Shown piece after piece: positions 1 through 64,000 of a DNA stretch of 64,000 nt (the first letter of the stretch is position 1; each line of letters opens with the position of its first letter). The notes under the pieces were generated by a model. It was not told the origin of the DNA. It worked only from the letters and a program-made list of their open reading frames with translations, and did no database searches. The translations under genes and the position numbers were made by a program. The stretch is taken from assembly GCF_964204645.1 (NCBI RefSeq), contig NC_134034.1, positions 9,002,962-9,066,961 on the forward strand, given 5' to 3'. Source of the stretch: Tubulanus polymorphus. Lineage: Eukaryota > Animalia > Nemertea.

Positions 1-1335
1 TGTCAGAGCTCAGACCACTATTCCAAAATCTACTATATCCAATAGTAAAAACAAGAAATTCGAGAGTTTAGTTCATATATAAGCGCGTAAATTCAGGGGA
101 AATCCTGCATATGGCTCATAGGCCAGCATCTTAGCTACGCATTGAAGTGGTTTTCGCCCCACATACCCAACCTAACTTTTGAAATAATCAAACCTTCAGA
201 AAGGAGGGGTATCCCAGTACAGGTATGCCAGTACATCCGAGCCAAATATCTAAGGGAATCCCCCACCGTGTTTGGTACCCTTACTCCAAGCAAAAAAAGT
301 CCAGGGAATCCCTTATTTCTTCATAATCAATCTGTTTTCAGGATCAATGGATTTCATACATATAACCGAAATTCGTTACCTATCCCATTTGCAGAAATTA
401 TGGCAACATTTATGGGGGACCTCTTCTTCACCCTAGGTACTATTTTTGGGGTCCGGCCCCACGCATCTTCGAGCTACTAACCTAAGTGTGTTCTGATGCC
501 TTCTCTCTGAGACGAACATAATTCTAATAGCCCTCCGCGACTCAACGACCTTGATTTAAACTTGATCAATTCAAAATCTGTTTATTGAAGCTTTTGGTTA
601 CATGAACTGATCAGCAATATACTTAAATGAAACAGGGAAGTGTGATGAGATGAAATACGGACGCTTTTAATTGCCGGATGTAGGCTATTCAATTCAGCCC
701 GTACATCAAAGGTTACCGCAACAGCAGTAAGCTACGCTTATCGAGTGTGTGTTACCAGCTGAACACCAGTCAACATCAACTTTGATTCGGTCGCAGAACA
801 ACCCGCAATAGTTTTAGCCCGATAAATGTTCTGCGATCGATACTACGCATGCGCACTGCAGTTCATTGAACAACGTGGAAGTGGCTGTGTATACATATAT
901 TTTTCTTTAGAAAATCGGTTGAAATTCAACAACTTCTCGTAAAATTTGTCCAAAAAGGTATGTATTTTTATTCTTCTATATCTCCGAAACCCGGTATCGG
1001 AACATTAAGTATTTATATTGTGATTAAAGTCTGTTTTTATGTGTTAAACATATTTTTTGCCAGTTCGTTCCGATTCCGGGTTTAGCGTTATTTGGGCCTT
1101 GGAGATGTCAAATATTTCGGCCCAGACTCGCGCAGCTTTCGTTTCTGACGTCATGTTGCTATGTTACGACACAAACATATACACGAAGTATGATCTTTAA
1201 AATGTGTATTTACTACATAATAATGTTACTTAATAACGCTTACATTAGGCCTACAAATTATTGTCCCCCATATAAACCAAGTTGCCTAAATAGTATCAGC
1301 AATCTCATTTAATTAACCTTTTCTTGTTTTTAGTC

Positions 1336-1668
1336 ATGGATCTTTGTCGATTGTGTGGAAAAAATGCGAAACCTCCGGATCGTCGTCCTATCGATAAAAA
1401 TAATTTCAAAAGCCATGTGAAGGAGTTGTTCAACATTGATTTTGATGATGATACTGAACAGTACCCGATATATATCTGTAATATGTGTCGTGTCAAATTA
1501 CAAAAATGGCGTAAGAACAAAAACGTTAAAAAAACTGTCCCTGTGATTATCAAATTAAAACAATGGACATGTAAACGACTGGTTAATTCCAAGTCTGGAC
1601 GGCGACGTATTTGTAGTCAAAATTTTATCGATCGATTTTCCATAATGTACTGCTGCCATTCCATTTGA
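1336..1668 (+). pseudogene. Orphan Chapa/RAG1-N-terminal-like zinc-binding domain (fragment of a Chapaev-type transposase gene)
   Basis: CRLCG...ELFNIDFDDD...YP.YIC..C pattern resembles the N-terminal Zn domain shared by RAG1 and Chapaev transposases; no catalytic core follows. Confidence 0.55.
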
Positions 1669-2281
1669 ACTGAATTTAAATACTCGATGGTTAATCACTT
1701 CAGTCATAGCCTTTTCCAAATATATAGTGTTCCTGCGAAAATAATAATAATGATTATTATTTTAACATGTACTTATCTGGATTTTTTATATTATGTTTAT
1801 ATATTATTTTCTGTATTCGTTTATTATTTTATAACCTAAAAGGATTGTATTGATTATAAACATAAATGTAAAAAATACCTGTATGTGTGTTTTCTCGTGT
1901 TCAGATCGCAGTCTCTGGTCAGCTGAGCCTGAGAAGTACCTATATGAAAAAGAAAAGGAAAGAATGAAGTGCCTGCAATTAGGTGGAAACTATTCCGATA
2001 TTTCATTGATTCAAAAGGAATAACACTCACTAGAATCGGCCGAATTAGTTGATCCTGATCCAGAGGATTCCCGTAATATTTCCGTATCGATCTGAACCAA
2101 TTCGTCACTATCAAATAATAGATCGTCAAAATCGTCATCATTTATGATTTCGTTGACAACCGTTGCCATTTTAATACAGCGGAAAGAACCGATATCACGG
2201 TTGATAAAACACTATATCCGTCTGAAGCGATGTAGAGAGAATCCCACAATGATAATGAAAAAGTCCAAAAATGTTAGTAGT

Positions 2282-2327
2282 TTATTTAACGTTTCGTCTA
2301 TGTCCTAATAGTCATCTTCAGAAATAA
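2282..2327 (-). ncRNA. Minimal hammerhead ribozyme of the Penelope-like-element type (slightly degenerate)
   Basis: Minus strand TTATTT-CTGAAGA-T-GACTAT-taggac-ATAGAC-GAAACGTT-AAATAA: CUGANGA and GAAA cores, stem II with one mismatch, palindromic AACGTT stem III, stem I TTATT/AATAA. Confidence 0.55.
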
Positions 2328-4434
2328 TGAATACTACAGAAATTATGAGAGATATATACAATCCAGAGACAAAGAGACTAATTCAAGTAATCAGAGATGA
2401 TACTAACTAAAGGAAAATTAACGTAGAAACAGTTACACGCTAAAACAGATTAAAGAGAAGCAGTTAAGAGACAAACTAGGGGGCACTTAAATTTAAGACA
2501 ATTGTGAATACAAGTTGATTGACTAAAATTGATGAGGGGAAATCAGGTGTTGAGTTTAACCAGTTTACAGAGGAATCATTATATAAGTTTATTATGGGAT
2601 GAAAAACCGATATTCGGAAACAACTGAATTATTACGGAGATTCCAATTCCCGATCTCGCTGGTTATCGCTTATCGGCGCGTTACGTAACAAAGCGCTCGC
2701 CGACGAACCGTTATCGGCTTTAGGGCAATTACAACGCACATTCGACAAGAGCTGCACAATAGCGTCCGTATTCCATCTCATCACTCTTCCCTGAATGAAA
2801 TAACCGGAATAAGAAGAAATCAAAAATATTAAAGAGGTAACCAACGAATGTCCGTAAGCCTGTCAGACACGCGAACGCCGGACTCGTAAACTCTTGGACT
2901 CGGACCCACTGAGCAATAAATTCATAAAATTGACTTTGAAATTGATTGTGGAGAAGAAAGGGAATAATTCGATAGCTCTTCCTCATAAAGAAGATAGAAA
3001 TTTCGGAAAGAAAACACAACATGGCTACTAATTGAACGGAGCCAAATTTCCGATGTTTACGGCTCGACAGTGCCTTTATTACGTGGATATATCAAAATTC
3101 CCATGCAGTATCTGGAGATTGAAGTGAGCTGAAGGATATCATACGGATTGTATCGGCGACAGCGGTAAGGTAAGGAAGCCTTTACACTTTTAACAAAAAC
3201 TGTGTGGAAAAGGGAAAAAAAATAATAATAATCACGCGAATTTTAATAGGGTTTTCTGTGATGAAACAGAAAACCCTAAAAATAAATATAGCTGCAAAGC
3301 AGCGATAACGGGTTTTCTGAGCAGGCGTGCTATTCATAATTTGAAAAGTGGATAAAAGAAATATATCAATACGGGATACGCATTTGATGTGTCAAGTCAC
3401 ACCAATGCGGTTTAACATAACATAATTTATAGTTATAGTCAAATTGGGGGTTACTCGGGTCGTTTAGTTGTCTGTGGAGTCGAGTAGATTGGTTACCCGT
3501 CTGTAACATTAGTTACGGAAACGACTCGTCAGCTTGATGAGTTGTATGTATTATGATTGTGCGCCACCTGCATTTTCCGAAATACTGTTCATATAATTAT
3601 TTGAAGGGACGATTGAAATCAATTATCAACGTACATCTGAATATGTAATAGTCCTTAGTAACTTTCTGTTGCAGAGGGTATAAAAAAGATTTTGAAATTA
3701 TTTAATTAAAATATAAATTTTATTTACGAAAAATAAACTATTATGGTCAGTACAAATTGAAAATTTATAGTGTATTTTTAAGAACAAGCTTACATAGCTT
3801 ACAGAATACATCACGTACATTTGAATTTTATAAGTGATGGGTAAAAATCAACGTGTGACAGAAAAAAAATGTAGTTAATTATTTAACAATATCGAAATAT
3901 GTGCTCTCTTTTTAAACTAATGGAGTGATACGCAATTAATCACATGGCCTGTATTAAAAGATAGAACATACAAGTTGGATATTTATAAGTCGAAACATGT
4001 GAACAGTTGACCAGTAGTATGGAATTACACAACGACAATTGGCTTTAAACTCAACAAACATTATTAAAGAATGTGTCAAACAAAATGCTTTATATAACGA
4101 CATGAATAAACTTGTTTTACAAAACAAAAAAGAACATTTTGAACTTTTGAATAGTCGAATCCCATTTATTCACAGTAACCTGTGATGTGGCGATTCTCGG
4201 AGCCATCCTTCTTGATAACGTCACTAACAAGTGGTCACGGCCGTACGCGTGCACTCATTTCTTTGAAAATCTAGCTTCCTCGCGGAGCGGGACCTGGTGA
4301 CGCTGCGCCCCGCCCCCTTCGCGCTAAGAAATATCTAATTCCCAGTCAGCAGAGACAGGTTCTGAAGATCATAGAATTTGAATTGGTGCGGTGGCGCTCT
4401 CAATGCGGAAGGCAAAAACCGTAATGTTTCCAAT

Positions 4435-4826
4435 GCAATTTAGGTAATGTTGAAACCATCCACAAAACGGAAGGGATATTGGAAAGATACAAAATGGCGG
4501 CTTTTCGAATAGAAGAGGGGACAGGGTTTAGGGTCTAGAGGGTCCAGAGGGTTAGGGTTAGGGTCAAGAGGGTCCAGAGGGTTAGGGTTAGGTTCCGTTA
4601 CATATTATAATAGGGTAGGGTTAGGATGAGGCTATAAGTAGTTAAAAAGTTACAGTGTCTGGCATCTTCGGCTATAGCGCTGAGGGGGAACGTTAGGCTA
4701 GCACTCACGTGCTTGCGTGTTCGAATCCCAATTTTCGTGGATCTCTCTTAGAATTTTCTAAGTCCAACGCATTCGCGTATGCGCATTGCATTGATTTGTG
4801 GATGGTTTCAACATTACACAAATTGC
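4435..4826. repeat. Small inverted-repeat element (MITE-like) enclosing degenerate TTAGGG runs
   Basis: 23-bp perfect inverted repeat 4444-4466 / 4795-4817; GGGTTAGGGTTAGG variants at 4525-4625. Confidence 0.45.
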
Positions 4827-5419
4827 GATTCCAATGTCTCCGTTTTTAACGCATGCGCATTAGTGAGTGGTGGGGAAATTCTCTAAGTCCAGAAATCGGT
4901 TGAGTGCGCAGGCGTCACTACATGTCAGTACTTTCAAAACTGGGTCATGTCACAGGCACTTGAATATGGGCTTTGATAATGGATAAATATTTGAGAAGCG
5001 ATACGTTAATCCTACTTTAATAGATCCGCCATGTTTTAAAATAAATTTACCCATGATGCAACGCGCGCCGGTCGTTTAGCTATACTATACAGAAAGGCTG
5101 GAAACGATCCTATCTCCGTATTAAGTATTTGGGATTCGAACCGAAACATATCTAAAACGAAATTATACGTGTTTTAGCGTTTAGCTATGTTCCAGTTTTC
5201 TCAACTTTCGCCATATTAATTTCCCAGAGCGGCGCTGAAAACCAGGAAGTAATATTGTCATTTTGCCGGTTTTGGGCCTCCGAAATCTCAAAGTTTTGGA
5301 AGAATTTAAGGTAGAATAGACAGTTCAGTCATCCAAATACCCAATATTAAAACCCATCTAAAAACGAATCGAATGATACCTTATATGTCTATATGGCATT
5401 GGAAATAAGTGAGATATTC

Positions 5420-7420
5420 TGTAACCGAATAGGCCGGGCACAGTAACCGACTGGCTCTCCGGGCCAGATTTTCAACACAAGGGCTGCGCCAGACAATATA
5501 CTGCCGCTCAGTACTGGCCTACAGCTTGACCTCCCTTGCGCACGGCCGGGCCAAATAACCTCGTCGGGGATCCCCTCTACACGTCGTGCCTCCTATTGGT
5601 TCCAGGTGGGTCTTCGGGTCCAATCGTCCTTAACCTGAAGGCGACCATCAACAACTCGGAATCCTTTCGTTTCCATGGTAGCGCGTCCTCGTTCCAAGGT
5701 TGTTCCCGAAACAGGTCGAACTGACTCGGACTCAGATATCCACTCAAAATAAGACATAAGACCGTTATTCGTGAAAAATTAACGATTGCCATGTTTATTC
5801 AGCTCAACAACGGATTAAAGGAACGGGGTGTTGCTCATCACTCAAGATCAAAGCAATCTCCCAATACTCGTAATAAAATGTATGTCCTCTCAAAAATCCC
5901 CAGGAACAAGGGACGTTTATAACATTTATAAACTGGTCCTTAGGCATAACGACGGCTCGTAGAACTAATCATGTTCCACGGATATAATATTGTACGAAGG
6001 CGCGATTAGGCTCACACCCAGGAATGAGAGAGAGAGAGAAAAAGGGGGGGGGGGTTGAACTATGAGAGTCAAATAATTAAAAGGCTTGAGTCCGAAGCGG
6101 TAATGTCGGTGACGATGAGCAGATCCCAATATCTGAACCCGGCCAAGGACCGACTCGATAATGCTTCCTCTTGAACTACCACTACAGGGATTCTTCATCT
6201 TGGTTGGAATTTGCCTTCACTGGTGGTCCGACGCAGGGACTGATCAGTTCCCTGGTCCGCCATTCTTTCTTCGGGACACTCATCCCTGCTCCTCTTAGGC
6301 AGTAAGACATCAAGAGGAGACTTGGTTTCGACCTGGACTACCACTGGCAGCATGGTTGATGGTCACCCGACAAATTCCGAAACTCAAGGGGGGTCAAGTG
6401 ACCCAACGAAATAAAATACCGTCAAAAATGATATTCCCTCACCCTTCTCTCTCAACTCAGTTAAAAAAAAAGACTACAGGACCGCACGCGACATCGCTCG
6501 CGGAAATAAATGCAACGAGGGGACAATCAGGACCTCGCAGCACGGAAACAATAACAAATACCAATAATAAAAGCAACGTAATTCAATCACATCCCCCCCA
6601 AGGAAAGGAAAACCGGTCCCCGTCGGGACGCGGGCGGTACAACTTGCTTACATTGTAACTTGGAATATAGTATTCGTTGGTTAGAGAGAGCTAAATTGAA
6701 CCATGCGAGTGGTCGACTCTCAGGTCAGAATCCCAAACTAGCGCGCTGCCCGCCTTATATAGGGCTCATTGTCCCCGCGTTGTCCTGATTGGCTACCCGC
6801 CTTTGTCCCCGCTACGCTCCAATAGGTTGAAAATCACGTGGTACGGCGTGGCGTCACGATCACGCGTGACTGACCGCCGTCCACGACGACACTCGATCGG
6901 AACCTACAAGCATAGATTTATTTATACGAACTCTGGTCCGAGTCGAGCATTAAAAACTCCGAAAAGAAAAAGATTTATTATCAAGAGAATATTTAACTTC
7001 CAATTAGTAATATAATATCGTTAGGATATAAATACGATTTTGGTAAGAAGATTTAAGACGTACTGATGTGCTTTAAGAGCAGTTTGATTTCTTTGAACAA
7101 CTGGTTCCGCCGAATAGTTATAAAGACGGTAAGACAACATAGTCTGTGTAAAATCCCCCAACGAACACAACTCGACCGGACGCGAGCTGAGTTCGTCCCG
7201 CAACGCAGTAAGAAAGGTAACCAGGTTATAAACGGGAATAAAGGATAAGGAAATTGAATAATTGATGCTATTTTATGGATCTATAAATATTAGACGCTAT
7301 CTATGGCGATACATGAGGGATTCAAAAACTGGCGCTCTGGCCCGGTTATAAAACTGCTATACAGGCAAGAAAGTGATTTAAATTTGGCGCCTATAACATC
7401 ATCACGGAATTTCCGCTACA
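5420..7420 (-). repeat. 3' LTR (2001 bp)
   Basis: Plus strand TGTAACCG...CCGCTACA (TG..CA ends); 5420-5612 matches 44524-44716 and 5607-6271 matches 63338-64000, about 12 substitutions in ~850 bp by eye; abuts PPT. Confidence 0.9.
6755..6792 (-). promoter_or_regulatory. LTR promoter: TATA box with upstream CCAAT
   Basis: Minus strand CCAATC (~6790) then TATATAA (6761-6755); AATAAA poly(A) signal at ~5794-5799 on the same strand. Confidence 0.5.
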
Positions 7421-7439
7421 CCACCCCCTCCCAGCCTTC
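7421..7439 (-). other. Polypurine tract
   Basis: Minus strand GAAGGCTGGGAGGGGGTGG immediately before LTR start TGTAGCGG. Confidence 0.8.
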
Positions 7440-7617
7440 ACGCGTCCCGCGTGAGAAAGAAAAGAAAGTAACATGATATAATGCGATATAACAGGGTATT
7501 TTTTTTTTCAGATGTAAGAACGACCGACGACCGGTTCGAAAGTTAAGCGTAAGACGTTTCAATCTCGCACGCCACGCAGTCGACGGGCGTGTCGTCGAAT
7601 CCATAGATGACCATATG

Positions 7618-8054
7618 AGTAATAGGGGTTTAGTTGTTCTAGATCAAAGGTCGAACGGTCGAGAAATTTTCCAAATGTGAAAATAACAATAATTTCTACT
7701 TGAATTAGTCGCGCACACTCCTAATTCAAGTAGAAATTATTATTATTTCACATTTGGAAAATTTCTCAACCATTCAACCTTTAACCTAGAACAACTAAAC
7801 CCCTATTACTCTTAAAATATTTATATACATGAATAACATTTAAATTGATAGATTATTCAATATAAAAGTATATATTTACAACATTATTTCAATATTCATA
7901 TTTGTGTCAGTTAGATGTTTAAACGTTAAAAGTGTTAGTAAAGTGTGATTGAAATAATGCATAGCTGTTTATACTAGAACCTGATTCTATTTGAGCCTAT
8001 ATATCATTGAACTTCTAAAATCAATTTAAAAAAAAATTTAGTATTAAAATGGAA
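7618..8054. repeat. Left TIR of Polinton A; contains 193-bp hairpin 7618-7810
   Basis: Imperfect inverted match to 23744-24169; ends at ATGGAA of polB. Confidence 0.9.
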
Positions 8055-11000
8055 GCAAATAAGTACTACTATCCAACATGTAATATCAATATAGATAAAT
8101 CCCAAAAAGCAAGACACAATAAAACTAAAACACATTTAGAGAATAAATTGAAACTAGAATATAAAGATGATATATTAGAAACTAAATTAGATGAATTAAA
8201 GAATGAAAAAGAAATATATAAATGTGATACATGAAATCAATCATTCAGTGATAAAAGATATTATAATGAACATTTAAAATCTAAAAGTCATATTAGAAAT
8301 AAGAATAAAGATATTTTAGGTGAAGATTATTTTGATAAAGATAGTGATAAGAAACAGAAGACAATTGAAAGCATAAAAAATAAATTAAACAATAAAAGAC
8401 CATACATGGAAGATGTAAGAAAATATATTAATTCATTAGATAATAAAAAAGATATAGAGATGACCGAAGTATTTAAAAGTGATATTGGTCCAGCAGCTAT
8501 TGAGTTTAAATTTCATAAAGGAAAAACATTAGAAGAAAATAAAAAACATTTAGAAAATATGAAAGATATTATAAAAATAATAACTGATGTTGAATATCCT
8601 AAAATTAGTATATCTTCTAAAGTAAAGTTTATAAAATCTGAAGATAAACCGTTATATAATGTAAATTCTCATTCACAACATATTATTTCAAAACAACATA
8701 TAGATGATAAATTAGATAAATGATATAATGAAGTAAAAACTAAAATAGAAGAGAAATATTTTGAAGGGTCTGGTTTAATATTTGATGAAATAATATTTAT
8801 GACTTTACATGTTTATAACACAAAATATAATAAGTTAACTAAATCAAAACCAATTGATGAAAATATTTTATCATATTATAAAGAACCAGATATTGAAGCA
8901 TCGAGTTATATTAAACTACCATTTAAAACTAATGCTGTAATAAATGTACAAAATGAAGATGATAAATGTTTTCTATGGGCTATAATAAGTTGTTTACATC
9001 CTGCAACTTATAATATTTGTAGATTAACTCATTATAAACCATTTGAAAATAATTATAAGATAGATAAGTATCCTGTTATGATTAAAAACATCCCAAAAAT
9101 AGAAAGAGATAATAATATAAAGATAAATGTATTTGATTTAATCAAATTACCAAATACAAAAGGTAACAATATAAAACATTATACATTAGAACCTTTATAT
9201 CTATCAAAAGATTATGATTGAAACGATGTTATAGATATACTATATTATGAGAATCATTATATGTGGATTTAAAGAATTGATTTCTTTTTTAAATCAGAAA
9301 ATGATTTTGATAATAAAATATATCTATGTAGAAAATGTTTACATAAATTCAGTTATGAAAGTACATTATTAAATCATAAACAATTATGTGAAAATCATGA
9401 TTATTGTAAATTAGTTTTACCAAATGAAAAAGATAAAATATTAGAATTCAAAAAATATGATTACAAAAATAAAGTTCCATTTGTTATATATGGAGATTTT
9501 GAATCATTAAATAAAGAATTAACTGATCAAGATAGAAAAGAAATATATTATAAAAGAAAGAAATTAAATTCTAATGAAAATGATTTTTCAGATGAACCAC
9601 CAAAAACAAATACAATTAAAAAGATTCATCAATCAGCTCCTGCTTTCGGGTTATATATTAAATCTGATTATCCAGAACTAATTAAAAGTAAATATTATCA
9701 TTATAGAAATGAAAATATTATCAATCATTTTTGTGACTAATTAATTGAATATGAAATAAAATTTAATGAAAAGTTAAATGAAAATATAGAAATTATAATG
9801 ACAGAAGAAGATAAAGAAGAATTTGTGCTTTCAGGTAAATGTTATTATTGTGAAAAGATATTTAATTATAAAGATAAAAAAGTAAGAGACCATGATCATT
9901 TGAATGGAAAGTTTAGAGGCGCTGCACATGAGAATTGTAACTTACAAGCTAAGAAAATTAATTTTGTACCAGTTATATTTCATAATCTATCAGGATATGA
10001 TGCACATTTATTTATCAAACAGTTATGTCATAAAATAGAAGAAATCAATAATAAAATAGAAATATTAAATTCAAATAGATCAAAAGATAAAATACCAACT
10101 TATTAATTTAGAATGTTAGCTAAAACATCTGAGAATTATATATCATTCCAATTTGGGTGTTTAAGATTTATAGATTCATATAGATTTTTAAATAGTTCAT
10201 TAGATAACTTATCAAAATCATTAGTTGATGATGAATTGAAAATATTAAAACAACACTATCCAAATAATGATGATTTTCAATTAATGAGATATAAAGGCGC
10301 AATTCCATATTCATTTTATAAATCACATAATGATTTTAACATAACTGAATTATTAAAAGAACAATTCTATGATGAATTAAAAAATGAATATGTTAATTTT
10401 AAAGATGAAGTATAGAATAGAACATTGAATATTTGGAATCATTTCAAAATAGAAAATCATGGACAATTAGTAGATTTATATTTAAAATCAGATGTATTAT
10501 TATTAACTGATATATTTGAAAGGTTTAGAGATGTAAACCTAAAATATTTCAATATTGATCCTTGTCATTGTTATTCATCACCAGGTTTAACATGGGATTG
10601 TGGATTAAAATTTACGGATATAAAAATGGATTTGTTAACAAATATAGATCAATTATCATTATTTGAAAAATCTATAAGAGGAGGAGTTTCAGGTGTATTA
10701 GGTGATAGATATTTCAATGTTAATGATAACCCTGGATATAAGTTATTATATATAGATGCAAATAATCTATATGGTTGGGCAATGATGGAACCACAACCTT
10801 ATGGAGTATTTGAATTAACTGAAGTTTTACAGAATGAAAATAATGATAAATTTGATTGGAAGAAAAGAATCCTAGATATTGCAGATGATTCAGATACTGG
10901 TTACTTCTTTGTTGTAGATTTAGAATATCCTGAACATATTAAATTTAAATCTAGAAATCTAGCATACTGTCCAGAACATAAAACTGTAACTCATGAAGAA

Positions 11001-12085
11001 TTATCAAATTATCAAAAAAGAATTAAACCCGAAAATCATATTCATACAGAAAAGTTAATGGTAACTCAAGAAGATAAATATAATTATGTAGTACATTATA
11101 GAATGTTAAAGTTTTATCTAAAACAAGGAATGATCCTAAAAAAGTACACAGATATATTTCATTCAGTCAATCTAAGTGGTTAGAAAAATATATAGATTTT
11201 AACACCAAACAGAGAACTGAAGCTAAAACTGATTTCGAGAAAGATTTCTTCAAGTTAATGAATAATGCATTCTATGGTAAGACTTGTGAAAATATTAGAA
11301 ATAGAAATGATATTGAGTTAGTAAGTAATGGTAAAAGAATTAGACATTTACAAACATATCCTAAGTTCATTGGTAACAGAATATTTGATGAAAATTTAGC
11401 TGCAGTTAAAATGAGAAGAACATCGATGAAATTTAATAAACCAATCTATGTTGGCGCTTCAGTTTTAGAATTATCAAAATTACTAATGTATGAATTCTAC
11501 TATAATGTATTACAACCACTTTTTGGAGAAAAACATATAGAAATATTATATTTTGATACCGACAGTTACATATTAAAGATAAAAACTAATAACATAACCG
11601 ATGATTTAAAAACATTAAAACATCATTTTGATTTCAGTAATTATCCTAAAAATCATGAATTGTTTAACAATTATAATAAAATGGTGCCCGGTAAATTCAA
11701 AGATGAATTAGGAGGTGAAGAAATGATAGAGTTCATTGGAATTCGATCTAAATTGTATTCATATATAACTAAAACTCATGAATCAAAGAAATTGAAAGGA
11801 ATTACCAAAAGCGTAGTAGAAAAGAATATTCATTTCAAAGATTACATCAATTGTATATTCAATGAAGAAGTTAGAAAACATAAGATGAAATGTTTAAGAT
11901 CTGAAGATCATGAAATGTTTATTGAAGAAATTGAAACGATAAGTCTCCCATTTGATGATAAAAGATATATTCTGGATGATGGAATTCATACAGTTGCTTA
12001 TGGTTGTAATTTAGATGAATACTTAAAATTTAAAAGAGAAGAAACCAAAGAGAACGAGATAATGAAAAGAATTCTAACGTGTTAA
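8049..12085 (+). pseudogene. polB: Protein-primed-type family B DNA polymerase with N-terminal Zn fingers, OTU-like region and EndoVII-like insert (many stops/frameshifts)
   Basis: Fragments carry YGDFES (ExoI), HNLSGYD (ExoII), YLKSD (ExoIII), YIDANNLYG, KLMNNAFYGK, YFDTDS, and RDHDHLNGKFRGAAHENCN; colinear with copy B. Confidence 0.93.
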
Positions 12086-12115
12086 TCAAATTTTTATAAA
12101 AAATATGTTATTAAA

Positions 12116-12469
12116 ATGGAGAGTAAACAAACACACAGTGAGAACAACAAATTATTTCTAGATAGAATTAAAGATATAACAAATGTAAAATCTGTAGATT
12201 ATAAATTCAAAAAGTTAACAGAATTAACAATTCATAAGAAATGTCTAATTACAAATATTGATACAGTTACTAATAACTATGGAGATAAATTAGTTATACA
12301 CTTAGAATATGAAGGATTAAAAGGAAATACATATAAATTCAGAACATATTTACCAGATAGATTTTATAGGTTATCAAGTGAAGATCTAGAAGAATTATGT
12401 TCTGGAGATTCCTATTTCATATATAAGGGTAAGAATGAAAAGGGGCACCATGAAATAGATTTCGAATAA
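12116..12469 (+). CDS. Conserved small Polinton protein, possibly OB-fold ssDNA-binding
   Basis: Intact ORF, close orthologue at 48978-49319; beta-rich pattern, adjacent to polB; function is inference. Confidence 0.6.
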   Translation: MESKQTHSENNKLFLDRIKDITNVKSVDYKFKKLTELTIHKKCLITNIDTVTNNYGDKLVIHLEYEGLKGNTYKFRTYLPDRFYRLSSEDLEELCSGDSYFIYKGKNEKGHHEIDFE

Positions 12470-12486
12470 GAAAATATTTAAAATAA

Positions 12487-13243
12487 ATGGTAGAATTAAA
12501 AGAATATAGAATATTTGTTGATTCAAGAAGACTTACAAATTATAAATCACATAATTTACTAGTACAATTAGATAGAGAATTCAAGAATTGTGTAGATTTA
12601 AAATTAGTAAATGTAAGTTTATGTAATTCTTTTTACAATGTATCGGATAAAACTTTTGAACATAGAGGGTTTATGATTTATATGAGAAATAAAGATAAAT
12701 GAATTCATATATTTTTAAAACCAGGATTATATAATTTAGAATCATTAGCACAGGAAATTAATAGAAGAGCTCGGTTGAAAATCGGGGGTACTGCTGAATT
12801 TGAAATTAGATTTAATAAAATTGATAGTTCCAATAAAATAAGAATAAAGTTATCTAATGAACAACATAAATTTATGGTAAACAAACCACTGGCTAAAATG
12901 TTAGGAATTAAACCTCTTACAGTTACAGGAAACGCAGAAGGCAGCTCAAATATAATACCTTTTACGCACTTTTATATTTATTGCAATTTAATCGAGCCTA
13001 CAAAAACTTTCGAAGCAACTAAAGAAACAATTTGTAGTTCTAGTATACTAAATATTTTACCGCTAAAAAAATGTTAAACAATTTGGAACTCAAATAAATT
13101 ATAATTTAACAGATTGTGATTTCAAACCTTGCATTCCTAAATTCAATAATTTTAAATTAGAAATAAGAAATCCTACTGGTTATTTAATTGATTTGAATAA
13201 CTTTCCTGTAATTTATGAATTGGTTATAAGATGTAAAGAGTAA
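12487..13243 (+). pseudogene. Minor capsid protein (penton, single jelly-roll), disrupted
   Basis: Orthologue of intact 49335-50093; stop at 12700 and frameshift near 13070. Confidence 0.75.
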
Positions 13244-13259
13244 TTTTTTCACTATATAA

Positions 13260-13616
13260 ATGAATATAACTGTTGGGCCGAGTATATGTTTTGGGTTTGA
13301 TTTTAAACATGAGAAAGAAATGAAATTTAACATTACTGATGTAATTTAACAAATCAAAAATATTACATTTTCTAATGAAACAACATTTGAGTATGAAACA
13401 ACAATAGATAAAGAAACTTTTAATGTAGAAAAGATTACTAATTTAATTAGAGAATCTTTAAGATCTTATGAATTAGATGAAGATTTTATCATCGATGATA
13501 TTAAAAAAATAATAATTGAAATATATACAAATGAAACTAGTAATGAAATAAATGTTGAATTAATCATACATAAGATAACTAAATATTTTGATGATAGTAA
13601 TTTTTTTGATAAATAA
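13260..13616 (+). pseudogene. Hypothetical Polinton protein, internal stop
   Basis: Orthologue of 50111-50452 (MNITVGP...NFFDK); TAA near 13347. Confidence 0.65.
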
Positions 13617-13838
13617 ATGAGTGATAATAAGTGGATAATAACTGGATTATATAATGGCGCATTACTATCAGTTGGAACTGTTGGTTATTCAATGGTATTA
13701 AAAAAAGTATTCAAAATGGGAAGTGTTAATGTTGATAGATTTGATATAAATGATATCTTAAAATTAACGTTAGCAGTTACTTTATCTAATTTAACTATTG
13801 ATTATTTGGAAAAACAAAAATATATTCGTCCCATATAA
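13617..13838 (+). CDS. Small hydrophobic Polinton protein
   Basis: 73 aa, one aa difference from 50453-50674. Confidence 0.75.
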   Translation: MSDNKWIITGLYNGALLSVGTVGYSMVLKKVFKMGSVNVDRFDINDILKLTLAVTLSNLTIDYLEKQKYIRPI

Positions 13839-13862
13839 ATGCATAATTTTTTTGCTAAATAA

Positions 13863-14285
13863 ATGGCTTCTGCAATTATAACTATTATAGGATCGGCAAT
13901 TGTTAACGCTTTAGCATTTACTGGTGGCGGTTATTTATTCAAGCATATTGATAAAAATAGTTCATTAGGAGAACAAAGAAGACATAACTTAGCATTAGAA
14001 AAATATAATAAAGCAGCAGAAGAATACAGAGAAAAGAGGCAAAACTATATGGATTACATCAATAAAGAATTATATGATCAGAAGATTTCACTTAGAGATT
14101 TTCACTCAGTCGATGATGCAATGAGTTTATATAACGCGGTAACAAATAAAGAAAAATTACATCTATACAAACCTAAATTATCAGATTATTATACCCCAAG
14201 TAATGAACAACAGAAATATGAAATAATTTGGATTTTAGGTGGAACAGTTATTGTTATATTTGTGGCGTATAAGTTTACTAATTAG
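13863..14285 (+). CDS. Polinton membrane protein (hydrophobic N- and C-termini, central coiled coil)
   Basis: Intact 140 aa, near-identical to 50699-51121. Confidence 0.8.
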   Translation: MASAIITIIGSAIVNALAFTGGGYLFKHIDKNSSLGEQRRHNLALEKYNKAAEEYREKRQNYMDYINKELYDQKISLRDFHSVDDAMSLYNAVTNKEKLHLYKPKLSDYYTPSNEQQKYEIIWILGGTVIVIFVAYKFTN

Positions 14286-14305
14286 TAATTTTTTTTGCTA
14301 AATAA

Positions 14306-14730
14306 ATGGATGATATTATTGATATTATTCCTCATGATATAAATAAAACTAAATTAAAAACATATTTAGAAAAACAAATATTAGAATTTGAAAGTGACTT
14401 AAAAGTTAAAAAGAAAAAATATTTAAAACTAAAATTATATATTATCTTATTATCAGTGGTTCGGTTACAATTAGTTCTGTTATAACATTTCTAGCAATAT
14501 TCAGTCCATTAACACCTTTAGCTATATCAATTGGTGTATTAGGATTAAGTTCAAGTGTTTTAACTGGTATAAGTTCAAAATTAAATATAAAAAGTAATAA
14601 AGAAAAAATTAAAACTAATATAAAAGAAATTAATAAATTGAGGAATACACTAGATTATATCATGAGTTTAAATGGCCATATAACAGTTGAAGAACAAGAT
14701 AAATTAATAAAAGAATTAATTAATTATTTA
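14306..14730 (+). pseudogene. Two-TM Polinton protein, frameshifted
   Basis: Orthologue of 51141-51575; frameshift near 14430, stop codon lost. Confidence 0.7.
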
Positions 14731-14740
14731 TTTTTTTATT

Positions 14741-16121
14741 ATAGTTTTCCAAAAGCTTTCCAATATAATAAATCAATTAAATATAATATTCCTGCAATAG
14801 ATTTTAATAAAGATATTTCATATAGAAATGTAATTTTTAATTCATTAATTAATTTAGATATTTATGTTACTGAAACTAATAATTTTAATGCAAAGATAGA
14901 AAATATATTTCATGTATATTTAATTAATTTTAAAAAATTGAAAGATGAAAAACAGTGGTTATTAAAATCTAATATGAAGTATTGGCAGAACCAATTAAAT
15001 TTTGCTGTTTATTGTGCAACAACAGGATGTGGAATTAGTTGGAATGATCATTTGAATAATTCTAAATATAAATTAATTCAAAGTTTATTTAGATTTCATA
15101 CATACTTTCAAATCAGAATAATATTAAATGAATTAGAGTGCGCTTTACCAGGATCTAGATATTTTAAAGAATTAGATAATAATATTAATTTATCAAAGTT
15201 TTATAAAATTTGTAATGAATTTAATATAGATATAAATAATTCTGATTTTAGAACAAAAATTGGAACAATAAGATCACTTCCTTGCCCTAAAAAGATTGCA
15301 GAATATTGTGCACTTCCCATACCATCTAATAGTTTGTATAATATCTATAGTAATAAATTAGGTTATGGTAAAATAGAAACAAAGGATTTAGAAACATTAA
15401 ATTTCAATAAATTACCGACATTTTATGATAATTTAAAACAAGAAAACAATAATGGTTGGGTTTATTTCATTTTAGAAAATAGTGAAGGTTTTACTAAATC
15501 AGGTATAGAAAGAATAAATCAATCTATTAGAACTTATTTGATATGTATTTTAGGTGCGCAAGTTGAAACAAGATCCCCAATAATTGGAAATTTGAATACA
15601 TCATTTGATGCACAGAAACAATTTAAAGTTTTATTTGAAGATTCAATTCATAATGATAAAAATAGATCGATTCCAGAAAACATTGTAAGATATCAAAATT
15701 ATTTAGATAAATCACATATTAGATTAAATTATTGTATAGGCCCTAATCTTTTATTATTTCTAATGATTTAGTATTAAAGATGGGAAACATAATTGGTTAC
15801 AATAATCTAATTAAAACTGCAACAATAAATAATTCATTTGGATTAAATGATATAAATAAAAAGATAATTACTGCTCCAAAATTAATGGAAGGTGAAAAAA
15901 ATAAAAAACACATTCAATCAACAGAAACTAAAACTAAGAATATTAAATTAAATAATGATTCTAAAATAAAAGATTACAATACATCAGAAGATATAAAAAC
16001 TGATAATATTCAACATGAAATAATTAAACTAAATGATGATAATAAATCCCATGAAAATACTAAATTAGCTATAACTTGTATAGGAATTGTAATCGGGGGA
16101 ATATTATATTTTAAATTTTAA
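14741..16121 (+). pseudogene. Conserved Polinton protein (WQNQLNFAVYCATTGCG motif) with C-terminal TM; start deleted, frameshift ~15750
   Basis: Orthologue of 51592-52982. Confidence 0.7.
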
Positions 16122-16137
16122 TTTTTTTATTATGTAA

Positions 16138-17592
16138 ATGGATGTAGAAGGTGGAGAAGATTATGAAATGGACGGCATGGGAAATAATAATGAAGGATAT
16201 ATTGATGATGATTATAATGATGCAGAAACTAATATTGATGATGGAAATGAATCAGCATATAATTCTAATTTAGCAGATAGTGGTTCTAAAGGCCAATCAA
16301 CAGATGAATATATTAGAGGAGCTGAATCGAGAATAGATCCTGAAAATGAAGATCCAGAATTATTAAAGAAAAATTTAGAATATAATGAATATATTTATAA
16401 TTTCAAACCTATATTTGAAAAATCTGGATATAATATAAATGATAGAGGCGCTAGACTTTTAGTACAAGGCTTAAAGTTTTTAGATGGTGAATATTATTAT
16501 CGTTTGAAAGATGATTATTATATTGATATCTCTTATAAAAAACAAAACAAAATATTAGCAGAATCAACTTTGCTTAATTCAAAACCAGATAGAATTAAGA
16601 GAATAAGAAAGAGTAATGAAATAGAAGATGTAACACAAGAAGAAATTATTAAAAATGAAAGAGTATTTAAACAAAGAATTAATGAATTATTTGAAACAAT
16701 CGATAATAATTTAGAACCAGAAACAAGTTCTGAACAGAATAAAACTTCCAAAACTAGTAAACTTAAATCAAATAAAGTTCCAATTGAAAAACTTTTACCG
16801 AAAGGATTACTTGATGCAAAAGATCAAGAATTAGAAGAATTAGATATATTTACTGATAAGGCAATTAGAGAAATTATTAGTATAAGACTTGCATCTGATA
16901 AAATTATGCATGATAAAAGTATAAGAGATTTTAAAATTAGACCTTTAGAAAAAGAATTAACTGATAAAAATAAAGAAATAGAACAACTAAAGTCTGATCT
17001 TGATCGAAAAGCAATTGATGAAAATGAATTTAGAAAAAGAAATGCATATTTAGAAAAAGAAAAAGATAATTTAGAATATAACATAGAATTACAAAAAGAA
17101 GAAATTAAATTATTATTAAAATCATATGATTATAATATTGATAGATTAAAAGATGTTTTTAAAAGATATCTAATAAATCCAAATTCTAAAATATCATTGA
17201 AAGATAGAATAAAATTATCATTGAAGTTTGAAGGAATAACAATTCTTTCAATTCTAACAGCTGTAACTATGTTATTTACAACAATAGGTTTAGCAATATC
17301 AAATGCTTTGAAATCTACACCTACTCCCAATAAACCGGATAAACCCCCGAATGATAATAATTCTATACAAGATAAAGTTAAAGATGGTTTAAAGAAATTA
17401 GCAAAATATTTATGGGAACTATCTAAAAAATCTGCTGCAGCATTACCAGGAATTATTGCATCAATTGTTGGTTTTATATTGAAATCTGCAGGGAATATTA
17501 TTAACTTTGCTGCTGAACATATTATTTTATTTTTAATTACAGTTGTAAGTGCAATTATTTTTGGGTTAGTAAACATGATAAAAAATAAATAA
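16138..17592 (+). CDS. Polinton coiled-coil protein with acidic N-terminus and hydrophobic C-terminal segments
   Basis: Intact 484-aa ORF; orthologue 52999-54448. Confidence 0.8.
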   Translation: MDVEGGEDYEMDGMGNNNEGYIDDDYNDAETNIDDGNESAYNSNLADSGSKGQSTDEYIRGAESRIDPENEDPELLKKNLEYNEYIYNFKPIFEKSGYNINDRGARLLVQGLKFLDGEYYYRLKDDYYIDISYKKQNKILAESTLLNSKPDRIKRIRKSNEIEDVTQEEIIKNERVFKQRINELFETIDNNLEPETSSEQNKTSKTSKLKSNKVPIEKLLPKGLLDAKDQELEELDIFTDKAIREIISIRLASDKIMHDKSIRDFKIRPLEKELTDKNKEIEQLKSDLDRKAIDENEFRKRNAYLEKEKDNLEYNIELQKEEIKLLLKSYDYNIDRLKDVFKRYLINPNSKISLKDRIKLSLKFEGITILSILTAVTMLFTTIGLAISNALKSTPTPNKPDKPPNDNNSIQDKVKDGLKKLAKYLWELSKKSAAALPGIIASIVGFILKSAGNIINFAAEHIILFLITVVSAIIFGLVNMIKNK

Positions 17593-17612
17593 TTAATTTC
17601 TTTGTTAAATAA

Positions 17613-18861
17613 ATGAGTGGGAGTTATATCAATCCTTCTAAGAATCATAGAATATCTAATGCTATTAAAGCAGAAAGATCACATCACATTATTACTCATA
17701 ACCCTTCGAATATTAATCCCGATGAAACTTTATATGTTAGAATCCCTCGATTAACACAAAATACTTTTTACGTTCCAAATAGTATTTATTTATCAGCCGA
17801 TATAAAAGTAACCGGTAATAATAATAATTATGTTGTTGATAATGTTGGAAGATATTTGATTAGAAAATTAACAATAAAGATCGGCCCAGAAACAGTTTTC
17901 TCATTAGATGATTATAATCTATTTATGCATTATAAAGATTTATGGTTAACTAAAGAAAATAGAAATAACATGATATTTCAAGGAATCCAATCAGAAAACC
18001 AAAATAAATTAAGATCAGAAACACATAATGCAATATTAACTAATGCTATAGATAAATTGATAAAAAGGATATATGGAAGCAAATATAAAATTCCATTAGA
18101 CTTTGAATTGATAAATAATAATGCACCTTTATATAAATACACAATTCAAGAAGATGTTATATTCGAAATAACATTTTCTCCTGTTAATGAAATTGCAATA
18201 TATCTAGCGTTAATAAAGATATGAGTTATAAATTATCGGATATATGTTTAGAAAATGATACAGTAACTGATGAAAATATTTCAAGTATAATTCAAACTCA
18301 ATACAATCAAGGATTTTCATTATTATATGATTATATTGATAAATTTAAAACCGTAACTATTAATGCAAATGATGAAATAATTAATGAGAATATTAACTTT
18401 CCAAGAAGATCTATTAAAGGTATATTAATATTTTTTACCATTGCAACATATACTTAGGCGCAATAAATGTTGATAATTATTATAATCCTGAAATAACAAA
18501 AGTAGAAATAACTATCGAAGGAATAGCAAATAAAATATTTTGTCAAGGAATGAGAATGATTGATCAATGGCCAGAAATTAGAAAACATTTTATGAATGAA
18601 AAAGTAAAATCATCTGAAAATTGTAACATTAATCAAATGGATTATTATACCGGCAATAAATATGCATTGTGGTTAGATTTTAGAACAACAGAGGATAATT
18701 CATTACATGGTTCTGGAAAAAAATTACAGAACACTAAAGATGGAATACAATTATTCATGACAAAGAATAAAGGAATCAAAAATTTTAAAATGCACATTTA
18801 TATTATATCTGACGCGCAATTAAATATTGTAAATTCTCAATTAAATAGTGTTATGTATTAA
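17613..18861 (+). pseudogene. Major capsid protein (double jelly-roll), disrupted
   Basis: Three fragments colinear with intact 415-aa ORF 54470-55717; frameshift ~18195, stop 18455. Confidence 0.75.
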
Positions 18862-18893
18862 AATTTTAACTTTAATAAAAATTTATATAAAAA

Positions 18894-19759
18894 ATGGAAG
18901 GAGGTAAAGTATATAAACATATTCCATACATCGATACACATGAAAATAATGATGGTTTATATTATGTAATACCTTGTAATATAGCTTTGATATTTGATCC
19001 TATTTTCAAAATTTATAAAACTAAACTAATAGAAATCGAAAATAATAAAAGTTGTGTTGTTGATAATTTAAGTAATGTAATTGATAATAATGTAATACCT
19101 ACTACATCTAATAATGTAATACCTACTACATCTAATAATGTTATACCTTCTACATCTAATAATGTAATACCTACTACATCTAATAATGTAATACCTACTA
19201 CATCTAATAATGTAATACCTTCTACATATAATAATGCAATAATATTAAATGTTAGTAAAAATAGAAATTATTGTGATTATTTTAAAGGTGAATTTTCAAA
19301 CGCTCCATCAAATTGGAATAAACATATGAATACAAATTCACATATTACTAACGTGTTGGTTTAAAAGAATTTATAGAACACCCATTTAGATATGTTACAA
19401 AGTTTGTTTCAAATAAAAAAGTAAATGGTAAAGAATTATACGAAGATTTATTATCAGAAACACCTAATAAAAATGAATTAGATTTAACCGATGCTAATGA
19501 AATATTAGGATCAAACACTGTAAATGAAATATTAGGAGCAAACACTAATAAAGATGATAATGAAAATACAGGAAAGCGCATTGATAATAAAGATTCTATG
19601 AAACTTAAATCAGAAAATAAAGATATAGTTGAGATGCCTAATAAGTATATCAATAAACCAATTATTTATGAAGATACGGTAGAGCATTTGAATAAATTGT
19701 TAGGGTCTGATAGTGAAAGTGATTCAGAAAGTAATTATATAACACTCAAAAAAGGTTGA
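18894..19759 (+). pseudogene. Variable-slot protein with (NNVIPTTS)x6 repeat and degenerate Zn finger; frameshift ~19360
   Basis: 24-bp tandem repeat ~19085-19235; starts MEGG like 55750; a second open frame continues to 19759. Confidence 0.55.
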
Positions 19760-20142
19760 AAATTGTATAAAATAATAGTAAATAAAAAAGGGGTTTTAAG
19801 TATTTAAGGTATTTAAGGTATCTAATACATATCTTATACATATCTCATACATATTATTTGAAAATACCTTAAATTATATTTCTTTTTTAAATTTATATTG
19901 AAACCTCAGTAATAATAAATAACCTTTATTATTTTCAAACTTATTCATATATTTGTTGAAAAAATAAAAATAAATTGGTTGAAAATTGTATAAATAATAT
20001 TTATTTTAAAAAAGGGGGTTTTAAGTATTTAAGGTATCTAATAGGGTATCAGGTATTAGGGTATCAGGTATTAGGGTATCTGATAGGGTATCTAATACAT
20101 AGGTAACTAATAGGGGTATCTAATACATAGGTATATAAATAG

Positions 20143-20754
20143 TTATTTTATAAATTTATATTCATATGGAAATTGTAATCTCAGTAATAATTTTGAACCT
20201 TTATTATTCTTTAATTTATTCATATATTCATCATGTTATTCAGTTGGTATAATTTGATTTTCTTCCAATGATTGTTGCATAGATTTTCTATCTTTGTTAT
20301 AAAATAAAACCAGAAATCTTATATTCTCCCTAAAGTCTTTAACAATTGAATTATATTTTTGATTTAAGACCCATGTTGTTATCCCAAAATGTCTTCCAGA
20401 GAAAGCTAAATAACATAACTCACTTTCTCTCACTTTTGAATCATGTAAATTAGCGCAATCATCTATAATGAATAATGTATTGGATCCTTTATAAGTATCA
20501 ATTGCTATTTTAATACAATTATCTAAATTTTCTTTTACGGTTTTAGGATTTAATATAATAAACCTTTTCATCTTAACTATATCTCTATTATATGTTTTAT
20601 TCATTTCATAAGTAGGACAGAATAATATTATATTATCAAAATGATTCTTATAAATAGTTTCTAACAAGTCTAATATGAAATGTGTTTTACCACAATTGGT
20701 TACTCCAGTAACTAACATATTATGCGGTTCAAATATAAATAAATCTTTATTCAT
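20143..20754 (-). pseudogene. A32/FtsK-family packaging ATPase, premature stop at 20236
   Basis: Walker A GVTNCGKT, Walker B FIIDD, GRH motif; orthologue 57213-57827. Confidence 0.9.
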
Positions 20755-21865
20755 TTATTCTTTTAATTTTACTAGATAAAATCCATTCATTGAATTTATC
20801 ATCGTACCCTTCATATTTCACCAAAGAATACTTTTTTCCTTTAAGAGTTTTTGTTTTTAATACTTTTTCTATTTTGTATTCTATATCATCTGGGTTTGGT
20901 ACAAGTGATAGTTCTTGTTCATAAAAATAACCTAATATTTCTTCATCTTTTAAATCTTCGAATTTATACACAAATGGTTTAGTTAATATTATCTTTTTAA
21001 TTTTAAATATTTCTTCTGTAAAATTTGGAGTATAACCTTTACAAAAGGTTTTTCTATATTTAGATATTCTTACGTGTTGTCCAATTTTAAATTTAGGTTC
21101 CCCAAAATCATGTGTAACAAACGCTCCATATAAATAATTCCATACTATTTCTGAATTATCTTCTTTTCTAGCTTGTATAGGTTTCATATTTATAGAACTA
21201 TGTTTAGAATTATTATAACCTTTCACCAAATCATCTAACACATCGATATATTTATATGTTTCATTAGCAGTAAAATATTTCCACATTCTAGTTTTCAATG
21301 TTTTATTAAATCTTTCTATAATAGATGCTTTTTTATCTGAATGTGTTGAAAAATAATCTACATCGTTATCAGATAATAGTTTTTTGAAATGTTTGTTATA
21401 AAATTCTTTACCTTCATCAAATTGTATCTTATCTGGAATAGCTTCTTTAAATATTGATTTAAAAGCATTTGTTACTTCGATACCAGTTTTATTTTTGATT
21501 GGAATTGACCATGCGTATCTACTGAATATGTCTATAACATTCAGTATCCAGAAATATCCTTTGTTGTATTCTTCTAAGTTCTTCATGTCAATTAAATCTG
21601 CTTGCCATTGTTGATCGATACATGAAACCATAACTTTTCTTGTTAAATAAGTTTTATCCATTTTCTTGTGGATTTGATATGTTGGTTGATTTTGTAACCA
21701 TGATTTCAATTCACTATATTTTATATCACCATGTGGGTGCCATACGGCACCATAACCATTTTCCTTATCAGATTTAATTTTACCCCATAATTCTGAAACG
21801 TTAGAATATGATACTTCACTTTCTGGGTTATAATATAACTCTCTTAAATATTGTTCTTTTTTCAT
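20747..21865 (-). CDS. int: Polinton retroviral-like (rve) integrase with C-terminal chromodomain
   Basis: WQADL, QFDEGKEF, IERFNKTLK DDE motifs; YKIEKVL...LVKY.GY....NEWI chromodomain. Confidence 0.93.
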   Translation of the reverse strand: MKKEQYLRELYYNPESEVSYSNVSELWGKIKSDKENGYGAVWHPHGDIKYSELKSWLQNQPTYQIHKKMDKTYLTRKVMVSCIDQQWQADLIDMKNLEEYNKGYFWILNVIDIFSRYAWSIPIKNKTGIEVTNAFKSIFKEAIPDKIQFDEGKEFYNKHFKKLLSDNDVDYFSTHSDKKASIIERFNKTLKTRMWKYFTANETYKYIDVLDDLVKGYNNSKHSSINMKPIQARKEDNSEIVWNYLYGAFVTHDFGEPKFKIGQHVRISKYRKTFCKGYTPNFTEEIFKIKKIILTKPFVYKFEDLKDEEILGYFYEQELSLVPNPDDIEYKIEKVLKTKTLKGKKYSLVKYEGYDDKFNEWILSSKIKRINE

Positions 21866-21871
21866 CTTATT

Positions 21872-22222
21872 TTAATCCATTAATAATAATTTAGATTTAG
21901 TTTCAATGGTTTTATGATTTGACTTATTTTCTGGTATAATAGGTTTATCATCGGAATCATTATTGTTATTAAATTTTGATTTATATATTACACCGGATAA
22001 TATAATAATTGTGATTGTAATATATAAGTAATTATTTCTTCCACTATTAGGAGAATCAGATGGATTATCATTCGAATCAATATCAGATAATTTCTGTGAT
22101 TCATTTATATCAGTTAATTTCTTTTTCTTAGCTTTTTTTAATTCTGAAGATCTTTTACCTAATTCTCTTGCCCATATAATTTGTTTCTCGGATCTAGGCT
22201 TCTTCTTAACGCCATCACTCAT
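21872..22222 (-). CDS. Small basic single-TM Polinton protein
   Basis: Intact; orthologue 58912-59325. Confidence 0.7.
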   Translation of the reverse strand: MSDGVKKKPRSEKQIIWARELGKRSSELKKAKKKKLTDINESQKLSDIDSNDNPSDSPNSGRNNYLYITITIIILSGVIYKSKFNNNNDSDDKPIIPENKSNHKTIETKSKLLLMD

Positions 22223-22829
22223 TTATTTTAGTTAATTTTTGTTCTGATTCATTTTCTGTTTCGACGTTTGGTTGTAGTACAGCGTCATCTGTTTCATTCT
22301 TACCTGATTTATATTCCATAGGTTTGATGTTCGAAAATGATATGACACCAGTAGAAATTAATGTCATAACCGATCCTAATTGAAATGAAGCATAACCAAC
22401 CCATTTTTGTAATTCAGTCATAACTAAGTAGTCATTTTTCAAATCACTATATAATTTATTTTCATCATTAATTGGTATTAACTGGTTACATAACTTAGAG
22501 TAACATTTTATAATACCATCACTTATAGAGTCGTTTATTCTAGCTAATCTAGCTTCTTCATAAATCTTAAAATATTTTATTACTTTATCGGGTTCCATAG
22601 AGTCTAGTTCTTGAAAAGTAATGATTCTATTTAAAAACTCCTTAGTTTTTCCACCGGCAATCAACAGTTCTAGATGATGCTTACAATATGAATAGTATTC
22701 ATAATCTATATTGCAATTAACTTGAATATTATTTTCAATTTTGGTTGGAATATCCTTATTATCACTAATACCCAAATCATTTAATGTTTTTTCAATATCA
22801 ATACTATTCTTATTAGATTTCTTTGACAT
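22215..22829 (-). CDS. Hypothetical Polinton protein
   Basis: Intact 204 aa; orthologue 59318-59920. Confidence 0.75.
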   Translation of the reverse strand: MSKKSNKNSIDIEKTLNDLGISDNKDIPTKIENNIQVNCNIDYEYYSYCKHHLELLIAGGKTKEFLNRIITFQELDSMEPDKVIKYFKIYEEARLARINDSISDGIIKCYSKLCNQLIPINDENKLYSDLKNDYLVMTELQKWVGYASFQLGSVMTLISTGVISFSNIKPMEYKSGKNETDDAVLQPNVETENESEQKLTKINE

Positions 22830-23076
22830 TTATATTAGAGAAAAAAAGCAAAACAAATATTATAAGTATTCTTCAAATGATACTAGTATCTCTTTGGGTT
22901 AATACTAGTTAGTTAAAGGTAAATAATTTTAGTATTAGTTATTGTTTTTTTAGTATTTTTTATTTGTGATATAAAGTATTCTTTTTTGAAAAGAAAATAT
23001 TAAAAATATAATAGAATTCACTAGCTAGTTGAAGTTATTGTTTTTTAAATATTTTTTATTTAAAATCTATTATTCT

Positions 23077-23749
23077 TCAACCACTCAATAAAGATTCAAC
23101 ATATTGTTCATTATTTGGATCATTGTTCCATAATTCAATGAATTTCTTTGCTTTATCTAATTGATCCAAATATAACTGTAAATCTAGTTTATTAGATTTG
23201 ATTTGATTTTCTTTCTTTTTCTAAAGGCCTTAAATTTCTCCAGTTCCATATTAGCTTCTTATTGTATTCATCATTCATGTTAAATTTAGAAATCGGTAAC
23301 ACGTGATCAATATGGTAATAATCCCCATAATTATCTATATTCATTTTATCATCGAATTGATATATTATCCATGATTTGAAAATTTCATCTGAACAACCCA
23401 ACAAATTAGATAGTGTTTCTGAATGCGTTTCTTTGTTGAATAATTGTGTTAATCTAGATCTTAAGCATTGTTTCAATCTAAAATTAAGATCTGTTTGATA
23501 TCTTTCTCTCATATATTCTGTCATATAATCATTATAAGCTTCTCTATTATCTTCTCGATATTGTTTGGTATATAGTTTAAAACAAGTTTTACAACAATAT
23601 TGAAAACCATCTTTGCTAATCTAACGCTTACTAAATTCTGTTAAAGCTAATCTATCTAATTCACACTTAGAACACTTCTTGTAATATATATTTATAACAC
23701 CACCAGTGTTATTTGTAATATTGATAGTTTGTGGTTGTTCTGGTTCCAT
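23077..23749 (-). pseudogene. HNH endonuclease with N-terminal CxxC finger (large-DNA-virus type), disrupted
   Basis: MNIDNYG...HIDHVLP...NLRPL; orthologue of intact 60802-61467; stop ~23621, frameshift ~23200. Confidence 0.8.
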
Positions 23750-24169
23750 TTTAATACTAATTTTTTTTTTAAATTGATTTTAGAAGTTCAATGATTTAAA
23801 TATGTATTATTTCAATCACACTTTACTAACACTTTTAATGTTTAAAAATCTAACTCATACAAATATGAATATTGAAATAATGTTTAAAATATATCTATAT
23901 ATCTATTCTATAAGAGCTCACACTTTTATATTGAATAATCTATCAATTTAAATGTTATTCATTTACATGAATATTTTAAGAGTAATAGGGGTAATAGGCT
24001 TTCAGGTTAAAGGTTGAAGGGGCGAGTGAGTAAAAAATGAAAATAATAATAATTTACAGTTGAATTAGGAGTGTGCGCGACTAATTCAACTGTAAATTAT
24101 TATTATTTTCATTTTTTTACGAGCTCGACCCTTCGACCTTTGATCTGAAAGCCTATTACCCCTATTACT
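23744..24169. repeat. Right TIR of Polinton A; contains 189-bp hairpin 23981-24169
   Basis: Imperfect inverted match to 7618-8054; ends at ATGGAA of the HNH gene. Confidence 0.9.
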
Positions 24170-25083
24170 CATATGGTTCTGTTCCGCTCTTCCAGTTCTC
24201 TCTTCCGTTTCTCCTGCAGCCTGGACCTCTCCAACTCCCTCTTGCTCCTCTCTCGCTCGCTTATCTCTCTCCTCTGTCGCTCCTCCTCCACGCGCTGCTT
24301 CCTCGCGGCTTCTTTCGTCGCTGTAGCTTTGGCTGCCCGGCGTTCCCGGCTAGCGTGAGTAACTCGCGCAACGCGTCTTTTAAACTCCCGTGCTCTGTCA
24401 TGTGACGACTGTTCCACGATGGAACTATGGGCCGCATCTAGGACAGACGGGTCCAGTTTGGATAGAGTCGACGACGGGGAATAAACGGTGTGCGGCTTCG
24501 ACGAAGAATTAACGATCTGCGGCTCCGACGAAGAATTAACGGTCTGCGGCTTCGACGAAGAATTAACGGTCTGCGGCTTCGACGAAGAGTTAACGATCTG
24601 CGCCTCCGACGAAGAATTAACGATCTGCGGCTCCGACGAGGTATTAACGGTCTGCGGCTTCGACGAAGAATTAACGGTCTGCGGCTTCGACGAAGAATTA
24701 ACGGTCTGCGGCTTCGACGAAGAATTAACGGTCTGCGGCTTCGACGAAGAATTAACGGTGTGCGGCTTCGACGAAGAATTAACGATCTGCGCCTCCGACG
24801 AAGAATTATCTCTCGCGCGTTTCGTAGGTGGTTCGCCCTCACCCAGGGAGACACGGGGAGGCTGGTCCCAGAGTTCCTCTACGACTTTTACGACTTTTGT
24901 CGGGTCCGGTCATCCTGGCGCGCATGTCTCCGGATGGAATCGGCCCGAGAGCCCGTCTTCCCGCACGCGGTGCATCGATAGGAGACTCCAACGCGTGCGT
25001 TCGAGTCACACGTCTCCTGGTGTCGCTGCAAGGTTGCCGAGTCACGGAAGTGATATTGGCATCCGTGGCACTTCTCTCGCGTC
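24170..25083 (-). pseudogene. Gypsy 3' accessory ORF (env position): two C2H2-like Zn fingers, 9-aa repeats, E/R-rich helix; continues at 7611 after Polinton A
   Basis: CHGC..F.....L.RH...C and YRCTACG...SR.DS.RRH; frameshift ~24910; open through (NSSSKPQTV)n into ...ERNRTI; preceded by CTAAC, pyrimidine tract and AG at 25085-25084. Confidence 0.65.
24482..24807. repeat. 27-bp minisatellite, ~12 copies, inside the Gypsy accessory ORF
   Basis: Unit TAACGGTCTGCGGCTTCGACGAAGAAT, head-to-tail, no spacers. Confidence 0.95.
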
Positions 25084-25162
25084 CTAAAGAAAAGAAAAGA
25101 ACAGCCGGGTCCCACATAAGTAAAGCGTTGAGTTAGGGTAGGAGTCGGCGAACCGCCTAGGC

Positions 25163-26069
25163 CTAAAGGTACAGAAAGGACTCATCCCGTCGTTGAGTAG
25201 GAACCCGCGAGCTCCTCCGTTGGGAAGTAGGAGTGTCAGTTACAGTCAGCTCGGTTGCGTCGTGATTTAAACCCAGGTATTGGGTTCCCAGATAAGGCTT
25301 TAGTCGGACGTAATGTACTATTTTGGGGGCGTTGGTCGGCATATCTTGTATTTCGTAGACTGTTTCAGAGCGCTTCTGTAAGACGGTGTATGGTCCTATC
25401 CAATTCAACTGAAACTTCCGGTTGGGATTTCCGCTCGTGATTTTCGGTTGGTACAGCCACACAAGGTCCCGGGCCTCATATGGTTTCCCATAACGTCGTT
25501 GGTCATGGAGATTCTTCTGACGAAGAGTATTCTTTGCTAACGCTTTCCGGGCATCGCGGTGGGCTGTCTCCATCCGTTTCCGAAGCTGGCTGACGTACTC
25601 AGTGGTCGACGGGAACTTGTCTTTAGGCGGAAGGCCAACTATGAGGTCTACAGGGAGATCTACCTCCCGCAGCAACATCAGATAGTTCGGAGAGGCTTCA
25701 GTCGTATTATGTCTAGCCGCACAATAAGCCATCGCAGCGAACGGCAACTGTAAATCCCAGTCGAAGGGGTCATCGGCAGACATCAGGGACAGCATCGATA
25801 TCAGACTGCGGTTAAAACGCTCAACCATACCGTCACTCTGGGGCCTGTATGGAGTAGTGCGGGTTTGTTTAATACCGAGGAGGATGCAGACTTCTTTGAA
25901 TAATTTGGATTGAAAATTCGAACCCTGATCAGTATGGAGCTCACGAGGTACGCCAAAACGGCTGAAAAATTCTGTCACTAGTTTGTTGGCTACCGTCTCG
26001 GCCTCCATATTGGGAATAGCGTAACATTCAACCCATTTAGTAAAATAGTCCATAGCAACGACGACATAG
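25163..26069 (-). pseudogene. pol: Gypsy integrase core and C-terminus (3' part of split pol)
   Basis: YVVVAMDYFTKW, HTDQGSNF, PQSDGMVERFN, WIGPY (GPY/F); joins ...GPLQETTAGN at 41520. Confidence 0.93.
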
Positions 26070-27455
26070 CACGACCGTAGAGCTAATACTAACTATAAAT
26101 GACCTTGACCGACGTTTAATTGAATTGAATCGGTGACAGCAAGCCGATACATAGGTTCCGAGAAATAACAATGGCCGCCTTTTCGCTAGCGACACGACCG
26201 CGGATTATTGCCGTTTCACGCGTATTTTAGATGTCTGTATCAGTTTAAACACGGACTATCGCAACATATTTATACCTCAATCGGTTCATATTTGAGCTTG
26301 AGACAATTCTTGAGAAGATGCAGTTTGTTAGTTACTTGATATTGACGTTTACTTTTACTTCCGGGTTTATTGAATCGATGATGAATGCGATGTTTCAACG
26401 AAGAAAAAAGCTTAAGAGAGTTCTCCCTTAACTGCAGAGAGTAATTAAGTCTATTTAGGAAATGTGTGCTGCCAAATAAGCGTGTAAGTATTTATAGGAT
26501 CTTTTGTAAGGCAAATTACAGGCTGATTAGGTCTCCTGGTCCAGTGTACCTGGTAGGCCTTTTTGTCCTTCCTTTTTATTTGATGAACACTAAGCTAATA
26601 GTAGGCCTAAAGACCCACTGATTGCCGTATATATGGCAGTGAGGTTAAGTATGGGAGGCTTAGTTTCTTTCATCTTTTGATTTCAGTGATTGGAAATCAA
26701 AAAGTTTCTCACAACGTACTCAAAACTTAGCCTTGGCTACCGAAAATGAAATGAACCCTAAACTAATATGGCGATTGAACCCAGGAATATTTTAGAATAA
26801 AGTAAGTAGTTTTGAACCACTTCCATGTTTGTTTCTGGTGGCTAGTTGATTTGTTCGATTTGGGTCTACTATTCATTTGGAAAACTGGGTCGACTCGGGT
26901 CCATGGGAAACATTTAATGTTGATTCGAGGCTGTAGTCTGTGCTGTTTGGTTTCCAAGTTTCCAAGTCAATTCACGCAGCTAACCCATTCTGGCAGAACC
27001 AACATGATACTTACGATTGTGCACATGAAAATGATTGTCAGTATTTTTGTTCCAAATATATTAATTTATTTGTTATTCCATTTATCACTGCACAACATTA
27101 ATCAATAAGCTATCATTAGCTAACCAGACAAAATCTCATAATCTACTTGTATTAGAATTCCAAATTTTCAATTTAATATTTTACAGTAATTGATATTTTT
27201 TATGCAGAGAAGACAATTGTATATATATCGTGAATCTTGAAACCGACAACTGTTCGTGTGAAGTAAAAAGGTGAGTAAATAAAATCTCATAATTTTTTTC
27301 TCTCAATTATATTAAGAGCAAACAAGAAATACTCTGCCTTATTTCACCGACCTGTGTGATTTTAACGAATAAAAGTGAAATATAAGATATATACATGCGT
27401 GCGGTATACGTTTACAATAATTTTCCGTTTTCTTTTCAGGTAACGGTACATACAT

Positions 27456-29942
27456 TCAAACAAGCCTTTTACACTTTTTACACTGTCGAGTGTTATCTTG
27501 ACTGATGTAAAAGCCACCACACTCGCATTTTCGTTTCGTTCTTCGGATTTTGGTGGTTTTGTCGCGTAAAGACCTTGATTGATGAATAGATATTTAGTTC
27601 GCAGAACTTGATCACGGACTGTACAGTAGATTCTGTTGTCTCTGTTCACGCTTGCGTGTTTACCTTCAAGTCCTTGCTCACCGAAGAGCCCCAGAGAACC
27701 CCACATATCAACAAAATCAGGAGCGTGGTAAATAAGTATATGGAGTTTTGGCGTGATAGTGAAACTAGGAAATGCGTCGGTGTAAAATCGTCCGAAATCA
27801 TGACACAGTTTACGGAATAAGGACTTTTCATCTGCTGTGAGAAATCTACATGCCGTGTATAGTGCATATAAGTTACTAAGTCTCTCGAATAGCTCGAGAA
27901 ATTTCGTGTAATCATCATCAGCATGACCTGAGAGAACACTACATAGTTTCTGTGGATTGTTGGATTTGTCATCATTTTTGAGCATTTTATTTATATGGTT
28001 TCCAACAATGCAACCACCATAGTACGCTTGCCGATCAATACCTATTTCGGCAAGAATTTCATTTAGCCGTTTTGTAACCGGCCCCATTGATGAATTAACA
28101 ACTTTGAATATTTCCTGTAATTGGTTTTGAGCTTCAGACAATCTCGATTTTAGATCAGCTAACTCAGATTTCTTTTCCGATATTGCTTGAATTTTCAGCT
28201 TGACAATACTATCCGCTGACATAGTTTTCCCCGTACAACATTCCATACATTTGAAATTAGCTGTAGGTCCAAATATACATTGCTTGTGATAGGGAGAATC
28301 GCAATCAATGCACTCAACAAAATCATTTTGTTTGGCATTCGAAATGTTTCTAATCAAACAAATCTTTGCTGAACAACTAATAACACAACGACCTTTTTTT
28401 GGATTGTTTTAGAAGGTCAACAGTTTGATTAAGAGTGACAATCATTTCCTTGTACTGATTTAATTCCTCCTGCACTGCGCATACATCTAGGGATTTTTCT
28501 TTCCAGTTTCTGTACAAATCGATATCCCGATCTTTTAATCCTTCATTGTCGACTTCCTGACATTTCTGCTCCAACATCTCAAAGAATAATAGACCTAACC
28601 CCAAAGATATGTGCAGTGGAGGAGGAACTAAATGGTCCAAATCGTCAATCCTCACTAGCATTTCATTGCAAATGCTTTTTGTGTTTTGCCCTGGTTGCTG
28701 CTTTTCAGCATTAACATTATAATCGGCTACAGTTCTACACTGCACTACTATATGATCAGGTGTGTGTGGTTTACCATCACGTTTTCTCAGCTGTTCCAAT
28801 CTAATTTCACACCAAAGGCATGGATAAGAAGCCGATGAACCCTGGTGGCCCATACATGTACACAGAAAAGCCGATCAGAAAAAATCTTATAGCCAAAGTT
28901 CCTCTACTACATTCGACATATCTAATTTGTGGCAGTTGATCAAAGATTTTGCCAAATATGATCTTCATATTGCTGTAAGTATCGACAGCTTCGAAATATG
29001 AAATCAACTCGGTGTGATCGGTACTGTTTACTAGTGTACTATTTAGTACAGACAGTACTAGCTTCGAAGAGCCACCACCTTTATCGGCTCCGATCATTAC
29101 CCAAATTTCATCATGAAAATGCTCATCCGTCACAAATTTTCCGGTGACTATCAAATTGTTAACAACGTATTCAAGATGTGATTTTAAATTCACTATGTAT
29201 ACATAGGGGACAAGTTTTTCTTCTAGAGTTCGAGCATTGATCACTAAATTCATTTCGCCAGTGAATATATTCTGATCGATGTGATCACTGCGTTTTTTTA
29301 GTTCTGCTCGAATCTTATCTGATGAGGGAAACACCTTTACATTTTGACTTTTCAAGTTACGGTCTAATTCTAGCATTTTGGTCATTGTAAGACGCTAATT
29401 CAGTTTCAAGTCAACTGACTGTTCAGGAGTGAGCTTAGTTCCTTTCATTTCTGGAAATTCATTGATTACAAGATTTTTTAGATTTTCATCTTTTTTCAAC
29501 ATATGTGCAACTAATTTAGCAGCCTCAGTGATACTTTGGTCTTTGGATGAAATAAATTGTAGTATTGATTTTGCTTTGGAAGCTCTCTTCTCAACAGTCC
29601 GTCGACTTGACTCTGAAATGGATGTGTTTGGTTTTTCAAGTTTGCAAAAATGATGTTCATTTGTTCGAGAACCTGATGGAATAATAGCTTTGAATATATG
29701 ATCTAGAGAACCTTCCGATACAGTAAAAACATTATTATCCGTCATTAATTTTTCCAAGCGACTATTAATGATTTTTAAATTGCCATTTTCCTTTTCGACA
29801 TTTTTCAGCTGTTCTTTTAATAAATTCAGTTGTTCCAGATAATCTTCAGATATGTCTGTCTGTGTCGTTTGTTCATGTACTGGTGTTGTGGCATCTTCAC
29901 TCGCAAGAAGGTTTTCTGTGTCGTGTAGTTTATTGCCTTGTC
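27456..29942 (-). pseudogene. Chapaev-type (RAG1/Transib-related) DDE transposase with inserted PHD finger; stops and frameshifts
   Basis: GADKGG, PCLWC, PPLHISLG, QAYYGG..GNH, ITPKLH....H, GEQGLEGKH parallel RAG1-core motifs; candidate splice acceptor at 29943; C-terminal CxC..CxxC in shifted frame. Confidence 0.8.
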
Positions 29943-30596
29943 CTAATGAAATTCAGAATATTTTCATTGCCTGTATTCATTTGTAGAGATTCATTTTTAT
30001 TGTAATGAAATGACGGTCTGACAAGCATCGATGAAATTAAGTTAACGAGTAAAATAAAGTTTTTAAACTATGCCTAATTACTATGATTCATCGAATTCAT
30101 ACTGTTTCATTTGACTCTGAAGAAATTTGTGATCCCAATTTGTTTAAAGTTATTAGGCACAAATCCAAATGCAACTTCCAAAAATTTACTGCAAATTAAC
30201 AACAATTTTCAGCTGAAGTCGAAGAACGTTTGACTTATGTACCACAAGTTAATAACAATTGATCTTGGAGTAACGATTTGACCATTAAATGATTGCTCCA
30301 AGTATAGATGAAATGTCAATTGCAAAGAAATGGAGTATACGATACCTTCTGGATACGGGAATTGAACGAAAATGAGACAGAACATAGAATCCTCTAACAA
30401 TAATTACAAGAACAAATTAGTAACTTTTGAATAAATTTAATTGTACTAAACATCACAATATTTGTATCAATAACTTACTAGATAAAACCATTTGAACAAT
30501 TTTTTTTAATTTTTTCTCGAACTGCTTCCCTGGAAATATTTTTTTCTTTTGCTGGAACCAGACTTTGAGGAAAGACTTTTATCACTATCCATCGTC

Positions 30597-31318
30597 TTAC
30601 AAAAAAACGCTGCCGAAAAACCTGTTTTAAAAAGTAAACAAACAATTATTAGACTTTTTTACTATCAAATGTATGACTAATTCACGAGACTTGAAATACT
30701 GACCAGATTCCGACCCGAGATTTGAAATAGTTGGTCCAACTAACTCGGGGTTCGAGACTCCGTACAAATGTAGGTCGCCTTAATTACAAAAAACGCTGCT
30801 GAAAAACCTGTTTTAAAAAGTAAACAAACAATTATTAGACTTTTTTACTATCAAATGTATGACTAATTCACGAGACTTGAAATACTGACCAGATTCTGAC
30901 CCGAGATTCGAAATAGTTGGTCCAACTAACTCGGGGTTCGAGACTCCGTACAAAATGTAGGTCGCCTTAATTACAAAAAACGCTGCCGAAAAACCTGTTT
31001 TAAAAAGTAAAAGAATTATTAGGCTTTTTTACTATCAAATGTATGACTAATTCACGAGACTTGAAATACTGACCAGATTCCGACCCAAGATTTGAAATAG
31101 TTGGTCCAACTAACTCGGGGTTCGAGACTCCGTACAAATGTAGGTCGCCTTAATTACAAAAAACGCTGCTGAAAAACTTGTTTTAAAAAGTAAACAAACA
31201 ATTATTAGACTTTTTTACTATCAAATGTATGACTAATTCACGAGACTTGAAATACTGACCAGATTCCGACCCGAGATTTGAAATAGTTGGTCCAACTAAC
31301 TCGGGGTTCGAGACTCCA
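30597..31318. repeat. Tandem repeat, ~186-bp unit, ~3.9 copies
   Basis: TTACAAAAAACGCTGC... recurs at ~30597, 30784, 30971, 31154. Confidence 0.9.
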
Positions 31319-31665
31319 TCCGAATCTACATAAAATCCTGCCGCCAAACCTATTTTAGGATGTAAACGAAACAATTATATAACTGGCCTAACTAACTTGA
31401 TAATTTCTCAACTTCCAACATCAATCATTTTGTTTTTTTTTTCACTATCCTTATAGGGCTAGGCCTGTCAGGCTAGACCTGACTTCAGCCCCTGGGCTTC
31501 ATTCAGGTCTTAACTTTAACGATATTAAGAGACCAGACTTATTTTTTGGATGTGCAAGAGTGACTAGTTCTTGTTCGAAGGAGGGGCAAGGCCTGGGCAG
31601 CTAGCGCTACGTAGGTTGTAGGCGCTGAAAAACGCCAAACTTAAAAAAGTCCTTAAAACGCAAAA

Positions 31666-32268
31666 AACGCAGTCTCAAATGTTTTGTGACTTTCTCAAAA
31701 TGTATCAAAAATTTAACTAATTTTTAGTTCATAAGTCCTCAAATATTCATAAATGAACAGTTAAAAATTGTTGAAACATGTCGACTCTGCCGTAAAATCA
31801 ACCTATTAACAGTCCGGAATTTGGGATAATATTGGGCTTTAGAGAACATAATGCCCCCGAGGTCTTCACATTTACAGAAAATATTACGTAAGTGATTCAC
31901 GCGCAGCGCGCGATAGGAGCACAATAGAAATCTGAGCCGCGCGTTCTTTGAGTGTCACCAATTAAGAGGACCGCTATTGTGAAAATTGACTGTGGGAGGA
32001 ATATTCCTCCCAATGTCAATCGATGGAAACTTGACCATGGGGTCCGATATTTTAACAATTGACTTTGGGAGGAATATTCCTCCCAAGGTCAAACGAAGAG
32101 AATTTGACCTTCAGGTCTGATATTCAAAGTATCGACTTCGGGAGGAATGTTCCTCCGAATGTCGAACGAAGGAAACTGGACCTGGTCTGTTATTCGAAAT
32201 ATAGACTTTGGGATGAATGTTCTTCCAAACCACTAAACGCTTAAACCTGAGCTTTTAGAATGATAGGT
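31666..32268. repeat. Transposon-end-like repeat, inverted copy of 40362-41056
   Basis: High-identity reverse-complement match; repeated palindrome GGGAGGAATATTCCTCCC. Confidence 0.85.
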
Positions 32269-33000
32269 ATATATATATTAATTATATTGGTGTAATAATT
32301 GTTTTAATAAGTAGTATACTATAGCGACGACATCAGACATATTTAGGCAATTTGAGTGATAATGTACACGGTATTTGAGGGTCTGCGACGAATGATTTAT
32401 AGAAAGTTGAATAGCTGTAGTGCAGGTTCTAATAATAAGCCTAATATAGTCTTCACATCGCAATCAGTTGTTAGAATGCATCTTCCTTTTTCTTTACTTG
32501 ATCTTGAGTGTTTGACTATAATTAACTATAATCAATATTACTTATTTCATTATATAGCGCACTGCTGCAAATTGTAATCAGTGTGCTTTGCATGAGTATA
32601 AAATCAACACAAGCTGAAAGAATCGAAATTTAAATACGTGGATGATAAAAATCAAGTTAAAAGGTGTAGGGACGGAGAGATCTGGCGAAGAAAAAAAAAC
32701 AGTAATGGGCGCAAAATGGACCCTTGCCTAATCGCCCGACCTAAAACTACGGACCAGACCTGAGTCAAATTAAGCGTGTTGATTTAAACTGGTTCTGGAA
32801 GTCAGTCACTTCGCTTGGTTTAAGTATGGACTCGTTTTAGATTCCATGGTTTAAGCATTGTTTAGTAACGAATGAATGTGTTTGAATTTGAATGTGAAAT
32901 GAATTTGAACATGAAAATCTGCGCGCTCTTTGGTAAGCCATGCGTAAAATTTAAGTCGGACCTGATTCGAGCCAATTTAGCCCCGACAAATCGTCTCTAT

Positions 33001-33259
33001 AGCTGCGATCACACGTGTATTTTTGGCCAGGGCCAAATTTGGCCCGACCAAAAACGTCGGACCAGGCCCGAGCACCAGACAAATGACTGCGTTTGAATTA
33101 CAACTAGCACCGTAAATGATCCACTTCGCTTTGTTTGAGCATTGTTTAGTATCGAGTGAATGGTTTGCGTGTGAACGCGCTCTCTAATTACCAAATTTGG
33201 CCCGAGCCTGATCGGTGCTAATTTGGCCCGGGCCAAATCGTCTCCGTGTGATCGCGGCT
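33001..33259. mobile_element. MITE, PIF/Harbinger-like
   Basis: TIR AGCTGCGATCACACG / CGTGTGATCGCGGCT (14/15), 3-bp TSD TAT on both sides. Confidence 0.65.
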
Positions 33260-35669
33260 TATGTGGGTCATGATTGTTGGGAGTAATCTTTCCCTTTATG
33301 TTTGCAAATTAGCCATTGTCCTAGTTTTAACTTCTGATTTGTACCCTGTATAGGGTTTATATTTCTGTTTGTACTCTTTCATAGAAATACGACAGATATC
33401 AAATGGAATCTTTGATTAAAGACACTGTAGACCGGTACACACTAATATGTCCATCCATCCGACCTACGAGCGATCATGATGTGATAATTGCTCGTAAATC
33501 CGACAGCTACATTTTACAACTAGAAATATATTAGATCAGATTCCTAACAATAAAATCATTACTATTAAGAATATGTTATTGATTATGAATTAATTCAAAA
33601 TGAATTGACAAAATATATTGCTTTGAATGGCCTTTAGATATTGGATAGGGCGATTTTGAATTATTTTTGGGGAATTTTATCGAGAAGCTCAAACTCCCTA
33701 AGGCGATAAAGTGTTTAAGGCGGATCTTTCCCGATTATGATCCCACCATATGAATTGCTCACGAAACTACTATGTATAAACACCTCACAATTAACGTAAT
33801 GACTCAGTGACGTCCTGTTGCACAAGCTATATTACACCATGATAAAAAGCCTATGATAGTCGAGTAGGATTTCTCGATGTATAAATGCAGGGAGGGTTGG
33901 GAGCTTTATGTTCAATAACATTAGGTTCCAATGTTTGCTCTATGGATTTCAAAATAAAAGAAAAATCTACGTTTAAACGTGATATCTGTTGATATATCGG
34001 GGAATCTCTGCAATAAAATTGGACGATTTCAAAAATATTACAAAATGAGCAAATTGCGATTCTTAGTGATTTTTGCTAACAGTATGGATTCTAGCGTATA
34101 CGCGGATTTGTGTGTTATGTAATAAGTATCGTAGCGAATAATCAAAGTATCTACTGTAGCTAGATATGACAATTAAATATCCCCCAGAATATCTCCTTCA
34201 AAATACCTTGATCCGTTCAAAAAAGATCACCTGGTAAAGATTTCCTATGTAGAAATCTAAAAAATCTAAACCCTACGTAAACATGGTAAACATACCCTGG
34301 GTAAAAATCCCCCAAATATTCATACTTGGTGATTGTCAAGAACATGTCAAAGCACGATGTTTCTCGAATTTGCAATGAGACTGAAATATGTTTGAACTTT
34401 TAAATGAAATCTTTCGTTGCGATAAATTCTTACGGATAAAATAAATTGTAAGAATTAATAAGAGTAATAAACTTTTATTTGTAATATCTTAAGATTCGAA
34501 CTGGAATATTTTTGAATTTCAGCTGTGCGATGCCATGAATTATTAGAAATAACGTACTTTTGATATTAAATATTTTAGATTCAAGCTAGTGTTATATATT
34601 TGAAATGTGCGATGAACCCCTTCACTAAGCTGTGCAATAACTACATGTATATGTACTAATTTAGTATCAATGAAGGGTTAATTTGTAGTATGTTTTAATT
34701 TAAATAGCATAGTTTGTATGGGCATATTGATATCCTTACGGTGTTCGACAGTAAAATATGAATAAATTGGATATACGTATCAATAATACGAATTAATTGA
34801 CCTTAAGATTGTATCTACTTATAATCCCTTCAAAGGGAGGGGATTACCTAATTTGAAGAATTGGGGATTTTTACCGAGGGGATTTTTACTCGCTTACTTA
34901 GATGTTTTGAATTATTGACTTAGTTGTTTTATTAAGTTTAAGTTAATCACTAGTAAGTTTATTCATTGACCACTTGCATGATAGTTCTCGATATATTCAC
35001 TATATGCAATGAAATGAAATGTAAGTTCATCACATTTCTGAATTCATTAATACCGATTTTAACTGTTTTAAGCCCCATGAAAAATATGTGATGTCATTAT
35101 ATTGAAAGCTTAATGTTTTATTAACATTGGCAGTAGTTCTCATAAATTTTCCTTGGCCTTTTTTTCCGTGGCCATTTTAACCTTGGCCATTTTTTCCTGG
35201 ACAAATTACCTTGGCCATTTTTTCCTTGGCCATTCTTTCCTGGCCATTTTTCCTTGGCCATTTTTCCAACATTCTGGGTTTTTTTTACAACTAACCCTTA
35301 GCAATCCACTGTAATGAACAATTTACTTTGTTTTGCTAAATTAACTACTTGTAATCAATTCACTATAGAACTGTGGTCGATCCTAACAAAGAGTCCGGCG
35401 TGCTATTCTAAACTTCAGTGGACAAAAATCTCTTTCTAAAAATTATATTGCTAAGATATTCTTAGTCTTCATCCTTCAGCATGAACTCTAGGCCTGGATA
35501 TATTTCGGATTCATTAAATGGTATCATGTGTGTGTAGAACGTTTGGGCGAAGGTATTATCCCCCTGGATCACGCGTAAAACAAACAGAAAACATATTTTC
35601 ATACATAGGTCATCGCATTATAGAAATTGAACTGATGACAAGTTGTATTAAATCTCTATAGATCAAACA

Positions 35670-38033
35670 CCGGTTCCTGAACTTCGCTGAAAAAGCTGAA
35701 ACACTGAAAAGCTGAAACGCTGAAATAAAAACGCTGAAATTTCAGGGAATTACCGAAAAACGCCGAAATTTCAGGGAATTCCCGAAAAACGCTGAAATCG
35801 TGCTAGGTACCGACAATACACGTTTTGAAATGTTTTCCGGGCCGGTGTCCGCTGACGAGTCCTGAACCGTGTTTTATGCTCTACCTTCGGTTACAGAGAC
35901 ATGCCCGAAGGTCGTCGTCATGATCGACTTGATCGATTGCGGATTGCGTGGATTGTTAGATGTGTTTTTTGCCATAGTTTTATGTGCATATACCGGTACG
36001 ATCTAACAATGAAGTTATCACTTCATTTGAATAAATTCTTAATCACAGTAATATTAATTCACAATATTTTTTCTTATGTTTGGTGATTTCTTGCAACTTA
36101 TCATTGCCAAGTCTCATACAAGTAGTAGCTGAATGAAAGTACAGTTGGGTTATCAGGCTGAACCTGATAACCCAAATTAAGTGCTAGCATGGAACTAATG
36201 ATTATTTTGATTCTATTTTCGGTGTCATTGAAATTCGTTAATAAAGGTTCAACCGTCATAGTATACTGTACTTAGCATTGCTACAATTGGGTGCCATATT
36301 TCTACAAGGAGGAAGGAATCTTTAAGTGTCTTTGTTCCCGGGTAGGGTACGGGGTAAAACCTGGTTTACTTTCTCTTTCGACTTGCCGGAGACTACTATC
36401 TGCAATGTATTGCATGCTTTGATGTGTCTGGCCTATAGGAGTCGAACGATATTTTTTTCCCATACACAGGCATGGCTTTAGTGTAGATGAAGGCTAGGCA
36501 CTGCACATTGTGGATTGACTGGAACTCTTAACTCACAAAATTAAACGAGTCAACAAGAAAGATCCAATAATTGGACATTTGTCTAACTATATTATTTAAC
36601 AGCTTGAAATAATACATAACACATTCTGCAAGAGTATACAAAGGAAATCAGTTCTTACATTATATCAGAATCAATAGTTCGCTTAACTAGAATTCTGGTT
36701 CCATTGCTTCATATTCTAATGAAATCCACTAGTATACCTTAGAATATCGCTTAGCTTAAGACTAAAAAATTGGTACCAGGAAACAGGGAAGAAAAGTGGG
36801 TGTACTGTACATCCGCAATTGACTTATTTCTCTCTGGTTGAATCAAGTTATAATTGAAATAGCATTCGAATAGCCATTTTATTTTTAAAAATTGTGTCAT
36901 TCAGCTATCCTGCTGCAAATTTCGCAGTTGAAGTTTACTGGTGCCATCTGATTTCTCAGTATCTCAAAAAATTTGCACATTCTAAGCCTGAATCTAAAAA
37001 TAGAAAAAGGTGCATTTTAGTCGGATATAAAAGAATAGTGGCTAATACACCCTGGACTATATAGCCTATGGGGTGGGCCTAGTTTGAAAGCACTGAGGTC
37101 CGAGAGAACAGCACTTAGTAAATAAATACTGAAATTAAACTTACAAAACACCCAGTACTTGAGATGATGTACTTGACAAGAAGTGTCACAAGCTAAGCAA
37201 ATCAACTTTGTCTATGACTCCTCCTTTTATAGATTCAGTAGTAGTCTAAAAATAAGAATCGGTACATTTTTCTAACGGTTGGTATGTCATTTCTTCAAAA
37301 AAACTAATTATTATCACGCCACAGCAAATAAATTATTCACAGTTGTTGAATGGTTAGCCCGATTTAGATTAATTGGTTGACGCTAATCAGTATGACCCAT
37401 ACGTAGGGGCCTACTGCATGCCATTGGCGTCGATCCATTCCATTCCATTCCACAGTGAATTAAAAAGAAATTTAGTTAGATCCCTTTTGTCCAAAAGCTG
37501 CATCATTTATATAACTAGCTGTCAAATTTAATTTACCTCCTTCAGAGAATACCATAGTGACATAGTCCGTCGCCCATCAACGTGTTGACAAAAGAAAAGT
37601 TGCTCCATGTTTTATACATGAACGTTCAAATAAGATATTTTGCGTCTTGCAGGGAATATTGAGCATAGTGTTTAAGTTGGCTTGCACGGATTGTGAATGG
37701 GTTTTCCTCATTATGCTGCCTGTATGCATTAAAAATCCGGATTTCAAGCGAATTAATTTGTCCAACAAGTGGCCCTCTAAAAGTATACTCCACACATACT
37801 GTCCATGCGTGTCTCTGTAACCGAAGGTAGAGACTAAAACACGGTTCAGGACTCGGCAGCGGACACCGGCCCGGAAAATATTTCAAAACGTGTATTGTTG
37901 GTACCTAGCACGATTTCAGCGTTTTTCGGGAATTCCCTGAAATTTCGGCGTTTTTCGGAAATTCCCTGTAATTTCAGCGTTTTCATTTCAGCGTTTCAGT
38001 GATTCAGCTTTTTCAGCGAAGTTCAGGAACCGG
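35670..38033. mobile_element. Non-autonomous DNA transposon with ~235-bp TIRs and 8-bp TSD
   Basis: CCGGTTCCTGAACTTCG...CGAAGTTCAGGAACCGG; TSD ATCAAACA at 35662-35669 and 38034-38041; subterminal CGCTGAAA repeats; no transposase ORF. Confidence 0.9.
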
Positions 38034-40361
38034 ATCAAACACTGTTAAGGAAAATGCATTATGTGTGTTGTTTCTATATAACTACTATCGACTGTGCGCC
38101 TCGGGCTCAGTCAACTCGCCATCTTCATGATTGAAATATTTGATTAGGCAGTCCTATCAAAAGTGGCGTAAATTCATACAAGCGAATAATTTGTTGTTTC
38201 CAAAGGTTTTTGTTACCGGCTCGTCTACACGGTAATGGTCGAAATTCCCCGGTAAAAATCCCCTAAGAATACCAATTAAAGAGCATTATGATTTGCTGCC
38301 GCTGGTATGTTTTCGTTTGTATTGCAAAATTAAGTCCAAAATAACTGGAATCGTTTTAAAGGATTTCTGTGAAAATTTTCAATTTTTCCCCACACTTCAA
38401 CAAGTGCCTTTCAAATCAAGATCGATTCCTCATGCGTAAAAACGATTGAAGCAATTTTTGCAGTTTTATTTATTTATGGTTTGATACGTCAAGATTTCAG
38501 TAAAAAGGGCAACATCATCGTTTATGTTAGCGAAGCTTGGTATACAAGCAAGCTGACAATAACAAGCCACTGAATTTTATCGGTTTAGGCTTTGTATAGC
38601 TCATTATCTATAGAAAGTCAGTGATTAAGTCCTAAGTAAATATTGCTCAATTAAATAGAATTCATTATGACAATGTACAAGCGATGACAGGCCTATGAGG
38701 CACCCGTAAATCAAAAATGTATTTCACGGATTTTGCTGTGCGATGCGATAAATTATTGAAACTTTTTATTTGAAATATCTTTGAAATACTATTGAAATTT
38801 GAAATATTATTTTACCAGTGCGATAACTTTTAGTATTAGTTTAGTACTAATGAAGTATTTCAATCTTTGGATAAACGTTGGAAAAATGGCAAGGGGAAAA
38901 TTGCCGCTAAATAAACATTAGAATTTGCAAGTTTTGTAATAACTTTGAATTGTTAAATTTTACTGGACATTGGTGTATGCTGAATATCACGAACAACGAA
39001 ACATATATCTCATAAAAACGTTGATTGTCTTTTTCAACTTTCATCATTTCAATAACAATCAATCGATTTTTAAGTCGATTTAATTACCAGGATAGCGACT
39101 ATATGCGTTTGTGCTTTTAATCAACTAGTTTCCGAATCCGTGGTATGTCAATCAAATAATAATTTTTAAGTCGAGAAAAAGTAAGATGCATTCTATCAAC
39201 TAATTTCAATGTAAAGACTATAATGCTTCCTATATGAATCAATACTAAAGCATTCATACCGCAGGCCACTTAATCTTAAGCTTGATTGTGAGAGGTGTTT
39301 AAACATAATGGTCACATGGGTAATTGAATGGTTGTGTCACAAAGGGAGAAATCTGCCTTAGACATAACATCCCGATATCTGGAGTTCTGGGCTTAGTAAC
39401 GCATGTTTAGAATGAATTTTATCCAATATTTTTGTAACATAATGTTTTCTCTCTGCAAATTCCTGACGTTTTCTGGGTGCTAACGTTCAGTGGCTAGTAG
39501 GCTGGATTGTATTTTCCCTTATTTCATAGATCTCCATGCATATAAACTTGAACTGAACTGAATGGGAACTGAGTTCGGTTAGGAGTAAAAACCTCCTTAT
39601 CAACTCCTATTTCTGAATTGTATATAAAGGAGTGAAGAAAGAAACAAACCCTCATACCGAATACACTTTTACGTATAAATGAGAATAATGCTCACTAGGA
39701 CAATGGCTAATTTGCGACCGTAAATGAAAGAAATACGACTCGAATAATTTTTTTTATCATGCGTGACACGCGAATCTCCTATTAACGCTAGTAATGAGAG
39801 AAGAATCCACACGAATGAAATGTATCAGCTTCATGATGATCTTTGATCTTTAATCCTTGAATGACCATTCTTAATTAACACAAAACACTTAATATAAATT
39901 ATTTGTATCGATTACTATAGAATTTCCATTTAAAGAATGCATTTATCAAATTACGTCCATTGACTCCGAAAATGAAACTTTAAACCCGTAAATTAGCTAA
40001 ACTCGTGCCGTTAAGCTATTTAGATTTATCGCAGTCTAGTGAAAATTTGTAAGCAGTCCTAATATATTCCCTGTATAATCAAAACTTAATTTCTATGTTA
40101 TGCACGTGTTTTAATTACGATTTCCCCTCTACATGTTTATCGGGAAGGGCCTGATTACAATCTGATTACAATTGATTGTCAACAAAGTTATAGCAATTTA
40201 CTGTTAGACAAAGAAAATACAAAATCTATTTAGTTTTCTAAAATTGTATGTAGGCCTATGTCTCATACCGTCTCATTACCTCGAACACTGTGTATCGTAT
40301 CACTCGAAATTCATAAATCTACCGGCTTTATGGCTTAAAAAAAACTAATTACACCCAAAAC

Positions 40362-41056
40362 ACCTATCTTTCTAAAATTTCAGGTTATAGCGTTTAGTGG
40401 TGGGAGGAAAAATTCCTCCCTAAATCAATATACTTTGAATCTAAGACTCGGGTTCATTTTCCTTCAGTTGACAAATGAAAATATTTCGAATATCAGACCA
40501 GGTCCATTTTCCTTCGTTTGACCATGGACGTATAAACTAGATTATACGTCCATGGTTTGACATAGGGAGGAACATTCCTCCCGACGTCGATACTTTGAAT
40601 ATCAGACCTGAAGGTCAAATTCTCTTCGTTTGACCTTGGGAGGAATATTCCTCCCAAAGTCAATTGTTAAAGTATCGGACCCCATGGTCAAGTTTCCATC
40701 GATTGACATTGGGAGGAATATTCCTCCCGCAGTCAATTTTCACAATAGCGGTCCTCTTAATTGGTGACACTCAAAGAACGCGCGGCTCAGATTTCTATTG
40801 TGCGCCTATCGCGCGCTGCGCGTGAATCACTTACGTAATCTTTTCTGTAAATGTGAAGACCTAGGGGGCATTATGTTCTCTAAAGCCCAATATTATCCCA
40901 AATTCCGGACTGTTAATAGGTTGATTTTACAGCAGAGTCGACATGTTTCAACAATTTTTAACTGTTCATTTATGAATATTTGAGGACTTATGAACTAAAA
41001 ATTAGTTAAATTTTTGATACATTTTGAGAAAGTCACAAAACATTTGAGACTGCGTT
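40362..41056. repeat. Transposon-end-like repeat, inverted copy of 31666-32268
   Basis: Reverse-complement match; preceded by C giving CACCTATC at 40361. Confidence 0.85.
40522..40555. mobile_element. 34-bp palindromic micro-insertion with 5-bp TSD
   Basis: CCATGGACGTATAA-actaga-TTATACGTCCATGG flanked by TTTGA; absent from the paralogous site at ~32162. Confidence 0.75.
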
Positions 41057-41519
41057 AAAAACAAATGACATTCGCTAGCCACTCATGAGGTATCTAACCA
41101 TATGTATCATATATCATCGGAAAGCTTATGGCACCATCTACATCGGTATGTTGAGATAATTTCGTTTTCCCAAACCCCTAAGAAATAATTAGCGAATATG
41201 TACCTCGAAAGTCGTTAGTTTTGGCCTAACCGGTTTTCAGCAGCCAACCAGGCGCAGACGACTGACAAATTTCAACTTGTGACTACATATAGATCTTCAA
41301 AACCTGGTTGAGAATACATTAGAACGAAGTGGGCTCGAATCCCGTTATCCGTTTTCTCTACGGAACTGCGCGCGTACAGCTGGTCGTATTCGGTTAGTTT
41401 TCTATGAGAATGAACAAAGCAGGTGCGCGCACTTATTGTGCTGCCATCAATCGGTTTTCAAAAGAGGCTCAGAAAATCAATATTAATTGTTGACAAATTC
41501 TGTATCTACTCTACGAGAC

Positions 41520-43930
41520 GTTGCCGGCCGTGGTCTCCTGGAGGGGGCCCATAATATCTACGGCGATACGCTCCATGGGTGCTCCTACGTTGTAAATCTG
41601 AAGTTCAGCCTGAAATTTCTTTGCCGGGGGTTTCTTCCGAGGACAGAGCTCACATTGCTTCACCCATAACTCAATATCTTCTCTCATCCCGGGCCAGTAA
41701 TACCTCTGTTGTAACTTGGAAAAAGTTTTCTCGATCCGAAAAGTTTTCTCGAACTGATAAGTCGACAAGGCTTCCAGCCAACGGGCAATTTGACCTTCGG
41801 GTTCCTTCAGATTCATCAGCCAACAGAGGGCGCTGTGATCAGTGCGGAGGAGAAAATCTTGTCCGTAGAGATAGTGCTTAAAATGCTTCACGAAGAACAC
41901 GACCGCCAATAATTCACGCCGAGTCACGCAGTAGTTCTGTTCCGCGCGGTTGAGCGTGCGACTTCCAAATGCGATCGGGCGTTCCTAATTTTCTTGCACC
42001 TGACTCAACACGCCTCCGATGGCGAAGGCACTAGCGTCGGAATCCAATATATACGGGTCCGTGACATTCGGGTATGCTAGGATGGGTGCGTTGGTCAACT
42101 TCTCTTTCAGCTCCCGGAAAGCTTGCTCCTGCTAGTCCCCCCAGATAAAATCTTGGTCTTTAGCCGTGAGTCTGTGGAGGCTGCCCGCGATCTTCGCGAA
42201 ACCAGCGACGAATCTCCTGTAATAAGTTGCAAGGCCCAAGAAACTACGAACTTCCTTGACATTTCTGGGCGTTGGCCAATCCCGTATACACTGGATCTTG
42301 GACGGGTCTGTCTGTATGCCCTCGTGACTAACCACGTGCCCGAGAAAAACTACCGACCGCTGGAAAAGCGAGCACTTGCGGGGTTTAAGTTTGAGTCCGG
42401 CTTCTTCCAATTTACTGAAGATGAGGTCCAACCGTTCGACCATCTCTTTAACGGAGCTACTAAACACCAACACGTCGTCGAGGTATATTAAACAAATCTC
42501 CCACTGGAGCCCAGTTAAGACCATTTCCATCAATCTTTCGAAGGTTCCCGGAGCTCCGGATATACCGAAAGGAAGAACAGTGAACTCCCACAATCCACTC
42601 TGCGTAATGAAGGCGGACTTCTGTTTCGCGTCCTCGCTCAACGCAACTTGCCAATAACCGGAATTCAGATCTAGGGTGCTAAACCAGACGGCGCCTCCCA
42701 GACATTCCAGCGAACGATTGATATTCGGGATAGCCATGCTTTCTATGGTCGTTACTTCGTTTAGTCGGCGATAGTCCACGCAGAAACGTGTGCTTCCGTC
42801 TTTCTTGGTCACCAATACAATCGGGGACGACCAGGGGGACCGGGACCTCTCTATCAACCCGCGGCGATGCATGTCTTCGATCAAATTCTCTGTTTCCTTG
42901 CGTTTGGTCAGGGGAGGAAGTCTCGGCGCCTGTCGTATGGGTGGGTGATTCCCGGTGTCCACCTCATGGGTGACCAAATCTGTCCTTCCCAGGTCTTCAT
43001 CGGTTTCCGAAAAAGCTGAAGCATGTTTAATCAGTAGCTCCGCCACCAAGGGAGCGTCTTCCTGGCTGAGATTCTTTACGCTGGCTTGATACAGTTCTTT
43101 CAGGTGTTCTGGAATGTCGTGGTTCGCATTAGGTTCTTCGGATTCCGAGTTCTTTTCTTCCATCTCAACGGTTCGAATCGTGGACACGGTATTGAGTCTT
43201 CCCAGGACTGTAGACTGCGGAAGAAGGATAGGGCTGTATCCCAAATTCATCACTCGAACACAAGTGGAACTCCGCTCTCGAGTGTCGACCAGTGTTCGGG
43301 CCACAGCCAGATCTCCGCCCTCGTATCGTCCTGTACCCTCGATGATACCAAACGATGGAATATCGGAATCCCCAGAGATAGAAGTGGGTATGACCATCTG
43401 GTGTCGAGCTGGTATTTCTACCGCTTCCAGGGTCCTCGCTAATAATTCGGTTTCGGGTTCTAATGAATTCTTCGTGTGGCAGACGATCTCTTCGTTACCG
43501 CAAAATAGCAACGAATTACCCACATCCAGGTACGAGCCGGTTCGTTTCAGAAAGTCCATCCCCAAAATCCCGTCGCCAGCGATATCCGCGATGATGACGT
43601 CAATCCATAACGGTTTTTGACCTAACGGGAAGGTCAAAGTGGTTACCCCACCAACAGTTATTTTGCTGTTACTTGGTCCGAAAAGTTTCAAGTCGGATGG
43701 TTTGAGCCGTAGTCGGTGTGACTTGGGTATAGCTTCGTATGCGGCTCTTCAGAGTATAGTTCGGCAGGCACCAGTATCTACCAAGAGGGCCATCTGAACT
43801 TGTCCTTTCTCGGTAATTATGTAAAGTCCATTATCGGCGATTTTATCGGGGTGGCAATTAGCAATTCGGACGATGTTTGTTGGAGGGGGCTGCTCAATTT
43901 GATCTACTGTCTCCGGCCCACGCCCCCTGG
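41520..43930 (-). pseudogene. pol: Gypsy pol: protease, reverse transcriptase, RNase H, integrase N-terminus
   Basis: LVDTGA, RFCVDYR, LDLNSGYWQ, LPFG, YLDD, DSDAS, RELLAV, RTDH, RYYWP..CELC; stops at 42132 and ~41985, deletion ~41745. Confidence 0.95.
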
Positions 43931-44287
43931 CACCGGAGAGGAAGCATTTCCCGGGCGATTTTGATTGCAGTTGCGCGAAATGTGACCTGGTTGTCCGCAG
44001 CTGTAGCAGGTGATGCGAGACTGGTAATTGGTGGGCGCTGACTGCCTGGGTGGTGAAGTTGTGTCCTCGTCCTCCTCCTCGGCCGCGGTCTCCATCGGCT
44101 CCTCGTCATCAGAAGATCCAAGGTCGGGGGTTACCTGAGGCCCGTCTCCTCCACTCAAAAGGGTCGTAGTCTCATATTCTACCTCTCCGTCAGAGACGAC
44201 GGTTTTGTCCGTATTATTACTATCAGTCATCTTGCTGGCTAGAGGAAGGGGAAAGTCGTTAGGTCGGAAAATGAACGGTATAGTCAT
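43904..44287 (-). pseudogene. gag: Gypsy gag, internally deleted (acidic N-terminus joined to CCHC knuckle)
   Basis: CYSCGQPGHISRNC; GGGAAAT slippery-like site before pol; capsid domain absent. Confidence 0.8.
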
Positions 44288-44502
44288 GAGGGTTGCCTAC
44301 GGGAACGAGCAAGAGAAATTTTAACAGGTTATCAAGAGCAACGAGCAACCTTCAACACGTGTAACATGACACAAAATAAATATGAATCAATGTTCTTTAA
44401 CTAAAAGAGAGTGAGATATCCGAGTCCGAACAGTTGAGGGCTGGCATCCGGGTCTCAACGTCGTTCCCATCCGCGTCAGTTCTTCTTTGTGTTTCTCGAA
44501 GT

Positions 44503-44520
44503 ATCCCACCGCTGCCACCA
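44503..44520 (-). other. Primer binding site complementary to tRNA-Leu 3' end
   Basis: Minus strand TGGTGGCAGCGGTGGGAT, 3 nt after LTR end CA. Confidence 0.88.
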
Positions 44521-44523
44521 CTT

Positions 44524-44716
44524 TGTAACCGAATAGGCCGGGCACAGTAACCGACTGGCTCTCCGGGCCAGATTTTCAACACAAGGGCTGCGCCAGACAA
44601 TATACTGCCGCTCAGTACTGACCCACAGCTTGGCCTCCCTTGCGCAAGGCCGGGCCAAATAACCTCGTCGGGGATCCCCTCTACACGTCGTGCCTCCTAT
44701 TGGTTCCAGGTGGGTC
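44524..44716 (-). repeat. 5' LTR, U5 end (left of Polinton B)
   Basis: Matches 5420-5612 with 4 substitutions. Confidence 0.92.
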
Positions 44717-45094
44717 AGTAATAGGGGTAATGGGCTTTCATACCAAAGGTCGAAAGGTCGAGCCCGAGAAATTTTCCAAAATGTTAAAATAACAACAATT
44801 TCTACTTGAATTAGTCGCGTACACTCCTAATTCAAGTAGAAATTATTATTATTTTAACATTTGGAAAATTTATCAACCTCAACCTTTCGACCTTTGATAT
44901 GAAAGCCCATTACCCCTATTACTCTTAAAATATTCATATATATATGAATAACATTTAAATCATTGAACTTCTAAAATCAATTTTAATAAAAAATATAGTA
45001 TTAAAATGGAAGCAAATAAGTACTACTGCCCAACATGTAATATCGATATAGATAAATCCCAAAAAGCAAGACACAATAAAACTAGAACACATTT
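44717..45094. repeat. Left TIR of Polinton B; contains 207-bp hairpin 44717-44923
   Basis: Reverse complement of 62960-63337; extends ~30 codons into polB. Confidence 0.95.
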
Positions 45095-48000
45095 AGAGAA
45101 TAAATTGAAATTAGAATATGAAGATGATATATTAGAAAATAAATTAGAAGAATTAAAGGATGAAAAAGAAACATACAAATGTGATACATGTAATCAATCA
45201 TTCAGTGATAAAAGATATTATAAAGAACATTTAAAATCTATAAGTCATATTAGAAATAAGAATAATGATATTTTAGGTGAAGATTATTTTGATAATGATA
45301 ACGATAAGAAACAGAAGACAATTAAAAGAATAAAAAATAAATTAAACAATAAAAGACCATATATGGAAGATGTAAGAAATTATATTAATTCATTAGATAA
45401 TAAAAAAGATATAGAGATAACCGAAGCATTTAAAAGTGATATTGGTCCAGCAGCTATCGAGTTTAAATTTCATAAAGGTAAAACATTAGAAGAAAATAAA
45501 AAACATTTAGAAAATATGAAAGAAATAATAAAAATAATTACAAACGTAGAATATCCTAAAATAAGTATATCTTCTAAAGTAAAGTTTATAAAATCTGAAG
45601 ATAAACCAATATATAATATAAATTCTCATTCACAACATATTATATCTAAACAACATATAGATGATAAATTAGATAAATGTTATAATGAAATAAAAACTAA
45701 AATAGAAGAGAAATATTTTGAAGGATCTGGTTTAATATTTGATGAGATAATATTTATAACTTTACATGTTTATAACACAAAATATAATAAGTTAACTAAA
45801 TCAAAACCAATTGATGAAAATAATTTATCATATTATAAAGATGATAGTATAAATGGAACAAGTTATATTAAACTACCATTTAAAACTAATGGTGTAATAA
45901 ATATACAAAATGAAGATGATAAATGTTTTCTATGGGCTATAATAAGTTGTTTACATCCAACAGAAGATATTACACATAGTTTTAGATTAACTCATTATAA
46001 ACCATTTGAAAATAATTATAAGATAGATAAGTATCCTGTTAGAACTAAAAACATCCCAAAAATAGAAAGAGATAATAATCTAAAAATAAATGTATTTGAT
46101 TTAATCAAATTACCAAATACAAAAGGAAATAATATTAAACATTATACATTAGAACCTTTATACCTATCAAAAGATTATGATTCAAATGATGTTATAGATA
46201 TACTATATTATGAGAATCATTACATGTGGATTAAACAAATAGATTTATTTTTCAAATCAGAAAATGATCACCATAAAATATATCTATGTAGAAAATGTTT
46301 ACATAGATTCAGTAATGAAAGTACATTATTAAATCATAAACAACTATGTGATAATCATGATTATTGTAAATTAGTTTTACCAAATGAAAAGGATAAAATA
46401 TTAGAATTCAAAAAATATGATTACAAAAATAAAGTACCATTTGTAATATATGGAGATTTTGAATCATTAAATAAAGAATTAACAGATAAAGATAGAAAAG
46501 ATATATATTATAAAAGAAAGAAATTAAATTCTAATGAAAGTGATTATTCAGAAGACGCACCAAAAACAAATACAATTAAAAAGATTCATCAATCAGCTGC
46601 TGCTTTCGGGTTATATATTAAATCTAATTATCCAGAACTAATCGAAAGTGAATATTATAATTATAGAAATGAAAATGTTATCAATCATTTTTGTGACTTA
46701 TTAATTGAATATGAAATAAGATTTAGTAAATTATTGAATACAAATAAAGAAATAATTATGACAGAAGAAGATAAAGAAGAATTTGAGTTTGCAGATAAAT
46801 GTTATTATTGTGAAAAGATATTTAATTATAAAGATAAAAAAGTAAGAGATCATGATCATTTGAATGGAAAGTTTAGAGGCGCTGCACATGAGAATTGTAA
46901 CTTACAAGCTAAGAAAATTAACTTTGTACCAGTTATATTTCATAATCTATCGGGGTATGACGCGCATTTATTCATCAAACAGTTATGTCATAAAATAGAA
47001 GAAATCAATAATGAAATAGAAATATTAAATTCAAATAGATCAAAAGATAAAATACCAACTTATAAATTTAGAATGTTAGCTAAAACATCTGAGAATTATA
47101 TATCATTCCAATTTGGATGCTTAAGATTTATAGATTCATATAGATTTTTAAGTAGTTCATTAGATAACTTATCAAAATCATTAGTTGATGATGAATTAAA
47201 GATATTAAAAGAATATTACCCAAATTATGATGATTTTAAATTAATGAGATATAAAGGAGCGATTCCATATTCTTTCTATAAAAATCATAATGAATATTTG
47301 GAATATTTGGAATCATTTCAAAATAGAAAATCATGGGCAATTAGTAGATTTATATTTAAAATCAGATGTATTATTATTAACCGATATATTCGAAAGGTTT
47401 AGAGATGTAAACCTAAAATATTTTTAACATTGATCCTTGTCATTGTTATTCATCACCAGGATTAACATGGGATTGTGGATTAAAATTTACAGATATAAAA
47501 ATGGATTTGTTAACAAATATAGATCAATTACTATTATTTGAAAAATCTATAAGAGGAGGTGTTTCAGGTGTATTGGGTGATAGATATTTCAATGTAAATG
47601 ATAATCCTGGATATAAATTATTATACATAGATGCAAATAATCTTTATGGTTGGGCAATGATGGAACCACAACCTTATGGGATGTTTGAAATAACTGAAGT
47701 TTTACAAATTGATAAATTTGATTGGAAGAAAAGAATTCTAGATATTGCAGATGATTCAGATACTGGTTACTTCTTTGTTGTAGATTTAGAATACCCTGAA
47801 CATATTAAATTCAAATCTAGAAATCTAGCATATTGTCCCGAACATAAAACTGTTAAACATGAAGAATTATCAAATTATCAAAAAAGAATTAAACCCGATA
47901 ATCATATTCATACTGAAAAGTTAATGGTAACTCAAGAAGATAAATATAATTATGTAGTACATTATAGAATGTTGAAGTTTTATCAAGGAATGATATTAAA

Positions 48001-48949
48001 AAAAGTACATAGATATATTTCATTCAGTCAATCTAAATGGTTAGAAAAATATATAGATTTTAATACTACACAGAGAACTAAATCTAAAACTGATTTTGAA
48101 AAAGATTTCTTCAAACTAATGAATAATGCATTCTATGGTAAGACTTGTGAAAATATTAGAAATAGAAATGATATTGAGTTAGTTAGTAATGGTAAAAGAA
48201 TTGGACATTTACAATCGTATCCGAAATTCATAGGTAATAGAATATTCGATGAAAATTTAGCAGCAGTTAAATTAAAAAGAACTTCTATGAAGTTCAATAA
48301 ACCTATTTATGTTGGAGCATCGGTTTTAGAAATTTCAAAATTACTAATGTATAAATTTTACTATAACATATTACAACCCAATTTTGGAGAAAAACACATA
48401 GAAATTCTATACTTTGATACCGACAGTTACATATTAAAGATAAAAACTGATAACATAACAGATGATTTAAAAACATTAAAACACCATTTTGATTTTAGTA
48501 ATTATCCTAAAAATCATGAATTGTTTAGCAATGATAATAAAAAAGTTCCTGGGAAGTTTAAGGATGAATTAGGTGGTGAAGAAATGATAGAGTTCATTGG
48601 TATTAGATCTAAAATGTATTCATATAAAACCAAAACTCATGAAGCTAAAAAGTTAAAAGGAATTACCAAAAGCGTTGTTGAAAAGAATATTCATTTTAAA
48701 GATTACATCAATTGTATATTCAAAGAAGAAGTTAGAAAACATAAGATGAAATGTTTAAGATCTGAAGATCATGAAATGTATATTGAAGAGATAGAGAAGA
48801 TAAGTCTAAACCCATTTGATGATAAAAGATATATTTTAGATGATGGAATCCACACAGTCGCCTATGGTTGCAATTTAGATGAATATATAAAATTCAAAAG
48901 AGAAGAAACAAAAGAAAATGAGATTATGAAAAGGATTCTATCGTGTTAA
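45006..48949 (+). pseudogene. polB: Family B DNA polymerase (Zn fingers, OTU-like DxxC/HY region, EndoVII-like insert, Exo, Pol); deletion ~47290 and frameshift ~47425
   Basis: 798-aa and 482-aa ORFs; Exo and Pol motifs present; segment present in copy A (~10335-10425) is missing. Confidence 0.95.
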
Positions 48950-48977
48950 TCAATTTCAATAAAAATTTGTATAATAA

Positions 48978-49319
48978 ATGGAGAGTAAACAAGTACACAG
49001 TGAATTCTTAGATAGAATTAAAGATACTTCAAGCGTCAAATCTGTAGATTATAAATTTAAAAAACTAACTGAGTTAACAATTCACAAGAAATATCTAATT
49101 ACTAACATTGAAACAATTACTAATAAATATGGAGATAAATTAGTAATTCATTTAGAATATGAAGGATTAAAAGGAAATACATATAAATTCAGAACTTATT
49201 TACCAGATAGATTTCATAGATTATCAAGTGAAGATCTAGAAGAATTATGTTCTGGAGATTTCTATTTCGTATACAAAGGTAAGAATGAAAAAGGGCACCA
49301 CGATATTGATTTCGAATGA
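48978..49319 (+). CDS. Conserved small Polinton protein, possibly OB-fold ssDNA-binding
   Basis: Intact; orthologue 12116-12469. Confidence 0.6.
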   Translation: MESKQVHSEFLDRIKDTSSVKSVDYKFKKLTELTIHKKYLITNIETITNKYGDKLVIHLEYEGLKGNTYKFRTYLPDRFHRLSSEDLEELCSGDFYFVYKGKNEKGHHDIDFE

Positions 49320-49334
49320 AACTATGTAAAATAA

Positions 49335-50093
49335 ATGGTAGAATTAAAAGAATACAGAATATTTGTTGATTCTAGAAAACTTACAAATTATAAATCTCAT
49401 AATTTATTAGTACAATTAGATAGAGAATTCAAGAATTGTGTAGATTTAAAATTAGTAAATATAAGTTTATGTAATTCTTTTTATAATATATCAAATAAAA
49501 CTATTGAACATAATACTTTTTTAATTCATATTAGAAATATAAATAAATGGTTTCATCTATTTCTAAGACCAGGATTATATAATTTAGAAACATTATCTCA
49601 AGAAATTAATCGTAGAGCACGGTTGAAAATTAGAAAAGATGATAAATTTTTAATAAGATTTATAAAAAGTGATAGCTCAAATAGAATTAAAATAAAGGTA
49701 TTTGATGAAAGTCAACATGCATTTATGGTAAAAAAACCTATAGCTAAATTGCTAGGAATTGAACCAGATGTTGTTACAGTAAACGTAGAAGGTATTTCAA
49801 ATATAATACCTTTTACACATTTTTATATTTATTGCAATTTAATTGACCCAACAAAAACATTTGAAGCAACTAAAGATACAACATGTAATTCTAGTATATT
49901 AAATATTTTACCATTAAAAAATGTTAAAGAATTTGGAACGCAAATAAATTATAATTTAACAGAATGTGATTTCAAACCATGCATTCCTAGTTTTAATAAT
50001 TTTAGATTAGAAATTAGAAATCATAATGGATACTTAATTGATTTAAATAATTTCCCTGTAATTTATGAATTAGTTATAAGATGTAAAGAGTAA
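49335..50093 (+). CDS. Minor capsid protein (penton)
   Basis: VDSR...NSFYNI...PGLYN...LLG...IYCNLI...EIRN..G..IDLN pattern typical of Polinton/virophage pentons. Confidence 0.8.
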   Translation: MVELKEYRIFVDSRKLTNYKSHNLLVQLDREFKNCVDLKLVNISLCNSFYNISNKTIEHNTFLIHIRNINKWFHLFLRPGLYNLETLSQEINRRARLKIRKDDKFLIRFIKSDSSNRIKIKVFDESQHAFMVKKPIAKLLGIEPDVVTVNVEGISNIIPFTHFYIYCNLIDPTKTFEATKDTTCNSSILNILPLKNVKEFGTQINYNLTECDFKPCIPSFNNFRLEIRNHNGYLIDLNNFPVIYELVIRCKE

Positions 50094-50110
50094 TTTTTTT
50101 CACTATATAA

Positions 50111-50452
50111 ATGAATATAACTGTTGGACCGTGTATATGTTTTGGGTTTGATTTTAAACATGGTAAAGAAATGAGAATTAAACTAAATGATGTAATTACT
50201 GATATAAAAAGTAAATCATTTAACAATGCATCAATGATTGATAAAGAAAAGTATGATATAGAAAAAGTAATTGATTTAATTAAATCACCTTTAGAATATT
50301 ATGAATTAAATGAAGATGGAATTATTGAAGATATTAAAAACATATTATCCAAAATATATGATAATCATAAAACTAGTAATGAAATAAATGTTGAATTAAT
50401 CATAAATAAGTTAACTAAATATTTTGAAGATAGTAATTTTTTTGATAAATAA
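50111..50452 (+). CDS. Hypothetical Polinton protein
   Basis: Intact ORF with TAAATG start; orthologue in copy A. Confidence 0.7.
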   Translation: MNITVGPCICFGFDFKHGKEMRIKLNDVITDIKSKSFNNASMIDKEKYDIEKVIDLIKSPLEYYELNEDGIIEDIKNILSKIYDNHKTSNEINVELIINKLTKYFEDSNFFDK

Positions 50453-50674
50453 ATGAGTGATAATAAGTGGATAATAACTGGATTATATAATGGCGCATTA
50501 CTATCAGTTGGAACGGTTGGTTATTCAATGGTATTAAAAAAAGTATTCAAAATGGGAAGTGTTAATGTTGATAGATTTGATATAAATGATATTTTGAAAT
50601 TAACGTTAGCAGTTACTTTATCTAATTTAACTATTGATTATTTGGAAAAACAAAAATATATTCCTTCCATATAA
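50453..50674 (+). CDS. Small hydrophobic Polinton protein
   Basis: Conserved in both copies. Confidence 0.75.
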   Translation: MSDNKWIITGLYNGALLSVGTVGYSMVLKKVFKMGSVNVDRFDINDILKLTLAVTLSNLTIDYLEKQKYIPSI

Positions 50675-50698
50675 ATGCATAATTTTTTTGTTAAATAA

Positions 50699-51121
50699 AT
50701 GGCTTCTGCAATTATAACTATTATAGGATCAGCAATTGTTAACGCTTTAGCATTTACTGGTGGTGGTTATTTATTTAAACATATTGATAAAAATAGTTCA
50801 TTAGGAGAACAAAGAAGACATAACTTAGCGTTAGAGAAATACAATAAAGCTGCAGAAGAATATAGAGAAAAGAGACAAAACTATATGGATTACATCAATA
50901 AAGAATTATATGATCAGAAGATTTCACACAGAGATTTTCAATCAGTTGATGATGCAATGAGTTTATATAACGCAGTAACAAATAAAGGAAAATTACATCT
51001 ATACAAACCTAAATTATCAGATTATTATACCCCAAGTAAAGAACAACAGAAATATGAAATAATATGGATTTTAGGTGGAACTGTTATTGTTATATTTATT
51101 GCTTATAAGTTTACGAATTAG
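50699..51121 (+). CDS. Polinton membrane protein
   Basis: Conserved in both copies; hydrophobic termini. Confidence 0.8.
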   Translation: MASAIITIIGSAIVNALAFTGGGYLFKHIDKNSSLGEQRRHNLALEKYNKAAEEYREKRQNYMDYINKELYDQKISHRDFQSVDDAMSLYNAVTNKGKLHLYKPKLSDYYTPSKEQQKYEIIWILGGTVIVIFIAYKFTN

Positions 51122-51140
51122 TAATTTTTATTCTAAATAA

Positions 51141-51575
51141 ATGGAAGATAAAGTTGATAGTATTGATATTATTCCTCATGATATAAATAAAACTAAATTA
51201 AAAACATATTTAGAAAAACAAATATTAGAATTTGAAAGTGACTTAAAAGTTAAAAAGAAAAAATATTTAAAAAGTAAAATTATATATTATTTGATTATAA
51301 GTGGTTCGGTTACAATTAGTTCTGTAATAACATTTCTAGCAATATTCAGTCCATTAACACCTTTAGCTATATCAATTGGTGTATTAGGATTAAGTTCAAG
51401 TGTTTTAACTGGTATAAGTTCAAAATTAAATATAAAAAGTAATAAAGAAAAAATAAAATCTAATATAAAAGAAATTAATAAATTAAAGAACACACTAGAT
51501 TATATAATGAGTTTAAATGGTCATATAACAGTTGAAGAACAAGATAAATTATTAAAAGAATTAATAAATTATTAA
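51141..51575 (+). CDS. Two-TM Polinton protein flanked by coiled coils
   Basis: Hydrophobic IIYYLIISG...LTGIS stretch; orthologue in copy A. Confidence 0.75.
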   Translation: MEDKVDSIDIIPHDINKTKLKTYLEKQILEFESDLKVKKKKYLKSKIIYYLIISGSVTISSVITFLAIFSPLTPLAISIGVLGLSSSVLTGISSKLNIKSNKEKIKSNIKEINKLKNTLDYIMSLNGHITVEEQDKLLKELINY

Positions 51576-51591
51576 TTTTTTAATTATATAA

Positions 51592-52982
51592 ATGGTAGAT
51601 AGTTTTCCAAAAGCTTTCCAATATAATAAATCAATTAAATATAATATTCCAGCAATAGATTTTAATAAAGATATTACATATAGAAATGAAGTTTTAAATT
51701 CATTAATTGATTTATATATTTATGTTACTGAAACTAATAATTTTAATGCAAAGATGGAAAATATATTTCATGTATATTTAATTAATTTTAAAAAATTGAA
51801 AGATGAAAAACAATGGTTATTAAAATCTAATATGAAGTATTGACAGAATCAATTAAATTTTGCTGTTTATTGTGCAACAACAGGATGTGGAATTAGTTGG
51901 AATGATCATTTAAATAATTCTAAATATAAATTAATTCAAAGTTTATTTAGATTTCATACATACTTTCAAATAAGAATAATATTAAATGAATTAGAGTGCG
52001 CTTTACCAGGATCTAGATATTTTAAAGAATTAGATAATAATATTAATTTATCAAAGTTTTATAAAATTTGTAATGAATTTAATATAGATATAAATAATTC
52101 TGATTTTAGAACAAAAACTGGAACAATAAGATCACTTCCTTGCCCTAGAAAGATTGCAGAATATTGTGCACTTCCTATACCATCTTCAATAGTTTTTATA
52201 ATATCTATAATAATAAATTAGGTTATGGTAAAATAGAAACAAAGGATTTAGAAACATTAAATTTCAATAAATTACCGAAATTTTATGATCATTTAAAACA
52301 AGAAAACAATAATGGTTGGGTATATTTTATTTTAGAGAATAGTGAAGGTTTTACAAAATCAGGTATAGAAAGAATAAATCAATCTATTAGAACTTATTTG
52401 ATTTGTATTCTAGGATCACAAGTTGAAACAAGATCACCGATAATTGGAAATTTGAATACATCATTCGATACACAAAAACAATTTAAAGTTTTATTTGAAG
52501 ATTCAATTCATAATGATAAAAATAGATCGATTCCAGAAAACATTATAAGATATCAAAATTATTTAGATAAATCTCATGTAAGACTAAATTATTGTATAGG
52601 CCCTAATCTATTAATTATTTCTAATGATTTAGTATTAAAGATGGGAAACATAATTGGTTACAATAATCTAATTAAAACTGCAACAATAAATAATTCATTT
52701 GGATTAAATGATATAAATAAAAAGATTATTACTGCCCCAAAATTAATGGAAGGTGAAAAAAATAAAAAACATATTCAATCAACAGAAACTAAAACTAAGA
52801 ATATTAAATTAAATAATGATTCTAAAATAAAAGATTACAATACATCAGAAGATATAAAAACTGATAAAATTCAACATGATATAATTAAACTAAATGATGA
52901 TAATAAATCACATGAAAATACTAAATTAGCTATAACTTGTATAGGAATTGTAATCGGAGGAATATTATATTTTAAATTTTAA
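51592..52982 (+). pseudogene. Conserved Polinton protein with C-terminal TM; stop 51841, frameshift ~52185
   Basis: Colinear with 14741-16121. Confidence 0.75.
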
Positions 52983-52998
52983 TTTTTTTATTATGTAA

Positions 52999-54448
52999 AT
53001 GGATGTAGAAGGTGGAGAAGATTATGAAATGGGAGAAATGGGAAATAATAATGAAGGATATATTGATGATGAACCACAACCTGATTTTAATGAAACTAAT
53101 ATTGATAATGATGATGAATCAGCATATAATTCTAATTTAGCAGATAGTGGTTCTAAAGGTCAATGAACAGATGAATTTGATAGAAGAACTAGATCGAGAA
53201 TAAATCCTGAAAATGAAAATCCAGATTTAGTAAAACAAAATTTAGAATATAATGAATATATTTATAATTTCAAACCTATATTTGAAAAATCTGGATATAA
53301 TATCAATGCTAGAGGCGCCAGACTTTTAGTACAAGAATTAAAATCTTTAGATGGTGAATATTATTATCGTTTGAAAGATGATTATTATATTGATATCTCT
53401 TATAAAAAACAAAACAAAATATTAGCAGAATCAACTTTGCTTAAGTTAAACCTATCTAGAATTAAAAGAATAAGAAATAGTAATGAACCAGAAGATGTAA
53501 CACAAGAAGAAATTATTAAAAATGAAAGAGTATTTAAACAAAGAATTAATGAATTATTTGAAACAATCGATAATAATTTAGAAACAGAAACAACTTCTGA
53601 ACAGAATATAACTTCCAAAACTAGTAAACTTAAATCAAATAAAGTTCCAATTGAAAAACTTTTACCGAATGGGTTACTTGATGCAACAGATCAAGAATTA
53701 GAAGATTTAGATATATTTTCTGATAAAGCAATTAGAGAAATTATTAGTATAAGACTTGCATCTGATAAAATTGCGCATGATAAAAGTATAAGAGATTTTA
53801 AAATTAGAACTTTAGAAAAAGAATTAACTGATAAAAATAAAGAAATAGAACAACTAAAATTAGATAGAGATAATAAAGTTATTGAAGAAATTGAATTTAA
53901 AAAAAGAAATGCATATTTAGAAAAAGAAAAAGATGATTTAGAATATAACATAGAATTACAAAAAGAAGAAATTAAATTATTGTTAAAATCATATGATTAT
54001 AATATTAATAGATTAAAAGTTATTTTTAAAGATTTGTTGATTAAACCAAATTCTGAAATATCATTGAAAGATAGAATAAAGTTATTATTTAAATTAGAAG
54101 GAATAACAATTCTTTCAATTCTAACAGCTGTAACTATGTTATTTACAACAATTGGTTTAGCTATATCAAATGCTTTAAAATCTACTCCTACTCCAAATAA
54201 ACCAGATAAACCTCCAGGTAATAATTCTATACAAGATAAAGTTAAAGATGGTTTAAAGAAATTAGCAAAATATTTATGGGAACTATCTAAAAAATCTGCT
54301 GCAGCTTTACCAGGAATTATTGCATCAATTGTTGGTTTCATATTGAGGAAACATTATTAACTTTGCTGCTGAACATATTATTTTATTTTTAATTACAGTT
54401 GTAAGTGCTATTATTTTTGGGTTAGTAAACATGATAAAAAATAAATAA
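52999..54448 (+). pseudogene. Coiled-coil/TM protein; stop ~53164 and frameshift ~54345
   Basis: Colinear with intact 16138-17592. Confidence 0.8.
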
Positions 54449-54469
54449 TTAATTTTTTTTGTTAAATAA

Positions 54470-55717
54470 ATGAGTGGGAGTTATATAAGTCCTTCTAAGA
54501 TTTCTAGAATATCTAACGCTATTAAAGCAGAAAGATCACATCATATAATTACTCATAACCCTTCAAATATTAATCCCGATGAAACTTTATACGTTAGAAT
54601 TCCTAGATTAACACAAAATACTTTTTATGTTCCAAATAGTATTTATTTATCAGCCGATATAACAGTAGCCGGTAATAATAATAATTATGTTGTTGATAAT
54701 GTTGGAAGATATTTGATTAAAAAGTTAACAATAAAGATTGGTCCAGAAACAGTTTTCTCATTAGATGATTATAATTTATTTATGCATTATAAAGATTTAT
54801 GGTTAACTAAAGAAAATAGAAATAATATGATATTTCAGGGTATTCAATCAGAAAACCAAAATAAATTAAGATCAGAAGCTAATAGCGCAATATTAACAAA
54901 TGATGTAGATAAATTGATAAAAAGTATATATGGAAGCAAATATAAAATTCCATTAGACTTTGAATTGATAAATAATAATGCACCTTTATATAAATACGTA
55001 ATTCAAGAAGATATTATATTTGAGATAACATTTGCTCCTGTAAATGAAATTGTATTATCTAGCGTTAATAAAGATATGAGTTATAAATTATCGAATATAT
55101 GTTTAGAATATGACACAGTAACTGATGAAAATATTTCAAGTATAATTCAAACTCAATACAATCAAGGGTTTTCATTATTATATGATTATATTGATAAATT
55201 TAAAACTGTAACTATTAATGCAAATGATGAAATAATTAATGAGAATATTAACTTTCCTAGAAGATCTATTAAAGGTATATTAATATTTTTTACTATTGGA
55301 ACGTATACTAATGGCGCAATAAATGTTGACAATTATTATAATCCTGAAATAACAAAAGTAGAAATAACTATCGAAGGTATAGCAAATAAAATATTTTGTC
55401 AAGGAATGAGAATGATTGATCAATGGGTAGAAATTAAAAAACATTTTATGAATGAAAAAATAAAATCATTTGAAAATTGTAACATTAATCAAATTGATTA
55501 TTATACCGGTAATAAATATGCATTATGGTTAGATTTTAGAACAACTGAAGATAACTTATTACATGGTTCTGGAAAAAAACTACAGAACACTAAAGATGGA
55601 ATACAATTATTCATGACAAAGAAAAAGGGAATCAAAAATTTTAAAATGCACATTTATATTATATCTGACGCGCAATTAAATATTGTAAATTCACAATTAG
55701 ATAGTGTTATGTATTAG
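54470..55717 (+). CDS. Major capsid protein (double jelly-roll)
   Basis: Intact 415 aa, beta-rich, highly conserved between copies; size, context and N-terminal THNPSNI...L.VR.P pattern fit Polinton MCPs; fold not verified. Confidence 0.75.
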   Translation: MSGSYISPSKISRISNAIKAERSHHIITHNPSNINPDETLYVRIPRLTQNTFYVPNSIYLSADITVAGNNNNYVVDNVGRYLIKKLTIKIGPETVFSLDDYNLFMHYKDLWLTKENRNNMIFQGIQSENQNKLRSEANSAILTNDVDKLIKSIYGSKYKIPLDFELINNNAPLYKYVIQEDIIFEITFAPVNEIVLSSVNKDMSYKLSNICLEYDTVTDENISSIIQTQYNQGFSLLYDYIDKFKTVTINANDEIINENINFPRRSIKGILIFFTIGTYTNGAINVDNYYNPEITKVEITIEGIANKIFCQGMRMIDQWVEIKKHFMNEKIKSFENCNINQIDYYTGNKYALWLDFRTTEDNLLHGSGKKLQNTKDGIQLFMTKKKGIKNFKMHIYIISDAQLNIVNSQLDSVMY

Positions 55718-55749
55718 AATTTTAACTTTAATAAAAATGTATATAATAA

Positions 55750-56812
55750 ATGGAAGGTGGAATATATGAAATACAATCTCCAAGTGAAATGATATCAGAT
55801 ATATATTATATATTACCTTATGATGAATACAGTAAGTATTTTGGAGATTACTTTAATCAATTCAAATATAGAATAAGTAAAATAGAAGATAATATTGAAC
55901 CTAAAATAGAAGATAATATTGAACCTAAAATAGAAGATAATATTGAACCTAAAATAGAAGATAATATTGAACCTAAAATAGAAGATAATATTGAATCTAA
56001 AATAGAAGATAATGTTATACCTTCTACATCGAATGATGATAAGATTGAAACAAAAATAGAATATAATATTGAACCTAAAATAGAAAAATCAAATGTTCAA
56101 CCAAAAGATAACATCAGATGTATGTATTGTGAAGAAGATTTTGATAATTATAATGATTATTTATTACACATCAAAAAAGATGAACATATTTTACAATTAG
56201 TAAAAACATATGCCAATATATATAAAGATAAATGCAAAGAGGATCAGAATTATTGTGCCTTCTGTAATGAATGTATAACAAAGGCTAATTGGGCAAAACA
56301 TTATAAATTAAAAACAAAAGGTGGAAATGATTCAGCCCATGCAATACAAGTATTTAAATCTTGGTGTGAAAAATGTAAAGAATATGTAATATATGATAAA
56401 CAATTGAATCATAAATACTCAATTAAACATATTGGTACAGATAATGTAATAGAAAATCCAACAGTTATAAATCCAAAATTTAATAATAAGAATATATTAG
56501 ATTATCGGTGGTATAGAAAAACATTTATAGATTATTTATTGAGTAATGATATAGTAACCATATTGAAAAAGTTAGATAACTTTAAACCAAATGTTACTTA
56601 TGCAATTAACTTATTTGAACTTAAATATGATGATTTTAAATAAACTTCCATCTAAAACTGAAATCGAAAATTATATTCCAAAAATATTTTCAAGAGAAAC
56701 ATTCAGGAAATATAAACTCGAGAATTATTTAGGAATTATACCAAAGAAAATGCAAAGGGATATATATTTAGAATACAATAAGCTTAAAGAAAAATATGAA
56801 AATGAAAATTAA
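55750..56812 (+). CDS. Variable-slot protein with (KIEDNIEP)n repeat and three C2H2/U1-like Zn fingers; probable frameshift ~56640
   Basis: 24-bp repeats ~55880-56010; CMYC..H..H, CAFC..H, CEKC..H..H. Confidence 0.65.
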
Positions 56813-56816
56813 AAAG

Positions 56817-57196
56817 ATTATAGAATTCACTGTATATTGATGGATGAATGGATGAGTTGGATGAGTTGGAAGAATTGGATGAGTGGAAGAGTGGATGAGT
56901 ATAATAATATATATATTTTACTTTTTAACACATAAATTGGAAGAATAGTATGAGTATAAATATAATATTTATATTCTTTATTAAATTTAACACAATATAT
57001 ATATATATTATTAAAATAATATTCAAATATAGTATAAAATTGATAAAATAACTTCAAATCAAACTCTTACTGTTTTAAAAATAAAAAACATATGTAAATT
57101 ATATATTATTACACTCATCCATTCATCCACTCATCCAATTCATCCAATTCATCCAATTCATCCACTCATCCATTAGTATACAGTGAATTCTATAAT
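56817..57196. repeat. Inverted-repeat structure between convergent gene blocks
   Basis: 20-bp perfect IR ATTATAGAATTCACTGTATA followed by TGGATGAGT-type repeats mirrored on the other arm. Confidence 0.8.
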
Positions 57197-57212
57197 ATTT
57201 TGAATTAGGATT

Positions 57213-57827
57213 TTATTTTATAAATTTATATTCATATGGAAATTGTAATCTCATAAGTAATTTGGAACCTTTATTATTCTTTAATTTATTCATATATTCA
57301 TCATGTAATTCAGTAGGTATAATTTGATTTTCTTCCAATGATTGTTGCATAGATTTTTTATCTTTGTTATAAAATAAAACTAGAAATCTTATATTCTCTC
57401 TAAAGTCTTTCACAATTGAATTATATTTCTGATTTAAAACCCATGTTGTTATCCTAAAATGTCTACCAGAGAAAGCTAAATAACATAACTCACTTTCTCT
57501 AACTTTTGAATCATGTAAATTTGCGCAATCATCTATAATGAATAATGTATTTGATCCTTTATAAGTATCAATTGCTATTTTTATACAATTATCTAAATTA
57601 TCTTTCACTGTTTTAGAATTTAATATAATAAACTTTTTATCTTTAAAAACTATATCTCTATTATACGTTTCATTCATTTCATAAGTTGGGCAGAATAATA
57701 TTATATTATCAAAATGATTCTTATAAATAGTTTCTAACAAATCTAATATGAAATGTGTTTTACCACAGTTTGTTACTCCAGTAACTAACATATTATGTGG
57801 TTCAAATATAAACAAATCTTTATTCAT
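57213..57827 (-). CDS. A32/FtsK-family packaging ATPase
   Basis: GVTNCGKT, FIIDD, GRH; intact 204 aa. Confidence 0.92.
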   Translation of the reverse strand: MNKDLFIFEPHNMLVTGVTNCGKTHFILDLLETIYKNHFDNIILFCPTYEMNETYNRDIVFKDKKFIILNSKTVKDNLDNCIKIAIDTYKGSNTLFIIDDCANLHDSKVRESELCYLAFSGRHFRITTWVLNQKYNSIVKDFRENIRFLVLFYNKDKKSMQQSLEENQIIPTELHDEYMNKLKNNKGSKLLMRLQFPYEYKFIK

Positions 57828-58908
57828 TTATTCTTTTAATTTTACTAGATAAAATCCATTCATTAAATTTATCATCATATCCTTTATATTTCACCAAAGA
57901 ATACTTTTTTCCTTTAAGAGTTTTTGTTTTCAATACCTTTTCTATTTTGTATTCTATTTCATCTGGATTTGGTACAAGTGATAATTCTTGTTCATAGAAA
58001 TAACCTAATATTTCTTCATCTTTTAGATCTTCTAATTTATAAACAAAAGGTTTAGTTAATATTATCTTTTTAATTTTAAATATTTCTTCAGTAAAATTAG
58101 GGGTATAACCTTTATAAAATGTTTTTCTATATTTAGAAATTCTAACATGTTGTCCTATTTTAAATTTAGGTTCTCCAAAATCATGTGTAACAAACGCACC
58201 ATATAAATTATTCCAAACTATTTCTGAATTTTCTTCTTTTCTAGCTTGTATAGGTTTCATATTTATAGAACTATGTTTAGAATTATTATAACCTTTCACT
58301 AAATCATCTAACACATCGATATATTTATATGTTTCATTAGCGGTGAAATATTTCCACATTCTAGTTTTCAATGTTTTATTAAATCTTTCTATAACGGATG
58401 CTTTTTTATCTGAATGTGTTGAAAAATATTCTACATCGTTATCAGTTAATAGTTTTTTAAAATGTTTGTTATAAAATTCTTTACCTTCATCAAATTGTAT
58501 TTTATCTGGAATAGCTTCTTTAAATATTAATTTGAAAGAATTTGTAACTTCTATACCAGTTTTATTTTTAATCGGGATACTCCATGCGTATCTACTGAAT
58601 ATATCTATAACATTTAGTATCCAAAAATATCCTTTGTTGTATTCTTCTAAGTTTTTCATGTCAATTAAATCAGCTTGCCATTGTTGGTCAATATATGAAA
58701 CCATTACTTTTCTTGTTAAATATTTTTTATCCATCTTTTTATGAATTTGATATGTGGGTTGATTTTGTAACCATGATTTTAATTCACTATATTTTATTTT
58801 TTCTTTATCAGATTTAATTTTATCCCATAATTCCGAAACACTTGAATATGATACTTCACTTTCTGGGTTATAATATAACGCTCTTAAATATTGTTCTTTT
58901 TTCATCAT
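57820..58908 (-). CDS. int: Polinton rve integrase with C-terminal chromodomain
   Basis: DDE motifs and chromodomain intact. Confidence 0.94.
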   Translation of the reverse strand: MMKKEQYLRALYYNPESEVSYSSVSELWDKIKSDKEKIKYSELKSWLQNQPTYQIHKKMDKKYLTRKVMVSYIDQQWQADLIDMKNLEEYNKGYFWILNVIDIFSRYAWSIPIKNKTGIEVTNSFKLIFKEAIPDKIQFDEGKEFYNKHFKKLLTDNDVEYFSTHSDKKASVIERFNKTLKTRMWKYFTANETYKYIDVLDDLVKGYNNSKHSSINMKPIQARKEENSEIVWNNLYGAFVTHDFGEPKFKIGQHVRISKYRKTFYKGYTPNFTEEIFKIKKIILTKPFVYKLEDLKDEEILGYFYEQELSLVPNPDEIEYKIEKVLKTKTLKGKKYSLVKYKGYDDKFNEWILSSKIKRINE

Positions 58909-58911
58909 ATT

Positions 58912-59325
58912 TTAATCCATTAATAATATTTTAGATTTATTTTCATTTGATTTATTTTCTGGTATAATAGGTTTATTGTCTGTACACGGATAACTAAGTT
59001 TCCGATCATCATTGGAATCATCTTTATCATCAGATGTGAATTTTGATTTATATATTACACCAGATAATATAATAAATGTTACTAATCCAATTGTAATATA
59101 TAATTTATAATTACTTCCAGCATTAGAAGAATTAGATGGATTATCATTTGAATCAATACCACCGTGTGGGTGCTGTACGGCACCATCAGATAAAGTCTGT
59201 GATTCATTTATATCAGTGAATTTCTTTTTCTTAGCTTTTTTTAATTCTGAAGATCTTTTACCTAATTCTCTTGCCCATTTAATTTGTTTCTCGGATCTAG
59301 GCTTCTTCTTAACGCTATCACTCAT
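58912..59325 (-). CDS. Small basic single-TM Polinton protein
   Basis: Orthologue of 21872-22222 with in-frame insertions. Confidence 0.7.
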   Translation of the reverse strand: MSDSVKKKPRSEKQIKWARELGKRSSELKKAKKKKFTDINESQTLSDGAVQHPHGGIDSNDNPSNSSNAGSNYKLYITIGLVTFIILSGVIYKSKFTSDDKDDSNDDRKLSYPCTDNKPIIPENKSNENKSKILLMD

Positions 59326-59920
59326 TTATTTTAGTTAATTTTTGTTCTGATTCATTTTCTGTTTCGACGTTTGGTTGTAGTACATCTGTTTCGTTCTTAC
59401 CTGATTTATATTCCATAGGTTTGATGTTCGAAAATGTTATGACACCAGTAGAAATCAATGTCATAACCGATCCTAATTGAAATGAAGCATAACCGACCCA
59501 TTTTTGTAATTCAATCATAACTAAGTAGTCATTTTTCAAATCATTATATAATTTATTTTCATCATCAATTGGTATTAACTGGTTACATAATTTTGAATAA
59601 CATTTGACAATACCATCTGAAATAGAATCATTTATTCTAGCTAATCGAGCTTCTTCATAAATCTTAAAATATTTTATTGCTTTATCGGGTTTCATAGCAT
59701 CTAATTCTTGAAAAGTTATTATTTTTCCCAAGAAATCCTTAGATTTCCCGCCAGCAATTAATAATTCAAGATGATGCTTACAATATAAATAGTATTCATA
59801 ATCTATATTGCTATTAACTTGAGCACAATTAGTTACAACTGTATCTTTATTATCACTTATACCCAAATCATCTAATGTCTTTTCAATATCAATACTATTC
59901 TTATTAGATTTCTTTGACAT
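59318..59920 (-). CDS. Hypothetical Polinton protein
   Basis: Orthologue of 22215-22829. Confidence 0.75.
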   Translation of the reverse strand: MSKKSNKNSIDIEKTLDDLGISDNKDTVVTNCAQVNSNIDYEYYLYCKHHLELLIAGGKSKDFLGKIITFQELDAMKPDKAIKYFKIYEEARLARINDSISDGIVKCYSKLCNQLIPIDDENKLYNDLKNDYLVMIELQKWVGYASFQLGSVMTLISTGVITFSNIKPMEYKSGKNETDVLQPNVETENESEQKLTKINE

Positions 59921-60801
59921 TTATATTAGAGAAATTTAATAAGAATAGTATTATAAGTATTCTTCAAATGATACTAGTATCTCTTTAGGTTAATACTAAA
60001 TTGACTAGGTTAGTTAAAGTTAAAGAATTTCTATTCAAATCTATTCAAAATCTATTCAATCTAATGTCAATTAGAATTACCAAAAGAAAATATTAAAAAT
60101 ATAACAGAATTCACTAGCTAGTTGAAGTTATTGTTTTTTTATTATATTTTATTTAAATTAGGATTTAGATTATCTCACTACTATTGTCTATCTATAGGAG
60201 CGGTAACTATAACTGTCCAGATAAGTCATTTCGGATCCTCGATAATAAATCCTCAAACTGAAAATAAATTCAAAGAAACGACTGGTGGAATTACTATTTC
60301 ATAAACACATGTATTTATTATACACATTTTAGCGATCGATAATAGAACAATGGAGAACAATAGAAATGCGGTCCAATCGGACCGGTTATTGCGCAATACA
60401 CAGTTAACAGTAAACAATACAATATTAAAACAGATATATACAATCGAGATCTAAGACCTTCAGTATTATAATTTATAATTTTGTCCAGAATTCTTTAATT
60501 ACTGGATTGTTTCCAATCATTTCTTCAATTTCTGGTAAATGTCTTACTACTTCACTAAATGCTAATCCTAATATTTTGAATTTTTCATATTTTATTAATC
60601 TATGTATGTGAATGTTGATTTCTAACTACCAACGTGGCGCACGTTCGACCAAACTAATTATTTCTGCACAGATGTTCTTTGTGATGAAGTTAATTAATTC
60701 TTTAGAATTGAAAACAAGATATATTTGGCAACATATGTTTTAGTAGTAAGCAAAAGCTATGTATTATATACATACAAAGCTCAAATAGAATTACCAGCTT
60801 T

Positions 60802-61467
60802 CTAACCACTGATCAAAACCTCAGAATGCGGTTGATTCTGTGAAATACTATTCCATAATTCAACAAATGTCTTTGCTTTATCCAGTTGATCTAAATATAA
60901 TTTCATATCTAGTTTATTAGATTTAATTATGTTTTCCTTCTTTTCTAAAGGCCTTAAATTTTTCCAACTCCAAATAAGTTTTTTATTGTATTCATCATTC
61001 ATGTTAAATTTAGATATTGGTAACACGTGATCAATATGGTAATAATCCCCATAATTATCTATATTCATTTTATCATCGAATTGATATATTATCCATGATT
61101 TGAGAAATTCATCTGAACAACCCAATAGATTAGATAGTGTTTCTGAATATGTTTCTTTGTTGAATAATTGTGTTAATCTAGACCGTAAACATTGTTTCAA
61201 TCTAAAATTAAGATCTGTTTGATATCTTTCTCTCATATATTCTGTCATATAATCATTATAAGATTCTCTATTATCTTCTCGATATCGTTTGGTATATAGT
61301 TTAGTACAAGTTTTACAGTAATATTGAAAACCATCTTTGCTAATCTTACGCTTACTAAATTCTGTTAATGATTTATCTAATTCACATTTAGAACACTTCT
61401 TGTAATATATGTTTATGACGCCAGTGTTATTTGTAATATTGATAGTTTGTGGTTGTTCTGGTTCCAT
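60802..61467 (-). CDS. HNH endonuclease with N-terminal CxxC..CxxC finger
   Basis: KKCSKC...CKTC; LLGCS; MNIDNYG..HIDHVLP...NLRPL....N..KSNK. Confidence 0.82.
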   Translation of the reverse strand: MEPEQPQTINITNNTGVINIYYKKCSKCELDKSLTEFSKRKISKDGFQYYCKTCTKLYTKRYREDNRESYNDYMTEYMRERYQTDLNFRLKQCLRSRLTQLFNKETYSETLSNLLGCSDEFLKSWIIYQFDDKMNIDNYGDYYHIDHVLPISKFNMNDEYNKKLIWSWKNLRPLEKKENIIKSNKLDMKLYLDQLDKAKTFVELWNSISQNQPHSEVLISG

Positions 61468-61603
61468 TTATTATACGTATTTTTTTACTAAATTGGTTAA
61501 TAATTTATAATCCTCTTCCATTTCTTCGACCAACGTTATCCTTTTTCATTCCTCGCTGCTTTTGATAAGTTGTTTCGATTCCTTGATATCTAAATAATAC
61601 CAC

Positions 61604-61950
61604 TAAGCAAAAGCGCTCTTATAGGAGCGCTTTTGCTTAATGCGCATGCGTTAATCATAATTATATATTCATTCTGTGAAATAGAAACAACTGAACATAG
61701 AAAATTCAAACGCATGTGCACTAGGCAAAACCGCTCTTATAGGAGCGTTTTTGATCAATGCGCATGCGTTAATCATAATTATATTTACATAATGAATATA
61801 TAATTATGTAAATAGAAACGACCGACATAAAATATCAAAACGTATTCGCATTAGGTAAAACCGCTCTTATAGGAGCGCTTTTGCTTAATGCGCATGCGCT
61901 AATCATAATTATATATTCATTCTGAATAGAAACGACCGAACATAGAAAAT
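61604..61950. repeat. Three ~125-bp direct repeats, each with a palindrome and TGCGCATGCG
   Basis: CGCTCTTATAGGAGCG at ~61614, 61732, 61862; first copy has a 15-bp perfect stem (61604-61639). Confidence 0.85.
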
Positions 61951-62959
61951 TCACCAATCAGATTTACACAATACATTATACAAGTTGTTCAGTCATTTCT
62001 TCTAATACATCATTTGATTTCTATAAATACAATTTATAATTACAAACATTTTTTCAATTGCTGGTAAATATTTAACTACATCAACAAATGTTAAACTTAA
62101 TCATTGGAGTCTCAATGTTTTTGAAATTCTTATATTTCTTCTTCGATCTTTTGGTGATTCTATTGGTTTGATATCCATTGCTGTTGATTCCTCAGGTAGA
62201 AAGAGTATCTTGAGTTTCACTTCTTGATGTATATGACTTTTTATTAATCTAAAAGATATTAGCGGTAACTCTAGCTATCTAAAAGATATACTAAATACAC
62301 TTAAATATATCTAAAGGTTTCATATTTAATAGCCCCAATAACTACAAAAAACAGTACTTACATTTAGATTTATAATTGTAAACTATAAACTCCTAATTTC
62401 GTTTCGAAAGATAGAATATCCTGAGCACAATATTACAGCGTATATCCATTTCCGGGGTGATTTCTAGAATGACACGTTGTTAATTATGCCACGTCATCTA
62501 GTTCCGGTTCTAGAATATTCTCTACACGTTTGTAATATTATGAGTCATAATGTCTCGTCGTCATAGTAACAACTGTAACGGCTGTGAATTTATAGATTTA
62601 TTCCATAGCTCTATACATTGAATGTATATAGGTTAAAATAGAATCATGTTCTAGTATAAACATCTAGAACAAACGTGTTGAGACTTGTAAATTATGAGAT
62701 TTGTGATTTGCTACGTTCGCCGTATACACAACGCGTTGAAGTTGAAAAAAAATCAATAACAAAGGCATTTAGATCAATGAAATTAATTAACTCTTTACAA
62801 TTGAAATATAAGCTGGTAACATATGTTTACTAGAGCTAATACAACCAACTATATAGCTGAGTATTATCGGGTGTTTATAACGATTCAACATATTTTTCAC
62901 TATATGTTGAGTTCCTTAATTCGATAAATGTCTTTGCTTTAACCAACTGGACTAAAAAC

Positions 62960-63337
62960 AAATGTGTTCTAGTTTTATTGTGTCTTGCTTTTTGGGATTT
63001 ATCTATATCGATATTACATGTTGGGCAGTAGTACTTATTTGCTTCCATTTTAATACTATATTTTTTATTAAAATTGATTTTAGAAGTTCAATGATTTAAA
63101 TGTTATTCATATATATATGAATATTTTAAGAGTAATAGGGGTAATGGGCTTTCATATCAAAGGTCGAAAGGTTGAGGTTGATAAATTTTCCAAATGTTAA
63201 AATAATAATAATTTCTACTTGAATTAGGAGTGTACGCGACTAATTCAAGTAGAAATTGTTGTTATTTTAACATTTTGGAAAATTTCTCGGGCTCGACCTT
63301 TCGACCTTTGGTATGAAAGCCCATTACCCCTATTACT
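62960..63337. repeat. Right TIR of Polinton B; contains 207-bp hairpin 63131-63337
   Basis: Reverse complement of 44717-45094. Confidence 0.95.
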
Positions 63338-64000
63338 TGGGTCTTCGGGTCCAATCGTCCTTAACATGAAGGCGATCATCAACAACTCGGAATCCTTTCG
63401 TTTCCATGGTAGCGCGTCCTCGTTCCAAGGTTGTTCCCGAAACAGGTCGAACTGACTCGGACTCAGATATCCACTCAAAATAAGACATAAGACCGTTATT
63501 CGTGAAAAATTAACGATTGCCATGTTTATTCAGCTCAACAACGGATTAAAAGAACGGGGTGTTGCTCATCACTCAAGATCAAAGCAATCTCCCAATACTC
63601 GTAATAAAATGTATGTACTCTCAAAAATCCCCAGGAACAAGGGACGTTTATAACATTTATAAACTGGTCCTTAGGCATAACGACGGCTCGTAGAACTAAT
63701 CATGTTCCACGGATATAATATTGTACGAAGGCGCGATTAGGCTCACACCCAAGAATGAGAGAGAGAGAGAAAAGGGGGGGGGGTTGAACTATGAGAGTCA
63801 AATAATTAAAAGGCTTGAGTCCGAAGCGGAAATGTCGGTGACGATGAGCAGATCCCAATATCTGAACCCGGCCAAGGACCGACTCGATAATGCCTCCTCT
63901 TGAACTACCACTACAGGGATTCTTCATCTTGGTTGGAATTTGCCTTCACTGGTGGTCCGACGCAGGAACTGATCAGTTCCCTGGTCCGCCATTCTTTCTT
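63338..64000 (-). repeat. 5' LTR continued (runs off window)
   Basis: Matches 5607-6271. Confidence 0.93.

Follow-up and report, generated by a model that had tools for sequence, protein, structure and literature searches.

Terminal fold-back palindromes in an animal Polinton family that conserves a terminal protein, and their possible role as folded replication origins

The window analysed here, a 64-kb stretch of Tubulanus polymorphus DNA, contains two Polinton copies (Table 1). Both are about 24% GC inside and are flanked by DNA of 40-45% GC; they belong to one family, and their shared genes are 88-93% alike. A protein-primed PolB (pPolB), an rve integrase, an A32 ATPase, TIRs of 378 and about 430-440 bp, and 6-bp target duplications were found. 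Polintons are described with TIRs of 100-1500 bp and target duplications of 5-8 bp (10.1101/2023.08.22.554363). By the features tested, both copies are Polintons. Both target duplications directly abut the outer copies of an 11-mer, AGTAATAGGGG, and copy 2 splits a repeat that is intact at 5420-6271; the outer motif copies are therefore the boundaries of the elements.

In copy 2, the right TIR (62960-63337) carries the first ~30 pPolB codons, the same as the left TIR. These identical 378-nt TIRs, which reach the pPolB start, suggest that end-to-end copying still occurs, and the left end of this copy appears to have been copied onto its right end. The right TIR of copy 1 continues into another ORF, unlike that of copy 2. 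The two TIRs of copy 1 (7618-8057 and 23741-24169) are unlike each other, with the differences compensated inside each hairpin. Copy 1 probably arose by recombination between two subfamilies, yet it integrated with a clean duplication.

The Pfam scan covered 27 proteins: 15 of the 16 ATG ORFs of at least 100 aa in copy 2, five from copy 1, and seven from the flanks. PF00665 (rve integrase) was above the cut-off in both copies; a Capsid_N match was weak (E 0.006) and below it. Among the 27 scanned proteins, there was no match to an adenain/Ulp1 maturation protease and no Pfam family of the HUH Rep/NS1 nickase type. Several further repeats were noted. Copy 2 has three ~120-bp units, each with an imperfect palindrome, at 61586-61953, past the last shared ORF and before the right TIR; they are missing from copy 1. 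Between the convergent gene blocks of copy 2, an inverted repeat with 115-nt arms (88%) and short GGATGA-type units lies at 56799-57214, and the matching place in copy 1 holds other short repeats. A further element at 31666-41056 has 508-nt inverted repeats (98%) and nested inverted repeats (35670-35904 and 37807-38033), with no listed ORF of at least 100 aa inside. The flanks (1336-1668, 25163-26053, 28807-29385, and 42132-44287) contain a zf-AD gene piece, integrase, reverse transcriptase, and gag pieces of LTR retrotransposons, and a DUF1280 ORF.

Table 1. Coordinates of the two Polinton copies, their ends, and selected genes in the window
Feature	Position	Strand	Remarks
Polinton copy 1	7618..24169	.	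16.55 kb, 24% GC, most ORFs fragmented
Polinton copy 2	44717..63337	.	18.6 kb, 24% GC, within a repeat seen also at 5420-6271
Target-site duplication CATATG, copy 1	7612..7617 (left)	+	right 24170-24175
Target-site duplication TGGGTC, copy 2	44711..44716 (left)	+	right 63338-63343
Left TIR, copy 1	7618..8057	.	only ~76% like 23741-24169 over 477 columns
Left TIR, copy 2	44717..45094	.	identical (378/378 nt) to 62960-63337; contains first pPolB codons
Left palindrome, copy 1	7618..7810	-	193 nt, loop 7709-7720; - strand (3' end = terminus) folds with 6 G.T wobbles and 1 bulge
Right palindrome, copy 1	23981..24169	+	189 nt, loop 24069-24080; arms unlike left end, self-complementary (91%)
Left palindrome, copy 2	44717..44923	-	207 nt; outer arm 44717-44814, loop 44815-44826, inner arm 44827-44923
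Right palindrome, copy 2	63131..63337	+	207 nt, loop 63228-63239
rve integrase with chromodomain, copy 1	20747..21865	-	Pfam
pPolB N-terminal ORF	45006..47402	+	zinc fingers, TP fold aa 136-256 (Ser241-Gly242), vOTU (Cys307, His405), exonuclease motifs, HNH/endonuclease VII insert aa 586-634; gene broken
pPolB C-terminal ORF	47501..48949	+	palm motifs by eye; no Pfam, NCBIfam, or PDB-sequence match
ORF	54470..55717	+	Pfam scan
A32-type packaging ATPase	57213..57827	-	PF04665, E 3e-13
rve integrase with chromodomain, copy 2	57820..58908	-	Pfam, E 9e-9

The pPolB gene, which is broken in both copies, begins within the left TIR. For the N-terminal 765 residues of the protein, an alignment with 31 of the 120 listed natural homologues (32 rows in total) and a structural model (mean pLDDT 78) were obtained. 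By fold, the model matches PolBs of adintoviruses and of MELD viruses (best E 3e-23); sequence searches of NCBIfam and the PDB left the polymerase unnamed. In the model, residues 136-256 form five strands and two helices. Ser241-Gly242 occupies the loop that links the second helix to the final strand, which is where the linking residues of terminal proteins (TPs) have been placed (10.1101/2024.03.18.585575). TPs are described as derived from the little-finger domain fold in the same source, and the best PDB fold matches here, which are weak (E 0.006-0.01, reported without the matched range), were Y-family polymerases, one of them an isolated little-finger domain. Ser241 is kept in 31 of the 32 aligned rows, Gly242 in 25, and the vOTU residues Cys307 and His405 in all 32. 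A regular-expression count of the TP motif over the 120 homologues (21/102) used too strict a pattern, and the alignment was used instead. The HNH residues D615, H616, H618, H628, and C631 are present in 32/32 rows, and PF02945 was matched in 30/32. The HNH domain lies inside the exonuclease region together with zinc cysteines and catalytic residues, an arrangement of the pPolB2 class as assigned from the domain and the residues. Conservation of the TP fold, its Ser-Gly loop, and the two catalytic residues of the vOTU makes it very probable that the family still uses protein priming, as judged from the sequence; conservation of the TP may instead serve another step. Protein priming, which the initial annotation had left open, has become the stronger side.

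The 11-mer AGTAATAGGGG begins at 7618, 23981, 44717, and 63131, and its reverse complement finishes at 7810, 24169, 44923, and 63337. These four plus four matches are the only ones in the window, and all eight are palindrome ends. The four ends are imperfect palindromes of 189-207 nt with arms of 88-98 nt and a 12-nt loop, TCGCG(C/T)ACACTC, closed by GAATTAG/CTAATTC. Because the TIRs of copy 2 are identical, three distinct ends are available, and the right end of copy 2 was left out of all counts. The arms within one end are 91-92% alike, and the outer arms of distinct ends are 69-80% alike; the loop motif and the closing 7 bp are identical in 4/4 ends except for one base. The bulge is on the same arm in all three distinct ends, and the outermost 25-26 bp of the hairpin are perfectly paired. 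DNA folding gave -71.9 kcal/mol for 7618-7810 (z -21.5) and -89.7 kcal/mol for 63131-63337 (z -23.1), and 0/200 shuffles were as good in either case. For the strand whose 3' end is the terminus, the folded 3' end forms a perfect primer-template junction, as the initial annotation had stated.

An assembly artefact was ruled out, as independent Illumina reads cover 29 of the 29 bins of the hairpin stretch and target duplications are present. The terminal palindromes are confirmed as real and conserved in the family. The initial annotation had described every Polinton terminus as a fold-back hairpin; this stands for all four ends, given the eight motif matches and both z-scores, and is shown for this family only, a distant relative (L070, below) being without a fold-back. 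Local folding was also set against pairing of the two ends. For the terminal segments of copy 1, two self-folds gave -152 to -154 kcal/mol versus -124 to -127 kcal/mol for the end-to-end duplex. For copy 2, the panhandle is more stable (-253 kcal/mol versus -170 kcal/mol for two hairpins).

Pairing across many insertions was assessed with raw Illumina reads of the same species (run X6). About 12% of the run was read, and 6807 reads were aligned to the hairpin stretch. Of these, 1522 cease matching at 44717 with dissimilar flanks (agreement 0.35), which indicates many insertions. Forty of the 74 variants were listed; three in the loop or beyond the hairpin were dropped, and the remaining 37 arm variants were analysed. 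Across the ends, 18 of 98 columns have two or more differing Watson-Crick pair types. Among the 17 listed outer-arm variants, 10 have a mirror variant that restores the pairing, a change from one Watson-Crick pair to another, against a null mean of 1.1, and none of 20000 shuffles reached 10. Deletions are mirrored as well: 6-nt deletions occur at 44772 (185/792 reads) and 44863 (140/743), and 2-nt deletions at 44784 (198/868) and 44856 (195/840). Five of the 37 listed arm variants are without a listed partner, and one more fails to pair with its partner. The read variants are unphased, and the frequencies of paired variants are as much as 14 points apart (44727 G>A 23% versus 44913 C>T 37%), in the direction of A.C if real. 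Given the compensatory arm changes and the symmetric indels in many insertions, the palindrome is supported as a structure that is maintained in the single strand. The mirrored indels and block changes suggest that one arm is copied from its partner while the strand is folded.

The reads also contain family members with shorter hairpins, including a symmetric joint from 44763 to 44878 (29 reads) and a joint from 44761 to 44882 (6 reads) that encloses a small stem and the loop motif. Other members have different mid-arm sequences, and the depth dips are symmetric in both arms. Four opposite-strand joints inside the hairpin, with 4-5 reads each, are too few to be separated from library fold-backs. 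Run X5, from another organism, gave only two matches of 36-37 nt and no evidence for the hairpin family.

The mismatches left in the arms are strand-biased. The three distinct ends have 21 substitution mismatches, of which 16 are G.T on the 3'-terminal strand, none is A.C, and five are of transversion types. Counted by homologous column, there are 11 G.T versus 0 A.C (two-sided p ~0.001 under a symmetric null; the ends are related, and independence is therefore overstated). At each end, the fold of the 3'-terminal strand is more stable than that of the complementary strand by 8-11 kcal/mol. Among the listed read variants, both one-sided transitions from paired reference sites create G.T (44889, 1424/1802 reads; 44896, 762/1998 reads). 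Mutation of the chromosomal duplex, CpG decay included, would be symmetric, and the bias therefore means that the 3'-terminal strand alone is under selection or has long been exposed. Symmetric CpG decay was rejected as the cause of the mismatches, as it predicts G.T equal to A.C and, on inspection by eye, just 4 of the 11 sites are CpG. The strand that ends 3' at the terminus thus likely folds back on itself when single-stranded. The G.T bias also fits an RNA stem.

All four ends are in one orientation, and 0/4 are flipped. In the reads, no mirror variant at 44751 or 44744 was present among the 40 of 74 variants listed, where 44889 G>A alone reaches 1424 of 1802 reads. No loose end behind 44923 was present among the six listed (the weakest with 438 reads; 121 more are unlisted), and no opposite-strand joint between 44717 and 44924 was found among the 15 of 23 joints listed. 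The inner motif did not serve as an integration end in any listed read class. The initial annotation had proposed a search for flip/flop loops and for copies integrated at the inner motif; neither was encountered in the four ends or among the listed reads. For integrated copies, the reads exclude an equal mixture of flip and flop; a flipped minority of up to ~20% is still compatible with them.

Relatives were sought in several collections. IMG/VR gave no match for the integrase or for the paired terminal motif, and the phage collection gave no match. A total of 93 loci were retrieved: none of the 67 metagenome loci found by the integrase reaches a terminus, and none of the 26 found by polymerase alignment has a terminus proven by a target duplication. 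The distant relative L070 has an AGT-type end, a likely terminus, without a fold-back (-13.1 versus -15.1 +/- 3.2 in 40 shuffles); L073 has an AGT-type start with some structure (-35.0 versus -20.6 +/- 3.2) and no long palindrome. Given the lack of a fold-back in L070 and the weak structure in L073, the terminal fold-back is probably not universal among Polintons. At L081:4657-4840, a 184-nt palindrome with AGT-repeat ends precedes the start of a distant pPolB by ~140 nt and, judged by eye, seems to separate divergent ORFs; it is possibly an end-to-end junction.

Terminal palindromes are known from other elements. Endogenous virophages (subtypes 1, 2, 5, and 6) and PLV subtype 4 of Halocafeteria seosinensis have terminal palindromes for which hairpin priming has been proposed (10.64898/2026.07.28.741278). 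As here, the palindrome lies inside the TIR, adjoins the target duplication, and belongs to an element with an rve integrase. The figured palindrome is 52 nt, compared with 189-207 nt in this Polinton, and in Halocafeteria the palindromes occur mainly with non-pPolB replication genes, whereas here they accompany a pPolB with TP and vOTU in an animal host. Neither terminal palindromes nor the idea of hairpin priming is therefore new, both having been reported for protist virophages and PLVs. What is added here is the bias towards one strand, the single orientation, and the conserved TP; the first two are not described in the palindrome section of that preprint. The pPolB2/HNH Polintons (10.1101/2023.08.22.554363) and the TP-vOTU-Exo-Palm layout (10.1101/2024.03.18.585575) share the gene set, TIR, 6-bp duplication, and order of polymerase domains with the present family. 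"Hairpin" has no match in the main text of either source, and "palindrome" has none in that of the first. Bidnavirus repeats form no hairpins (PMC4061559), some casposon TIRs hold internal palindromes (PMC4046053), and the consulted part of PMC11296320 mentions only poxvirus hairpins. One candidate source for terminal hairpins, 10.1101/2022.05.25.493380, was set aside because the hairpins in its consulted part are protein beta-hairpins. The literature search, which covered sources other than Repbase, subscription papers, and preprint supplements, returned no account of long terminal hairpins in an animal Polinton.

Systems primed by a TP provide the closest comparisons. In adenovirus and PRD1, the 3' end of the displaced strand must likewise become duplex for TP priming; the panhandle origin joins two distant ends, whereas here each 3' end can pair locally (PMC11886824). 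Direct evidence for a panhandle on the displaced strand is described as lacking in that source. In Streptomyces telomeres, too, a TP primes on a 3' strand that is folded, and shortened ends are mended by extending the fold-back, so the two can coexist (PMC5449611). They have several short palindromes, an internal origin, and the Tap primase, in place of one long hairpin and pPolB, and serve as an analogy only.

From these observations, we tentatively favour, at somewhat less than an even chance, a model in which the folded 3'-terminal strand is a built-in local duplex origin for TP priming and end repair, in place of a long-range panhandle. In such a cycle, TP-primed strand displacement would free a single strand, whose 3' end would snap into the ~200-nt hairpin and be protected. 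Within the hairpin, the terminal TACT-3' would be double-stranded with no need to pair with the opposite end, 16-18 kb distant. TP-pPolB would then prime opposite the terminal base, open the hairpin, and copy through it, restoring the palindrome with its orientation unchanged. From time to time, the folded end would be trimmed and refilled, so that one arm is copied from the other, leaving the outer 25-26 bp perfect and the indels mirrored. Elongation from the folded 3'-OH would need to be prevented or reversed, and the HNH domain is a candidate cutter of snap-back products. This folded-origin model would explain why the mismatches favour one strand, why the orientation is fixed, why the TP has been kept, and how copy 1 inserted cleanly with two unlike TIRs. 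Against it, a processive PolB would be expected to extend a perfect primer-template junction, unlike a blunt panhandle, and in copy 2 the panhandle is the more stable structure and the identical TIRs suggest that copying from end to end still takes place.

Other readings make the fold itself the primer. The initial annotation had proposed self-primed rolling-hairpin synthesis or resolution of concatemers through cruciforms, with parvoviruses and poxviruses as the comparison. The AAV ITR and the vaccinia telomere are imperfect terminal palindromes of similar size (PMC11575299, PMC8956199), the parvovirus 3' terminal hairpin shares the primer geometry (geometry only), and the endonuclease VII-like domain could conceivably cut cruciforms. 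AAV hairpin transfer and vaccinia concatemer resolution yield both orientations; AAV needs the Rep nickase, and vaccinia ends are covalently closed (PMC11575299, PMC8956199). Flip and flop would thus be predicted here, and no end is flipped, no mirror variant or opposite-strand joint is among those listed, and no HUH Rep matched among the 27 scanned proteins. A one-strand G.T bias could not last if the strands were swapped every round, so replication of this type is very unlikely. Self-priming in a form that keeps the orientation is doubtful, yet it is the form of the proposal that survives, as the 3'-terminal strand is the one that folds. Here, the folded 3' end would prime itself, hairpin-closed or dimer intermediates would be resolved asymmetrically, the HNH domain of pPolB would act as the nickase, and the TP would prime open ends. 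At the left end of autonomous parvoviruses, resolution keeps a single orientation. Junction resolution at the left parvovirus hairpin is mentioned in PMC3431310, and hairpin priming has been proposed for protist virophages and PLVs (10.64898/2026.07.28.741278). The primer-template geometry is exact, and the HNH residues are conserved in 32/32 rows, with PF02945 in 30/32. With the TP and vOTU conserved, however, a second primer is unnecessary. HNH-bearing pPolB2 also occurs in nematode and oomycete Polintons whose main-text description contains neither "hairpin" nor "palindrome" (10.1101/2023.08.22.554363); L070, a distant relative of the HNH type, begins with an AGT-type end lacking a fold-back; and the palindromes of the preprint accompany mainly non-pPolB genes (10.64898/2026.07.28.741278). 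If true, this scheme would be a replication mode between those of adenoviruses and parvoviruses and would give the unexplained pPolB2 nuclease a role. Together, the strand bias, the fixed orientation, and the retained TP make protein priming at a folded origin the likelier reading and self-priming the less likely one.

The fold might also have no part in priming. It could be a recognition structure for integration, excision, or packaging; for example, a folded or closed free end may be opened at its base by the integrase, the 3'-terminal strand joined to the target, and the hairpin copied by host repair. The fold stops exactly at the joined base, the 1522 reads with varied flanks end at 44717, the bulge is on the same arm in 3/3 distinct ends, and mismatched vaccinia hairpins function in packaging (PMC8956199). 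Closed ends, however, replicate via dimers in which both strands fold, predicting no one-strand G.T bias, and conservation of the TP points to open, protein-capped ends; we regard this reading as unlikely. That the palindromes are functionless products of fold-back copying at broken or shortened ends, which arise or are refreshed in this way, is improbable. Long palindromes are normally unstable in chromosomes, the G.T bias is strand-specific (11 versus 0), and the loop and closing 7 bp are the same in 4/4 ends bar one base, although the outer arms are only 69-80% alike. Arm-to-arm copying would nevertheless fit the symmetric indels, the block replacements, and the variable hairpin length (the 44763 to 44878 joint, 29 reads), and accidental annealing has been named as an alternative (10.64898/2026.07.28.741278). 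Selection might finally act on RNA, an outward transcript with a 200-nt stem and G.U pairs giving rise to small RNAs or acting as an RNAi decoy. RNA stems typically show G.T/G.U intermediates, but the genes that begin within both TIRs run antisense to the wobble strand and the stem stops precisely at the terminal base of the DNA, which makes an RNA role very improbable.

In the literature covered, Polinton replication is modelled and not demonstrated. The sequence of this family records which strand folds, namely the 3'-terminal one, and what does not occur, namely flip/flop, and thereby narrows the mechanism. The ends offer a short, defined substrate with which protein priming, self-priming, and HNH nicking could be told apart. 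Palindromic ends are extended from protist elements that mostly lack pPolB to an animal Polinton with a terminal protein. As this Polinton keeps its TP, hairpin ends alone need not mean hairpin priming.
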